Under the pieces are notes generated by a model. The model ran no database searches. It was not told where the DNA came from and saw only the letters and a list, made by a program, of their open reading frames with translations. From contig JARGFH010000027.1 in the NCBI GenBank assembly GCA_029210695.1, positions 1 to 48,768 of the forward strand: DNA of 48,768 bases, in the 5' to 3' direction. This document shows, in pieces, positions 1 through 48,768 of this stretch; position 1 is the stretch's first letter, and each line of letters begins with the position of its first letter. Source of the stretch: Acidimicrobiia bacterium. GTDB lineage: Bacteria > Actinomycetota > Acidimicrobiia > Spongiisociales > JAHEDJ01. The position numbers and the translations under genes were made by a program.

Positions 1-73
1 CTCCAGTGTGACCGAAAACGACCTCGAACGCGAGCACCCCCGACCCACAACCACCAACTTTTTCGGCAGCCAC

Positions 74-532
74 CTAGAAGAGGGGTTCTTCGACGTACTC
101 TTCCAGACCGGCCACCCACCCGGTGGGTAGTCCCCAGTGCCGCCCGCCTTGAACGATCAAACTCATGTAGTCCCGGGAGGGCCGGCGGTCGTTGGCAACT
201 TCGGTGGCATGGGCATGAGTTACCACCGTATGACGGCGACCTTCCCGATCCACGGCTTTGAAGTCCAGGGTCTGAATGCGGCCTTCTGCGGTCTCAGCCG
301 CGTCAATTGCTTCGAGTGCGCCGTTGGCAAGCTCGAACACGGCGCCCCAAACGGTGTTGCCTGCTTCGGCTCTCACGGAGGGCAGAGATCCCTCCCACTT
401 CCCGTTGGCGAGAGGAAAGATCAGCTTCGTCTCGGGAAGGTGGGCGATGAACTTGAACTCGGCGTCCGCGGTAACGGACTCCAGGCGCTCGGGTGCAATG
501 AGCGCCGTATACGCGAAGTACAGGGTGCTCAG
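74..532 (-). CDS. Gamma-glutamylcyclotransferase (GGCT/AIG2-like) family protein, probable CTG start
   Basis: LYFAY N-terminal strand, VWGAVFEL and C-terminal PSRDYMSLIVQGGRHWGLP match the GGCT-like pattern. SD GAGGAGG (545-539) lies 6 nt before CTG at 532. The longer ORF-track extension overlaps the DUF3179 gene. Confidence 0.7.
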   Translation of the reverse strand: MSTLYFAYTALIAPERLESVTADAEFKFIAHLPETKLIFPLANGKWEGSLPSVRAEAGNTVWGAVFELANGALEAIDAAETAEGRIQTLDFKAVDREGRRHTVVTHAHATEVANDRRPSRDYMSLIVQGGRHWGLPTGWVAGLEEYVEEPLF

Positions 533-638
533 TTTGGACCTCCTCGTCTGATCTCTTCGGCCGGAACATTGTAGTGATCCCGACCAGGTTCCAGGTTGTC
601 GGGAACAATCTGCATCGGTCGACGTGTTGACGGAGTGT

Positions 639-1886
639 ATGAGGACCCAGTTTCGGAACGTCAGCGTCATTGCCGCCTTCGGTTTGGTCGTGGTCGCCTG
701 CGGTGCCGGATCCGGCGATTCGACGGTCACCTCGACGACGGCGAGGGCCCCCGTCACCACCGCAACCTCGCAAGACACAACGGTGTCTTCTGCCCAGGAT
801 TCAACATCTGTCTCAACTACCGGCGGCCCATCAGCCCTCGACGCCGCGCCCGACGGGCTGTCCGATGCAGGTTTTCCCGATCCGCTGATCGATACCGATC
901 GCTTGATCCAGGGGCAGGTTCCCGACGGCATACCGGCCATCGACGAACCTCGCTTTGTCGACGTTGCGGCGGCGGACGAGTGGATGACCGACGCGGAAGC
1001 TCTGGTCGTTCTCGACATCAATGGTGACGTGCGTGCCTACCCCGTGCAGATTCTGATCTGGCACGAGATCGTCAACGACACCGTCGGCGACGTGCCGGTG
1101 GCCATCACGTACTGCCCGCTGTGCAATTCGGCCGTTACCTACGAGCGACGAATCGACGGCCGGTCGACGACCTTCGGCACCTCGGGTTTCCTGTTCAGTT
1201 CGGCACTAGTCATGTACGACCGTGACACGGAATCACTCTGGACCCATTTCGATGGAATAGCCGTCGCTGGGGTCCGAACGGGAGCCCGGCTCGAGGCCAT
1301 TTCATCGCCATTGCTGGCGTGGGCGGACTTCAAGGTGGCGTACCCCGACGCCGCCGTCCTGGATGTCGAGCGGACCGGACACAACCGTCCCTACGGGTCC
1401 AACCCGTATGTCGGGTACGACGACATCGTGAGCTATCCGTTCTTGTTCGACGGGGACGTCGACGACCGTGCAGCGGCGCAGCAGCGAGTGGTCGGCGTCA
1501 ACCTCGATGGTGTTGCCCGGGCCTGGACGCTGGAGGCGATAAGTGGTGATGGGCCAACTGCCACCCACGACTCGGTAGGTAACGCCCCGGTTGTCATTCT
1601 CTGGAAACCGGGCCAGTCGAGCGCTCTCGATGCATCAAGCATCGGCGGCGGTCGGGATGTCGGGAGTGTTGGCGTTTTCCGAACTGAGATCGACGGTCGG
1701 ACACTCACACTGGAAGCCAAGGACGACGGTTTCCGGGATGTCGAGACGGGGACCACATGGGATGTTCTCGGTCGAGCCGTTGCCGGCCCGCTGGTCGGAC
1801 AGAATCTGGAGCCAATCGCCCACCTCGACACCTTCTGGTTCGCCTGGTTGTCGTACAACCCGGCCACGGATTTCGTCGGTGGCTGA
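639..1886 (+). CDS. DUF3179 family lipoprotein
   Basis: Lipobox VVAC, Thr/Ser-rich linker, DGIPAIDEP, RAYP..IL.WHEIVND, TYCPLCNS, FGTSG.L..SALVMYDR.TESLW and FWFAW motifs. Confidence 0.9.
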   Translation: MRTQFRNVSVIAAFGLVVVACGAGSGDSTVTSTTARAPVTTATSQDTTVSSAQDSTSVSTTGGPSALDAAPDGLSDAGFPDPLIDTDRLIQGQVPDGIPAIDEPRFVDVAAADEWMTDAEALVVLDINGDVRAYPVQILIWHEIVNDTVGDVPVAITYCPLCNSAVTYERRIDGRSTTFGTSGFLFSSALVMYDRDTESLWTHFDGIAVAGVRTGARLEAISSPLLAWADFKVAYPDAAVLDVERTGHNRPYGSNPYVGYDDIVSYPFLFDGDVDDRAAAQQRVVGVNLDGVARAWTLEAISGDGPTATHDSVGNAPVVILWKPGQSSALDASSIGGGRDVGSVGVFRTEIDGRTLTLEAKDDGFRDVETGTTWDVLGRAVAGPLVGQNLEPIAHLDTFWFAWLSYNPATDFVGG

Positions 1887-1921
1887 CTTGATCTTCGTCG
1901 GGCGGTGCCGACAGGTACCGG

Positions 1922-2164
1922 ATGCAGGCACAAGGCTCTGTCCGGCAGTTGCGATGGTCGCAGGCGGCCGCCTGCATTGACGCTGATCCGGGACTCTTCT
2001 TTCCTGGACCCACCCGGAGCGCCGCCCCTGCGCTCCAGGTCTGTGCACAGTGCGCGGTCGAGGAGCGCTGTCTTGAGTACGCCGTCGCAATGGGCGAGCC
2101 GTACGGAATCTGGGGAGGGATGACTGCATCCCGCCGCCGAAGACTGCTCAGCCGCGGAGCATGA
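1922..2164 (+). CDS. WhiB family Fe-S transcriptional regulator
   Basis: W..AAC...DP.LFFP, C..C.V...CLEYA, GIWGGMT and a basic tail; start codon uncertain. Confidence 0.9.
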   Translation: MQAQGSVRQLRWSQAAACIDADPGLFFPGPTRSAAPALQVCAQCAVEERCLEYAVAMGEPYGIWGGMTASRRRRLLSRGA

Positions 2165-2216
2165 GACGGTCGCAGGCGCAGTAGCCTCTTTGGGTACATC
2201 TAGTCAGAGGTAACCC

Positions 2217-3404
2217 ATGAAGACGACAACGCCCGCGCCTCCCGACCCCCGTGATTTCCTCGCCATCGATGCACTGCTGTCCGACGAGGAGATCCTGTTG
2301 CGCGACACGGTGCGACGGTTCGTCGGTGACCGGATCTTGCCGGACGTCGGCGATTGGTTCGAAGCCGGTACGTTTCCATCTCGCCAGATGGCCAAGGAGA
2401 TGGGTGCGCTCGGGCTATTCGGCATGCACCTCGAGGGATATGGCTGTGCAGGGACATCGGCAACGGAGTACGGCCTGGCGTGCCTGGAGCTGGAGGCCGG
2501 TGACAGCGGGGCGAGGAGTTTCGTGTCCGTGCAGGGCTCCCTGGCCATGTTTCCAATTTGGGCATACGGATCTGAAGAGCAGAAGCAAGAGTGGCTTCCC
2601 GGCATGGCCGCCGGCGAAACGATCGGCTGTTTTGGCCTGACCGAACCTGATTCGGGCAGCGATCCAGCCTCGATGCGGACTCGGGCACGTCGCGACGGCG
2701 ACGACTGGGTTCTCAACGGGACAAAGATGTGGATCACGAACGGCAGCGTTGCCGACGTTGCCATTGTTTGGGCGCAGACCGACGACGGGGTGAGGGGATT
2801 CATCGTGCCCACCAATCGGGCCGGATTCTCGACGCAGGACATCCACAAGAAGGTCTCGCTGCGGGCATCGATCACGTCTGAACTGATCCTCGACGATGTG
2901 CGCTTGCCCGGCGACGCGGTTCTGCCGGGGGTCAAGGGGATGAAAGGGCCGCTGTCGTGCTTGAACGAGGCCCGCTTCGGGATTCTGTTCGGTGCCATGG
3001 GGGCGGCTCGGGCCTGCTACGAATCCGCGCTGGATTACTCGCTCGCACGAACCCAGTTCGACGTTCCGATCGCGTCGTTCCAACTGACCCAGAAGAAGCT
3101 CGCCGAGATGGCGGTGGCAGTGAACCGTGGCACGCTGCTGGCGCTCCACCTCGGACGAATGAAGGACTCCGGGACCCTCCGTCACGAGCACGTCAGCTTC
3201 GGCAAGTTCGATAATGTCCGGATGGCGCTCGATGTGGCCAGAACGGCGAGAGGCGTGCTTGGTGCCAACGGCATCACCCTCGAGTACCCGGTCATCCGGC
3301 ACATGAACAACCTCGAGTCGGTGTACACCTATGAAGGAACGAACGAGATCCACACGCTCGTCATCGGCGGCGCCCTCACCGGGATTCAGGCGTTCAGAAC
3401 CTAG
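2217..3404 (+). CDS. gcdH: Glutaryl-CoA dehydrogenase-type acyl-CoA dehydrogenase
   Basis: DSG.RSFVSVQGSL.MFPI, GCFGLTEPD.GSDP, GPLSCLNEAR and RHMNNLESVYTYEGT are typical of the GcdH subfamily. Confidence 0.85.
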   Translation: MKTTTPAPPDPRDFLAIDALLSDEEILLRDTVRRFVGDRILPDVGDWFEAGTFPSRQMAKEMGALGLFGMHLEGYGCAGTSATEYGLACLELEAGDSGARSFVSVQGSLAMFPIWAYGSEEQKQEWLPGMAAGETIGCFGLTEPDSGSDPASMRTRARRDGDDWVLNGTKMWITNGSVADVAIVWAQTDDGVRGFIVPTNRAGFSTQDIHKKVSLRASITSELILDDVRLPGDAVLPGVKGMKGPLSCLNEARFGILFGAMGAARACYESALDYSLARTQFDVPIASFQLTQKKLAEMAVAVNRGTLLALHLGRMKDSGTLRHEHVSFGKFDNVRMALDVARTARGVLGANGITLEYPVIRHMNNLESVYTYEGTNEIHTLVIGGALTGIQAFRT

Positions 3405-3531
3405 CCGGTCCGGGGGGTCCCAAGGGCCGCCCGGGATACGTGTTTCAGCCCGACCGGCGCTGCTTTGCCGCCTGGGCGACCCGCTCTCCGTAGTCGGGGT
3501 CTGCTGCGCCGGTCCTACACTGTCCCTCTCC

Positions 3532-4566
3532 ATGACTGCAGCACCGTTCTCCTGGCCCGATACGCTCGGTCGAATCACCGCCGGCGAAGACCTCGACCGA
3601 GTGACAGCCCATGCGGCAATGTCCGAGGTCATGCACGGTCGAGCAACTCAGGCCCAGATCAGTGCCTTCATCGTCTCGCTACGAATGAAGGGGGAATCTG
3701 CGGAGGAGATGACCGGGTTTGTCGAGGCGATGCGCGAAGTAGCCGTCACAGTGGATGTGGGCGTTCCGGTGGTCGACACCGTCGGGACGGGAGGTGATCG
3801 ATCGGGCACTTTCAATATCTCGACAACAGCCGGTCTGATTGCGGCCGGAGCGGGAGTTTCCGTTGCCAAGCACGGCAATCGTTCTTCGTCGTCGCAGTGT
3901 GGTTCTGCCGACGTTCTCGAGGCTCTCGGAGTCCAGATCGATCTCGACCCCGAAGCCACGGCCACGCTGGTTCGCGAGGAGCGCTTCGGCTTCTTCTTTG
4001 CTCCGCTCTATCACCCCTCCATGCGCCATGCCGGTCCGGTTCGTAGGGAACTCGGCATCCCGACCGTATTCAATTTCCTCGGTCCGCTGGCGAATCCGGC
4101 CGGAGCAACACGCCAGGCCGTCGGAGTGTCCGACGCCCGCATGGCCGGGAAAATGATCGGAGTGCTCAACAACCTCGGGTCGGATTACGCGTTCGTGTTC
4201 TACGGCGAAGACGGTCTGGACGAGCTGACCACTACCGGACCTTCATTCATCTACCGGCTGCGAAACGGCGAGATCACCCATGCCGAGTTCACTCCAGAGG
4301 ATTTCGGGGTCCCCCGGGCTAATCCCGCAGATCTACTCGGAGGCGACGCCGACCAAAACGCCAGGATCACCCGCGGAATTCTGGAGGGTGCGCCCGGACC
4401 GGCGCGCGACATCGCCCTAGTGAATGCTGCTCCGGCGATCGTGATCGCAGGCTTCGCGCAGGGTTTTGAAGAGGCGACCGCGGTCGCCGCCCAGTCGATC
4501 GATTCCGGCGCGGCCGTAGGAGTGCTCGATCGGGTGATCCGGCGTAGCCGGGAGTTGAAACGGTGA
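3532..4566 (+). CDS. trpD: Anthranilate phosphoribosyltransferase
   Basis: DTVGTGGD..GTFNIST, AKHGNRS.SS.CGSADVLEALG, TVFNFLGPLANP, DGLDEL. Confidence 0.95.
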   Translation: MTAAPFSWPDTLGRITAGEDLDRVTAHAAMSEVMHGRATQAQISAFIVSLRMKGESAEEMTGFVEAMREVAVTVDVGVPVVDTVGTGGDRSGTFNISTTAGLIAAGAGVSVAKHGNRSSSSQCGSADVLEALGVQIDLDPEATATLVREERFGFFFAPLYHPSMRHAGPVRRELGIPTVFNFLGPLANPAGATRQAVGVSDARMAGKMIGVLNNLGSDYAFVFYGEDGLDELTTTGPSFIYRLRNGEITHAEFTPEDFGVPRANPADLLGGDADQNARITRGILEGAPGPARDIALVNAAPAIVIAGFAQGFEEATAVAAQSIDSGAAVGVLDRVIRRSRELKR

Positions 4567-4641
4567 GCCGATCTCCGGCTACTTTGGGCGGCGATGCCTT
4601 CCATCCGGCGAGCGGACCGACCTGCGTGGATTGACGATCAC

Positions 4642-5076
4642 ATGGTGCACCTCTCGTCGGATGAACTCATCGGCGCTCTTCGGGATCAGGGACTCCGAGT
4701 TACGGCCGCACGGCGAGCCATTTGTCGGGTGCTGGCCGAGAGTCACGAGGATCACCTGTCCGCCGTCGATATCCGGAGCCGAGCTGCGCGCCGGGCCGGA
4801 ATCGAGATCAATCAGTCGACGGTGTATCGCACACTCGACGTGTTCGAGGGCCTCGGCTGGCTGCACCACGTCCACCTTGGCCACGGACCCGGAATCATCC
4901 ATGTCACCGAGCGGACCGATCATCACCATCTCGTCTGTGAATCGTGCGGGCTGTCCGTTGACGTTCCACTGGCGGAACTCGATCAGGTATTCGCAGTCGT
5001 GACCGAACGGCACGGCTTTGCCCCCACCTCAGTGCATTTCGCGCTGGTGGGCACGTGCAAGGCCTGTGCCGACTAA
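4642..5076 (+). CDS. nur: Fur-family regulator, Nur (nickel uptake regulator)-like
   Basis: STVYRTL helix, HHHLVCESC and CKAC. HVHLGHG and the C-terminal HFA match the Ni-site histidines of Streptomyces Nur. It lies next to a Ni-ECF operon with a Nur box. Start at 4642 or 4594. Confidence 0.8.
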   Translation: MVHLSSDELIGALRDQGLRVTAARRAICRVLAESHEDHLSAVDIRSRAARRAGIEINQSTVYRTLDVFEGLGWLHHVHLGHGPGIIHVTERTDHHHLVCESCGLSVDVPLAELDQVFAVVTERHGFAPTSVHFALVGTCKACAD

Positions 5077-5102
5077 ACGTGAGCCTGTTCTAAACTACGG
5101 AA

Positions 5103-5735
5103 ATGCGCCTACTTGCCGCCCTCTTCGTGGTTCTTGCCCTTGTTCTGGCGGCCTGCGGCGGCGCGGCGACCACGACTACGATCGAGGCGGGCAATGCTCC
5201 CGCTCCCACCGATCCGGGTTCGACCGTCGCCGGCCCCGATGACTCCGTGACTCCCGACGATGGTGATGCTTCTACCCCGGCTGACACCGAAGCACCCCCT
5301 CCGATCGCTACCGACTTCGACGGCCCCGTTGCAGCAGATTTCACGATCGACCTCAATAAGACGGGAACCTTCACGCTGAGTGATGAGGCCCGTCCGGTGT
5401 ACCTCGTGTTCTGGGCTGAGTGGTGATCGACCTGTCGACGGGAGTTGCCCGTCGTTGATGCGATTGCCAAGGAATACGGGGACGACATCGCCTTTGTGGC
5501 CATTGCCTGGAAAGGTACCTACGAAGACACCGCGGCGCAGGCCGCCAATCTCATGCAGTCCGGCATGATGGATTGGGCGCTGGACGACGACGCTGAGATC
5601 TTCAGCCTGTACGGGGTGCCGTATCAGCCGGTCTCGTTCCTGATCACCGGTGACGACAAGGTTTTCGACACGTGGCCGGGAGTTCGAGACGAAGCGGCCA
5701 TCCGCCGGGCGCTGGATTCGCTGCTCGATCTCTGA
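5103..5735 (+). CDS. Thioredoxin-fold (TlpA/ResA-like) lipoprotein, predicted selenoprotein with a UxxC active site
   Basis: ORFs 5103-5426 and 5445-5735 are in one frame separated only by TGA 5424-5426, reading VYLVFWAEW-U-STC-RRELP. Lipobox LAAC, cis-Pro loop YGVPYQP and a SECIS-like hairpin right after the TGA. Confidence 0.88.
5426..5459 (+). promoter_or_regulatory. Putative bacterial SECIS element
   Basis: Perfect stem CGACGGG(5436-5442)/CCCGTCG(5448-5454) with loop AGTTG that starts after a 16-nt spacer from the UGA. Possible lower stem ATCGA/TTGAT. Confidence 0.75.
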
Positions 5736-5745
5736 GCGGCTTGAA

Positions 5746-5770
5746 GTTCTAGGTTTTGGGTTCTAGGTTC
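5746..5770. repeat. Heptamer (GGTTCTA-like) short tandem repeat
   Basis: GTTCTAGGTTTTGGGTTCTAGGTTC is 24/25 identical to the reverse complement of 31448-31472. Confidence 0.75.
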
Positions 5771-5804
5771 TACCGCGCCTGGCGGCTGTGGCTAGGTTCA
5801 CGAC

Positions 5805-6332
5805 ATGAATCCCTCTCAGCACACTTCTCTGGATCCACTTCCGGAAGAGCAATGGGATCCGCGACTCGATTCCGTTTTGGATCGGCTTGGGACCGTTCTC
5901 AACGTGCATCGGGTCATGGCCCGTCACCCTGATCTCATGGAAGCCTGGACCCCGCTCCGGCAGCACATCGCCACGGCAGGGTCGCTCGCCCCTCGCCATC
6001 GAGAGCTGGTGATCCTTAGGATTGCGCACCGTTTCGGCGTTGAGTATGAGTGGCACCATCACGTCGCCAGGGGGCGGGTAGTCGGCCTGAGTGACGAAGA
6101 GATCGAAGCCGTTCGACTCGGCCCGGGCGGCGAATGGAGCGACGACGACGCAACGCTCCTCGGCGCCGTGGACGAACTCCTCGACTCGCACTCTCTCTCT
6201 GATGCGAGTCGGACGTCCCTTGAAACGGAGTTCTCTGTGGAGCAGATACTCGACCTCATTGTCACGATCGGGATGTACGTCACGCTGGCGATGCTCATCA
6301 ACACGGCCGGGATCGAGATAGAGGACAACTAG
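5805..6332 (+). CDS. Carboxymuconolactone decarboxylase/AhpD-like family protein
   Basis: MARHPDL, L.PRHRELVILRIA, EYEWHHH, GLSDEEI and AVDEL motifs. Confidence 0.85.
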   Translation: MNPSQHTSLDPLPEEQWDPRLDSVLDRLGTVLNVHRVMARHPDLMEAWTPLRQHIATAGSLAPRHRELVILRIAHRFGVEYEWHHHVARGRVVGLSDEEIEAVRLGPGGEWSDDDATLLGAVDELLDSHSLSDASRTSLETEFSVEQILDLIVTIGMYVTLAMLINTAGIEIEDN

Positions 6333-6355
6333 CACTCGGGAGTCCCACTCAAACC

Positions 6356-6376
6356 TATACTGCAAGTGACTTGCAA
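6356..6376 (+). promoter_or_regulatory. Nur box overlapping a candidate -10 element of nikMN-Q-O
   Basis: cTGCAA-GTGAC-TTGCAA (6360-6376; perfect 7-1-7 palindrome TGCAAGT-G-ACTTGCA) fits the Streptomyces Nur consensus tTGCaa-N5-ttGCAA. TATACT lies at 6356-6361. Confidence 0.75.
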
Positions 6377-6391
6377 TAAGGTTGGTCCGAC

Positions 6392-7381
6392 ATGCACATT
6401 CCCGATGGGTTTATCAACGGTGTGACGTCGCTGGGGGCCGGTGTCGTTGCAGTGTCGGGACTGGGGGCCAGCCTTCGCCGGGCCGGGAAGGAGCTTCAGG
6501 ATCGTCAGATCCCCCTGGCCGGGCTCATTGCGGCCTTTGTTTTCGTTCTCCAGATGCTCAACTTCCCCGTCGTCGCCGGGATGAGCGGACACCTCCTTGG
6601 AGGTGCGCTGGCGGCCATTCTCATCGGTCCCTGGATGGGGATGGTCGTCGTGTCGGTGGTCGTGATCGTTCAGGCGTTGCTGTTTGCAGATGGAGGGATT
6701 TCGGCGCTCGGGCTCAACATCGTCAACATGGGGCTTCTGACGGTGCTGAGCGGCTGGCTGGCGTACCGGTTACTCATGGCGGTGCTGCCGAAGAAGGCAG
6801 GCTCAGTTCTTCTGGCGGGGTCGTTGGCGGCATGGTTCTCAGTGGTGGTCTCCTCTCTTGGATTCGTGGGGGAGTACGCAATTGGCGGCGCTGGGGGCGC
6901 TCCGTTGTCGACGGTGCTGGCGGCGATGTCGGGGACCCATTCGCTCATCGGGATTGGTGAGGGCTTGATCACCGCCGGCGTGCTCGGCTCGGTCCTGGCA
7001 GTCCGGCCCGATCTCGTGCACGGAGCGCGGCTCTTCGGTATCCGGCACGCCGAAAACGCCGAGCTGAGCCGGCGGGCGGTCGGCGCCTTCATCGCAGGGG
7101 GAGTAGCCGTGGCGATCCTTCTGGTGACCGTGGTTGCGCCACGGGCTTCCAGCGATCCAGATGGTCTGGAACGAGTGGCCATCGATCAGGGATTTGCGGA
7201 AACAGCCACAGAACAACCGCTCGGTGACACGCCGCTTTCGGAGTACAGGCTGGTCGGCGTCGAAGATGAGCAGCTCGGCACCGTCGTAGCCGGGCTCATC
7301 GGCCTTGGGGTCACGTTCGTTGCCGGTGTCGGTCTCGTTCTGCTGGCGAGGCGAAGCCGGGGTCGTGTCGATAGCCGATGA
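6392..7381 (+). CDS. nikMN: Ni/Co ECF transporter substrate component NikMN (CbiM family fused to a PDGLE domain)
   Basis: N-terminal MHIPDG metal-binding motif, QMLNFP, SGHLLGG, QALLFADGG and C-terminal PDGLE. Confidence 0.9.
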   Translation: MHIPDGFINGVTSLGAGVVAVSGLGASLRRAGKELQDRQIPLAGLIAAFVFVLQMLNFPVVAGMSGHLLGGALAAILIGPWMGMVVVSVVVIVQALLFADGGISALGLNIVNMGLLTVLSGWLAYRLLMAVLPKKAGSVLLAGSLAAWFSVVVSSLGFVGEYAIGGAGGAPLSTVLAAMSGTHSLIGIGEGLITAGVLGSVLAVRPDLVHGARLFGIRHAENAELSRRAVGAFIAGGVAVAILLVTVVAPRASSDPDGLERVAIDQGFAETATEQPLGDTPLSEYRLVGVEDEQLGTVVAGLIGLGVTFVAGVGLVLLARRSRGRVDSR

Positions 7382-8139
7382 GCGGGACGCACACCCACGC
7401 GCTCTTCGTTCATGGGCACAGTCACCTGCACCGACTTCCTGCCTCGACCAAACTCGGTGCACTCGGTCTCTTTGTGCTGGCCGTCGTCGTTACACCGCGG
7501 GAGGCGTTCTGGGCGTTCGGCGTTCATGCCGGGTTGATCCTGAGCGCCATGTGGTTGGCAGGGTTGAAACCTAGATTCGTGGCAAAACGCCTGGTCATAG
7601 AGGTCCCATTCGTGCTGTTTGCCGTGTTTCTCCCCTTTGTCGGCGGAGGCGACCAGTTGGACATCATGGGACTGTCGCTGTCCATCGAGGGCCTTTGGGC
7701 AGGCTGGAACATCGTTGCCAAGGGAACTCTCGGCCTGGCTGCATCCATCGTGTTGACCGCCACCACGACGGTCCCCGACCTCCTTTCCGGTCTCGAGCGG
7801 CTCCGGGTACCCCGGCTCATCACCTCGATCGCCGGGTTCATGGTGCGATACCTCGATGTCATCGCAGGGGAGATGCACCGGATGCGGCTGGCAATGCTGT
7901 CGCGCGGCCACGACCCGCGCTGGATCTGGCAAGCGAGGGCGTATGCGACCTCGGCCGGTGCCTTGTTCATTCGTTCGTATGAGCGAGGCGAGCGGGTCTA
8001 CTACGCGATGACCGCCCGTGGGTTCGCCGGTCAAATTCCTACTTTCGACACCGAGCGTGCCACCGGGACCGACTGGCTGGGTGCCCTCCTCCTGCCTGCC
8101 GTCGCCTGGACTGCAACCCTGGTGGCGTTGTTCGCATGA
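7378..8139 (+). CDS. nikQ: ECF transporter T component (CbiQ/NikQ)
   Basis: His-rich N-terminus, FMVRYL, LFIRSYERGERVYYAM.ARGF. Confidence 0.92.
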   Translation: MSGTHTHALFVHGHSHLHRLPASTKLGALGLFVLAVVVTPREAFWAFGVHAGLILSAMWLAGLKPRFVAKRLVIEVPFVLFAVFLPFVGGGDQLDIMGLSLSIEGLWAGWNIVAKGTLGLAASIVLTATTTVPDLLSGLERLRVPRLITSIAGFMVRYLDVIAGEMHRMRLAMLSRGHDPRWIWQARAYATSAGALFIRSYERGERVYYAMTARGFAGQIPTFDTERATGTDWLGALLLPAVAWTATLVALFA

Positions 8140-8879
8140 GTGTCCCTGCGCTCGAAGTCGTCGACCTCAACTACCACTATCCAGATGGGACCGAGGTGCT
8201 CCGCAGTGTCGGGTTCCACATCCATCCGGGGGAGCGGGTTGCGTTGCTCGGCCCCAACGGAGCGGGCAAGACAACCCTGGTCTTTCATCTGAACGGCATC
8301 TTCCGGCCAGACTCAGGATCCGTGACGGTGGCCGGTTTGCCCCTCGATGACGAGCACGTCAAGGAAGTCAGGAGACGGGTCGGTATCGTCTTCCAGGACC
8401 CCGACGACCAACTCTTCATGCCGACCGTTCGCCAGGATGTCGCCTTCGGTCCGGCGAACTACGGAGTTGAAGGGGAGGAATTGCAGACCAGGGTGAATGA
8501 TGCTCTCTCGGCAGTCGGAATGCTCGACGTGGCAGGTCGACCGCCTCATCATCTCAGCGTCGGTCAACGCCGTCGGGTGGCGGTTGCGACGGTGCTGGCC
8601 ATGCAGCCGGAGATCGTGGTGCTGGACGAACCATCTTCGAATCTCGATCCCGCCTCCCGGCGAGAGCTCGCCAACATCCTCACCTCGCTGGACATCACCA
8701 TGCTGATGGTGACGCACGACCTGCCCTACGCACTCGAGTTGTGCCCGCGCTCCCTGGTCATGAACGATGGCAGGATCATCGCGGACGGGTCGACCCGTCA
8801 GATCCTCTCCAACCGGGAGCTGATGAAGGCAAACCGACTCGAGCTTCCTCTCGGTTTCGACCCGAATTTCGCTCTCTGA
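8136..8879 (+). CDS. nikO: ECF transporter ATPase (CbiO/NikO)
   Basis: [41 protein letters not shown]. Confidence 0.93.
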
Positions 8880-8932
8880 CTCCCTGCGGCACACTCCCTG
8901 AGTCCCGCCTGATCAGAAAAGGTTGTCTCCGC

Positions 8933-9091
8933 TTATGGGGGCAACTCGGCATCGTGGCAGCCCCTCCGATCTTCGGGTTGTTGCTCGACGTGACGGGGGG
9001 TTACGTCGTTCCGTGGCTGGTCGTCGGTGGGTTCCTGCTGTTGGTCGCAGTTCGCGTTGGTCGAGCGGCCCGACCTCATGAGGACATGTGA
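8933..9091 (+). pseudogene. Remnant C-terminal two helices of an MFS transporter
   Basis: GQLGIVAAPPIFGLLLDVTGGYVVPWLVVGGFLLL resembles MFS TM11-loop-TM12. There is no room for an N-terminal part or a credible start. Confidence 0.6.
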
Positions 9092-9250
9092 CGTTTTGCC
9101 CTACCACCGACCGGGGCCCTGACATAATCTGCAGGAAGTCGAACAGGCGTCAGGCATGTGACCTTGTTGTGCTGATCACTCGATCCGATTCACATATCTG
9201 CTCGGCTATCCGTCTCAATCCTGGCGACTTCGCCTACAACGGAGGGATAC

Positions 9251-9601
9251 GTGACAAAGATCGATGAGTTGATGGACAAGGCGCGCGACACGATGACGGT
9301 GAAGCGCGTGTACGGCGAACCCTATGTGAAAGATGGTGTGACCCTCATCCCGGCTGCGTCGGTGAAAGGAGGCGGCGGGGCTGGGGAGGGCGAAGGTGGA
9401 GAGAAGGCACCGGGTGCCGGCGGCGGGTTCGGGGTATCTGCGCGACCGGTGGGTGCCTATGTAATCCGGGGTGACGATGTGTCGTGGATTCCGGCAGCCG
9501 ACACGACGCGGGTGATCATCGTCGGTGAGGTCGTAGGCGTTGTGGCACTTCTGGTCGTCCGTTCGATCTTTCGGGCGCGTCGCAAGCGTGCAAGGTCGTA
9601 G
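9251..9601 (+). CDS. YtfJ/GerW family protein
   Basis: RVYGEP...DGVTLIPAA.V.GGGGAG, GGGFGVSARPVGAYVI.GD.V.W.PA; SD GGAGG. Confidence 0.85.
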   Translation: MTKIDELMDKARDTMTVKRVYGEPYVKDGVTLIPAASVKGGGGAGEGEGGEKAPGAGGGFGVSARPVGAYVIRGDDVSWIPAADTTRVIIVGEVVGVVALLVVRSIFRARRKRARS

Positions 9602-10504
9602 ATGGCTCCCGTCGTCGAAGTCGATCACCTGTCGAAGAGCTACGGCAGCTTTGTTGCGATCGAGGATGTCAGTTTCTCCGTTGAAGAAGGTGAGATCTTC
9701 GGGATTCTCGGACCGAACGGAGCCGGGAAGACGACCACGGTTGAGTGCCTTCAGGGGCTTCGGAAGGCCGACGGTGGTGTGGTACGGGTTCTGGGTCACG
9801 ACCCCCGGCACGAAGCATCACAGCTGCGGAGAAGGATTGGTTCGCAACTCCAGGAGTCGGCACTTCCCGACCGGATGAAGGTTTGGGAAGCGCTCGATTT
9901 GTTCTCGTCGCTCATTCCCCACGGACCGCCCTGGGAGGCGGTTCTGGAGCAATGGGACCTGTCGGAGAAGCGCGACGCGAAGTTCGGGAGTCTGTCGGGA
10001 GGCCAGCAGCAGCGCCTGTTCATAGCCTTGGCAGTGGTCAACGCTCCAGAGCTGGTGTTTCTGGATGAGATGACGACCGGCCTCGATCCAACCTCGCGTC
10101 GAGCGACCTGGGACCTCATCCGGCAGATCCGCGAGAACGGTTCGACCGTTGTACTCGTCACCCATTTCATGGACGAAGCTGAGAACCTATGTGATCGAAT
10201 CGCCGTCGTAGACGACAAGCGCGTCGTAGCGTTGAACACTCCCGAGGGGCTCATCCAGGACTTTGCGGGCGATTCAGAGGTCACGTTCTCCACGGATGTC
10301 GATGATCTGAGCTACCTCTTGCGTTTGGAGGAGGTCGACCGAGTCGAAAAAAAAGGTCGACGGGCTACCGTCACCGGGAAGGGGGCGCTGCTGGCGAGGG
10401 TCGCCGCCGAGCTGGTCGGGAATGGGATTGTTCCGCCGGATCTCGAGGTCAAGCGAGCGAGCCTCGAGGATGTGTTCCTCACGATCACGGGCCAGGAACG
10501 CTGA
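9602..10504 (+). CDS. ABC exporter ATP-binding protein (DrrA-like)
   Basis: [36 protein letters not shown]. Confidence 0.93.
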   Translation: MAPVVEVDHLSKSYGSFVAIEDVSFSVEEGEIFGILGPNGAGKTTTVECLQGLRKADGGVVRVLGHDPRHEASQLRRRIGSQLQESALPDRMKVWEALDLFSSLIPHGPPWEAVLEQWDLSEKRDAKFGSLSGGQQQRLFIALAVVNAPELVFLDEMTTGLDPTSRRATWDLIRQIRENGSTVVLVTHFMDEAENLCDRIAVVDDKRVVALNTPEGLIQDFAGDSEVTFSTDVDDLSYLLRLEEVDRVEKKGRRATVTGKGALLARVAAELVGNGIVPPDLEVKRASLEDVFLTITGQER

Positions 10505-10505
10505 C

Positions 10506-11255
10506 GTGCAGACCCTGGTGAGAATGTCGTGGGTGGAGCTCAAGTTGTTCCTGCGCGAACCGTTGACGGTGATGTTCTCTCTTGCTTTGCCGCTGATCAT
10601 CCTCTTTGTTCTCGGTGGAGTTTTCGGTAATGAGCCTTCTCAACCAGGAGAACAGCTCGTGTACCGGGGGGTCGGAGCGATTACCTATTACGTTCCCGCC
10701 TATCTAGCGCTTGTCGTTGCCTCAGTATGCGTAATCAGTATTCCCACTCACCTCGCCGGCAACAGGGAGCGGGGAGTCCTCAAACGATTCCATGCCTCCT
10801 CGGTCGGTGCCGCGGCCGTGGCAGGTGCCGAGCTGGCGGTGGCGTTCGTTGTTTCGGCGATCAGCGGTGTCCTGCTGCTCATTGCGGCGCAACTCGCCTA
10901 CGACTTCGACCCTCCCGATTCGATACCGGGGGTTGTCGGCGTGTTCGCGCTGCTGGTAATCGGCTTTGCCACATTCGGCATATTCCTGGGGGCAGTTCTC
11001 CCGACCGCCCGGGCTGCACAGGCCGTCGGCATGCTGGTCTGGTTCGTCATGCTGTTTCTTGGGGGAGCGGGGCCTCCGCCGGAAGTCCTCACCGATGCAA
11101 TGCGAACGGTCTCCGATTTCACTCCGCTTTGGCACGCCGTCAGGATGATGCACGATGTATGGCTGGGTCTGGATGCCGGCCTTGCATGGGCGATCTTCGG
11201 TGGGATCGCCGTGGTGAGTGCCGGGCTCGGCCTGCGGTTCTTCCGTTGGGAGTGA
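10506..11255 (+). CDS. ABC-2 type exporter permease
   Basis: ELKLFLREP, RERGVLKR, six hydrophobic segments, FFRWE end. Confidence 0.9.
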   Translation: MQTLVRMSWVELKLFLREPLTVMFSLALPLIILFVLGGVFGNEPSQPGEQLVYRGVGAITYYVPAYLALVVASVCVISIPTHLAGNRERGVLKRFHASSVGAAAVAGAELAVAFVVSAISGVLLLIAAQLAYDFDPPDSIPGVVGVFALLVIGFATFGIFLGAVLPTARAAQAVGMLVWFVMLFLGGAGPPPEVLTDAMRTVSDFTPLWHAVRMMHDVWLGLDAGLAWAIFGGIAVVSAGLGLRFFRWE

Positions 11256-11302
11256 CACTGCAAGCACGGTGTTTCACCATCCGGCCAATTGGATCGAATC
11301 CG

Positions 11303-12433
11303 CTACTCGTCTCCCGACAATTCCGTGAGGATCTCGTTGGTGTGCTGGCCGAGTGTCGGTGCCGGCCGTTTCGAGTTACCGGCTCTGAGTGGCCCCTGGA
11401 CGACGCGATACTTGCCGTCCGACGTTTCGACCTCACCCACCATCCCGGTCTCCTTGACGTAGGGCATGGCGATTGCCTGGAGCACGGTATTGAGCGGTCC
11501 GTGGGGCACCCCGGAGACGCTCAGGCGCGCTAGCGCCTCTTCCGTCGAAAAGCGTGCCACGGCCGCCTCAACCGCTGCGTCTACCTCCTCCCGGGCGTCG
11601 GTGCGCTGCGGGTTCGTGCGGAAGCGGTCGTCTCCGGCGAGATGCTCGAGACCGATCGCATTGCAGAGGAGCGGCCAGAATTTGTCGCCGATGACCGCGA
11701 TGACGACCCAGCCGTCGCGCGTGGCAAACGCGCGGTACGGCACGATGTTGTGGTGTCCGGATCCGACCGGTGCAGGATCAACTCCTGTTCCCATGGCCGA
11801 CGTTGCCATGTAGGCCAGGAACGACATGGCCGAATCGAGTAGTGGGACCTCGACGTGGCGTCCCCGGCCGTCGCGCAGGCGCCCGGCATAGGCGGCGACT
11901 CCGCCGAGTGCCGCCCATAATCCGGCCGCCAGGTCGCTGATCGCTACGCCGGCCCGGACCGGTGCTCCACCTTCTTCGCCGGTGATGGACATGATGCCGC
12001 TCTCAGCCTGGGCGATGAGATCGAGTGATCCATCGGCGGCGCGGGAACTGTTTCTGGCATATCCCGAGATTGTCACGATTACGAGGCGTGGGTGGCGAGT
12101 CAGCAGGAGGTCGGGTTCGAGACCGAGTTTCTTGACTGCCGCAGGCCGGTAGTTCTCGAGCAAGATGTCGGCCGTCTCCAGTAGGGCATGGAGAGCCTCG
12201 GTTCCGGCTTCCGTGGTCAAGTCGAGCACGATGCCGCGCTTGCCGGTGTTGAGCGACGAGAAGTAGAGCGATCGGCCGTCGACGAACGGGCCGATACCAC
12301 GGGCCATGTCACCTTCGGGAGGTTCGACCTTGATCACGTCGGCGCCCATCTCGGCGAGCACCTGGCCTGCGTATGGTCCGGCCAGGACCCTGGTCAGATC
12401 GATGACCCTGACCCCGTCGAGCAAGCCGCTCAC
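11303..12433 (-). CDS. Class III CoA-transferase (CaiB/BaiF)
   Basis: LDGVRVIDLTRVLAGPY, GADVIKVEPP.GD..R, LN.GKR, ENYRP, DL.AQAESG. Confidence 0.93.
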   Translation of the reverse strand: MSGLLDGVRVIDLTRVLAGPYAGQVLAEMGADVIKVEPPEGDMARGIGPFVDGRSLYFSSLNTGKRGIVLDLTTEAGTEALHALLETADILLENYRPAAVKKLGLEPDLLLTRHPRLVIVTISGYARNSSRAADGSLDLIAQAESGIMSITGEEGGAPVRAGVAISDLAAGLWAALGGVAAYAGRLRDGRGRHVEVPLLDSAMSFLAYMATSAMGTGVDPAPVGSGHHNIVPYRAFATRDGWVVIAVIGDKFWPLLCNAIGLEHLAGDDRFRTNPQRTDAREEVDAAVEAAVARFSTEEALARLSVSGVPHGPLNTVLQAIAMPYVKETGMVGEVETSDGKYRVVQGPLRAGNSKRPAPTLGQHTNEILTELSGDE

Positions 12434-13572
12434 TCGCCCACCACCAACCGGAGGACTTCAGTGGCGGGGAGACGAGGATCATCGAGGATTCCAATGAGAC
12501 GATCGCCGGACAGCGACCGCAGCTTCCAATCCAGTTGCTCGACCGTCATCGGGTGAAGTGGCGATCCGAGTGCGGCGTCGATTTCAATCGAGTCGGAATC
12601 CCACTTCAGAACGGCAGACGACTCAGGCAGTTGCTCGTCGAGTTCCACCCTGATCCGGGTGGCGAGCGTGCGGGCGGCCTCGTCCACTCCGGCGAATGCC
12701 CTCACGTCCGGCGGGCCGTACAACCACCCGAAGGCGGTCGTGTAGGGAATGGAGAACTTGGCCTCCAGGCCTGTGGCGACGTCATCGAGGGGGGCAGCCT
12801 GCCGCGACCGGGGATGAACCACCACCGTGATCGAACCGGCTGAGTTGGCGTCTTGGGAGGCAGACGCCCGGATCGCTGCCTCGATCGCCGCGTGGGTCTG
12901 CAGGCAACACGGAAAGGCCTTGATCCAGTTCTCCTCGATGGCTGGATCATCAGGATCCGGTTCGGCCCATCGGGCGCCGTAGGCGGATTCATACCCGTCG
13001 CGAACGGCTTCGCTCGTGGTGGCGCCGTTGGCGGCGAACCCCGCCGCCTGAACACCCTGGGAGGCGGCCATTCCCACCTGGAGGCTCTTGCCGTCGGTGC
13101 CGAACGCAGTGCGTAGCCCTCCGGCGCCGAGCACGGCCAGGAGTTGGGCATTGGTCGTTTTTTCCGCGTCGAGGCCGAGAAGATGGGCGGCGGCCGTGGC
13201 CGCGCCGACTGTTCCTGTGATCGCGGTCGGGTGCCAGCCGCGCTCATACAGCATCGGGTGGCCGGCCCTGGCAAGTGCGGCCATTGCTTCGAAACCGGCG
13301 GCATAGGCGGCCAGCATCGAACCGACCGAGCTTCCGATATGCGCTCCGAGCACTAGTGCGGCAGGAGCGACCGGTGCACTGAGGTGGGAGAGTCCCGGGG
13401 CGTACGTGTCGTCGTAGTCGAGGACATGTCCCGCCACGCCCAGCCGGATCGTCCGCTCGAGTAGGGAGTCGTCGATCGGGGCCACCGCGTGGACGGCCGG
13501 TTCGTGTCGGCCGGCGAACGCGCACGCCATCCAGTCGAGGAACGCCTGCCGGTATCCGGGATGGTCGGTCAT
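12430..13572 (-). CDS. MmgE/PrpD family protein (possible isomerase/epimerase)
   Basis: GHVLDYDD, H.SAPV.PAAL, GWHPT, K.LQVG, KAFPCC..THAAIEA, EAKFSIPY. Confidence 0.88.
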   Translation of the reverse strand: MTDHPGYRQAFLDWMACAFAGRHEPAVHAVAPIDDSLLERTIRLGVAGHVLDYDDTYAPGLSHLSAPVAPAALVLGAHIGSSVGSMLAAYAAGFEAMAALARAGHPMLYERGWHPTAITGTVGAATAAAHLLGLDAEKTTNAQLLAVLGAGGLRTAFGTDGKSLQVGMAASQGVQAAGFAANGATTSEAVRDGYESAYGARWAEPDPDDPAIEENWIKAFPCCLQTHAAIEAAIRASASQDANSAGSITVVVHPRSRQAAPLDDVATGLEAKFSIPYTTAFGWLYGPPDVRAFAGVDEAARTLATRIRVELDEQLPESSAVLKWDSDSIEIDAALGSPLHPMTVEQLDWKLRSLSGDRLIGILDDPRLPATEVLRLVVGE

Positions 13573-15194
13573 TTGTTCCTCGCGGCGGTCTCGAGCAGGC
13601 CCTTGCCGATCACCCGCAGTGCCAGAACCTCTTCGGTGCCCTCGAAGATCGACAACACCCGTGCGTCCACGAAGAGCCTGCTGATCGGGTACTCCTCGGC
13701 GTAACCGTACCCGCCGTGGAGTTGCATGGCGTCACGAGTGATCTCCTCAGCAGCCCGGGAGGCCAGCGCCTTGGCCATGGCTGCTTCGATCTGGCCCTCG
13801 CCTTCTGAGAGCAGCCTGGCCGCCTGGTAGGTGAACTGCCGGTTGGCCTGGATGCGGGCAGCCATCCGGGCGAGAGTATTGGCGGTCAGCTCGAATTCGA
13901 GAAGGGGGCGGCCGAAGACCCGTCGGGTTCTGCAATAGGCGAGCGCCTCATCGAAGGCGGCCTGCATTACTCCCAGCGCCCGGGCGGCCGTCTGAAGGCG
14001 TCCGGAGGCAAAGGCCCCCATCTGCAGGTAGAAGCCCCTTCCCAGCCCCGGCTCTCCGCCGATGAGCGCATCGAACGGCACCAGGTAGTCATCGAAAGTC
14101 AACTCGAAGCTGTGGAGTCCCCGATAGCCGATCGTGTCGATCGCCCGACCCCGCAGGGAGCCGCCGCCCGGTTGTTCGATGGCGAACTCGTGTCCGGCGA
14201 ACGGAGGTTTCTCGACTACGAACAGCGAGAGGCCCCTGGCTCCAGCGGATGAATCTGGATTGGTTCTGGCCAGAAGCATCAGCAGTTCGGCGCGGCCGGC
14301 GAAGGTCGCCCACATCTTGGCCCCATTGAGGACGAACTGATCGCCGTCCGGCCGGGCGGACATTCGCAAGGAGGCGACGTCGGAGCCGATATCCGGCTCG
14401 GTGACCGACACCGCCACCATCTGGGTTCCGGCGGCAATCCGCGGTAGCCAGGTCATCTTCTGCCCGTCGGTCCCACCTTCGAGCAGCGCAGATACCAGGA
14501 TCTCGGGCCTGGTGAGCAGCGACCCTGCCATCAGCGATCCCCGGGAGAGTTCTTCGGTGGCCACAGCCATCGAGAGCAGCCCGGGTGCGTCCGGAACCTG
14601 AAAGCCCCCGTGGTCGGTGGGAATCGACATGCCGAACGCGCCCATTGCCGCCATGCCATTGATCAACTCCTCAGGTACGTCGAGATTGTGGCGGTGCACG
14701 CCTTCGGCGTGGGGAGCCACTTGTTCACGCGTGAATCGTTTGAAGGTCTCGGCCACCAGGGCAATGTCCTCGTCGAGGTGTTGGGGTCCGGTATTCGATT
14801 CCTCAAAGGAGGCGTTGAGCTTTCCGATGACGCCGGGATCAGATCCGGCCACGAGCACACGGTCGCATGGCTCGCCGCGCAGGTCATCGTCGATCCCGAG
14901 GTCCATGCGTCGCCCGTCGACCCTCGCCCGGGCCGAGCGAAGCAGATCGGCCACTGCGATACGCCCGATCTCTAACTCGGACTCTCCGTATTCGGAGTAG
15001 TCGATCATCACTCTGCTCATCGCGGTCTCGGCCGCCAGGAAGGCGAGGTGGTAAACGGCTTCCTGATGTTGATCCAGCATCTCCGTCGAGATCCTGCCGT
15101 CGCGACGCGTCACCGAGGCAAGGTGAGCGGCCGCTGAGTCGACCAGGTCCTGCATCCGTTCGACGGTCCGGCGGGCGTCCTCCTGCCAGCTCAT
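13569..15194 (-). CDS. mcd: Acyl-CoA dehydrogenase resembling (2S)-methylsuccinyl-CoA dehydrogenase
   Basis: 541 aa with an N-terminal extension; TEELSRGSL.AGSL.TRPEI, TEPD.GSDVASL, IGYRG..S.EL.FD, GRLQTAARA, DARVLSIFEG.EE; gene context. Confidence 0.72.
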   Translation of the reverse strand: MSWQEDARRTVERMQDLVDSAAAHLASVTRRDGRISTEMLDQHQEAVYHLAFLAAETAMSRVMIDYSEYGESELEIGRIAVADLLRSARARVDGRRMDLGIDDDLRGEPCDRVLVAGSDPGVIGKLNASFEESNTGPQHLDEDIALVAETFKRFTREQVAPHAEGVHRHNLDVPEELINGMAAMGAFGMSIPTDHGGFQVPDAPGLLSMAVATEELSRGSLMAGSLLTRPEILVSALLEGGTDGQKMTWLPRIAAGTQMVAVSVTEPDIGSDVASLRMSARPDGDQFVLNGAKMWATFAGRAELLMLLARTNPDSSAGARGLSLFVVEKPPFAGHEFAIEQPGGGSLRGRAIDTIGYRGLHSFELTFDDYLVPFDALIGGEPGLGRGFYLQMGAFASGRLQTAARALGVMQAAFDEALAYCRTRRVFGRPLLEFELTANTLARMAARIQANRQFTYQAARLLSEGEGQIEAAMAKALASRAAEEITRDAMQLHGGYGYAEEYPISRLFVDARVLSIFEGTEEVLALRVIGKGLLETAARNK

Positions 15195-16084
15195 TCGGCG
15201 GTGTCCGTGCGGGACTTGTCCAACACCCGGCGAGCCAGTCGTACGACCGCTTCGTCAACCATGTGTCCTTCGTCATCGGTGACGGCCCCCCGACCTTCGG
15301 CGAGTGCCGCGTCGTACAAAGCAACCAGCTTGCGGGCTCTAGCCACGGCACCCGGTGTAACGCCGAAGACCTCGTTGTAAACGGGAACCTGGACGGGGTG
15401 GATGGCGGGCCGGCTCCCGAAGCCGAGGGAGGCAAGCTCCTGTGCCTCGTTTCGCAGTGTTTCCAGGTTCGTGAAGTTGGGGGAAACCGGGCCGAGCGGC
15501 GCCTCCAGCCCCAGTGCCGCGGAAGCGACCACAACCTGCATGCGAAGCGGCAGCAACGCCGCCGAATTGGCGGGGTCGATGCCGAGTTCGGCGCTCAAAT
15601 CGAGTTCGCCGATCATCAACTGACTGACCCTCCGGGCGGCACCGAGCTCGCCGACTCCGAGCATCCCCGCCGCCGTCTCAATGATGGGCAGCAGCCGGAT
15701 CGAGCCAGCGGGCAGCCCCTTGGCGATTTCAGCGTCATCAAGGAGATTGGCGGCGTGTTCGAGTTCCGTGCGAGTGGAAACCTTGGGGATCATCACACCG
15801 GTCACACGGGCGTTGGGCACCGCCAGGATCTCCGCCCCGAATGAATCGCCCGGGTGATTGAGACGAACCCAGATATCCGGGACGGGACCGGCGAGGCCGG
15901 CCAGCCAGGAGCTAACCGTTTCTCGTGCCTGTTGCTTCGCCGACGGCGCCACCGCATCCTCGAGATCGATTATCAACGCGTCGGCGCCACGTTTGGTGGC
16001 CTTGGCGAGCATGTCGGGCCGATCACCCGGGACGAACAGGAAGCTTCGAGCTGCCACGATTCGGGGTCCCTCTCCTTCGTTCAT
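15191..16084 (-). CDS. CitE-like CoA-ester lyase (malyl-/citramalyl-CoA lyase family)
   Basis: RSFLFVPGDRP.ML.KA, ADALIIDLEDAVAP..K, IPKV, IIETAAG, LGF..R.AIHP.QV, G.MVD.AV. Confidence 0.9.
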   Translation of the reverse strand: MNEGEGPRIVAARSFLFVPGDRPDMLAKATKRGADALIIDLEDAVAPSAKQQARETVSSWLAGLAGPVPDIWVRLNHPGDSFGAEILAVPNARVTGVMIPKVSTRTELEHAANLLDDAEIAKGLPAGSIRLLPIIETAAGMLGVGELGAARRVSQLMIGELDLSAELGIDPANSAALLPLRMQVVVASAALGLEAPLGPVSPNFTNLETLRNEAQELASLGFGSRPAIHPVQVPVYNEVFGVTPGAVARARKLVALYDAALAEGRGAVTDDEGHMVDEAVVRLARRVLDKSRTDTAE

Positions 16085-16172
16085 TTCGATGTGCCTTCTT
16101 TGTAGCACCTCGAGATCAGGCCGGTCGAGCTGCCCTCGATACAATCCACCACAGTCCGGGAGAGGAGCGTCG

Positions 16173-17387
16173 GTGGACTCAGGTCTATTGAGCGGCATGC
16201 GAGTCGTTGAAGGGGCGGCCTTTGTGGCCGGGCCGCTCGGCGGTATGACCCTTGCTCAGTTGGGAGCCGACGTCATTCGATTCGACCCGATCGGCGGAGG
16301 GCTCGACTACCGACGCTGGCCGGTCACCGCAGATGGCAACAGCCTGTACTGGGCAGGGCTCAACAAAGGCAAGCGGTCGATAGCCCTTGATCTCCGGTCG
16401 GAAGAAGGCCGGGAGCTGGCCGTGGCCCTCATCACTGCACCGGGTCCGGACGCCGGGATCTTTTTGACCAACTATCCGGCGGGTGGCTGGATCGACTACG
16501 AACACCTGGTGACGCTCCGTCCTGATCTCATCATGTGCCACATTCTCGGCAATTCCGATGGGTCCACCGCGGTCGACTACACGGTCAACGCCGCGGTTGG
16601 TTACCCGGCGATCACGGGACCACAGGAGTTGGACGGGGTGGTCAACTCAGTCCTTCCTGCCTGGGATCTCATCACGGGAACGACCGCGACTACCGGGATC
16701 CTGGCGGCAGAGCGGCACCGTTATCGCACAGGAGAAGGCCGACTGTTGAAGCTCCCGCTATTCGACGTTGCCCTGGCAACAATCGGTCATCTTGGCCAAA
16801 TTGGTGAGGTTCAGGTGAACGGCGAGGATCGTGCGAGGTACGGCAACTACCTATTCGGCGCCTTCGGCCGTGACTTCGTGACCGCCGACGGCCGTCGGGT
16901 GATGGTGGTGGCGATCACCCCCAGACAGTTCCTCGGCATGATCGAAGCGGCCGGCCTCGAGACGGAGATGGCAGCGATCGAAGCGGATCTGGGTCTTGAA
17001 CTGAGGAGCGATGGAGATCTCTTCACTGCAAGAGAGGCCATCGCCGGAATCCTCGAGGTCTGGATAGCGACGCAATCTCTGGCCGAGCTGGCCGCGATAT
17101 TCGACGCTCACCGGGTGCTGTGGGGCCCATATCAGACGATGCGGGAGCTACTCGAGAACGACTCCCGTGCGTCGACCGACAATCCAATGCTCCACGAGGT
17201 TGACCAACCTGGTATCGGTCAATACCTGATGCCGGGATCCCCCATCGACACCGGCCCCGATCGCTTGCCTCCCCAGCCGGCTCCGCGGCTCGGGCAGCAC
17301 ACCGATGAGATCTTGAGTGAAATCCTCGAGCTGAGCGGGTCGGAGATTGGACGACTCCACGACACGAAGGTGGTGGCAAGTGCCTGA
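16173..17387 (+). CDS. mct: Mesaconyl-CoA C1-C4 CoA transferase (2-methylfumaryl-CoA isomerase)
   Basis: VVEG.AFVA.PLGGMTLAQLGADVIRFDPIGGGLDY.RWP, SL.WAGLNKGKRS, AVDYTVN and RYGNYLFGAFGRDF closely match Chloroflexus Mct as I recall it; SD AGAGGAG. Confidence 0.88.
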   Translation: MDSGLLSGMRVVEGAAFVAGPLGGMTLAQLGADVIRFDPIGGGLDYRRWPVTADGNSLYWAGLNKGKRSIALDLRSEEGRELAVALITAPGPDAGIFLTNYPAGGWIDYEHLVTLRPDLIMCHILGNSDGSTAVDYTVNAAVGYPAITGPQELDGVVNSVLPAWDLITGTTATTGILAAERHRYRTGEGRLLKLPLFDVALATIGHLGQIGEVQVNGEDRARYGNYLFGAFGRDFVTADGRRVMVVAITPRQFLGMIEAAGLETEMAAIEADLGLELRSDGDLFTAREAIAGILEVWIATQSLAELAAIFDAHRVLWGPYQTMRELLENDSRASTDNPMLHEVDQPGIGQYLMPGSPIDTGPDRLPPQPAPRLGQHTDEILSEILELSGSEIGRLHDTKVVASA

Positions 17388-18216
17388 ACTCGACGATTGG
17401 ATCGGCCGGAGTGAGGTGAAGGAGGATCTCATCACTGCCTGGCCGGTTGAGGCGCTGCGGGCAACCTTCGATCTTCCCGACCAGCCGTTGGTTCCGGGTG
17501 ATCCCATTCCGCCGATGTGGCACTGGTTGTTCTTCCTTTCGACGACCCGGCGGTCAGAGTTGGGTCCCGATGGTCACGCGGAGCGCGGTGGGTTTCTCCC
17601 GCCCGTCGAACTGCCGCGCAGGATGTTCGCAGGGGGTCGCACCGAGTTTCTGGCACCTCTGCGAATCGGTCAAACGGCTCGCCGGACCGGCACGATTACC
17701 GGCATCCAGACGAAGGAAGGGCGCAGCGGTCGCCTGGTGTTCGTCACCGCCCGCTTCGAGGTGGTGACGGATGACGGCCCGGCCATCGTTGAGGAGCAGG
17801 ATCTGGTCTACCGAGAAGCCGCCACAGGGAGCCAGGCTCCTGCCCCGGGAGTTGATCCGATTCCCGATGCGGCCTGGATGCAAACCATCTCGCCAGACCC
17901 CACCATGTTGTTCAGGTTTTCGGCGCTCACGTTCAATGGTCATCGCATCCACTACGACGATCCATACGTGACCGAGTTCGAGGGGTATCCGGGTTTGATC
18001 GTGCACGGGCCGATGACTGCCCTGTGGCTGCTCGGTCTCAGCGTTGCCAACGACCATCGACCGATATCCCGCTTCTCCTTCCGTGGACGGTCGCCGCTGT
18101 TCTGCGACGGCCCTGTGAGTCTGCGCGGTGGCCTCACCAAAGACGGAGCCGCCGAGCTGGCTGCATGGTCCCACGACAACCGCCTGGCTATGACCGCCGA
18201 AGTGGAGTTCGGGTAG
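17380..18216 (+). CDS. meh: Mesaconyl-C4-CoA/itaconyl-CoA hydratase (double hot-dog fold)
   Basis: WIGR, PP.WHWLFF, LGPDGH..RGGFLPPV.LPRRMFAGG, LFRFSALTFNGHRIHYD, EGYPGL.VHGP. Confidence 0.88.
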   Translation: MPELDDWIGRSEVKEDLITAWPVEALRATFDLPDQPLVPGDPIPPMWHWLFFLSTTRRSELGPDGHAERGGFLPPVELPRRMFAGGRTEFLAPLRIGQTARRTGTITGIQTKEGRSGRLVFVTARFEVVTDDGPAIVEEQDLVYREAATGSQAPAPGVDPIPDAAWMQTISPDPTMLFRFSALTFNGHRIHYDDPYVTEFEGYPGLIVHGPMTALWLLGLSVANDHRPISRFSFRGRSPLFCDGPVSLRGGLTKDGAAELAAWSHDNRLAMTAEVEFG

Positions 18217-18278
18217 CAGGAAAGGAGGGTCTGGGTTGGTGGCTCTGAGTAGCGGCAGAGCCTGACCGGAGCGTGGGG

Positions 18279-18309
18279 GCCAATTGCCAATTGCCAATTG
18301 CCAATTGCC
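18279..18309. repeat. (GCCAATT)4 heptamer tandem repeat
   Basis: Four exact intergenic copies immediately upstream of the -10-like TAGAGT of the hydrolase gene. Confidence 0.85.
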
Positions 18310-18327
18310 CATTCCTAGAGTCTCCTG

Positions 18328-19710
18328 GTGCGTTCTCTCGAGATAGTCCTTGCGGTTCTCGCGCTCGCTGCGGCCGTACTCCCGCGGCGCTGGACGGGCG
18401 CACGTATCGCCGCCGCGCTGGCGCTGTTACCCGTCGCGGCCGTTCACCTCACCACCGAAGGCTGGCGGTGGCAGATGGTGCCGCTCTACCTGGTCGGATC
18501 GCTCCTGTTCGCAGTCGCTGCCTGGGAGATGTTGAGTCCGGCCACGGAATCTCCAGAGTCATCCGGGCTGGCCCGGTCGCTCGGCGTGATTGGCCTTGCC
18601 GCGGTCGTTGCGCTGCCGGCGGTGGTGCCGGTTTGGGAGTTGCCGCAACCGACGGGGAAGTACGGGATCGGGACCGTCGAGACCGTGATCACGGACACCG
18701 GTCGCCGGGACCCATACGACCCTGAGGGTCGAGCGCGGCGACTCATGCTCCAGGTCTGGTACCCGGCTGATCCGGCCCGCGACGCCGATCCGGAGCCGTG
18801 GTTGGAGCAGTCGGACATCGTTGGGCCGGCCATCGCCGAGACCTTCGGGTTCCCGTCGTTTGCCCTCGGCCATAGCGCCTTGATCGACTCACACGGCTAT
18901 TCGCAGGCTGCCATTGCCGGAACGGATGAGTTTCCCGTCGTCATCTACTCACACGGATGGAAGGGGTTGCGGGCGGCCGGTCTCGACCAGATCGAGGACC
19001 TGGTCAGTCACGGGTTCATCGTCGTGGCGCCGGACCATACTTACGGGGCGGCCGCCACTGCGTTTCCCGACGGAGAATTGGTGACCTACGAACCTTCTGC
19101 CCTTCCCGAGTTCGGAACGGTCCCCGACGAGGAGTACGACGAAGCTGCCCTAATACTGGTGGCCACTTTCGCGGCAGACCTGGGTTTCGTCATGGATGAA
19201 CTCGAACGACTCAACGGTGACCCCGCCTGGCTGCTATCCGGTCGGATGGATCTGGACCGGATCGGGTTGTTCGGTCATTCCACGGGTGGGGGAGCCGTCG
19301 TCGCGATCTGCGCGGTCGATGAGCGATGCGACGCGGCGGTCGGGTTCGATCCGTGGGTGGAGCCGGTACCGGCGCAGATACTCGAGGACGGCTTCGATGT
19401 CCCGTTCCTGGCCATCAGGAGTGAAGAGTGGCTCGGCTACGACAACGACCCGGTGTTGCAGCGGTTTGCCCTGCGATCGTCAAAGACGGACCTGCTCGGA
19501 TTGATGGGGGCCGGACACCAGGATTTCAGCGTGCTTCCTCGCTTCAGCGCCGTTTCCGTCGTGCTCGACCTGAAGGGCTCGATTGATTCTGATCGAGCCG
19601 CCGAAATCGTCAACACGTATCTGGTGAAGTTCTTTGAGGCAGAATTGAACGGAGGGCCGGACGTGCCGTCCGACCCCCTGTTCGAGGAAGTGTGCATCGG
19701 TCCCTGTTGA
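18328..19710 (+). CDS. Membrane-anchored alpha/beta hydrolase (PAF-acetylhydrolase-like)
   Basis: Four N-terminal TM segments, GWRWQM.PLY, LP.PTG.Y.IG, QVWYPA, YSHG, nucleophile GHSTGG, GHQDFS. Confidence 0.88.
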   Translation: MRSLEIVLAVLALAAAVLPRRWTGARIAAALALLPVAAVHLTTEGWRWQMVPLYLVGSLLFAVAAWEMLSPATESPESSGLARSLGVIGLAAVVALPAVVPVWELPQPTGKYGIGTVETVITDTGRRDPYDPEGRARRLMLQVWYPADPARDADPEPWLEQSDIVGPAIAETFGFPSFALGHSALIDSHGYSQAAIAGTDEFPVVIYSHGWKGLRAAGLDQIEDLVSHGFIVVAPDHTYGAAATAFPDGELVTYEPSALPEFGTVPDEEYDEAALILVATFAADLGFVMDELERLNGDPAWLLSGRMDLDRIGLFGHSTGGGAVVAICAVDERCDAAVGFDPWVEPVPAQILEDGFDVPFLAIRSEEWLGYDNDPVLQRFALRSSKTDLLGLMGAGHQDFSVLPRFSAVSVVLDLKGSIDSDRAAEIVNTYLVKFFEAELNGGPDVPSDPLFEEVCIGPC

Positions 19711-19731
19711 GAGCCCGATGCCCCCGACCGC

Positions 19732-20148
19732 TCAGTGGTTGGGAATGAGCGGGCAGAGGAACGCTGCCTCAGTAATCGGATCACCCACGATGATGTCACC
19801 GGCCATGGCAGCCGCGTGCACCTCTGCCGACGAGGTCAGCAGATAGGGCGTTGAAACCCACTCAACGGGGGTCGGCAGCCAGCGCCCGCCGTTGTAATCG
19901 GAGTTGCCGGGTGCGGCCTCAGCAACAGGCTCCTGACCGGGGACCAGAAACAGCTGGTCGTAGCTGGCGTTGTTCCCGTTGTAGGGAAGGGCCTTCTGGA
20001 GAATGGTCGCATAGACGTCTCCATCCGCCCGAATGGCATCCACCACAATGGGTGAACCCTTTTCGCCGCCGCGGGCCGCGGAAGCGGGCGCCGCGATCAA
20101 CCCGACAGCCAGCAGGGCGGTAATCGCAATAACGATCGACTTTCGCAT
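19732..20148 (-). CDS. Secreted hypothetical protein
   Basis: Signal peptide ending APASA, good SD (AAGGA), VAEAAPG..DYNGGRW and FLCPL segments; divergent from a two-component system. Confidence 0.75.
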   Translation of the reverse strand: MRKSIVIAITALLAVGLIAAPASAARGGEKGSPIVVDAIRADGDVYATILQKALPYNGNNASYDQLFLVPGQEPVAEAAPGNSDYNGGRWLPTPVEWVSTPYLLTSSAEVHAAAMAGDIIVGDPITEAAFLCPLIPNH

Positions 20149-20290
20149 TGTCGTTCCTTTCTTCGCCGGTATCTCCGACGGTTTCCACATTGGCGGCCCC
20201 GTCTTTCAGCAGGGGAACGGCAACCGAAACAACCGAGAAACTCGTCGCCGGTCGGGTGCCGTTGCCGCCTCGGGGACGTACGATGGCTCC

Positions 20291-20986
20291 ATGAACCGGA
20301 CCACTTCGGAAGGGCGCGTGCTGGTCGTCGACGACGAACCGATGGTGCGCGAAGTGGTGACCAGGTACCTGGAGCACGATGGGTTCTCAGTGATCGCAGT
20401 TGAGAACGGGCGGGACGCTCTGGTCGCCGTCAAGAAGGCGGCTCCCGATCTGATCATCCTGGACATCATGCTGCCTGAGATTGACGGCCTCGATGTGCTG
20501 ACCCGGCTGCGTCGGAGCGGCGATGTTCCGATCATCCTGCTGACCGCCCGTACCTCGGAGGCAGACCGCGTCCTCGGCCTCGAGCTCGGCGCAGACGACT
20601 ACGTCGTCAAGCCCTTTTCGCCCAGGGAGCTGATTGCCAGGGTCCGGTCTGTTCTTCGCCGCAGCTCCAGGGAACCGGGCGGCCGCCGCCTGGAGTTCGG
20701 CGGGCTTCAGATCGATCCGGCCACGCGCGAGGTAATGGTCGACGGTACACCGGTGGAACTGACAGCCCGGGAGTTCGACCTGCTCGCCTTTCTGGCCGGC
20801 TCGCCCCGGCAGGTGTTCTCGCGTGCCCAACTGCTCTCGCAGGTCTGGGAGTCGTCTGCTGAGTGGCAGGATCCGGCCACCGTGACCGTGCACGTCCGGC
20901 GGGTCCGTCAGAAGATCGAACGTGACCCGGATGATCCACAGCGGTTGGTCACGGTCCGCGGTGTCGGCTACCGGTTCGAACCATGA
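20291..20986 (+). CDS. OmpR/PhoB family response regulator
   Basis: VLVVDDEP, LDIMLP, GADDYVVKPFSPREL, LTAREFDLL, TVRGVGYRF. Confidence 0.95.
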   Translation: MNRTTSEGRVLVVDDEPMVREVVTRYLEHDGFSVIAVENGRDALVAVKKAAPDLIILDIMLPEIDGLDVLTRLRRSGDVPIILLTARTSEADRVLGLELGADDYVVKPFSPRELIARVRSVLRRSSREPGGRRLEFGGLQIDPATREVMVDGTPVELTAREFDLLAFLAGSPRQVFSRAQLLSQVWESSAEWQDPATVTVHVRRVRQKIERDPDDPQRLVTVRGVGYRFEP

Positions 20987-22203
20987 GACTGCTGATTCCC
21001 CTGGCCGCCATCATGGTGGCGCTCGTGTTGCTGATCACCGAGGCGACGATGCAGCCGACCTCAGCCGATCGCGCACTGCTCTACGGCATCTTCGCAGGCG
21101 CCGCCGTTCTGACACTGCTGGTCGGTTGGCGTCTCCCGGCCATGACCCGAAAGTTCCACACGCTCCGCACCACCCTCCAGATTGTCGGCCTTGCCGCCGT
21201 CGTCATCGCGGCTGCCGCCGTTTCGGTGTCGGCCATCACGATGTTCCTGTCGACCCACGATCTCCGGCTGGTGCTGGTGGCCCTTCTCCTCGGGGTCGGG
21301 CTGGGTGTGGCACTGGCCGTGACGGTCACGAGGCCGCTGGCAGCCGACCTGGCGGATCTGGCGAGGGCCGCCGGCCGGGTGGGTGCCGGTGATCTCTCTG
21401 CCCGGACCAGCATCGAACGGGCAGACGAGGTAGGTGAAGTGGCCAGGGCGATGGACATGATGATCGACCAGCTCGGCGAGGCCCGGCGGATGCAGGAGCG
21501 ATCGGACGAGGTGAGAAGGGAGTTCCTCGCCGCGCTGGGCCATGATCTGAGGACCCCGCTGACCTCAATGCGCGCGGCGGTTGAGGCGCTTCAGGATGGG
21601 CTCGCCCCCGATCCGGATCGCTATCTGAACTCGGTTGCGAAAGACATCGAGAACCTCTCCGTCCTCATCGACGACCTCTTTGAGTTGGCCACGCTCGAGG
21701 CGGGTGAGCGCCCGATGGACAAGATAGAGGTCGATCTCGCCGCACTCGCCGACGAGGTAGCCCATGCGATGGTACCGCTGACCGAGCCGCGCTCGATCAG
21801 CGTCCAGATCGAGGGCTCGGCGATTGTGTCTGCGAGTGAATTGGGGATGATGCGGGTCATGCGAAACCTCATCGAAAACGCCGTGCAGCACTCTCCAAGC
21901 GGCGGAACGGTGACGATCGAGGTGAGTGAGAACCAAGCGCACGCCACAGTGACCGTCGGTGATGATGGCCCCGGGTTCCCAGTCGATTTCAAGGATCGTG
22001 CTTTCGAAAGCTTCACGAGAGCGGATTCCGCGCGACGCCGCGGGGGTGCCGGACTCGGTCTCGCCATTGCCAGAGCGATCGTTGAGGCGCACAATGGAAC
22101 CATCCGGATCAAAGATGGGGACGGCGGGACGATCGAATTCGTGCTTCCGATTAGTGACTCCAACGCCGTCCCGGAATCTACAACAAGTGGCCGAGAGCGC
22201 TAA
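20983..22203 (+). CDS. Membrane sensor histidine kinase (HAMP-HisKA-HATPase)
   Basis: Four TM segments, MFLSTHDL, HAMP, GHDLRTPL, NLIENA, DDGPG, GAGLGLAI. Confidence 0.95.
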   Translation: MRLLIPLAAIMVALVLLITEATMQPTSADRALLYGIFAGAAVLTLLVGWRLPAMTRKFHTLRTTLQIVGLAAVVIAAAAVSVSAITMFLSTHDLRLVLVALLLGVGLGVALAVTVTRPLAADLADLARAAGRVGAGDLSARTSIERADEVGEVARAMDMMIDQLGEARRMQERSDEVRREFLAALGHDLRTPLTSMRAAVEALQDGLAPDPDRYLNSVAKDIENLSVLIDDLFELATLEAGERPMDKIEVDLAALADEVAHAMVPLTEPRSISVQIEGSAIVSASELGMMRVMRNLIENAVQHSPSGGTVTIEVSENQAHATVTVGDDGPGFPVDFKDRAFESFTRADSARRRGGAGLGLAIARAIVEAHNGTIRIKDGDGGTIEFVLPISDSNAVPESTTSGRER

Positions 22204-22258
22204 CTTGGATGTTCTACGGGGTGGTGGGAACCATTCCGCTGATTAGAGGAAGGGACAT

Positions 22259-24001
22259 ATGAGACGATCCATGAAACTCATTTTGCTTTTCGTGGTTTTC
22301 GCCGTGATCGCGGTTGCGTGCAGCAGCGAGACAACCGAGACAACGGAAGCCACGACCGATACCACGACACCTACCGCGACGGAGACCACTACGACTCCGA
22401 CGACAGAACCGACGACCGCAACGACGGAACCTGCAGGGCCGAGGACCATCATCATCGGCACGACCGATGCAGTCTCGAGTCTCGACAGCGCGGACGCCTA
22501 CGCGACCGCCGACTGGGAGCTGATCAAGGCCTTCAACGAGCCGCTGCTGCGGTTCCAGCCGGGAAGCAACTCCGTGCTGGAGCCGGGCATTGCCAGCCTT
22601 CCGGTGGCGAGCGAGGACGGTTTGAGCTGGGAAGTGACGCTGCGTGACGACCTCGTCTTTGGCGATGGGCTCGAGCTCACCGTCGACATGGCGGTCGAAC
22701 AGCTCAACCGTTTGATGGACTCCGATCTCCAGGCGAGTGCTCCGAACCAGGTGGGCAACACGCTGGCGATTCCCTATGTGGAGAGCATCGAGGCTGTCGA
22801 CGACAGGACCATCAGGTTCAATCTGCTGGGACCGGCCGGGTTCTTCCCGCAAATCCTGGCGGGCGCGCCGTATACGATCGCCCATCCGGACTTCTTTGCC
22901 CTGGATGAGATGAACCTGCTGCCGGAGGCGCCGATCTACGGGCTCGGTCCGTGGATCATCACCGAGAACACGGTGGCCGAGCAGACCGTGCTCGAGCCGA
23001 ATCCGTACTACACAGGTGCCTATCCGGCCAAGGTGGATCGGATCATCGTCCAGCGTTTTGCCAATCCGAGCGCGATGGCCGATGCCGTCCGCGAGGGCGA
23101 GATCGACGTCGCCTGGCGCATCCTCGGCTCCCAGGCCGCCGATGAGCTCAAGTCCGTTGATGGTCTGACCGTGGAGACGATTCCTCAGGCGCCGATCCGG
23201 TACCTGATCGTCAACCATGCCGACGGCTTCGTAACGTCAGATCCGCTCGTTCGCCAGGCCTTGGCGGCGGCCATCGACCGCGATGAGCTCTCCGACGTAG
23301 TGTTCGGCGGCGCGGTGACTCCACTGCTGTCGCCGGTGCCGCCAGGGTTCCTTGGTGCCAACGAGGCATTTGAAGATGCCTTTCAAGCGCCAAACATCGA
23401 CCTGGCGGTTGACCTGCTCACGCAGGCAGGCTATTCGGAGACCAACAAGCTGCAACTCGACCTTGGCTATCCGCCCGAGCACTACGGTGTTACCACCGCC
23501 GATGGCGTGCTGCTGGTCGCCCAACAATGGGAGGCCACCGGCCTGATCGATGTCAATGAGATCGCTCAGGAGTGGAGCACCTACGTATCGAACTGCACGA
23601 ATGGGGACACCTATCCGGTCTGCGTGCTCGGTTGGTTCTTCGACTTCCCGGATGCCGAGAACTACCTGCAACCGTTCATCGAGGGTGACGGACTCGGGAC
23701 GATGGTCCTGTGCCCGAACGATTCGTGCGGCGATGCCACCACGACGGGCATTGATCCGCTTCTCGGGCAACTGCTGCTCGACCAGCGGGCCGAGACGGAT
23801 TTGGATGCGCGTGCTGCAATCATCGAGCAGTTGCAGGATGTGTACGCCGATGAGGTCGTCACGATCCCGCTGTGGCTGGAGCCGGAGTTCATCATCTACC
23901 GGGACGGGATCGTCGGGGACGGCTCCCTGCCAAATCCGCAGACACTCAACATCGGACCCGATTTCGAGTTCGTTTACTCGGTGTTGGACATAACCGACTA
24001 A
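22259..24001 (+). CDS. Dpp/Opp-type ABC substrate-binding lipoprotein (family 5)
   Basis: Lipobox AVAC, Thr-rich linker, SLDSA, VRQALAAAIDR, GWFFDFPDAENYL. Confidence 0.92.
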   Translation: MRRSMKLILLFVVFAVIAVACSSETTETTEATTDTTTPTATETTTTPTTEPTTATTEPAGPRTIIIGTTDAVSSLDSADAYATADWELIKAFNEPLLRFQPGSNSVLEPGIASLPVASEDGLSWEVTLRDDLVFGDGLELTVDMAVEQLNRLMDSDLQASAPNQVGNTLAIPYVESIEAVDDRTIRFNLLGPAGFFPQILAGAPYTIAHPDFFALDEMNLLPEAPIYGLGPWIITENTVAEQTVLEPNPYYTGAYPAKVDRIIVQRFANPSAMADAVREGEIDVAWRILGSQAADELKSVDGLTVETIPQAPIRYLIVNHADGFVTSDPLVRQALAAAIDRDELSDVVFGGAVTPLLSPVPPGFLGANEAFEDAFQAPNIDLAVDLLTQAGYSETNKLQLDLGYPPEHYGVTTADGVLLVAQQWEATGLIDVNEIAQEWSTYVSNCTNGDTYPVCVLGWFFDFPDAENYLQPFIEGDGLGTMVLCPNDSCGDATTTGIDPLLGQLLLDQRAETDLDARAAIIEQLQDVYADEVVTIPLWLEPEFIIYRDGIVGDGSLPNPQTLNIGPDFEFVYSVLDITD

Positions 24002-24018
24002 TCAGGAATTGGCGAAGG

Positions 24019-24057
24019 AGAACTGGGAGTGGGCTTGGCCCGCTCCCAGTTCTTTTT
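24019..24057 (+). terminator. Intrinsic terminator-like hairpin between the substrate-binding gene and the permeases
   Basis: AGAACTGGGAGTGGGC-TTG-GCCCGCTCCCAGTTCT followed by TTTT. Confidence 0.8.
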
Positions 24058-24084
24058 GGACGCGTCGACTAGCCTCGGGTTCCT

Positions 24085-25182
24085 GTGCACCCGTTGCTGA
24101 TCGTCTTCTTGGTCTTCGGCATCCCGGCCGGGTTGGCCCTGGCATGGGTGTTCTTGCGCGGCAGTGAGTCTTTGCGCCGCTACATCCTCACTCGAATCGC
24201 CCTGACCGTGCCTATGGTCATCATCCTCATCTCGGTCGTCTTCTTTGTGCTGCGGGTCATGCCGGGCGATGTGGTCTCTTCGACACTGGGCCCGAAGGCG
24301 AGTGACGCTGCCCGGGCAAACATCATGGAAGCGCTCGGTCTCGACGATCCGCTCATCGTCCAGTATTTTCGATTCCTCGGGGACGTCGTCACCTTCGATC
24401 TCGGTGACTCTTTCATCGGCGCCCGCCGTCCGATCGTCGACGAGCTGGGAGAGCGGCTCCCGGCCACCCTCGAGCTGATCATCCCGGCTGCGATCGTCGC
24501 CCTGGGAAGCGGACTCCTTCTCGGGACGTTCGCGGCCGTCCGCCGCAAGAAACCGGCCGACTACGGGCTACGCCTCTACAGCGTCATCGTGTATTCGATG
24601 CCAATCTTCTGGCTGGGACTGCTCTTGCGACTCGTCTTCAGCGTTTGGTTGGATTGGACACCTATCGCCGGTCGTATCGACGTGGTGACCAACACCACGC
24701 TCGAGCGAACCACGAACCTGCTCTTTGTCGATGCAATCCTGAGCGGCAATTGGGCGGCCCTCAGCAGCGTTCTTCGTCATATGATCCTGCCGGCTATGAC
24801 TCTGGGGTTGGTGCTGTCTGGCGTGTTCGTTCGTCTGACCCGGATCAACGTCATCGAGGCGCTGCAAGAGGACTACGTAGCGGCCGCCAGGGCACGCGGC
24901 ATTCGCGAGCGCGTCGTGACGTACAGCTATGCCCTCAAGAATGCCATGATCCCCGTGGTGACCGTGATCGGATTGCAGGTGGCGATCTTGCTCGCCGGGG
25001 CCGTGCTCACCGAGACCGTCTTCAACTGGCCGGGCATGGGCCGCTACCTAATTGAACGTATCAGCTCTCGCGACTTCCAGGCAGTCCAATCGACAGTGGC
25101 CGTGTTCGCCTTGTTCGTCGCGATGATCAGTCTGGCGGTGGACGTGATCTACTCAGTCCTCGACCCACGGGTGAAGTACTGA
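24085..25182 (+). CDS. dppB: Peptide ABC permease DppB-like
   Basis: MPGD, LGLDDPL.VQY, RLPATLEL, SMPIFWLG, DYVAAARARG, TETVFNWPGMG. Confidence 0.92.
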   Translation: MHPLLIVFLVFGIPAGLALAWVFLRGSESLRRYILTRIALTVPMVIILISVVFFVLRVMPGDVVSSTLGPKASDAARANIMEALGLDDPLIVQYFRFLGDVVTFDLGDSFIGARRPIVDELGERLPATLELIIPAAIVALGSGLLLGTFAAVRRKKPADYGLRLYSVIVYSMPIFWLGLLLRLVFSVWLDWTPIAGRIDVVTNTTLERTTNLLFVDAILSGNWAALSSVLRHMILPAMTLGLVLSGVFVRLTRINVIEALQEDYVAAARARGIRERVVTYSYALKNAMIPVVTVIGLQVAILLAGAVLTETVFNWPGMGRYLIERISSRDFQAVQSTVAVFALFVAMISLAVDVIYSVLDPRVKY

Positions 25183-26453
25183 TGGCTGCCGAGTTCGAGT
25201 CAGCTCCGGATCCCGGTCAGGTCGCCGATTGGGAGCTCGAACTCCAGAAAGTCGGCTTCGCCAGGCGCGTGCTCATGGCGCGCAAGTGGTACAAGACCGA
25301 CTGGTGGTTCGTCGCCATCTCAAGCGCCATGGTTGTTGCCTTCCTGATCGTCGCGGCCGTTCCCCAGTGGCTGGCAAGCCACGACCCTCTCGAACAGGTT
25401 GGCCCCCGCCTCCTGGCACCCGGCGAGCTCCCCGAACAGGAAATCCTCGTTGTACCGATCGGGGGTGCTTTTGCGGCTATCGCCGAGTTCGAACCGGGCG
25501 TGCGTACGCCTGTGGCGGTGGCCATCGATACCCCCTCGAGTGAGGCGGCTCGTGACGAGGCAGAGCGTGTCACCGCTGAGATAGCTGCAGCAGGTGGAGA
25601 AGGCCGGATCCGCCTGCAGATCGAGCGGTACGAGACTGCAGAAGAGGCGCTGGCCGGCGTTGAAGCAGGCGAAGCCGTGGCGGCTGTGATCTCCTCGAAG
25701 ACCTACGAGTCCATCGCGGCGGAATTCCCGGCGTTGCAGAACTCCGGAGCCGTGTCGAGTGCCGACCAAGACTCCACCAGCTTTCCACTCGGCACGAACC
25801 AGGTGGGTCAGGACGTGTTGAGTCGGCTCATCTGGGGTGCCCGGATCGCCATCATCATCGGGTTCTCAGCCTCTATCGCCTCTTTTGTCATCGGTGTCCC
25901 GCTCGGGTTGCTGGCCGGCTTCGCGGGAGGCAAGCTCGACCGGGCCATGACCCTGGTCATGGACAGCATCTACGCCTTCCCAGGGCTCATCCTCGCCATC
26001 GCCATCACCGCGGTTCTCGGCCCCAGCATCTTCAACATCATCGTGGCCATCGCCGTGCTCTACATTCCCACGTACTATCGGATCGTGCGGGGTCAGACCC
26101 TGCAATCGAAAGAGGAGCTGTACGTGGAGGCGGCTCGCAGCCTCGGTGCCAAATCGAAGGTGATCCTTACCCGCTACATCTTCCCCAATGTCATCCCCTC
26201 GGTGGCCGTGATCTTCTCGGTCAACGTCGCCGATGCCATTCTCACCGGAGCCGGCTTGTCATTTCTCGGGCTGGGCTTGCCGCCGTCTACTCCAGACTGG
26301 GGCATCGACCTCGCCCGCGGCCAGGAATTCATCCGATCTGCCTGGTGGCTCATCACCTTCCCCGGTCTGGCGGTCATGCTGATCGTCCTCGCCTTCACGA
26401 TGATGGGGGAGGGTCTCGTCGAGATCTTCAATCCGAAGTTGCGAGAGCGGTAG
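25182..26453 (+). CDS. dppC: Peptide ABC permease DppC-like with a large extracytoplasmic insertion
   Basis: PLGTNQVGQDVLSRLIWGAR, YVEAARSLGA, LSFLGLG.PP..PDWG; ~120 aa insert after RLLAP. Confidence 0.92.
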   Translation: MAAEFESAPDPGQVADWELELQKVGFARRVLMARKWYKTDWWFVAISSAMVVAFLIVAAVPQWLASHDPLEQVGPRLLAPGELPEQEILVVPIGGAFAAIAEFEPGVRTPVAVAIDTPSSEAARDEAERVTAEIAAAGGEGRIRLQIERYETAEEALAGVEAGEAVAAVISSKTYESIAAEFPALQNSGAVSSADQDSTSFPLGTNQVGQDVLSRLIWGARIAIIIGFSASIASFVIGVPLGLLAGFAGGKLDRAMTLVMDSIYAFPGLILAIAITAVLGPSIFNIIVAIAVLYIPTYYRIVRGQTLQSKEELYVEAARSLGAKSKVILTRYIFPNVIPSVAVIFSVNVADAILTGAGLSFLGLGLPPSTPDWGIDLARGQEFIRSAWWLITFPGLAVMLIVLAFTMMGEGLVEIFNPKLRER

Positions 26454-27506
26454 ATGACCGAAGACGCTATCTACGGCCAGCGCATCACACTGGGTGAACC
26501 ACCGCTCAAGGCCGGGGAGGTTCTCTACTCGCTGCGCGATGTTTCAGTGGAATACGGCACCAGGGCTGGGCCGGTGGCGGCAGTAGACCGGGTGTCGCTC
26601 GACATTCGCAAGGGAGAGATTCTCGGCCTGGTGGGAGAGTCGGGTTGCGGCAAATCGACTCTGGGCAAGGCCATGCTGCGCATGATCACCCGGCCCGGAA
26701 AGATCACGACCGGTGAGCTGTGGTTCGACGGAGTCGATCTCCTGACCTTGAGCGAAAGGAGAATGCGCGAGATACGGGGGGCTCGGCTCGGGATGGTGTT
26801 CCAGGATCCGATGACGTCGCTCAACCCGCTCTCGAAGATCGTCGACCACCTCACCGAGACGGTCATGACCCATGAACCCAATGTGTCAGAAGCCGCCGCC
26901 CGCGATCACGCCGCACAGCTCATCGGCCGCCTCGGCCTGCGCGAGGAGCGCATTGACGACTACCCCCACCAGTTCTCAGGGGGGATGCGCCAGCGCATCA
27001 TGATCGCCCTCGCCCTGGCTCTCCAGGCCGACCTCGTTATCGCCGATGAGCCAACCACCGCCCTCGACGTCATCGTCGAAGCGCAGTTCCTCGACCTGCT
27101 GAGGGAACTGCGAGACGAGTTCGACCTCACCATCGTCCTGATCACCCACAACATCGGGGTGGTGGCCGAGGTGGCCGATCGCGTGGCCGTGATGTACGCC
27201 GGGCGGATGGCCGAGCTTGCCTCGGTCAACGACCTGTTCCTCGATACCAAACACCCGTATGGGCAGGGCCTCTTGCGGGCGGTGCCGAATATCGAGCTGG
27301 ACGGTGCCGAGCTCTATCAAATGGCGGGGGCACCACCCAACCTGCTCCACACCCCGTCGGGCTGCGCCTTTCATCCCCGGTGCCCGGCTGTCATGCCGAT
27401 CTGCTCTCAACGTCAGCCGGAATTCCTGCCATTAGAAGGCGATCACTACACCGCATGCTGGCTGTATCAGGATCACCCCGCCAAACCGGGAGGCCACGAT
27501 GCCTGA
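26454..27506 (+). CDS. dppD: Peptide ABC ATPase DppD-like
   Basis: [39 protein letters not shown]. Confidence 0.94.
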
Positions 27507-28578
27507 TCCGCAGCCGGTCCGGGAGTTCCATGATGAAGGAGGCGAGCAGGACAACCTCGTTGAGGTTACCCATGTCAAGAAGTGGTTTCCGGTTCAGAAG
27601 GGGTTCATCGCCAGTCTGCTGTCGCGCGGTCACATCGACTACGTGAAAGCGGTCGACGACGTGTCCTTCACGATCAAGCGGGGCGAGGTTCTCGGCCTGG
27701 CGGGGGAGAGCGGCTCGGGCAAGTCGACGGTTGGACGGTTGGTGTTGCGCCTCCTCGACGCCACCGAGGGTCACGTCAAGGTCGACGGTGTCGACCTCGG
27801 GACTCTCAAACGCGAAGACCTCCGTAAGGCTAGGAGCAAGATGCAAGTGGTGTTCCAGGATCCGCTTGCGTCGCTCAACCCGCGCATGACCGTGGGTCAG
27901 GCGATTGAGCACCCGGCTCAAATCCACCTTCCCGACACGACCTTCGAGGAACGCAAGCAGCTCGTGTTCGAGCTCCTCGAGGCGGTCGGGATGTCGCCGC
28001 CGGACTTTTTCTACGACAAGTACCCGCATCAGGTCTCGGGAGGCCAGCGCCAGCGCATCGTGCTGGCTCGCGCCTTGATCACCCGCCCCGAGTTGATCGT
28101 GGCCGACGAACCGATCGCCTCGGCCGACGTTTCAGTGCAGGCGCTGCTCCTGGAGCTCATGATCAAATTGAAGGACGAGTTCGATCTCACCTATCTGTTC
28201 ATCACCCACGACCTTGCCACCACCAAGTACATCTGTGACCGGATCGCCATCATGTACCTCGGCAAGATCGTCGAGATCGGGCTACTCGCCGAAGTCTTCA
28301 ACAATCCTCGCCATCCCTATACGAGATCGTTACTTGCCGCGGTTCCGGTGCCGGACCCACGCCACCGGAGGACTGAGCCGCTGCCCCAGGGCGAGATCCC
28401 GAACCCGATCAACCCGCCGTCCGGATGCCGCTTCCATCCACGGTGTCCGATCGCGGTTGAGGGCGTGTGTGATGTCGAGGATCCTCAAATGGCGCCGTCC
28501 GGGACCTCTGAGGACCATTTCGCGGCGTGCCACCTCCGCACCGGCGCCTATCAGCACCTCGACCGCCGGCCCACCTGA
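27499..28578 (+). CDS. dppF: Peptide ABC ATPase DppF-like
   Basis: KAVDDVSF, GESGSGKS, YPHQVSGGQRQR, PSGCRFHPRCP. Confidence 0.94.
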   Translation: MPDPQPVREFHDEGGEQDNLVEVTHVKKWFPVQKGFIASLLSRGHIDYVKAVDDVSFTIKRGEVLGLAGESGSGKSTVGRLVLRLLDATEGHVKVDGVDLGTLKREDLRKARSKMQVVFQDPLASLNPRMTVGQAIEHPAQIHLPDTTFEERKQLVFELLEAVGMSPPDFFYDKYPHQVSGGQRQRIVLARALITRPELIVADEPIASADVSVQALLLELMIKLKDEFDLTYLFITHDLATTKYICDRIAIMYLGKIVEIGLLAEVFNNPRHPYTRSLLAAVPVPDPRHRRTEPLPQGEIPNPINPPSGCRFHPRCPIAVEGVCDVEDPQMAPSGTSEDHFAACHLRTGAYQHLDRRPT

Positions 28579-28641
28579 CCCCCCGAACTGTTTTCGCGCG
28601 GGGATTGCCCCCTATAGGGTGGAGTTCCCGCGCGAAAACGG
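28579..28641. repeat. REP-like nested palindrome between convergent genes (possible bidirectional terminator)
   Basis: CCCCCCGAACT head, 13-bp arms GTTTTCGCGCGGG/CCCGCGCGAAAAC and inner palindrome CCCTATAGGG. Confidence 0.7.
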
Positions 28642-28645
28642 TTTG

Positions 28646-29176
28646 TTACTTGCGGATCAGGCGGCGTTGTTCTTTTATCAGTTCGAGGTTCGGGGTCGAG
28701 ATCTGCTCGTATGTCATGTACGCCTCTGGATTGACCGATTTGACGATCCGCATGGCCTCCCGCGACCGCTTTCGCGGGATCACGGTGAATGTGACCCGGA
28801 CCGCGCCGTCCATGCCCTCGGCGTTGACGACGGTCGCCCCGAAACCGGCCTCCCGCAAGGCGGGCGCCGCCGCCGGGCTTTCGACCGGTGCGACGATCTG
28901 GAGAAGGCTGTCGCCCAGGGCGAGCCAGCGCTCAACGGTTCCACCGAGCATCGTTCCCGCCGAGAACCCACCGGCGAAGGCAACGATCTTGAGGGGTGAA
29001 TCGAGGTTCGTGAGAACCTGACCGGCCGCCAGGACCCAGACCAGCGATTCGAAGAAGCCGAGGGCGCCGGCGAGGAGTCTCCGCCCGCGGACGAGCATCA
29101 CGATGCGCAGCGTACCGAGGGTCTGATCGGTGACGCGCATGAAGAAGATCAGGAGTGCGCTGAGAATGAGGGCCAT
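28646..29176 (-). CDS. UPF0316/DUF2179 family membrane protein
   Basis: IFFMRV.D.TLGTLR, LGFFE.L.W, FAGGF.AG..LG..VE..LALG, LREAGFGAT. Confidence 0.88.
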   Translation of the reverse strand: MALILSALLIFFMRVTDQTLGTLRIVMLVRGRRLLAGALGFFESLVWVLAAGQVLTNLDSPLKIVAFAGGFSAGTMLGGTVERWLALGDSLLQIVAPVESPAAAPALREAGFGATVVNAEGMDGAVRVTFTVIPRKRSREAMRIVKSVNPEAYMTYEQISTPNLELIKEQRRLIRK

Positions 29177-29255
29177 GAGGCACTGAGTGTAGGGGCCCGT
29201 CGATCATGACCGGTCGATCGGCCTGGTAGCGTCCCATTCCCGTTCTGGAGAGCAG

Positions 29256-30761
29256 ATGCCCGCCCCCGCAGCCAATGTCACGCCCCCCGAAGGTGTCGAC
29301 TACGCCCGCAAATGGCAGGCGATGGTGGCGGTCGGCCTCGGCATCATCATGTCGACAATCGATGGTTCCATCGTCAACGTGGCTTTGCCGACGCTCGTCG
29401 ATGCATTCGACACGACCTTCCCGGTTGTGCAGTGGGTCGTTCTTGCCTACTCACTCACCCTTGCGTCGCTCTCGCTGATGGTCGGCCGCCTCGGCGACAT
29501 GATCGGCAAGAAACCGATCTACACCGCCGGCTTTGTCGTATTCACGTCCGGATCGGTGCTGGCCGGGCTCTCGCCGAGCATCGGTTGGCTCATCGGATTC
29601 CGGGTGCTCCAGGCGCTCGGCGCGGTGATGGTTCTGTCGCTGGGACTGGCAATCGTGGCGGAGGCGTTCCCTCCCTGGGAGCGAGGCCGGGCACTCGGCA
29701 TCGCCGGCAGCCTGGTTTCGATCGGTATCGTCGTCGGCCCCACCGTTGGTGGCCTGTTGATTCAGACGCTCGACTGGCGCTGGATCTTCTATGTGAATCT
29801 TCCGATCGGCGTGGTGGGGACGGTCGCAGCCTCGCGGTTCGTTCCGGCGGTTCGACCCAGGGGAGGCCAGACGTTCGACCACCCGGGGGCCGTGCTCCTC
29901 TTCTTCACCCTCCTCTGTATCTCCCTGGCGTTGACGGTCGGCCAGACCGTGGGGTTCGCCGATGGGCGGATACTGCTGCTGTTTGCGGGCGCAGTGATCG
30001 GCCTCATCTCGTTCGTGAAGTTCGAACTCAGGCGAGTCCAGCCGATGCTGGACCTGCGGTTGTTCCGCCAGCGCCTGCTATCGGTCAGCGTCGGCACCGG
30101 ATATCTGACCTTCGTGGCAGTTGCCGGATCATTCATCCTCTTTCCGTTCTACCTTCAGAATGTGCTCGGGTATGAACCGGGCGCCGTCGGTGTGATGCTG
30201 GCCGGACCATCGGTGGCAATCGCGCTCATCGCACCGATCAGCGGAAGCCTGTCGGATCGATTCGGCTCCAGGCCGATGACGGTGGTCGGGCTGGCCGTTC
30301 TCGTTGTCGGCTATGCGTCTCTGCGGACGCTGGGTGTCGACACGTCCGCCATCGGGTTTGTCCTCTTGACGGTGCCGATCGGTGTCGGCATGGGCATGTT
30401 CCAATCGCCCAACAACAGCGCCATCATGGGATCCGTGCCTCCCGAGCAATACGGGGTCGCTTCCGGCCTACTGTCGATCACTCGCATACTCGGCCAGGTG
30501 ACAGGTATCGCTCTCCTGGGCGCATTCTGGGCGATACGGGTGGCGGCCAATTCCGGAAGCGAGTACCGGGGTGCGGCCACCACGGCCGGGACAGGTGCAC
30601 AGGTGGCGGCCTTTCGTGATGTGATGCTGGTGGTCTCGGTGGCGATCGCCCTAGGCCTCGGGGCGGCGATCTGGGGATTGGCGGAAGAACGCCGTAGCCG
30701 CCAGGACGGCACCCACCAGAAGACCAGCCGAGTACCACCAGATCGGGCCGGAACCGAGTGA
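29256..30761 (+). CDS. DHA2 (EmrB/QacA-like) 14-TM MFS transporter
   Basis: IDGSIVNVALP, QWVV.AY, GRLGDMIGKK, ERGRALG, WRWIFYVNLPIG, FQSPNNSAIMG. Confidence 0.93.
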   Translation: MPAPAANVTPPEGVDYARKWQAMVAVGLGIIMSTIDGSIVNVALPTLVDAFDTTFPVVQWVVLAYSLTLASLSLMVGRLGDMIGKKPIYTAGFVVFTSGSVLAGLSPSIGWLIGFRVLQALGAVMVLSLGLAIVAEAFPPWERGRALGIAGSLVSIGIVVGPTVGGLLIQTLDWRWIFYVNLPIGVVGTVAASRFVPAVRPRGGQTFDHPGAVLLFFTLLCISLALTVGQTVGFADGRILLLFAGAVIGLISFVKFELRRVQPMLDLRLFRQRLLSVSVGTGYLTFVAVAGSFILFPFYLQNVLGYEPGAVGVMLAGPSVAIALIAPISGSLSDRFGSRPMTVVGLAVLVVGYASLRTLGVDTSAIGFVLLTVPIGVGMGMFQSPNNSAIMGSVPPEQYGVASGLLSITRILGQVTGIALLGAFWAIRVAANSGSEYRGAATTAGTGAQVAAFRDVMLVVSVAIALGLGAAIWGLAEERRSRQDGTHQKTSRVPPDRAGTE

Positions 30762-31352
30762 GGGTCGGATCGGCTCGGTGATCAGCCGGATCGCGCCGGC
30801 GGTGGCCAGAGCACCGGCCGCCACCACACCGGGACGGGTGAGCCGACGGAGCAGAAATAGCGCACCGAGAGCGGCGGCCGCGAAGACAAACGCCGCATAG
30901 AGCTCGGTTGGATGTCGGGTGAGGGAAGAGCCGGGCTCCGCAAACGCCCAGGGGACCTCCGAGCGAGTACCGAGACATGTCCCCCTGAACACGCACCCAC
31001 CGTGCCAACCGGCCAGCCCGGCGAGCACCGCCGGTGAGACGAGGTCCAGCGCGGCGGGCAGCGAGCGGCGGATTGCCCAGATGAGGAACAACAGCGCGCC
31101 GATGCTGGCGAAACCGGTGTCGACGCCACCCCTGATCAAGATGATGTCGGCCGGGTGAGTCAACGGATTCGTCCCGGTGAGGAGCATCGCGGCGATACGC
31201 CCGGCCACCAATCCAAAGACGGCCGCGCCCAGGAGGGTATCGAACCAATCGGACCGATCGTCCGGAAGGAGGCCAAGGCGCCGTTCGAGTCGCAGCATCA
31301 GCCATAGAGCGCCGACTGCCAGCAATGCCGCCCAGAGCAGGGTGAACTCCAT
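30651..31352 (-). CDS. Divergent Lgt (prolipoprotein diacylglyceryl transferase)-like membrane protein
   Basis: GLVAGRI, IRGG, LDLVSPA, GC...GTC.G..S.VPWA, RHPTELY; canonical catalytic motifs appear altered. Confidence 0.75.
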   Translation of the reverse strand: MEFTLLWAALLAVGALWLMLRLERRLGLLPDDRSDWFDTLLGAAVFGLVAGRIAAMLLTGTNPLTHPADIILIRGGVDTGFASIGALLFLIWAIRRSLPAALDLVSPAVLAGLAGWHGGCVFRGTCLGTRSEVPWAFAEPGSSLTRHPTELYAAFVFAAAALGALFLLRRLTRPGVVAAGALATAGAIRLITEPIRPSLGSGPIWWYSAGLLVGAVLAATAFFRQSPDRRPEA

Positions 31353-31400
31353 CAGGCGTTCACAGAGATACTGCGGTTGAGCCGCGTTGGTCGATCGGGA

Positions 31401-31473
31401 GGTTCTAGGTTGTAGGTTGTAGGTTCTGCCGGCGTCGTACGTGCCCGGAACCTAGAACCCAAAACCCAGAACC
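31401..31473. repeat. Inverted pair of heptamer tandem-repeat blocks
   Basis: GGTTCTA-GGTTGTA-GGTTGTA-GGTTC (31401-31426) faces GAACCTAGAACCCAAAACCCAGAACC (31448-31473). Confidence 0.75.
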
Positions 31474-31488
31474 TCGAACGTCTCTTTG

Positions 31489-31962
31489 TCATCGGTTCAG
31501 GATCTCGTCTATCTGGAGTGAGAGGGTGCGCTCGTCGATCACGCCGTTGTGCCGGTAGACGAGCTCGCCTCCCGGTGCGAAGAAGTAGGTGATGGGCACT
31601 CCGACCCCGCCCAGCCTTGCCCGCACCGTTCCGGACCTATCGAAGTAGTTGTCGAATTCGAGGCCGTACTCGGAGATGAACTGGCGGGCGTTCTCTTGGG
31701 TGTCTTCAATATCAACACCGATGAAGCTCACCCGGTCACCGAACGCCTCATAGGCCGCGAAGAGCAGAGGGGCTTCAGATCGGCAGGGAATACACCAGGA
31801 AGCCCACACATTCAGCACGATCGGATCCCCGGATTCGAGGAGGCTGCTGAGGATCGCATCATCGATCGGGGGCAACTCAGGCACCTCGAGCGGAGCAGAC
31901 GTGGTTCCACAGGCGGTCAGGATCACGATGATGCTCAGCACTGTCGCCGCCATTCGTCTCAT
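31489..31962 (-). CDS. TlpA/ResA-like thiol-disulfide oxidoreductase lipoprotein (CxxC)
   Basis: Lipobox LTAC, VLNVWASWCIPCRSEAP, GVPITYF. Confidence 0.92.
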   Translation of the reverse strand: MRRMAATVLSIIVILTACGTTSAPLEVPELPPIDDAILSSLLESGDPIVLNVWASWCIPCRSEAPLLFAAYEAFGDRVSFIGVDIEDTQENARQFISEYGLEFDNYFDRSGTVRARLGGVGVPITYFFAPGGELVYRHNGVIDERTLSLQIDEILNR

Positions 31963-33419
31963 GGGTCCGCTCTCGGAAGTCGAATCGTGAAGGTCGATCC
32001 CCGGCCGGGGCCGGCTGAGCCGACAGTCAGCTCGCCGTCGTGTGAGCGTACGATCGTGCGCGAAATCGTGAGTCCGATTCCCGACCCGGCAGAGGTCTTC
32101 CCTTCGCCCTCAACGCGATGAAAGCGCTCGAAGATCTGCTGGAGTTCGTCCGGCGGGATGCCCTCTCCGGTGTCGTGAACGGACACCTCGCACGAAACCT
32201 CATCGCATGAGGCCGTCAACCACACGCGTCCTCCCTCCGGTGTATGGACGAGCGCGTTGCCCACGATGTTGGTGAAGGCCTGCGCCAGGCGATCGGCGTC
32301 TCCGTGGATCGGCAAGTCGGGCGCCGGCCCGATCGAAAGCTCGACTTCCTTGTCGAGGAACTGTGGCCGGAGCCGCTCGGCTGCCCGGGCGGCGACCTCG
32401 CCGAGGTCCGCATGCTGTAGGTCAAGGACCAGTGCCCCCTCCTCAGCGCGCGAGAGCAGTGCGAGGTCGGCGGTGAGTCGCTTCAGTCGGGTTGCCTCCT
32501 CGGCTACTTCGAGGTAGACCTCTGGAGTCGGTTCGAAGACGCCGTCGATCAAGCCCTCCATGTAACCCTGGATGGTGGTGAGCGGGGTGCGGAGCTCATG
32601 AGCGAGGTCCGACATGAGCCTGCTTCGCTGCTGCTCCGTCCTGGCGAGCGTGTCGCCGAGCGCGTTGACATCCGTGGCGAGTTTGGCGAGTTCCACCTCA
32701 CGGGGAACCGGTACCCGTTCGTCGTATCGACCGTCGGCAAGTCGCCGCGTGGCTGCCTGTACGTTGCGCAATGGTCGCAGAATGCGTCGTGACGTCAGCG
32801 CAGCCAGGGCGGTCGCCAGGACGAGGCTGGCGAGGAGAGCTATCCACAAGCCCTTGTTGAGGGCATCGTCGAAGGCGTTCTCGAGGTCTATGACGATCGT
32901 CTCAGTGCCGCCGACTCCTCTTGGCCCCTGCTGGGCCGCCTCGAATTCGGTCGGGTTCAGCGCTTCTGCTCCATGAGACCGAGTTCCTCCGTCGCCCGAT
33001 CGTGGGGCCGCATCGCTTCCGCTACCACCGGTACCACCGGTACCTCCTGTTCCACCTGTTCCACCTGCGCCTCCGGTTCCACCCGGCCCGCCCGGACCGC
33101 CCGGACCGCTCCCGTCGTTGCCGGGGCCCATTCCGGGGGTGGTGGCAGCGGTCGTCGGGGTCGCGCCGTCGCTGGTCGGTGAGGAGTCGCCGGTCTGACC
33201 CGCAGTCGGGTCCGTGGTCCCGCTCAAGACTGTTGAATCAGTGGTCTCCGGAGTGGCCTGCCTTCCGAATCCGTACTGCTGTCCGATCGTCGACACCTGC
33301 GCTTCGAACTCGGACGGCGCCAGGAGTTGCAGCGTCACCGTCATGACGGTCAACGTCACACCGATCACTCCTACATACGACAGGAGGAGGCGAACATCGA
33401 GGCGGCGGAGGACCTTCAT
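31959..33419 (-). CDS. BaeS-like sensor histidine kinase with a low-complexity extracytoplasmic region
   Basis: Two TM segments flanking a T/P/G-rich region, HAMP, AHELRTPL, NIVGNA, DTGEGI, GSGIGL; ATGA overlap with the response regulator. Confidence 0.93.
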   Translation of the reverse strand: MKVLRRLDVRLLLSYVGVIGVTLTVMTVTLQLLAPSEFEAQVSTIGQQYGFGRQATPETTDSTVLSGTTDPTAGQTGDSSPTSDGATPTTAATTPGMGPGNDGSGPGGPGGPGGTGGAGGTGGTGGTGGTGGSGSDAAPRSGDGGTRSHGAEALNPTEFEAAQQGPRGVGGTETIVIDLENAFDDALNKGLWIALLASLVLATALAALTSRRILRPLRNVQAATRRLADGRYDERVPVPREVELAKLATDVNALGDTLARTEQQRSRLMSDLAHELRTPLTTIQGYMEGLIDGVFEPTPEVYLEVAEEATRLKRLTADLALLSRAEEGALVLDLQHADLGEVAARAAERLRPQFLDKEVELSIGPAPDLPIHGDADRLAQAFTNIVGNALVHTPEGGRVWLTASCDEVSCEVSVHDTGEGIPPDELQQIFERFHRVEGEGKTSAGSGIGLTISRTIVRSHDGELTVGSAGPGRGSTFTIRLPRADP

Positions 33420-34108
33420 GACTCGAGCAAGAACTTGTAGCCGACACCGCGAACCGTCCCGATGATGGTTGGCTGAGTGGCATCGTCGCCGAGTGCCTTG
33501 CGAAGATTCCGAACGTGGACATCGACAACGCGTTCGTCTCCGAAGAAATCCCAACCCCAGACGCGTTCGAGGAGCTGGCGTCTGCTGAACACTCTCCCCG
33601 GTTCGGAGACGAGCGCAGCCAGAAGGTCGAATTCGAGCGCCGTGAGTTCCACCGGCGCTCCAGAACGGGTGACCTCACGGCGGTCTCCGTCCAGGGTGAG
33701 CCCATCAAAGCGGAAGGCGTTGGCTTCTGGTTTCGGAAGACCACGATCGCGTCTGAGCACGGCTTTGATGCGGGCGAGGAGTTCGCGCGGGCTAAACGGC
33801 TTGGAGAGGTAATCGTCGGCGCCGACGGAAAGACCGATCAGTTTGTCGACCTCCTCAGTCTTGGCCGTCAGCATCACAACGTAAACGTTTGAGAACGTTC
33901 GCAACTCGCGCAGGACCTCAATGCCATCGAGGCCCGGGAGCATGACATCCAGCACGATCAAATCAGGGTTATGGGACCGTGCTTTGTCTAGCGCCTCCCG
34001 GCCGCCGGCCGCCTCAATGACCGTGTAGCCGTCCTTTTCGAGATAGGCGCGAACGAGTTGACGGATCTTGCGTTCGTCGTCGACGACCAGGATCGTTCGA
34101 TCGCTCAC
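33416..34108 (-). CDS. OmpR/PhoB family response regulator
   Basis: ILVVDDE, LDVMLP, GADDYLSKPFSPREL, LTALEFDLL, TVRGVGYKF. Confidence 0.95.
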   Translation of the reverse strand: MSDRTILVVDDERKIRQLVRAYLEKDGYTVIEAAGGREALDKARSHNPDLIVLDVMLPGLDGIEVLRELRTFSNVYVVMLTAKTEEVDKLIGLSVGADDYLSKPFSPRELLARIKAVLRRDRGLPKPEANAFRFDGLTLDGDRREVTRSGAPVELTALEFDLLAALVSEPGRVFSRRQLLERVWGWDFFGDERVVDVHVRNLRKALGDDATQPTIIGTVRGVGYKFLLES

Positions 34109-34149
34109 AGGGCCATCCTAGGGATGGCATGAAGGACCACGGGCATAGC

Positions 34150-34182
34150 CCAACCTCCCCCGAGGGGAGCGGGGGAGGTTGG
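34150..34182 (-). terminator. GC-rich hairpin downstream of the Gly-rich secreted protein gene
   Basis: Perfect 13-bp stem CCAACCTCCCCCG/CGGGGGAGGTTGG with a 7-nt loop and no U-tract. Confidence 0.6.
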
Positions 34183-34199
34183 CGCCGGGGACACGATGC

Positions 34200-34874
34200 C
34201 TACTTGCGGCCGCCCGGTCCGGCTCCGTTCTGATTGGCGGATCCGCCCGGGGAGGCAGAGGCGTTTCCACCCGGTCCGGGGCCGAACTCGTTTCCGATAC
34301 CGTCCCGGGTTCCAGCTTGGATTGGGCCGGTGCCGTCCTGGGGTCCTGGACCGTTTCCGGTCGTTGCAGGCCCGTAGCCGGCTCCGTCGCCATCCTGGTC
34401 ACCGAACGGACCGTATGGGGCTTCTTCGGCAGTCGGTCCGAATGGTCCGAATGGTCCATCACCGTCGCACTCGCCGTCGCATTCACCTGGCCCGTAGCCG
34501 ACTCCGTCGCCATCCTGGTCACCGAACGGACCGTATGGGGCTTCTTCGGCAGTCGGTCCGAATGGTCCGAATGGTCCATCACCGTCGCACTCGCCGTCGC
34601 ATTCACCTGGCCCAAAACCCTGGCGCTGGAATGGGGCCGCTGCGGAGCCCATCGGGCCTGCACCAAAGCGGGAGCCGGTCTGTGATTGTGCTCCGGCCTG
34701 GAGCCTGATCATCTGGGGCTCGCCCTTCTCGATGTAGTACGAGCAGTCCGAAGGGTCGCCGCCGCCGAGCCTGATCTGCTTGGTTTGGGGGGCGTCGTCC
34801 GCTTGTGCTACTGCGATCGAGGCGGGAATCATCAATGCCGCTACCAACCCGAAAACCGTCACGATTCGTTTCAT
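34200..34874 (-). CDS. Secreted Gly/Asp/Pro-rich protein with a duplicated 40-aa Cys/acidic repeat
   Basis: Signal peptide (AVA-Q), SD AAGGAG, two copies of GPGECDGECDGDGPFGPFGPTAEEAPYGPFGDQDGDG. Confidence 0.8.
   Translation of the reverse strand: MKRIVTVFGLVAALMIPASIAVAQADDAPQTKQIRLGGGDPSDCSYYIEKGEPQMIRLQAGAQSQTGSRFGAGPMGSAAAPFQRQGFGPGECDGECDGDGPFGPFGPTAEEAPYGPFGDQDGDGVGYGPGECDGECDGDGPFGPFGPTAEEAPYGPFGDQDGDGAGYGPATTGNGPGPQDGTGPIQAGTRDGIGNEFGPGPGGNASASPGGSANQNGAGPGGRK
34369..34613. repeat. 120-bp intragenic tandem duplication
   Basis: 34369-34493 and 34489-34613 are identical except at one position (34381 G / 34501 A). Confidence 0.95.
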
Positions 34875-34937
34875 ATGCTTGCTCCTTCCTTCATGTTCAG
34901 TGCATCACCTGCAGGTGAAGGACCAACGGCCCGGCGT

Positions 34938-34954
34938 ATGAAGGTTTCGTGAAG
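34938..34954 (-). promoter_or_regulatory. Candidate OmpR-family direct-repeat binding site
   Basis: CTTCAC-gaaac-CTTCAT on the minus strand (11-nt period), ~65 nt upstream of the secreted-protein gene. Confidence 0.45.
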
Positions 34955-34984
34955 AAGGGGCAATGCTCCGCTAGGTTGAACACC

Positions 34985-36217
34985 ATGGCGCGTAGACCAC
35001 ATATCATTGCGATGGTTCTGGCGGGAGGGAAAGGCAACCGCCTGTTCCCGCTCACCAGGGCACGAGCGAAACCGGCCGTCCCATTTGGCGGGCACTATCG
35101 ATTGGTGGATTTCGTCCTCTCCAATCTGGTCAACGCCAACTACCGTCGCATAGCTGTGCTCACCCAGTACAAGAGCCACAGCCTCGACGTGCACCTCTCG
35201 CAAACGTGGCGCCTGTCACCGATTCTGGGAAGCTACGTGACCCCGGTTCCGGCACAGATGCGTCGTGGTCCTCATTGGTATGCGGGCAGCGCCGACGCGA
35301 TAGCGCAGAACCTCAATATCCTCAGCGACGAGCGCCCCGACTACGTGATCGTATTCGGAGCCGACCACATCTACCGGATGGACCCGGCTCAGATGGTGCA
35401 ACAACACATCGACTCGGGTGCAGGCGTCACCATCGCAGCCATCCCGGTCCCGATCGAAGGCGCCTCGGATTTCGGGATCATCGACGCCGATGCAGACGGC
35501 AAGATCAAACAGTTCCTCGAGAAGCCGGCGGACCCTCCTGCCATGCCCGGACGACCCGACATGGCGCATGCATCAATGGGCAACTACGTGTTCACCGCCG
35601 ACATCCTGAGAGAAGCGGTTTTGTACGACGCAGAGGACGAGGAGTCCCGTCACGATCTTGGCGGGAACGTCATGCCGTATATGACGGAACGCGGCCTCGC
35701 CCGTGTGTACGACTTCGCCGGGAACGACGTACCGGGACAGGAGGAACAAGAACGCGGGTACTGGCGCGACGTTGGGACGCTCGATGCCTACTTCGAAGCC
35801 TCAATGGACCTGATCGCCACATCGCCGGTCTTCAACCTGTACAACGAGGAGTGGCCGATCTTCACCTGGCACTTCCCGTATCCGCCCGCGAAGTTCGTTC
35901 ACGATGAAGACGGCCGGCGCGGCCATGCAATCAACTCGATTGTCTCCAACGGAGCGATCGTTTCCGGTGCGACGGTGCGCCGGTCGATTCTGTCACCCGA
36001 TGTGCGGGTGCGTTCCTACACGGTCGTTGAGGACTCCGTGCTGTTGGACGGCGTGACCGTCGGGCGTGGTGCTGTGATCCGGAGGGCGATCATCGACAAG
36101 GACGTGATGGTCCCGGACGGGTTCCAGATCGGTGTCGACCTCGAGGCGGATCGGCAACGGTTCACGATCTCCGAAGGCGGGATCGTCGTAGTTGGCAAGG
36201 GCCATCTGATCGAGTAG
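34985..36217 (+). CDS. glgC: Glucose-1-phosphate adenylyltransferase
   Basis: [58 protein letters not shown]. Confidence 0.97.
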
Positions 36218-36277
36218 GGCAGGTCGCCCGCGGGGCCGATTCCCGATTGGCGTGTGCCGTGTCGTAGCCTGCGGCCG

Positions 36278-38116
36278 ATGACCTCTCGCCAGACCGTTGA
36301 TCCGCCCCCCTTCGATGCCGCCCTGCTCGGACGCGGCCGGGCGCTGATCGTCCGCCAGCTTCGACGTGCTCCCCGGCAGTTCGCCATCGGTGGGGCGGGA
36401 ACGATGTTGTTCGCGGCGATGACCATCCTGTCCTCCTATGTGATCGGGTGGATCACCGACGACATCCTTCTGCCTTCTGTGGCCGCCGGAGAGGTCCGGG
36501 TGGCCTCACTCGTCGGCGCGGCGCTGGCGGTCATCGGGGTCGCCCTGGCGCGAGGGATCGGCATCACCTTTCGTCGGTACGGAGCGTATGCCGCCCAATA
36601 CAGACTCCAGGCGCGTGACCGGATCGAAATCACCGATCGATACCTGCAACTGCCGATCGAGTGGCACAGGCGGCACCCGACCGGTCAGCTGTTGTCGAAC
36701 GTCAACGAAGACGTCGAGGCCGCCTCGTTCATTGCCGCCCCGCTGCCGATGGCGTTCGGTGTCATCGTCATGCTCGTCGTTACCGCCACGCTGCTGGTGC
36801 TCACCGACCCGTTTCTCGCCCTCGTTGGATTCGCAGTAGGGCCGGCAATACTCATCGTGAACTTCTTTTACCAGCGCCGGATGCGGGCGGTCGCCGCCTC
36901 GGCCCAGCGTTTGCGCGCAGAAGTAGCCGAGATTGCCCACGAGTCGTTCGATGCCGCCTTGGTCGTCAAGACCCTGGGACGCGAAGACCAGGAGGTGGGC
37001 CGGTTCGGGGATCGATCCGATGCATTGCGCGATCGCATGGTCGAGGTCGGTTCGCTTCGTGCGATGTTCGACCCGCTCATGGAAGCCCTCCCCAACATCG
37101 GAGTCCTGGCCGTGCTGGCCGTCGGAGCATGGCGTGTCCAGCAGGGTGCGGTTACTCCCGGGACCATGATCACTTTTGCGTACCTGTTCCGGCTGGTAGC
37201 GCTGCCGATGCGTGTGTTTGGCTGGCTGCTCGGCGAGATGCCCCGTTCGGTGGTCGGCATGGATCGGATCGAAGGCGTTTTGGGCGAGCAGAGCAAAGTT
37301 GAATACGGAGGGCAGGCGACCGGGAACGGTGGAGGGGCGGCAACCAGTGTGGAGGCGGTCGGTTACCTCTATCCGGAGACCCAGACCGACGACCTCTCCG
37401 CGCAGGCGCAATCGCACAGGTCGGACAACGGCGGCCGGCGCGGTGTCGAGTCGGTGACATTGAGTGTTGCGCCCGGTCGGACCGTGGCGCTCGTTGGCCC
37501 GACCGGTTCTGGGAAGTCGACGCTCGCTCACCTGATGGTCAGGCTCTTTGACCCCGACCGCGGCGAGATCTGCCTGGACGGCCATGGTCTCGCCGAACTC
37601 GAACGGTCTGAGTTGGCTGATTCGGTCAGCCTGGTATTCCAGGAGGTGTTCCTATTCGACGACACCGTCTATAACAACATCACGCTCGGCGGGCAGTACG
37701 ACCTGGCGGAAGTGCAGGAGGCGGCCGAATTGGCCCGGGCCGACGAGTTCATCTCTCAACTGCCGGAGGGATTCGACACTCTGGTGGGGGAGCGGGGTGC
37801 GTCGCTGTCCGGCGGTCAGCGTCAGAGGATCGCGCTGGCCAGGGCGCTCATTCGCCGTCCGCGACTGCTGGTGCTGGACGATGCCACCTCGGCCGTTGAC
37901 CCATCCGTTGAGCAGGAGATCCTGGCCGGCCTGGCCGAACTCGACACCACGGTCGTTATCGTCGCGTACCGGCGTTCCTCGATCGTGTTGTCCGACGAGG
38001 TCATCTACATCGAGGACGGCAGGGTCATGGGCCGGGGACATCACGACGAGCTGTATCAGACGCTGGCGCCGTATCGGAGTCTGATAGACGCGTACGAGCA
38101 AGAGGAAACCCGATGA
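36278..38116 (+). CDS. Heterodimeric ABC exporter subunit A (TMD-NBD, degenerate Walker B/H-loop)
   Basis: Six TM segments, GPTGSGKS, LSGGQRQR, LDDATS (Asp for the catalytic Glu), AYR for AHR. Confidence 0.92.
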   Translation: MTSRQTVDPPPFDAALLGRGRALIVRQLRRAPRQFAIGGAGTMLFAAMTILSSYVIGWITDDILLPSVAAGEVRVASLVGAALAVIGVALARGIGITFRRYGAYAAQYRLQARDRIEITDRYLQLPIEWHRRHPTGQLLSNVNEDVEAASFIAAPLPMAFGVIVMLVVTATLLVLTDPFLALVGFAVGPAILIVNFFYQRRMRAVAASAQRLRAEVAEIAHESFDAALVVKTLGREDQEVGRFGDRSDALRDRMVEVGSLRAMFDPLMEALPNIGVLAVLAVGAWRVQQGAVTPGTMITFAYLFRLVALPMRVFGWLLGEMPRSVVGMDRIEGVLGEQSKVEYGGQATGNGGGAATSVEAVGYLYPETQTDDLSAQAQSHRSDNGGRRGVESVTLSVAPGRTVALVGPTGSGKSTLAHLMVRLFDPDRGEICLDGHGLAELERSELADSVSLVFQEVFLFDDTVYNNITLGGQYDLAEVQEAAELARADEFISQLPEGFDTLVGERGASLSGGQRQRIALARALIRRPRLLVLDDATSAVDPSVEQEILAGLAELDTTVVIVAYRRSSIVLSDEVIYIEDGRVMGRGHHDELYQTLAPYRSLIDAYEQEETR

Positions 38117-39918
38117 CCATCGCCGCCCAGCAGGCGGAGCGTCGGGGCGCCACCGCCACCATACGTCGGGGTCTGAGCCTTTCCCCCGAACTGAGACGAG
38201 GCCTCCCGGCAACGTTGACGCTGGCGCTCATCGCCACCGCCGGACGTGTCATCGTACCCGTGGCGGTGCAGCAGATCATCGACAGTGGTTTCGCCGACGG
38301 CGGAGTCGACATGGGCTTCGTGTTGTCGATGACGGCATGGGCGCTGCTGGCGGTGGCAGTCACCGCCGGTTCCACCGGAGCCATGCATCTACGACTTGCC
38401 CGGGTGTCCGAAACCGCCCTTTCGCTGCTACGCGTGCGCGCCTTCCGCCACATACATGACCTCTCGATGCTCCACCAGGCATCGGAACAACGCGGCGTTC
38501 TGGTCGCCCGGGTGACTTCGGACGTCGATCAGATCAGCCGGTTCATGCAATGGGGCGGCCTCATGTTGATCATCAACGGGGGGCAAGCCTTGCTGTCGCT
38601 GCTCGTCATGTTTGTGTACTCGGTGCCGATGGCGATGGTCGTCGTGGTCCTGGGTCCTGTGATCGTCCTGACGATCAAGTGGTTCCAGTCGCGGCTCGAG
38701 GTGGCCTACCTCACCGTGCGGGAGCGGGTCGGTCGGATGCTGGCGATACTGGCGGAAGTAGTGGTCGGCGCCCCGGTTATCCGTGCGTACGGGATCGAAG
38801 ACCGGATCCGGCAACGACTGGGAGAATCTATCGACCAGCACCGTCGCTCCGGCGTGAGAGCAGGGGCGCTGTCTTCGTCGTTTTCGGGGGCCGGCGAACT
38901 GCTTTCGGCCATGGTCGTGGCTGCGGTGCTGGTGGTCGGCACTGTTCTGGCGGTGAACGGCTCTACATCGGTCGGTACCGTCGTGGCGTTCCTGTTCCTG
39001 GTGCAGTTGTTCGTGCAACCGGTCCAGATGCTCGGAGAGGCTGTGAACGAGGCCCAGACGGCCGTGGCCGGATGGCGGCGAGTGCTGGACGTACTCGACA
39101 TCGCGCCCGACGTCGCCGATCCCGGTGCGGAAGGAGTGGACCTGCCGGCCGCTTCGCTCGGCGTCTCGTTCGAGGGGGTTTCGTTCCGATATCCACGGCC
39201 GGGAGAAACGGCCGGGGAGGCGAGCGGTCCCCCGGTGCTCGTCGATGTCGATGCCTCAATCGAGCCGCGCAGCCGGGTCGCCATCGTTGGAGAGACCGGT
39301 TCGGGGAAGACCACGTTCGCCAAATTGCTCACCCGGCTGATGGACCCCACGGCGGGACGGATCGTGATGGGAGGGCTCGACCTGCGAACCGTCCGGTTCC
39401 GGTCGCTCCGGGACCGGGTCGTGATGGTGCCGCAGGAAGGGATGCTGTTCAGCGGCACTATCGCCGACAACGTCAGGATGGGCCGGCCGGAAGCAACGGA
39501 CGCCGAACTCGAATCGGCGTTCCGGAGATTGAAACTCAGCGACTGGCTCGGCGAACTCAGCGGAGGATTGCTGACACAGGTGGGGGAGCGGGGCGGCGCA
39601 TTGTCGGTGGGCGAGCGACAACTGGTGACCCTCGTCCGGGCTGCCATTGCCGATCCTGATCTATTGGTACTCGACGAAGCGACTTCAGCCGTTGATCCGG
39701 TAACCGAGGTTCGGATCAACCGGGCTTTGTCGGGATTGACGACTGGTAGAACTGTGGTCACCATCGCGCACCGGCTCTCGACGGCCGAGGCCGCCGAACG
39801 GGTGATCGTGTTCGAAGGCGGTCGGATCGTTCAAGACGGCACCCACGACGCGCTGGTGATGGAAGGCGGGATCTACGGTCGCCTTTACGACAGCTGGCAG
39901 CGCGGAACGAGCGTCTAG
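38113..39918 (+). CDS. Heterodimeric ABC exporter subunit B (TMD-NBD)
   Basis: GETGSGKT, degenerate signature LSVGERQ, LDEATS, AHRLST; ATGA overlap. Confidence 0.92.
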   Translation: MTIAAQQAERRGATATIRRGLSLSPELRRGLPATLTLALIATAGRVIVPVAVQQIIDSGFADGGVDMGFVLSMTAWALLAVAVTAGSTGAMHLRLARVSETALSLLRVRAFRHIHDLSMLHQASEQRGVLVARVTSDVDQISRFMQWGGLMLIINGGQALLSLLVMFVYSVPMAMVVVVLGPVIVLTIKWFQSRLEVAYLTVRERVGRMLAILAEVVVGAPVIRAYGIEDRIRQRLGESIDQHRRSGVRAGALSSSFSGAGELLSAMVVAAVLVVGTVLAVNGSTSVGTVVAFLFLVQLFVQPVQMLGEAVNEAQTAVAGWRRVLDVLDIAPDVADPGAEGVDLPAASLGVSFEGVSFRYPRPGETAGEASGPPVLVDVDASIEPRSRVAIVGETGSGKTTFAKLLTRLMDPTAGRIVMGGLDLRTVRFRSLRDRVVMVPQEGMLFSGTIADNVRMGRPEATDAELESAFRRLKLSDWLGELSGGLLTQVGERGGALSVGERQLVTLVRAAIADPDLLVLDEATSAVDPVTEVRINRALSGLTTGRTVVTIAHRLSTAEAAERVIVFEGGRIVQDGTHDALVMEGGIYGRLYDSWQRGTSV

Positions 39919-40030
39919 TGGTCCGTCGCGGATTTGGTGACTTGGTCTCCTGCCGGACGATCCCCGCTGTGGCAGGGTTCGTGGCACTGCCTACCCCGGT
40001 CATCAAATAGCAGACAGACCACTAGAAGGT

Positions 40031-40097
40031 CCCCCCGAACTTTCTGCGCAATACTCTGGCGCGTAGCGCGCCATTGCATTGCGCAGAAAGTCTGAGG
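40031..40097. repeat. REP-like nested palindrome between convergent genes
   Basis: CCCCCCGAACT head, 14-bp arms ACTTTCTGCGCAAT/ATTGCGCAGAAAGT and inner TGGCGCG-TAG-CGCGCCA. Confidence 0.7.
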
Positions 40098-40102
40098 GAC
40101 GG

Positions 40103-42142
40103 CTAGATCCTCGCTACCTCCACCAGCGTGTCCAGATATGCCACTCCGCCGCCCCAATCGGTGAGTGTGTCGCTGGTCAGAGAGTTGGCGGTCATCGGTT
40201 CTCCGTGGTCATCGCTCCACCAGCCGAACGGCACGGAGACCACGCCCGGTCGCAGGCGATCGGAGATCACGGCCGGAAGAGTGAGTCGTGCTCGGTCGTT
40301 CCACACTGCGACCTTGTCCCCGTCGGAGATTCCTCGGGATTCGGCGTCGGCCCGATCCATCTCGACGAACGGCCCGGTCTCTCTGGGCCCATGCTTCGGG
40401 AGATGCGAGTACGAGGAGTTCAAGAACCTCGTGTGGTGTTTCGGCGTCATCAAAGACAGCGGATAACGCTCGGCGAGCGGCCCGGTCGGCCCCTCATTGG
40501 GCGGGTGGTAGGTCGGAAGCGGATCCAGACCCCCGGCAGCCAGTGTTTCCGAATAGAGCTCGGCGCGTCCGCTGGCGGTGCGGAAACCGCCTTCGGCGTA
40601 GGGGAGGAGTTCGGTCGGGACGTCGACGCGCACCATTCCCTTGCTTTGCAGTAGATCGAGGTCAACACCGGACACGGCCGACTCGATCAGACTTCGGTCT
40701 GACTCGAAGAGATCCTCATCCTCGAATCCCAAAGAAAGGGCGAGGCGGCGCCACAGCTCCGTGTTGGGAACGGCTTCTCCGAGGGGGGCGATGGCCGGCT
40801 CATTCCATCCCAGGTACAGATGGCCCCAGGCAGTCACAACGTCGACCTGCTCGAGTTGGGTGGTCGCCGGGAAGACCACATCGGCATAGCGGGCCGTATC
40901 GGTCATGAACTGCTCGCTCACCACCGTGAAGAGATCGTCTCGCTCGAGACCCTTTCGAATGAGCGAAGCATTCGGAACAGTCACCACCGGGTTCCCGTTC
41001 CACACGAACAACGCTTTCACCGGCGGATCCATCGAAGGATCGGTGAGGGCACGGCCCAGGTGGTTCATGTTGATTCCGCGGCGTTCCCGGCCCGACGGTG
41101 CAGGATCGAACACGCCGTCGTCCACATTGGAATTTGCCCACGAGTGGGTGCTCTTCGACAAACCGCCGCCCAGGTCGCGCCATGACCCGGTCAGAACCGG
41201 CAGGCAAGTGAGCGCCCGGAAGAACATCGCCCCGTTCTCGCGGTGTTCGGCGCCGATCAGCGTGCGGATGTGGGCCGGTCGGGCAGCCCCATAACTGCGG
41301 GCTAGCTCCTCGATGACCTCGGCGGAAAGACCACACTCGGAGGCAGCTCTCTGTGGCGTCCACCCGGCTACGTGCTCGCGCAACGCCTCGAAGCCCGTCG
41401 AGTAGCTGTCGAGGTAGTCGTGATCGAGCAGATCGTCCCGAATCAACACGTGCATCATCCCGAGCATCAGGGCAACGTCGGTGCCGGGCAGGGGCTGGAT
41501 GTGCCGGTCGGCAGCCGCGGCGGTTGCTGTCTGAATCGGATCGATCGCCACCACTTCTGCACCATTCCTCCTGGCCTCTTCGATGAATGGCCACAAGTGC
41601 CGGTTGGTCAGCTTGGTGTTGGTTCCCCACAACAGAATGAACCGGGCATGTCGCACATCCATCGGGTCGGCCGCGTGCGAGGATCCGTAGGTGGACGCTG
41701 TCCCATCACTGGCAGTGCCGCCGCACAGGGACCCCGTCAGTTGTGAAGCGCCGATCCGGGCGAACAACCGGCGGTCCAGGGAACTCATCTGGATGAGCCC
41801 TTGGGTTCCCGCATCCCACCAGGGAAGGATCGACTCACCTCCCCATCGGTCCTTCGTCTCGTGGAGGCGCTCGGCCACCACTGCCAGGGCCTGTTCCCAA
41901 GTGGCACGTTCGAAGCGACCTTCGCCCTTCGGCCCGGTCCGGACTAACGGATGCAGCAGACGATCGGGGCTGTAGACGCGGTCGATGAAGTGGTTGACCT
42001 TCGGACATAGTTCGCCCTGCGAGAAGGGGTGATCCGGGTTGCCGCGCAGCCTCACTGCGACGCCGTCCTCGACGGTGGCGATCCATCCGCACGAGTCCGG
42101 ACAGTCGTGGTGGCAGGTTCCGAGAACTGTCTTGGTGGTCAT
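40103..42142 (-). CDS. Molybdopterin (bis-MGD) oxidoreductase, DMSO reductase superfamily, cytoplasmic
   Basis: N-terminal CHHDCPDSC...LCPK Fe-S motif, R..HPL.R.GPKGEG.F, PGTD.AL, FMTDTA.YAD.V.PA, FLNSSY; no Tat signal. Confidence 0.92.
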   Translation of the reverse strand: MTTKTVLGTCHHDCPDSCGWIATVEDGVAVRLRGNPDHPFSQGELCPKVNHFIDRVYSPDRLLHPLVRTGPKGEGRFERATWEQALAVVAERLHETKDRWGGESILPWWDAGTQGLIQMSSLDRRLFARIGASQLTGSLCGGTASDGTASTYGSSHAADPMDVRHARFILLWGTNTKLTNRHLWPFIEEARRNGAEVVAIDPIQTATAAAADRHIQPLPGTDVALMLGMMHVLIRDDLLDHDYLDSYSTGFEALREHVAGWTPQRAASECGLSAEVIEELARSYGAARPAHIRTLIGAEHRENGAMFFRALTCLPVLTGSWRDLGGGLSKSTHSWANSNVDDGVFDPAPSGRERRGINMNHLGRALTDPSMDPPVKALFVWNGNPVVTVPNASLIRKGLERDDLFTVVSEQFMTDTARYADVVFPATTQLEQVDVVTAWGHLYLGWNEPAIAPLGEAVPNTELWRRLALSLGFEDEDLFESDRSLIESAVSGVDLDLLQSKGMVRVDVPTELLPYAEGGFRTASGRAELYSETLAAGGLDPLPTYHPPNEGPTGPLAERYPLSLMTPKHHTRFLNSSYSHLPKHGPRETGPFVEMDRADAESRGISDGDKVAVWNDRARLTLPAVISDRLRPGVVSVPFGWWSDDHGEPMTANSLTSDTLTDWGGGVAYLDTLVEVARI

Positions 42143-42158
42143 GCAGGGATTGTAAGTG

Positions 42159-42207
42159 TCGGTCCCCCCTCGGGGGAAGGTTCCTGCGCCGGAGCGGAGC
42201 GGAGGCG
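42159..42207. repeat. Palindromic repeat element copy A (intergenic)
   Basis: TCGGTCCCCCCTCGGGGGAAGGTTCCTGCGCC..., same family as the copies inside hisIE. Confidence 0.8.
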
Positions 42208-42209
42208 CG

Positions 42210-42998
42210 TCAGCCCTCACGTTCCTTGAGCACATCGAATACCTCGGCGATCGAGATGTCGCGCTCGGCGAGTAATACGAGGAGGTGGTAGATCAAATCC
42301 CCAGCCTCTTCGGCGACCCGTCGATCGTCGGCGGTTCCGATGGAGTGATCCTTGGCGGCCATCAGGACTTCGCCTGCCTCTTCGAGCACCTTGCGGCCGG
42401 TGAAGTCGACTCCGCCGTCAATCAACTGCACGGTGTAGGACCCGTCGGGCCGCTTCACCTTGCGTTGCTGAATGGTCTGCCACAACGGACTCAGCGAATG
42501 TGCATCGGTCCCCCTTTGGGGGAAAGGTTCCTGCGCCGAGCGACGCGAAGGCGGAGGTAGGGGGGCCGACTCGTGACTCGCGACGAGCAACTCGCGACCA
42601 TCGAAACAACTCACCTCACCGGTATGGCAGGTGGGCCCATCTGGACTGGCCAGGATGAGCAAGGCATCCGAATCGCAATCCTCGGCCATGCTCACGAGAC
42701 GAAGGGTGTTCCCACTGGTCTCACCCTTCTTCCAGATTGCGCGGCGGGAGCGACTCCAGAAGTGAACGAACCCGGTCTCGAGAGTTAGGTCCTTGGCTTC
42801 CTGGTTGAGATAACCCAGCATGAGGACGCGTCCGGTATCGGCATCTTGCACGATCCCCGGAACCAGATCGGTCTCCCCTTGGGGGGAAGACGCAACAGCG
42901 GAGCCGCTGGGGTTGGGGGTCTTGTCGGTCCCCCCGGAGGGGGGAAGGTACCGCCGACCCGAAGGGTCGGGGGTAGGGGGGCTCAGGCCATCGTTCAT
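42210..42998 (-). CDS. hisIE: Bifunctional phosphoribosyl-AMP cyclohydrolase/phosphoribosyl-ATP pyrophosphatase with repeat-derived insertions
   Basis: [70 protein letters not shown] overlap with hisF. Confidence 0.93.
42505..42565. repeat. Palindromic repeat element copy B (in the HisI-HisE linker)
   Basis: TCGGTCCCCCTTTGGGGGAAAGGTTCCTGCGCC...GGAGGTAGGGGGG. Confidence 0.8.
42868..42981. repeat. Palindromic repeat element copies C and D (tandem, at the hisIE 5' end)
   Basis: TCGGTCTCCCCTTGGGGGGAAG..CAGCGGAGCCGCTG..GGGGG (42868-42919) and TCGGTCCCCCCGGAGGGGGGAAGG..CCGACCCGAAGGGTCGG..GTAGGGGGG (42925-42981). Confidence 0.8.
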
Positions 42999-43756
42999 GA
43001 CACCCTCCTCACCGGCACACCGGCCTCTTCCAGCCCTGCCTTCACAGTGTCGATCTCGATCTCTTTGCGGTGAAAGATCGAAGCGGCCAGCACGGCAGCG
43101 GCGCCGCCCTCGGTGACGGCCGCCACGCAATGTTCGACTGTTCCGGCGCCACCGGAGGCAATGACGGGAACCGGAACGGCGTCGCCGACCGCCCGGAGCA
43201 ACTCCACATCGAACCCATTCTTGGTGCCATCCCGATCCATCGAGGTGAGCAGGATCTCGCCGGCACCCAGGCGGACACCTTCGGTCACCCACTCGATGGC
43301 GTCGATGCCGGTCGGAGTGCGCCCACCGTGCGTGTAGACCTCCCACGACTCTCCGGTTCGCTTGGCATCCACAGCTAGCACCACACACTGACGGCCGAAC
43401 TCGGCAGCACACTCGGCGATGAGCGACGGCCGCTCTACAGCGGCGGTATTCACGGACACCTTGTCGGCGCCGGCCCGCAACACCGAGCGCATGTCGTCTA
43501 CCGATCGAACCCCGCCTCCAACCGTCAGGGGCACGAAAACCTCGGAAGCCGTCCGGTGCACAACGTCCAGGAAGATGTCTCGCTCGTCCGATGAGGCGGT
43601 GATGTCCAGATAGACGATTTCGTCTGCTCCCTCGGCCGCATACCTGGCGGCCAGTTCGACAGGATCGCCCTCATCTACCAGATCGACGAAATTGACTCCC
43701 TTGACGACTCGCCCGTGATCGACGTCGAGGCACGGGATGATCCGGCTACGCAGCAT
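42995..43756 (-). CDS. hisF: Imidazole glycerol phosphate synthase cyclase subunit
   Basis: [56 protein letters not shown]. Confidence 0.97.
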
Positions 43757-44363
43757 CGGCAGCCTCCGCACACTCCCGCACGAAGTTCCCGAGCACCCTG
43801 ACACCGTCCGGGCCACTGCGCTCCGGGTGGAATTGCACTCCAACCCGTATTCCGTCCCGGGCGGCCGCTACGAAGGGATTGCCGTAGGTAGCGCGCGCAA
43901 CGACGACGGTCTCATCAATCGGCACCGCCGCGTAGGAGTGGACGAAGTAGAAAGGTGCATCATCAGCAACTCCGGCGAAAAGGGGGTCTTCCCTCTGGAA
44001 GGTGAGATCGTTCCATCCGATGTGCGGCAACTTGGGAGTTTCCTGAAGCTGTTCCACCCGGCCCCGCATCAGACCGAGGCAGGCGGTTGCGTCTTCGTCG
44101 CTGGATTCGAAAAACAACTGCAGGCCAACACAGATCCCCAACAACGGCCGGTCAAGTTCGAGAAGCGGATCAACGAATCCGCTCTGTCTCAGGCGGCGCA
44201 TGGCAACTCCGGTGGATCCGACGCCGGGAAGAACCACACCATCGACTCCTGCCAGCCCGGCTGGAACATCCGCAACGGTGACGTCGGCTCCCGAGCGCTC
44301 GAGTCCCTGAGCTATCGAGACGAGATTGCCCGCCCCATGGTCGATGACGGCGATTCTGGTCAC
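43746..44363 (-). CDS. hisH: Imidazole glycerol phosphate synthase glutaminase subunit
   Basis: [42 protein letters not shown]. Confidence 0.97.
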
Positions 44364-44944
44364 AACGTCCCTTTGGTCGACGGCACGCCCGACCGGCGCG
44401 GATCAAAGGCCACCGCACCCCGGAGGGCTCTGGCGAGGGCCTTGAAAGCCGCCTCGGCGATGTGGTGGTCGTTGGCGCCTCGTGCCCGGAGGTGGAGAGT
44501 CAGTCCGGCGGTGCGAGTGAATGCTTCGAGGGCATGGGGAATGTTCTGCGTTGTCAGGTTTCCGATTCGGTCGGTTGTGAATGGAAGTTCGATCACCGCA
44601 TAGGGCCGGCCGCTCACGTCTATCACTGCCTCGGCCACAGCTTCATCCATCGGCACCCGGGCCTCTGCAAATCGAGATATGCCCGATCGGTCGCCGAGTG
44701 CCGCCGCCAGCGCCTCGCCGAGAACCAGGGCAGTGTCTTCGACCGTGTGGTGGTCGTCCACGTGGAGGTCGCCCTCTGTCTCGACGGTCAGGTCGATCAG
44801 TGAGTGGTGGGAGAGAGACGTGAGCAGGTGATCGAAGAACCCGACTCCCGTCGAGATGTTCCCATCACCGGAGCCGTCTAGATCGAGCTTCACGGACACT
44901 GTTGTTTCTCTGGTCGAGCGCTCGACGGCAGCGGTGCGGGTCAT
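44360..44944 (-). CDS. hisB: Imidazoleglycerol-phosphate dehydratase
   Basis: R.TRET, GFFDHLL, DDHHTVED, PMDEA, NDHHIAEA.FKA, PSTKG. Confidence 0.97.
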   Translation of the reverse strand: MTRTAAVERSTRETTVSVKLDLDGSGDGNISTGVGFFDHLLTSLSHHSLIDLTVETEGDLHVDDHHTVEDTALVLGEALAAALGDRSGISRFAEARVPMDEAVAEAVIDVSGRPYAVIELPFTTDRIGNLTTQNIPHALEAFTRTAGLTLHLRARGANDHHIAEAAFKALARALRGAVAFDPRRSGVPSTKGTL

Positions 44945-45996
44945 GGCAGCCTCCTGGACAGTGTGGTGATCAGACGGTCGTTCTCGGCGGGGGAGCGAAC
45001 AGTAAACCTCAAGTAGAAGGTGAGGGTGTGGGTCTGTGGAAAGGAACGAACGACGATTCCATCTTCCCACATGAGAGTTTCTGCCAGGTCACGGGCTTCG
45101 GGTCCGACCCGGGCAAGGACGAAGTTGGTGACCGTCGGAGACATCTCGAAGCCGAACTCTGAGAGCCGATCTGCGAGCGAGTCTCTTTGGGCGGCGACCC
45201 GCTCAACGTTGGCGGCGGCCCAGTGTGGCTCTGCGAGGGCGCGTTCGGCTAACGCGGCGGAGAGCGTTGAGATGCTGCCCGGTGGGCGCTGCCGGTGGAG
45301 TTCAGCCGCCAGGGTGGGTGATGAGAGCGAGTAACCGACGCGCGCACCGGCCAGAGCGAAGGCTTTCGACATCGTTCCGAGTACAACCAGGTTGGGGTAT
45401 TCGTTGAGCCACTTCGACCAGCGGTCTCCGGTGAACTCAGCGTAGGCCCCGTCGAGGACCACGATGGCGCTGGTCGACTCGATGATTGCGCGGATCTCGT
45501 CATCCGGATCGCGATGACCGGTCGGGTTGTTGGGCACGCACAGCCAGACGAGATTCGCGGTCCGGGATGCCGACTTCATCGTATCGACGTCGAGGCCGAA
45601 GTCGGAAGTCCGTCTTGGCACCTCAATCAGTGTGGCGTCGCGCTGGCCGGTGGCGACTGCGTAGAGCGTGTAGGTGGGTGGGGCGCTCACTGCGGTTCCG
45701 CCGGCGGCGAGGAAGGCACCGGCGGTAAGCAGGATCAACTCGTCTGCTCCTGCGCCGGGCACCACCTGATCCGGGTCTGTTTCCGTGTAGGCGGCGATCG
45801 CTTCTCGCAGCGGCCGGTAGTCGGCACCCGGGTATTCGTTGAGGCCGCTCGCAACTGTTGCCGCCGCCTCTCCTGCCCAATTGAAGGTGGCCGACGACGT
45901 GTTGTGGTCGAAGCGGATGACATCACCCGGGTCGATCCCGGCGCGGGCCGCGATCTCGAGAGTGGTCGGTTGCCACTGATAGACGGGAGTGGTCAC
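44941..45996 (-). CDS. hisC: Histidinol-phosphate aminotransferase
   Basis: N.YP, GAGADELI, PPTY.LY, PNNPTG, DGAY.EF, TMSKAFALAGARVGY. Confidence 0.95.
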   Translation of the reverse strand: MTTPVYQWQPTTLEIAARAGIDPGDVIRFDHNTSSATFNWAGEAAATVASGLNEYPGADYRPLREAIAAYTETDPDQVVPGAGADELILLTAGAFLAAGGTAVSAPPTYTLYAVATGQRDATLIEVPRRTSDFGLDVDTMKSASRTANLVWLCVPNNPTGHRDPDDEIRAIIESTSAIVVLDGAYAEFTGDRWSKWLNEYPNLVVLGTMSKAFALAGARVGYSLSSPTLAAELHRQRPPGSISTLSAALAERALAEPHWAAANVERVAAQRDSLADRLSEFGFEMSPTVTNFVLARVGPEARDLAETLMWEDGIVVRSFPQTHTLTFYLRFTVRSPAENDRLITTLSRRLP

Positions 45997-47303
45997 GACT
46001 CCTCCCCGGCTTCGAAGCGGAGGTCGGCGGCGAGCTTGTGGGCGGTGAGCCCTTCGGCATCGGCCAGGCAGGTGATGGTTGGTCGCAACCGGCCGAGTCC
46101 GGCGCGGGTCAGGGTCTGCACCTGCCGCCACGAACCGAAGTCCTCGATCCCCAGTGGCCCGTAGGCTCTGGCGAGTCCGCCGGTGGGGAGAACGTGATTG
46201 GCCCCGGTGGCGTAGTCGCCGGCTGACTCGGGCGACCAACGGCCCACATACACCGAACCTGCCCCCCGGATCCGCTTGGCGTCCGCCTGAGGGTCGGCGG
46301 TAAGGATCGTGGCGTGTTCGGGGGCGTAGTCGTCGACGAACGAGATTGCGTCTTCGTGGGAAGGTGCGAGCACCATCAGGCCGTGGTCGGCCAGGGCTAC
46401 TTCGAGGATGTCGGAGCGGGACAGTTGGGTGAGCAGTGCTTCCAATTCCACCTCGACCCTGTCGAACAGCGTGCCGTCGGCAGTGACCAGCACCGCCGGC
46501 GAGTCGGGACCATGTTCGGCCTGTGACAGCAGATCGACGGCGACCAGACGAGGGTCCGCAGTCTCATCGGCCAGTACGCACACTTCGCTGGGCCCGGCCG
46601 GGAGGTCGATGCCGCACTCCCCGAACACATACAGTTTGGCGGCGGTCACCCAGGCGTTGCCGGGTCCGACGATCTTGTCTACCGGACGGATCGTCTCCGT
46701 GCCGTAGGCGAGAGCCGCGATGCCCTGTGCTCCGCCCACGATGTACATCTCGTCGACTTCCAGCAACGCGGCTGCGGCCAGCAGGGTGTCCGATACTTCG
46801 CCGTCCGGCCCGGCTGGGCTGACCACGACGACTTCCTCGACCCCGGCGAGGCGGGCAGGCGTGACGGTCATGATCAGCGTCGATGGGTAGGCCGCCTTGC
46901 CGCCGGGTACGTAGGCGCCGACCCGCTGCAATGGAGACCAGCGGCGGGCGATTTCCACTCCGGGGACGGTTTCGATGATCCGATCCTCTGGTATCTGTGA
47001 TCGGTGATAGGTGGAAACATTGGAGATGGCGGTCTCGAGCGCCAGACGCTCCTCGGACGAAATTGAGGCGAGCGCCGTATCCATCTCGGCGCGGGTGACC
47101 TGCATCCGGCCCGGCCGTCCGCCGCCGAAACGTTCGGAGGTGGCCGCCAGGGCCGCGTCGCCGCCGCTTCGTATCTCTTCGCAGATGACCGCCGCCCCCG
47201 CCCGCACGTTCGGGTCGACTACTGCCGAGCGGCGAACGATCCGCCGTCTGGCGGCCGGGGACAGGTCGCCGAGGACGATCCGCTGCATGATCGGGGTGCT
47301 CAT
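45993..47303 (-). CDS. hisD: Histidinol dehydrogenase
   Basis: GAYVPGG.A.YPST, GGAQ.IAALAYGT, KIVGPGN, IDLPAGPSEV, DLLSQAEH, GDYATGANHVLPT. Confidence 0.97.
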   Translation of the reverse strand: MSTPIMQRIVLGDLSPAARRRIVRRSAVVDPNVRAGAAVICEEIRSGGDAALAATSERFGGGRPGRMQVTRAEMDTALASISSEERLALETAISNVSTYHRSQIPEDRIIETVPGVEIARRWSPLQRVGAYVPGGKAAYPSTLIMTVTPARLAGVEEVVVVSPAGPDGEVSDTLLAAAALLEVDEMYIVGGAQGIAALAYGTETIRPVDKIVGPGNAWVTAAKLYVFGECGIDLPAGPSEVCVLADETADPRLVAVDLLSQAEHGPDSPAVLVTADGTLFDRVEVELEALLTQLSRSDILEVALADHGLMVLAPSHEDAISFVDDYAPEHATILTADPQADAKRIRGAGSVYVGRWSPESAGDYATGANHVLPTGGLARAYGPLGIEDFGSWRQVQTLTRAGLGRLRPTITCLADAEGLTAHKLAADLRFEAGEES

Positions 47304-48160
47304 GCGATCAACTGCTGGATGCGGAGGACGAGGATGTCGCGCCCGCCCAGTGCTTTGAGGTCGGGGAGGACGTTCCACACGTCGTCGGCGTCGACCACTG
47401 AGTGGACGGCTACCCATCCTTCTTCGGCGAGGGGAACGACGGTGGGGGACTCCATGCCGGGGATGATCTCTGCCATCTTGTCGACGGCGCCTGCCGGAGC
47501 GTTGAGGAGTAGGTAGCGTTTGCCGCGGCCGGCCACGACCGCGGAGAGGGCGGTGACCACTTGCTCGACCTCCGTGGAACGCTCGCGAATCGCAGTGGGA
47601 TTCGCTGCCAGAACGGCCTGGGATTCGAGGATCGTTCCGACCGGTTGGAGACCGTTCACCATCAGCGTGCTGCCGGTGGAGACGAGATCCACCACCGCGT
47701 CCGCAACGTCGAGTTTGGGAGCTACCTCAACGGAACCTTTGAGCGGAACGATCGTCACGTCGATGCCGCGGCCGGCGAAGAAGTCGGCCGTCACCCGGGG
47801 GTGCGATGTCGCCACCCGGAATCCGGCGAAGTCCTCTGCCTTGTCGGCTTCGACGGCACGGGGGACGGCGGCAACCAGGCGGCAGCGGCCGTAGCCCAGT
47901 TCGGCCAGCACGGGCAGTCCATTGCCGTGTTCGGCCAGAAGGTCCTGACCGGTGATCCCCAACTCGGCAACGCCGTCGGCGACCATCTCCGGTATGTCGT
48001 CTGCCCGGACGAAGAGCAGTTCGAGGTCGACGTTGTGGACGACGACCGACAGGGCTCGTTCCGTCTTCTCGAAGACGAGCCCGGCGTCGCGCAGCAAGGT
48101 GGCGGTTGGCTGCTCGAGGCGTCCCTTGTTGGGGACGGCGAGTCTGAGGGTGCGGGTCAT
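47300..48160 (-). CDS. hisG: ATP phosphoribosyltransferase (long form)
   Basis: LAVPNKGRL, VRADDIP, LGITG.D, GSVEVAP, DLVSTGSTL..NGL and a C-terminal regulatory domain (PG.ESPTV). Confidence 0.97.
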   Translation of the reverse strand: MTRTLRLAVPNKGRLEQPTATLLRDAGLVFEKTERALSVVVHNVDLELLFVRADDIPEMVADGVAELGITGQDLLAEHGNGLPVLAELGYGRCRLVAAVPRAVEADKAEDFAGFRVATSHPRVTADFFAGRGIDVTIVPLKGSVEVAPKLDVADAVVDLVSTGSTLMVNGLQPVGTILESQAVLAANPTAIRERSTEVEQVVTALSAVVAGRGKRYLLLNAPAGAVDKMAEIIPGMESPTVVPLAEEGWVAVHSVVDADDVWNVLPDLKALGGRDILVLRIQQLIA

Positions 48161-48462
48161 GAGGGTTCCGATCCGGCCAGGCGGTCTAGTACCAGGCGAT
48201 AGCCGCTCATTCCGTGCTGGCGCCACTGGTTGACCCGAGTGATGGTGGCGGTCGAGACGCCCATGTCTTCGGCGATCTGCCGGTAGGGGACACCATCTTC
48301 GAGCTTGCGCACGATCGCCCATCGCTGTCCCAGTTCGGTGAGTTCGTTGAAAGTGAGGAGGTCGCGGAAGAACCGGGCTACCTCATCGGTGTCCTCGAGG
48401 GTGAGCACTGCTTCGAACAGCGCCTCGGTGTCGGGGTTCCTCCACTCGTCACGGGGGTCCAT
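48157..48462 (-). CDS. YerC/YecD TrpR-like regulator (probable HisR)
   Basis: LFEA.L.L, FFRDL.T..E...L.QRW, PYRQI....GVSTATITRV; first gene of the his operon. Confidence 0.9.
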   Translation of the reverse strand: MDPRDEWRNPDTEALFEAVLTLEDTDEVARFFRDLLTFNELTELGQRWAIVRKLEDGVPYRQIAEDMGVSTATITRVNQWRQHGMSGYRLVLDRLAGSEPS

Positions 48463-48482
48463 CTGGATCCTCTTCAGTAAGC

Positions 48483-48518
48483 TGTGATAGCAGACTAGCG
48501 TTTTAGCACACTAATACA
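48483..48518 (-). promoter_or_regulatory. Candidate tandem TrpR-like (HisR) operator
   Basis: Two TAG-CA(G/C)A-CTA quasi-palindromes at 48488-48497 and 48504-48513 (16-nt period) just upstream of the regulator. Confidence 0.6.
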
Positions 48519-48608
48519 CAACATTTATGGAAAGACACAGAAGGAGCGATCGGTCCCCCGCAGGGTGTCACGTCGCGGGTTCGTGCGAGACACTTCCATT
48601 CAACGTGT

Positions 48609-48662
48609 CCTCTCCCGCGAAGCGGGGGAGGTGGTTTCGCCGAAAGGCGAAAGCGGAGGGGG
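48609..48662. repeat. Double-hairpin repeat element related to the hisIE copies
   Basis: CCTCTCCCGC-GAA-GCGGGGGAGG, TTTCGCC-GAAA-GGCGAAA and a GGAGGGGG tail. Confidence 0.65.
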
Positions 48663-48692
48663 CTACCAGACAAAGAACCAACGAAGGCAAGG

Positions 48693-48768
48693 TGTCGCCC
48701 GCCAGCGGGATGGGACCACCTTGAGATGAGTTTCGCCAGGGGGATGGGACCACCTGCTCGCCAGTGAT
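48693..48768. mobile_element. Probable terminus of an IS21-like insertion sequence (truncated by the window end)
   Basis: Begins TGT. 22-bp direct repeats CGCCAG(C/G)GGGATGGGACCACCT at 48700-48721 and 48734-48755, with a third copy starting at 48759. No transposase visible. Confidence 0.5.

Follow-up and report, generated by a model that had tools for sequence, protein, structure and literature searches.

Positions 5103–5735 on the forward strand of the window, by which we mean the whole 48,768-nucleotide stretch of Acidimicrobiia DNA that was analysed, very probably form one gene, the product of which is an exported, lipid-anchored thiol-disulfide oxidoreductase with a thioredoxin fold, of the TlpA/ResA/Etrx type. 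Sequence comparison suggests that this enzyme uses selenocysteine (Sec) as its attacking residue (U108-S-T-C111) and acts as an extracytoplasmic reductant. That the in-frame TGA interrupting this gene specifies an active-site selenocysteine is almost certain, judging from its conservation among orthologues and from the RNA hairpin that follows it.

A reading frame that continues through a conserved TGA

Two open reading frames lie in one frame on the forward strand, at 5103–5426 (107 aa, with an ATG start) and 5445–5735, and are joined by the TGA at 5424–5426 that ends the first of them. When this codon is translated as U (Sec108), the coding sequence extends over 210 codons (5103–5735), contains one in-frame TGA, and closes at a terminal TGA at 5733–5735. 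The UGA codon read as selenocysteine then occupies the first, nucleophilic position of a U-x-x-C redox motif, which appears in the read-through product as YLVFWAEW-U-STC-RRELPVVD. The product begins with a predicted signal peptide and lipobox (5103–5156, forward strand; MRLLAALFVVLALVLAAC), in which LAAC spans residues 15–18 and Cys18 is the predicted lipidated residue. A low-complexity linker rich in Thr, Pro, Asp, and Ala (residues 19–75; 5157–5327, forward strand) separates the lipid anchor from a thioredoxin-fold domain of the TlpA/ResA/Etrx-like kind (residues ~76–206; 5328–5720, forward strand), the extent of which is indicated by Pfam stretches at residues 76–187 and 79–190 and by matches to PDB sequences. 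We predict that the protein is a lipoprotein anchored through Cys18 at the outer face of the membrane. A regular expression for a lipobox-like motif ([hydrophobic][x][A/G/S]C) found it upstream of the domain in all 30 of the orthologues described below, the linkers of which are similar in composition and vary in length.

The initial annotation had described two frames split by a single TGA, a TGA that stands at the first Cys position of a redoxin motif, and one surface-anchored redoxin of 210 aa that standard gene callers would report as two fragments. This description holds up well: the split frame is present in the sequence as claimed, the TGA lines up with the leading Cys of FWASWCSIC in 4hqs_A, reading through it gives 210 residues with a lipobox-like motif that recurs in 30/30 orthologues, and N-terminal pieces ending in ...FWAEW do exist in public protein collections.

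We searched for the read-through protein in 41 genomes, comprising the window's own and 40 relatives, which span 12 families of one Acidimicrobiia order. The best match at each of 30 loci was fetched, and each of these contained exactly one internal stop, which was always TGA. This TGA falls at the identical codon, within FWA[E/D]W-U-xx-C, in 30/30 loci (30 genomes, 12 families) at identities down to 37%, and in every locus the frame is intact and the sequence is conserved on either side of it. A nonsense mutation or a sequencing error is therefore highly unlikely, as neither would persist across 12 families. In a class-wide sample of 301 Acidimicrobiia genomes, for which the orthologue threshold was E ≤ 1e-25, an orthologue was found in 60, all from seven families of the same order; the remaining families searched in this sample yielded no orthologue at that threshold. 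Among the class-wide match rows, 58 of 61 carried one TGA and three carried none, corresponding to 57 genomes with the Sec form and three with the Cys form.

Among 5.8 billion clustered proteins searched, 46 matched the selenoprotein, of which 37 are full-length Cys orthologues (FWAEWCxxC), seven are N-terminal fragments ending in ...FWAEW, and two are distant. Where the source supplies a name, it is "thiol-disulfide isomerase/thioredoxin", "peroxiredoxin", or "TlpA family protein disulfide reductase". Alternation between Cys and TGA, which the initial annotation had raised as a diagnostic for this codon, is thus found among the homologues, with TGA in 30/30 loci and Cys forms existing alongside. 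Such Sec/Cys alternation is the pattern expected of a selenoprotein.

We reconstructed a quick maximum-likelihood tree from 30 Sec forms, 37 Cys forms, and three outgroups, using 139 columns and coding the Sec column identically throughout. Within this tree, the columns of which are few and the sample of which is biased (full-length Sec forms cannot appear in protein sets derived from gene callers), Sec and Cys forms interleave; parsimony requires nine changes, at least three of which are forced by well-supported branches, and the unresolved base of the tree is occupied by Sec forms. A proline directly after the catalytic residue occurs in 34/37 Cys forms (CPxC) versus 7/30 Sec forms (UPxC). 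It looks as though Sec may be the ancestral state of this family and may have given way to Cys repeatedly, alongside the fixation of Pro after the Cys.

Apart from the catalytic residue itself (U/C108), the residues P98, F103, W104, A105, W107, C111, E114, and W158 are invariant in all 67 Sec and Cys orthologues, while Q175 and P176, the latter a presumed cis-Pro, are found in 65 and 66 of the 67 sequences, respectively. Both W107-U/C108-C111 and Q175-P176 align with counterparts in 4hqs_A (WCSIC and S-Y-P), and a cis conformation is predicted at P176.

Decoding machinery and the hairpin that follows the UGA

The assembly to which the window belongs comprises 3.91 Mb and is 97.85% complete. 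Sec use in this actinobacterium, which the initial annotation had proposed on the strength of the redoxin, is corroborated by a genome search in which selA, selB, selC, and selD were all present. The tRNA-Sec reaches 73.3 bits (cut-off 47), and ARAGORN calls it as tRNA-SeC with anticodon tca. The match to selA amounts to 367.7 bits; adjoining selA on the same contig and strand is selB, in an open frame of 626 aa (SelB wing_3, 73.6 bits). The selD gene (398.6 bits) has one in-frame TGA, located within GSG-U-ACKLG and followed by a hairpin, and because of this the genome has at least one other selenoprotein: SelD itself. The loop of the hairpin after the selD UGA begins with GUU, and G-U-U is also present in the loop of the redoxin hairpin.

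This redoxin hairpin, a bacterial SECIS hairpin by its folding and covariation, is located at 5436–5454 on the forward strand, where it overlaps the codons for R-R-E-L-P-V-V. It consists of a perfect 7-bp stem (CGACGGG at 5436–5442 and CCCGUCG at 5448–5454) closed by an AGUUG loop at 5443–5447, with G5444 at loop position 2; the distance from the UGA is 16 nt to the loop (5427–5442) and 9 nt to the base of the stem. Bacterial SECIS elements, in the model used by bSECISearch, are recognised by a stem-loop just after the UGA, a G (GU) in the apical loop, and a suitable distance between the two. The hairpin corresponds to this pattern in its 7-bp stem, AGUUG loop, and 16-nt spacing. A scan of positions 5000–5900 against Rfam at E ≤ 1 gave no match, a result that is uninformative for bacterial SECIS elements, as Rfam is not known to contain a model of them.

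Considered alone, the hairpin is mildly unusual (a 52-nt segment has a minimum free energy of −17.8 kcal/mol with z = −2.13, and 8 of 200 shuffles fold as well), and the evidence that it is not a chance structure is comparative. We tested covariation on a gap-free 54-column alignment of the 30 orthologous loci. The 7-bp stem is paired in 93.3% of 210 cells, compared with a shuffled mean of 85.2% and with 0/500 shuffles as high, and sliding the 3′ arm by one to three columns reduces pairing to 39–68% of cells. Changes on both sides of a pair were counted in 15 stem cells versus a shuffled mean of 3.3, again with none of the 500 shuffles as high, and the covariation score of the stem is 0.254 vs 0.109; the same helix is predicted independently by RNAalifold. 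Variation is seen in the three outer pairs, as illustrated by pair 20/36, which is GC in 20 loci, AU in six, and CG in three. Compensatory changes in the stem sometimes coincide with amino-acid replacements; one orthologue (L039) encodes C-A-R-E-L-P-A-L and keeps a perfect GCGCGGG/CCCGCGC stem.

The innermost three G-C pairs are invariant across the 30-locus alignment, and because they overlap the conserved R-E-L-P peptide, part of the conservation of the hairpin is confounded with conservation at the protein level. Synonymous choice is frozen at the hairpin core, where the codons are CGG in 29/30 orthologues, GAG in 30/30, TTG in 25/30 with TTA in a further 4/30, and CCC in 30/30; background use, calculated from nine Pfam-supported genes of the window, is 10% of Leu codons for TTG and 25% of Pro codons for CCC. 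In three Cys-form orthologues from the same order, the hairpin is absent (3/3): only 4/7, 2/7, and 3/7 stem positions are paired, and the codons at the site are CTG or ATG, and CCG. These comparisons point to selection on the hairpin as an RNA element linked to the UGA. The perfect 7-bp stem at 5436–5454, the G at loop position 2, and the 16-nt spacer listed in the initial annotation were all found in the sequence, and its proposal that they match SECIS geometry gains strength from a hairpin that is conserved, covaries, and is lost in 3/3 Cys forms.

One may postulate alternative scenarios in which the TGA has some other fate. Were it a true stop, the locus would yield a 107-aa lipopeptide together with a 96-aa fragment starting from TTG 5445, or would represent a pseudogene or a sequencing error; indeed, standard gene callers give exactly these fragments, and 7 of the 46 database matches end in ...FWAEW. 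We regard this scenario as scarcely credible, however, given that the TGA, the intact frame, and the flanking conservation recur in 30/30 loci of 12 families and the TGA in 57/60 class-wide genomes. The split would also break the thioredoxin fold apart at the active site, and TTG 5445 is a Leu codon in the hairpin loop that is not conserved as a start, being TTA or CTC in 5/30 orthologues. On the same conservation of the TGA (30/30 loci, 57/60 genomes), we rejected a pseudogene, a sequencing error, and two separate products. Readthrough of the UGA without SelB-mediated Sec, for example through insertion of a near-cognate Trp or Cys stimulated by the hairpin, is very improbable. Nothing specific speaks for it beyond the general consideration that a hairpin after the codon might delay termination, whereas the genome holds complete Sec machinery and another UGA-containing selenoprotein, SelD, the UGA stands exactly at the redox position held by Cys in homologues, and the G-U-U of the loop matches that of the hairpin after the selD UGA.

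Fold, gene neighbourhood, and putative function

The fold of the selenoprotein is recognised by three Pfam models, all above their gathering scores: AhpC-TSA (PF00578, 35.2 bits against 26), Thioredoxin (PF00085, 33.0 against 23.5), and Redoxin (PF08534, 30.0 against 26.6). The best PDB sequence match is 4hqs_A/4evm_A (58.4 bits over query residues 69–206, with the motif FWASWCSIC), and further matches include DsbE (3gl3), ResA (1st9), and, from M. tuberculosis, DsbF (3ios) and MPT53 (1lu4). Scores against NCBIfam equivalogs remained under their cut-offs for ResA (NF002854, 47.1 of 170 bits), DsbE (TIGR00385, 30.8 of 123.15), and TlpA (NF047696, 27.4 of 230), as did those against the NCBIfam selenoprotein models NF041057 (24.2 of 190) and NF041054 (20.8 of 300). 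With no NCBIfam equivalog above cut-off, the assignment is made at the superfamily level, and by its sequence the protein is placed as a TlpA/ResA-like superfamily member outside the curated equivalogs. Naming it as ResA, DsbE, TlpA, or one of the existing NCBIfam selenoprotein families was rejected on these scores.

We infer Sec insertion, the reductive direction of the reaction, its electron donor, and its client, and the mechanism that we propose would run as follows. SelB carrying Sec-tRNA(Sec) would bind the hairpin 9 nt past the UGA, such that selenocysteine is inserted and termination does not occur. The mature protein would sit on the external surface of the membrane, anchored there by Cys18 at the end of a long, flexible linker, and, in an extracytoplasmic reductant role, its selenolate would attack a disulfide or a sulfenic- or sulfoxide-derived intermediate in a client protein. 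Cys111 would resolve the resulting mixed selenenylsulfide, and the U-C pair may then be re-reduced by a membrane electron carrier of the CcdA/DsbD type. The genome holds two DsbD_TM/CcdA-type genes over cut-off, neither of which adjoins the selenoprotein gene, and these two CcdA/DsbD-type proteins are plausible candidate electron donors.

Gene order in the window runs from a TrpD-like glycosyltransferase-3 gene through a Fur-family regulator, the selenoprotein, a CMD/AhpD-like gene, and CbiM-PDGLE to CbiQ. The Fur-family metalloregulator (4594–5076, forward strand; PF01475, 80.7 bits) lies 26 nt upstream of the selenoprotein gene. Downstream on the same strand are the CMD/AhpD-like gene (5805–6332; PF02627, 46.4 bits) and, at 6392–8139, components of an ECF-type Co/Ni importer, namely CbiM-PDGLE (6392–7381; PF01891, 190.9 bits, and PF13190, 57.3 bits) and CbiQ (7378–8139; PF02361, 123 bits). 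Across the 30 loci, a Fur homologue is found upstream in at least 12, a CbiM homologue downstream in at least 12, and a CMD gene downstream in at least five, these counts being lower bounds as several loci end at contig ends; the five CMD-bearing loci all belong to the window's own genus. Scanning 117 open reading frames in 13 further loci revealed neighbours as varied as MIP channels, AIG2-like proteins, DUF4440 proteins, PAF-AH-like hydrolases, a second Cys redoxin with a TPR gene, a Trx-Lgt pair, and acyl-CoA dehydrogenases. No gene partner is conserved order-wide over the 30 loci and the 13 further loci scanned, and the linkage with Fur and CbiMNQ is a lineage-level lead only.

The window also encodes a Cys paralogue at 31489–31962, a lipoprotein-like redoxin with the motif WASWCIPC (translation LNVWASWCIPCRSEAPLL). 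The initial annotation was right about the existence and motif of this homologue and had left its strand unstated; it is read from the minus strand, in a reading that includes LNVWASWCIPCRSEAP. The paralogue is only 28% identical to the Sec protein (match row 31495–31845), and it is followed by a gene for prolipoprotein diacylglyceryl transferase (Lgt; 30651–31352, minus strand; PF01790, 65.8 bits), an enzyme of lipoprotein maturation whose presence agrees with the lipid anchor predicted for the selenoprotein.

The chief alternative to a disulfide reductase is a peroxidase-like function. In this scenario the gene would still encode a real selenoprotein, which would act as a Prx-like thiol peroxidase that detoxifies peroxides at the cell surface and not as a protein-disulfide reductase. 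The best Pfam match is indeed AhpC-TSA (35.2 bits), an AhpD-like CMD gene is found directly downstream in the window's genus, and published selenoprotein lists include a "Prx-like thiol:disulfide oxidoreductase" with PF00578 and UxxC (PMC13188914, PMC9312934). The W-x-x-W-[U/C]-x-x-C motif, however, is of the TlpA/ResA reductase type, as are the best NCBIfam match (ResA, 47.1 bits) and the PDB matches (Etrx-like 4hqs, DsbE, ResA), and the CMD neighbour occurs in only 5/30 loci; we therefore consider the peroxidase role unlikely, if worth keeping in view. A more speculative and rather improbable scenario would give the selenol/thiol pair, in the window's lineage, a part in CbiMNQ metal handling, whether by capturing metal or by reducing either the importer or the substrate of the importer, in place of classical disulfide reduction, with the envelope redox of the order being selenium-dependent. 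Our preferred reading is still that of an extracytoplasmic Sec-dependent reductant.

Implications and relation to known systems

Were the more speculative scenario true, nearly a complete order within the Acidimicrobiia would keep one cell-surface selenoenzyme, and maintenance of envelope redox would depend on the supply of selenium. These bacteria would use selenium in at least SelD and the redoxin, the latter of which is a selenoenzyme predicted to be placed outside the cytoplasm. The finding also bears on annotation: gene callers split the gene into two "hypothetical" pieces and no NCBIfam model captures the family, such that a dedicated model would mend annotation in most genomes of the order (the TGA is present in 57 of the 60 sampled genomes that have an orthologue). 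Furthermore, the natural pairs of Sec and Cys orthologues, with the hairpin present in one and absent from the other, offer a clean comparative system for the gain and loss of SECIS elements within coding sequence. Existing knowledge of selenoprotein biology is unchanged by these results.

Among proteins of known structure, the closest likeness is to 4hqs_A/4evm_A and to 2yp6/4hqz, named by their depositors "Thioredoxin family protein", which share with the selenoprotein the motif FWA[S/E]W-C-S-x-C, a G-V-x-x-x-P cis-Pro region, and a lipoprotein architecture. We take 4hqs/4evm and 2yp6/4hqz to be the Streptococcus pneumoniae lipoproteins Etrx1 and Etrx2, respectively, with 4hqs_A/4evm_A presumably being Etrx1. 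Etrx1 and Etrx2 receive electrons from CcdA and pass them on to extracellular MsrAB2. In contrast to the Acidimicrobiia selenoprotein, these are Cys proteins of Firmicutes, and their identity to it is low. ResA of Bacillus subtilis (1st9), DsbE/CcmG (3gl3), TlpA, DsbF (3ios), and DsbE/MPT53 (1lu4) likewise act outside the cytoplasm, tethered to the membrane or secreted, as thioredoxin-fold reductases that bear WCxxC, but all are Cys enzymes, and the selenoprotein scores under the cut-offs of the equivalogs. A further contrast is that no cytochrome c maturation genes are located beside the selenoprotein gene. The NCBIfam families NF041057 (Rcas_1661 family thioredoxin-like (seleno)lipoprotein) and NF041054 (ResA-like WAxxUGC) resemble the selenoprotein in being thioredoxin-like, in being lipoprotein or ResA-like, and in using Sec as a redox-motif residue. 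They differ in that motif, which in the present protein reads WAEW-U-xx-C and not WAxxUGC, and the scores are far below the cut-offs.

Selenoproteins of a similar kind, with a UxxC motif in a thioredoxin-fold or Prx-like protein, have been listed since the mid-2000s, in four papers (PMC1794560, 2006; PMC2398784, 2008; PMC9312934, 2022; PMC13188914, 2026). In the GOS analysis, Trx-like 1 (COG0526, UxxC) accounts for 321 sequences and Prx-like 1 (PF00578, UxxC) for 225 (PMC2398784). Descriptors in the later papers include "Thiol:disulfide interchange protein" (PF13098) and "Prx-like thiol:disulfide oxidoreductase" (PF00578, UxxC) (PMC13188914, PMC9312934), to which the first of these adds a UGC-type TlpA family and models for seleno-lipoproteins (PMC13188914). 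Compared by descriptors (Pfam domain, UxxC) only, the published proteins resemble ours in their thioredoxin or AhpC-TSA fold, in a UxxC motif that opens with Sec, in the existence of Cys homologues, and in the SECIS hairpin right after the UGA; they differ in that their reference sequences derive mainly from Deltaproteobacteria and marine metagenomes. In a related order, a preprint on Actinomarina describes selABCD and ~5 selenoproteins per genome (10.64898/2026.04.03.716425), and the word "thioredoxin" is absent from its main text. Literature searches for selenoproteins in Acidimicrobiia/Acidimicrobiales and for selenocysteine together with TlpA returned no work that names the subfamily. The order-wide subfamily is new, and the kind of selenoprotein to which it belongs, a UxxC protein of the thioredoxin fold, is long known. 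Its own traits are the FWAEW-U-xx-C-RRELP signature, a lipoprotein anchor with a long linker, and, among the genomes searched, occurrence in a single order.

Genes for selenocysteine decoding

The genome that contains the window carries the genes for selenocysteine (Sec) decoding on several contigs. Adjoining selA and selB genes lie on the same strand in an operon-like arrangement (contig C160:1626-4537, minus strand, loci L009 and L010), and the tRNA-Sec gene is found on a separate contig (C66:20103-20193, minus strand, locus L001). The selenophosphate synthetase gene selD (C94:13659-14588, minus strand, locus L011) encodes a protein that is itself a selenoprotein, with an in-frame TGA within the motif GSG-U-ACKLG; 3' of this codon is a 6-bp hairpin (AGCUCG/CGAGCU) with a loop starting GUU.

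Neighborhood of the Sec redoxin

Within the window, the Sec redoxin belongs to a same-strand row (4594-8139) comprising genes for a Fur-family regulator, the redoxin itself, an AhpD-like protein (CMD), and CbiM-PDGLE/CbiQ, the last being Co/Ni ECF importer genes. Among the 30 orthologous loci, Fur flanks the gene in 12 and CbiM in 12. In the 69-nt spacer between the Sec and CMD genes, the sequence GTTCTAGGTT occurs twice in identical form, at 5746-5755 and at 5760-5769, and a third, partial copy, CTAGGTTC, lies at 5791-5798; these repeats could serve as an operator at which a regulator would control the downstream CMD gene.

Cys paralogue and additional TGA-containing copies

The Cys paralogue, a lipoprotein-like redoxin with the motif WASWCIPC, lies between a preceding two-component system (31959-34108) and the gene for prolipoprotein diacylglyceryl transferase (Lgt), which follows it directly; the redoxin-Lgt pair spans 30651-31962 on the minus strand. 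The same thioredoxin-then-Lgt pair is convergent to the Sec gene at two orthologous loci (L028 and L035). Additional TGA-containing copies occur in some related genomes: three tandem matches with one TGA apiece in G035 (C1:2363408-2366282, covered in part by locus L041) and a second copy elsewhere in G017 (C15:43688-44188). A single genus, represented by the genomes G016, G027, and G036, has more distant one-TGA matches (31-33% identity).

Residue following the catalytic position

When 30 Sec orthologues are aligned with 37 Cys orthologues, proline follows the catalytic residue in 34 of the Cys forms, giving CPxC. Just 7 of the Sec forms have proline there; across the Sec forms as a whole, the residue following U can be S, G, A, T, H, L, or P. 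This bias suggests that the active site is tuned differently in the two forms, or that sequence close to the UGA is constrained.

Follow-up and report, generated by a model that had tools for sequence, protein, structure and literature searches.

A gene cluster for itaconate and methylsuccinate (ich, mcd, mmgE/msi, ict, ccl) has been described from P. aeruginosa (PA0878-PA0883) and Cupriavidus necator (Gonner et al. 2025, PMC12290011). Neither of the terms "C1-C4" and "intramolecular" appears in that paper, and 96% of the isomerases it counts belong to Pseudomonadota. In the 3-hydroxypropionate bi-cycle of Chloroflexus and Roseiflexus, and in the partial bi-cycles of heterotrophs, mesaconyl-C1-CoA is formed from beta-methylmalyl-CoA by Mch (PMC9813914, PMC9196870, PMC6593406). 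The dehydrogenase Mcd has been solved from the ethylmalonyl-CoA pathway of Paracoccus (PdMCD, PDB 6es9; PMC5798300) and from P. migulae (PmMcd, PDB 8ciw; PMC10266731). Two more distant parallels are a synthetic Ccr-based methylsuccinate module (bioRxiv 10.64898/2026.01.16.699985) and the ThnP/ThnO pair of anaerobic naphthalene degradation (PMC11659651).

The window, that is, the whole 48.8-kb stretch of DNA that was analyzed (43 ORFs), comes from an uncultured actinobacterium. Six genes within positions 11303-18216 are read here, with somewhat guarded confidence, as a variant of the pseudomonad cluster that would catabolize branched C5 dicarboxylates, methylsuccinate chiefly and mesaconate and itaconate likely as well, to acetyl-CoA and pyruvate. 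Support for this catabolic reading consists of family assignments, active-site residues, tree placement and a conserved gene neighborhood. Five functional roles and the end products are common to the two clusters. The window differs in having an added Mct gene and a non-orthologous dehydrogenase (541 aa with an N-terminal extension and an arginine triad vs 387-390 aa without them).

Gene layout of the locus

The outer limits of the cluster coincide exactly with ORF ends, and all six genes listed in an earlier note on this DNA were found in the order and orientation given there. Transcription on the minus strand runs from an HpcH/CitE lyase through an acyl-CoA dehydrogenase and an MmgE/PrpD protein to a family III CoA-transferase; the plus strand carries, divergently from these four, a Mct homologue followed by an Ich/Meh-type hydratase. 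The first gene of the minus-strand operon encodes the CitE/HpcH-type acyl-CoA lyase (15191..16084, 297 aa); its longest ORF spans 15191-16198, and since homology begins at residue 50 the likely start is the ATG at 16084. It is followed on the same strand by the genes for the Mcd-type acyl-CoA dehydrogenase (13569..15194, 541 aa), the compact MmgE/PrpD-family protein (12430..13572, 380 aa) and the family III CoA-transferase (11303..12433, 376 aa). Across the divergent intergenic region (16085..16172, 88 bp) lies the gene for the Mct homologue (16173..17387, plus strand, 404 aa). Its ORF opens at 15858 with homology only from residue 108; the likely start is a GTG at 16173, preceded by GGAGAGGAG. 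The ORF of the double-hotdog hydratase of Ich/Meh type (17380..18216, plus strand, 278 aa) opens at 17347; from its likely GTG start at 17380 the gene shares 8 nt with the end of the Mct gene. Each of the three minus-strand junctions has a 4-nt overlap. An operon organization is indicated because adjacent genes overlap by 4 nt and 8 nt.

Among the 43 ORFs of the window, no ETF gene, diacid transporter or regulator was found within the cluster, and no beta-oxidation genes flank it. A CbiMQO-type cobalt transporter is encoded 2.4 kb from the cluster.

Mcd-type dehydrogenase and Mct homologue

The ACAD N-domain (Pfam) of the dehydrogenase begins at residue 143 of 541, leaving an extension of about 140 aa ahead of it. 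The protein aligned with PmMcd (8ciw) over residues 6-539 at 460.5 bits and with PdMCD (6es9) at 303.6 bits. Its arginine triad (R229, R358, R405) and catalytic E518 correspond to R252, R376, R421 and E535 of PdMCD, in which the triad binds the distal carboxylate and Glu535 is catalytic (PMC5798300); S225, T402 and Y357 are likewise conserved (PdMCD S248, T418, Y375). Extension, triad, catalytic Glu and architecture are thus shared with both solved enzymes. In a tree of 20 rows, from which row L059 had been removed beforehand, the 15 N-extended rows clustered together (support 85/77) and the dehydrogenase fell in the 8ciw-like subclade (100/99), not in that of PdMCD. A branch of length 4.8 parted the Mcd type from the pseudomonad C4-type dehydrogenases. 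The 387-390 aa dehydrogenases of two pseudomonad-type itaconate clusters (L086 and L087) are about 30% identical to the window's enzyme, and an unrelated ACAD elsewhere in the window is at least as close to it as they are. They have neither the N-terminal extension nor the arginine triad, the residues S248/T418/Y375 or the catalytic Glu of PdMCD. The phylogeny proposed in the earlier note accordingly places the enzyme with the Mcd of the ethylmalonyl-CoA pathway and not with the pseudomonad itaconate-cluster type. The note's further point, that Mct is missing from the pseudomonad cluster, agrees with both examples fetched, L086 and L087.

The methyl pocket is altered. V262 and V264 take the place of A285 and F287 in PdMCD, and S362 that of E380, which in PdMCD fixes R376; in the 8ciw-like rows from proteobacteria, Ile occupies each of the two positions matching V262 and V264. 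In RsMcd the substitution A282V raises succinyl-CoA activity and bulkier residues inactivate the enzyme (PMC5798300), so the substrate range of the window's dehydrogenase may differ. The PdMCD form of the pocket is lost in it, as judged from the alignment, and the characterized relative PmMcd also departs from that form. PmMcd, the nearest solved relative, is reported to be active on methylsuccinyl-CoA (PMC10266731).

The Mct homologue matched the Chloroflexus enzyme (8apq) at 532.4 bits and the Roseiflexus enzyme (7xkg) at 529.9 bits, the next match being at 103 bits. All residues corresponding to L43, R47, N100, D135, Y136 and D165 of Chloroflexus Mct are conserved in the 8apq alignment (chain and native numbering differ by 21, an offset derived in this analysis). 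The available text on that enzyme gives Asp165 as catalytic, Arg47 and Tyr136 as binding the carboxylate and Leu43 as lying at the cavity mouth (PMC9813914). On TIGR04253 the homologue scored 551.8 bits, under the equivalog cut-off of 725, and is therefore named a Mct homologue and not a certified equivalog. All nine homologues tested, those of eight other loci and the window's own, fell under this cut-off (448-584 bits), one of them being that of a Chloroflexota MAG (564.9 bits). By its sequence the protein probably works like Mct. The adjacent mct-hydratase pair is a further likeness to the bi-cycle. Unlike the bi-cycle, the window has no mch or mcl, and the Mcd-type dehydrogenase is the likely source of mesaconyl-C1-CoA.

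The pocket and the Mct homologue both bear on a fairly unlikely alternative, in which the same chemistry serves a different substituted succinate or dicarboxylate and the Mct homologue shifts CoA on another unsaturated dicarboxyl-CoA. V262 and V264 are unlike the PdMCD pocket, and PmMcd, which belongs to the same subclade as the window's enzyme, shows high activity with succinyl-CoA as a side reaction (PMC10266731). The isomerase site could accommodate larger C3-substituted substrates, according to the accessible portion of Gonner et al. 2025 (PMC12290011). In naphthalene degradation an unrelated intramolecular CoA-transferase, ThnP, is paired with the acyl-CoA dehydrogenase ThnO, and together they set the thioester at the needed end. 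As far as the available part of that source goes, ThnP belongs to CoA-transferase family I and not, as Mct does, to family III, it has a different substrate, and CoA transfer comes before the dehydrogenase there but after it in the route proposed for the window (PMC11659651). Against another substrate stand the conserved R47 and Y136, which bind the mesaconate carboxylate in Mct, the absence of beta-oxidation genes around the cluster, and the company in which the pair is found: the Ich/Meh hydratase and the CitE-type lyase are both specific to the citramalyl-CoA route.

Remaining enzymes and the proposed route

Four gene families match those of the pseudomonad cluster, with identities to the Burkholderia cluster (L087) of 47% for the hydratase, 36% for the CoA-transferase, 35% for the lyase and 27% for the MmgE/PrpD protein. 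The hydratase is clearly of Ich type, while the CoA-transferase and the lyase match Ict and Ccl at family level only.

The hydratase aligned over its full length with the Pseudomonas "itaconyl-CoA hydratase" 8khg (244.5 bits) and with 8huc (242 bits), and the identity of 47% extends to the Ich of Ralstonia and Paraburkholderia clusters. As a correction to the earlier note, the gene labeled "meh" there is a member of the family that includes the Pseudomonas itaconyl-CoA hydratase. The enzyme is proposed to hydrate mesaconyl-C4-CoA and itaconyl-CoA to (S)-citramalyl-CoA. The lyase scored 122.5 bits with Pfam HpcH_HpaI and 152.4 bits with NCBIfam RipC_Ccl, under the cut-off of 375; its top PDB matches were 9nzb and 8khl, "acyl-CoA lyase beta chain", at 103 bits each. 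It is a proposed Ccl-like (S)-citramalyl-CoA lyase.

The MmgE/PrpD protein matched Pfam MmgE_PrpD_N (111 bits) and MmgE_PrpD_C (57 bits), and its top PDB match was IDS-epimerase (2hp3, 91 bits). H49, D52, H63, Y109, H114 and K162 align with H85, D88, H99, Y145, H150 and K198 of that enzyme, and K218 aligns with the lysine equivalent to K266 of P. aeruginosa Msi. The catalytic residues of the cluster isomerase are thus kept, namely its His/Tyr two-base site and the carboxylate-binding His, Asp/Glu, His, Lys and Lys. The protein is about 80 aa shorter than the pseudomonad cluster isomerase, and its Tyr and His are spaced by 5 residues, which is also the distance in IDS-epimerase, vs 4 in the cluster isomerase. 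The function proposed for it is (R)/(S) isomerization of methylsuccinate as the free acid. The CoA-transferase scored 384 bits with Pfam CoA_transf_3, every NCBIfam equivalog match being under its cut-off; PDB 4ed9 (234 bits), YfdE (226 bits) and SUGCT (221 bits) were matched, and the identity of 36% applies to the Ict of Ralstonia as well. Succinyl-CoA-dependent activation of C5 diacids, as by Ict, is proposed for it. A CoA-transferase together with a free-acid isomerase indicates uptake of external acids.

In the proposed route the MmgE/PrpD protein would interconvert free (R)- and (S)-methylsuccinate and the family III CoA-transferase would form the CoA ester. The Mcd-type dehydrogenase would then oxidize methylsuccinyl-C1-CoA to mesaconyl-C1-CoA, and the Mct homologue would move the CoA intramolecularly to give mesaconyl-C4-CoA. 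The Ich/Meh hydratase, which would also accept itaconyl-CoA, would produce (S)-citramalyl-CoA for cleavage by the CitE-type lyase to acetyl-CoA and pyruvate. A C1-type Mcd would thus stand in place of a C4-specific dehydrogenase, and Mct would repair the resulting regiochemistry. Of the alternatives raised in the earlier note, this catabolism of C5 diacids through a C1-to-C4 CoA shift is the best supported, the dehydrogenase being of Mcd type, on grounds of sequence and gene context only. Weighing against the proposed route are the altered methyl pocket, the TIGR04253 score of the Mct homologue, the low identity and smaller size of the MmgE/PrpD protein, the missing hydratase in the related loci L004 and L003, and the lack of ETF, diacid transporter and regulator genes in the cluster.

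The other alternative of the note was a carboxylating ethylmalonyl-CoA variant, in which ccr, ecm and epi encoded elsewhere make methylsuccinyl-CoA by reductively carboxylating crotonyl-CoA and the cluster is the lower half leading to acetyl-CoA and pyruvate. It is given very little weight. None of ccr, ecm, epi, mch, mcl, mcr and pcs occurs among the 43 ORFs of the 48.8-kb window, and without the first three the carboxylating reading has no support there. An all-CoA route would have no need of a free-acid isomerase and a CoA-transferase, and the window's mcd, unlike that of the ethylmalonyl-CoA pathway, stands in a catabolic context with Mct. Related clusters, often plasmid-borne, adjoin genes for transporters, porins and LysR proteins, a setting typical of catabolic islands. 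On the other side, the nearby cobalt transporter is weakly suggestive of B12 use, and in the synthetic design the enzymes Mcd, Mct, Meh and Ccl are placed after Ccr, Ecm and Epi (bioRxiv 10.64898/2026.01.16.699985). In that module, too, Mct, Meh and Ccl follow mesaconyl-C1-CoA; but it was engineered from the enzymes of several organisms, whereas the window's genes are grouped naturally and joined to free-acid activation, not to carboxylation. If such an assimilatory hybrid were true, it would be the natural counterpart of the synthetic module and would turn acetyl-CoA into pyruvate with net carboxylation, so far only an engineered design.

Recurrence of the Mcd-Mct linkage and the divergent intergenic region

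The cluster genes were found again at 57-95% amino-acid identity in L001 and L007 (six of six genes) and in L004 (five genes, the hydratase being absent). This recurrence argues that the grouping is not due to chance, and the flanks of L004 and L007 are unlike those of the window. A fourth similar locus, L003, is ended by the contig end and has no hydratase within 10 kb downstream of Mct. Of 80 Mct loci, eight have a gene of Mcd type next to Mct (L001, L003, L004, L007, L008, L011, L055 and L061), and 16 of the 80 have a hydratase homologue immediately 3' of Mct. An Mch-like gene in nine of the 80 and a 347-aa Mcl-like lyase in five represent a separate context. Among nine plasmid Mcd loci, a non-random choice from the top of the match list, Mct adjoins Mcd in six (L081, L082, L083, L090, L091 and L093).

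The linkage occurs in at least five distinct gene orders, and cultured bacteria are among those that have it, namely Sphingobium, Paraburkholderia and Azospirillum. On pSHV1 of Sphingobium herbicidovorans, the genes for Mct, Mcd, hydratase and lyase form a single co-directional run, and in Paraburkholderia sp. D15 hydratase, lyase, ETF genes, Mcd and Mct lie inside about 9 kb. The arrangement, which the earlier note implied to be singular, is less so: several phyla contain Mcd-Mct neighborhoods, and cultured bacteria carry them on plasmids. Text searches of the literature found no description of a natural Mcd-Mct pairing. Genes for thiolase, enoyl-CoA hydratase and 3-hydroxyacyl-CoA dehydrogenase surround the pair in Variovorax (L082) and Sphingomonas (L091); this beta-oxidation context, as in L082, suggests other substrates for some members and is a further point for the reading with a different dicarboxylate.

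The gene neighborhoods also bear on the regiochemistry of the dehydrogenase. In Sphingobium L089 an 8ciw-like Mcd adjoins a Mch-type hydratase in place of Mct (Pfam MC_hydratase, 63.8 bits), and L061 has a weaker Mch-like MaoC hydratase in addition to Mct. Besides Mct, Mch is the other enzyme known to consume mesaconyl-C1-CoA, and these neighborhoods argue for the C1 ester as the product of the 8ciw-like subclade. From the linkage to Mct or Mch-type hydratases the window's enzyme is proposed to be a methylsuccinyl-C1-CoA dehydrogenase with mesaconyl-C1-CoA as product. It is improbable that the pseudomonad route runs unchanged, with the dehydrogenase forming mesaconyl-C4-CoA and Mct only rescuing misactivated esters or using C1-activated mesaconate. 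In its favor, the sources consulted did not establish the regiochemistry of the 8ciw-like subclade, the kinetics in PMC10266731 being given for "methylsuccinyl-CoA", a C2 methyl group might not fit beside the bulkier pocket residues, and in Novosphingobium L092 Mcd is followed by a hydratase with Mct absent nearby. Nevertheless, the enzyme has no more than the general ACAD fold in common with the dehydrogenases proven to be C4-specific, and a tight, repeatedly rearranged linkage with Mct or a Mch-type hydratase is hard to explain unless mesaconyl-C1-CoA is the product. Surveys take Mct itself to mark autotrophy. That it has a catabolic role of wide occurrence beside Mcd is slightly more likely than not, and the enzyme may have been recruited from this role into the bi-cycle.

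The divergent intergenic region was aligned with those of L001, L004 and L007. A promoter scan of the region returned zero sigma-70 sites, and no inverted repeat was found in it. Two boxes, TTTGTA at 16099-16104 (TACAAA on the minus strand) and TACAAT at 16140-16145, are conserved in L001 and L004 and are possible -10 elements of the divergent promoters.

Gene layout and surroundings

Six genes were located between 11303 and 18216 by ORF listing and family scans of the window, and the earlier note's description of these genes and their layout was correct. On the minus strand, in order of transcription, were an HpcH/CitE lyase, an acyl-CoA dehydrogenase of 541 aa whose ACAD domains begin only at residue 143, an MmgE/PrpD protein of 380 aa (12430-13572) and a family III CoA-transferase of 376 aa, with a 4-nt overlap at every junction. 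On the plus strand, a second family III CoA-transferase, homologous to the CoA-shifting enzyme Mct, was followed by a double-hotdog hydratase. Three starts were moved on homology limits and sequence context: the lyase to ATG 16084, the Mct homologue to GTG 16173, with GGAGAGGAG just before it, and the hydratase to GTG 17380, where it overlaps the Mct stop by 8 nt. The longest-ORF starts (16198, 15858 and 17347, respectively) were dropped because homology favours the later ones. An 88-bp divergent intergenic region remains once the lyase and Mct starts are moved. G+C was 62-67% throughout the window, with no compositional break at the cluster.

Two boxes in this region, TTTGTA at 16099-16104 (minus-strand reading TACAAA) and TACAAT at 16140-16145, were both kept in the related loci L001 ('Actinomycetes bacterium isolate Ww199') and L004 (labelled Acidimicrobiaceae), and may be -10 elements of divergent promoters. 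No inverted repeat was found in 16040-16230. Generic scans of 11000-18600 gave no sigma-70-like promoter and two terminator-like sites, under the shuffled mean of 3.4.

Because housekeeping genes (hisI/E, an aminotransferase, hisD, hisG and trpD) were present at 42210-48322 on the minus strand and 3331-4566 on the plus strand, the window was considered chromosomal and not a mobile element. Several long housekeeping ORFs, e.g. hisIE of 400 aa, had an N-terminal excess over the Pfam match, which points to longest-ORF starts placed too early. An ABC-2 type exporter pair at 9602-11255 on the plus strand (a DrrA-subfamily ATPase, 234 bits, and a permease) adjoins the CoA-transferase gene and was also present in L001; a link to diacid uptake was not evident.

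The dehydrogenase and the Mct homologue

The best solved relatives of the dehydrogenase were the two structures of the methylsuccinyl-CoA dehydrogenase (Mcd) type, Pseudomonas migulae PmMcd (8ciw; 460.5 bits, residues 6-539) and Paracoccus PdMCD (6es9; 303.6 bits), while ordinary acyl-CoA dehydrogenases reached at most 242 bits, over the core only. Identity to the dehydrogenases of pseudomonad-type clusters (387-390 aa; Ralstonia solanacearum, L086, and Burkholderia sp. JSH-S8, L087) was 30%, no better than the 28% to an unrelated acyl-CoA dehydrogenase at 2217-3404. Residues were compared in an alignment anchored on the Paracoccus denitrificans gene (L088), with the numbering fixed by all eleven reference residues falling on the expected letters. 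PdMCD R252, R376, R421, S248, T418, Y375 and the catalytic E535, the roles of which are described by Schwander et al. (PMC5798300), were kept as R229, R358, R405, S225, T402, Y357 and E518; none of them was found in the pseudomonad-type dehydrogenases in the same alignment.

A maximum-likelihood tree was built from 20 rows after removal of L059. Fifteen N-extended proteins grouped together (support 85/77) in two starred subclades, one with PdMCD and the other with the window protein and the plasmid proteins resembling 8ciw. The phylogeny proposed in the earlier note, of the dehydrogenase against Rhodobacter Mcd and the Pseudomonas itaconate-cluster enzyme, was answered by this tree, which placed the window dehydrogenase in the Mcd-type group and set the pseudomonad type far off, by a branch length of 4.8.

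The methyl pocket of the window subclade differed from that of PdMCD at A285 (V, or I in proteobacterial members), F287 (V or I) and E380 (S). PmMcd was reported to be active on methylsuccinyl-CoA with an unusually high succinyl-CoA activity, and its I275, at the position of RsMcd A282, was singled out (McLean et al., PMC10266731). The changed pocket could confer a different substrate range.

The plus-strand transferase matched the Mct structures of Chloroflexus (8apq, 532.4 bits) and Roseiflexus (7xkg, 529.9 bits); no other structure scored above 103 bits. In alignment with 8apq it kept the catalytic Asp165, the carboxylate-binding Arg47 and Tyr136, and Leu43, Asn100 and Asp135, and departed from the Chloroflexus enzyme at Arg104 (Gly) and Phe101 (Tyr); residue roles were those given by Pfister et al. 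(PMC9813914). Its TIGR04253 score of 551.8 bits was under the cut-off of 725, as were those of eight Mct homologues from other loci (448-584 bits), a Chloroflexota MAG sequence among them.

Proposed route and the pseudomonad itaconate cluster

The individual family chemistries are established: Mcd forms mesaconyl-C1-CoA (PMC12290011, PMC5798300), Mct converts it to mesaconyl-C4-CoA (PMC9813914), the hydratase Ich/Meh yields (S)-citramalyl-CoA, and the lyase Ccl cleaves the latter (PMC12290011). The window cluster would run these four steps in series. Catabolism of methylsuccinate and related C5 diacids to acetyl-CoA and pyruvate was taken as the best explanation of the cluster, and a fairly probable one.

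The five-gene pseudomonad itaconate cluster was characterised by Gonner et al. 2025 (PMC12290011), who showed its acyl-CoA dehydrogenase to be an (RS)-methylsuccinyl-C4-CoA dehydrogenase forming mesaconyl-C4-CoA and its MmgE/PrpD protein to be an (S)-(R)-methylsuccinate isomerase. Natural reference clusters of this type were taken from plasmid records reached by a hydratase query: L087 with ich, acd, ict, mmgE/prpD and ccl, and L086 with ict, ccl, ich and acd. Two plasmid matches of the MmgE/PrpD query, in Cupriavidus campinensis (L084) and Comamonadaceae (L085), were set aside as they were not itaconate clusters. Compared with L087 and L086, identities were 47% for the hydratase with Ich, 36% for the minus-strand transferase with the CoA-transferase Ict, 35% for the lyase with Ccl and 27% for the MmgE/PrpD proteins. 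Among solved structures, the hydratase gave a full-length match to the 275-aa 'itaconyl-CoA hydratase' 8khg (244.5 bits), the lyase matched 9nzb and 8khl, both named 'acyl-CoA lyase beta chain' (103 bits each), and the minus-strand transferase was a generic family III enzyme (4ed9, 234 bits).

The MmgE/PrpD protein was nearest to iminodisuccinate epimerase 2hp3 (91 bits). Its H49, D52, H63, Y109, H114 and K162 aligned with epimerase H85, D88, H99, Y145, H150 and K198, and its K218 with the L087 lysine corresponding, by residue count, to Msi K266; by these alignments, the two-base His/Tyr machinery proposed for C2 epimerisation of a substituted succinate is intact. The Tyr-His spacing was like that of the epimerase and not that of the pseudomonad isomerase. 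The protein is some 80 aa below the typical family length, its Pfam N-domain match beginning at profile position 77, and this compact subfamily was kept in L001, L004 (378 aa) and L007 (383 aa).

The window cluster thus departs from the pseudomonad itaconate/methylsuccinate pathway in two respects: its dehydrogenase is non-orthologous, and it has an extra CoA-shift step. Gonner et al. raised methylsuccinyl-C1-CoA as a dead end and argued for the importance of methylsuccinate in soils and guts; the terms 'C1-C4' and 'intramolecular' were absent from their paper (PMC12290011). The cluster may offer a way round this dead end, and also a second, non-orthologous means of burning methylsuccinate.

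The earlier note had also allowed for a carboxylating variant of the ethylmalonyl-CoA pathway. This idea is chemically sound, because a synthetic Ccr-based module described in bioRxiv (10.64898/2026.01.16.699985) employs the same downstream enzymes, but it is unsupported here: none of ccr, ecm, epi, mch, mcl or ETF genes was found among the 43 ORFs of the window. Around the cluster lie transporters and two-component systems, genes for the biosynthesis of histidine and tryptophan, and a molybdopterin oxidoreductase. For engineered pathways, clusters of this kind would provide Mcd, Mct, Meh and Ccl as sets that have co-evolved in nature. A cobalt/nickel ECF transporter of CbiM(N)-CbiQ-CbiO type lies at 6392-8879 on the plus strand, 2.4 kb from the cluster. 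A supply of cobalt would be relevant to B12-dependent mutases, but the window is without any mutase.

Directly 3' of the hydratase, at 18328-19710 on the plus strand, is a 460-aa alpha/beta-hydrolase (PAF-AH_p_II, 86 bits, Pfam) with weaker dienelactone hydrolase and PETase-like matches, present in L001 and absent from L004 and L007. This hydrolase might feed the pathway as an esterase or lactonase, or be unrelated to it.

Conservation of the Mcd-Mct neighbourhood

At least 558 relatives were found when species genomes were scanned with the window Mct, and the counts below refer to the best 80 loci. Counts rest on tblastn, ORF calls being antisense or over-long in some high-GC loci (e.g. parts of L001), and are lower bounds because many loci are short contigs. 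An Mcd-family gene lay within 1.1 kb of Mct in eight of the 80 (L001, L003, labelled Acidimicrobiia, L004, L007, L008, L011, L055 and L061), a hydratase directly downstream of Mct in 16, and the window-type lyase with the MmgE/PrpD gene in three (L001, L004 and L007). Nine had an Mch-like hydratase and five a 347-aa Mcl-like lyase, which is the known partial bi-cycle context. L001 had 82-95% protein identity across the cluster and synteny past both of its ends, and the lineage of L001, L003 and L004 is the most likely origin of the window. L007 (CAXMQV010000018.1, in a bin labelled Gammaproteobacteria) held all six genes in the same order at 57-71% identity to the window, and its compact MmgE/PrpD form was otherwise found in Acidimicrobiia-labelled contigs; either horizontal transfer or a binning error would account for this.

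Any Mcd match was found in 2124 plasmid records, with 35 matching at least 80% of the query; nine loci from the top of the list were examined. An Mct homologue (45-57% identity) was present within 2.2 kb of Mcd in six of these nine: Paraburkholderia sp. D15 (L081), Variovorax sp. SRS16 plasmid 3 (L082), pAKD34 (L083), Azospirillum brasilense (L090), Sphingomonas paeninsulae (L091) and Sphingobium herbicidovorans pSHV1 (L093). The dehydrogenase of IncP-1 plasmid pAKD34 scored 735 bits against 8ciw and the next gene 484-490 bits against the Mct structures. Instead of Mct, Sphingobium sp. TomTYG74 (L089) had a hydratase of the Mch type (63.8 bits to Pfam MC_hydratase) together with a CitE-like lyase, and Novosphingobium sp. 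ES2-1 (L092) had the hydratase only. None of Mct, an Mch-type hydratase, the hydratase or the lyase was found near the Mcd of Paracoccus denitrificans (L088), which is characterised as an ethylmalonyl-CoA-pathway enzyme.

Gene order varied: Mcd and Mct divergent in the window type, with the lyase gene separating them; Mcd then Mct in L008, L011 and L081-L083; Mct, Mcd and hydratase in L091 and L093; Mct, hydratase and Mcd in L055; and Mch-like, Mct and Mcd in L061. On pSHV1 Mct, Mcd, hydratase and lyase formed a single run. The main argument in favour of functional coupling is that Mcd/Mct proximity persists despite this rearrangement across Actinomycetota, Alpha- and Betaproteobacteria and SAR324.

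The weakest link of the model is the regiochemistry of the 8ciw-like subclade. A C4 product of the dehydrogenase instead of mesaconyl-C1-CoA seems quite improbable, as members of the subclade adjoin one or other of the two known mesaconyl-C1-CoA consumers. Another dicarboxylate as the true substrate of the Mcd-Mct enzymes is unlikely though less so; it is favoured by the changed methyl pocket and by the beta-oxidation genes of the Variovorax and Sphingomonas contexts. The Variovorax pair (L082, 70-13096) lies inside a long co-directional run with enoyl-CoA hydratases, a 3-hydroxyacyl-CoA dehydrogenase, a thiolase, a KAS III-like protein and two FAD-dependent oxidoreductases, which suggests a different, larger dicarboxylate substrate there. 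In L081, ETF alpha/beta and an acetyl-CoA hydrolase/transferase-family gene (5128-6848 and 11945-13201) accompany the Mcd-Mct-hydratase-lyase set; such electron acceptor and family I-type CoA-transferase genes were not found in the window cluster.

No account of a natural cluster of Mcd-Mct or Mcd-Mct-Meh-Ccl type was found in the mostly open-access literature searched, and the variant is widespread and, apparently, undescribed. The Binatota papers were rejected as precedent since mct, meh and mcd are there only legend entries of separate pathways, as was the Kentron paper, which concerns a partial bi-cycle without Mcd. Methylsuccinate catabolism is thereby suggested as the natural role of 8ciw-like Mcd enzymes, which synthetic biologists already use (McLean et al., PMC10266731), and the idea is open to direct test in the cultured carriers Sphingobium herbicidovorans MH, Paraburkholderia sp. 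D15 and Azospirillum brasilense.

If the idea is true, Mct would also have a physiological function beyond CO2 fixation. In several metagenome surveys, 2-methylfumaryl-CoA isomerase is named in connection with carbon-fixation pathways. Acidimicrobiia and Alphaproteobacteria supplied most of the best 80 of the at least 558 relatives of the window Mct; as many of these are probably heterotrophs, mct presence alone would over-call autotrophy. A third Mct-like context was seen in marine Acidimicrobiales loci (L012, L014, L018, L021, L024, L025, L029, L041 and similar; 55-58% identity). Mcd, hydratase and lyase were absent nearby, and the recurrent neighbours of Mct were a PhyH-type dioxygenase, an epoxide hydrolase, an SDR, an enoyl-CoA hydratase and an RPE65-type oxygenase.
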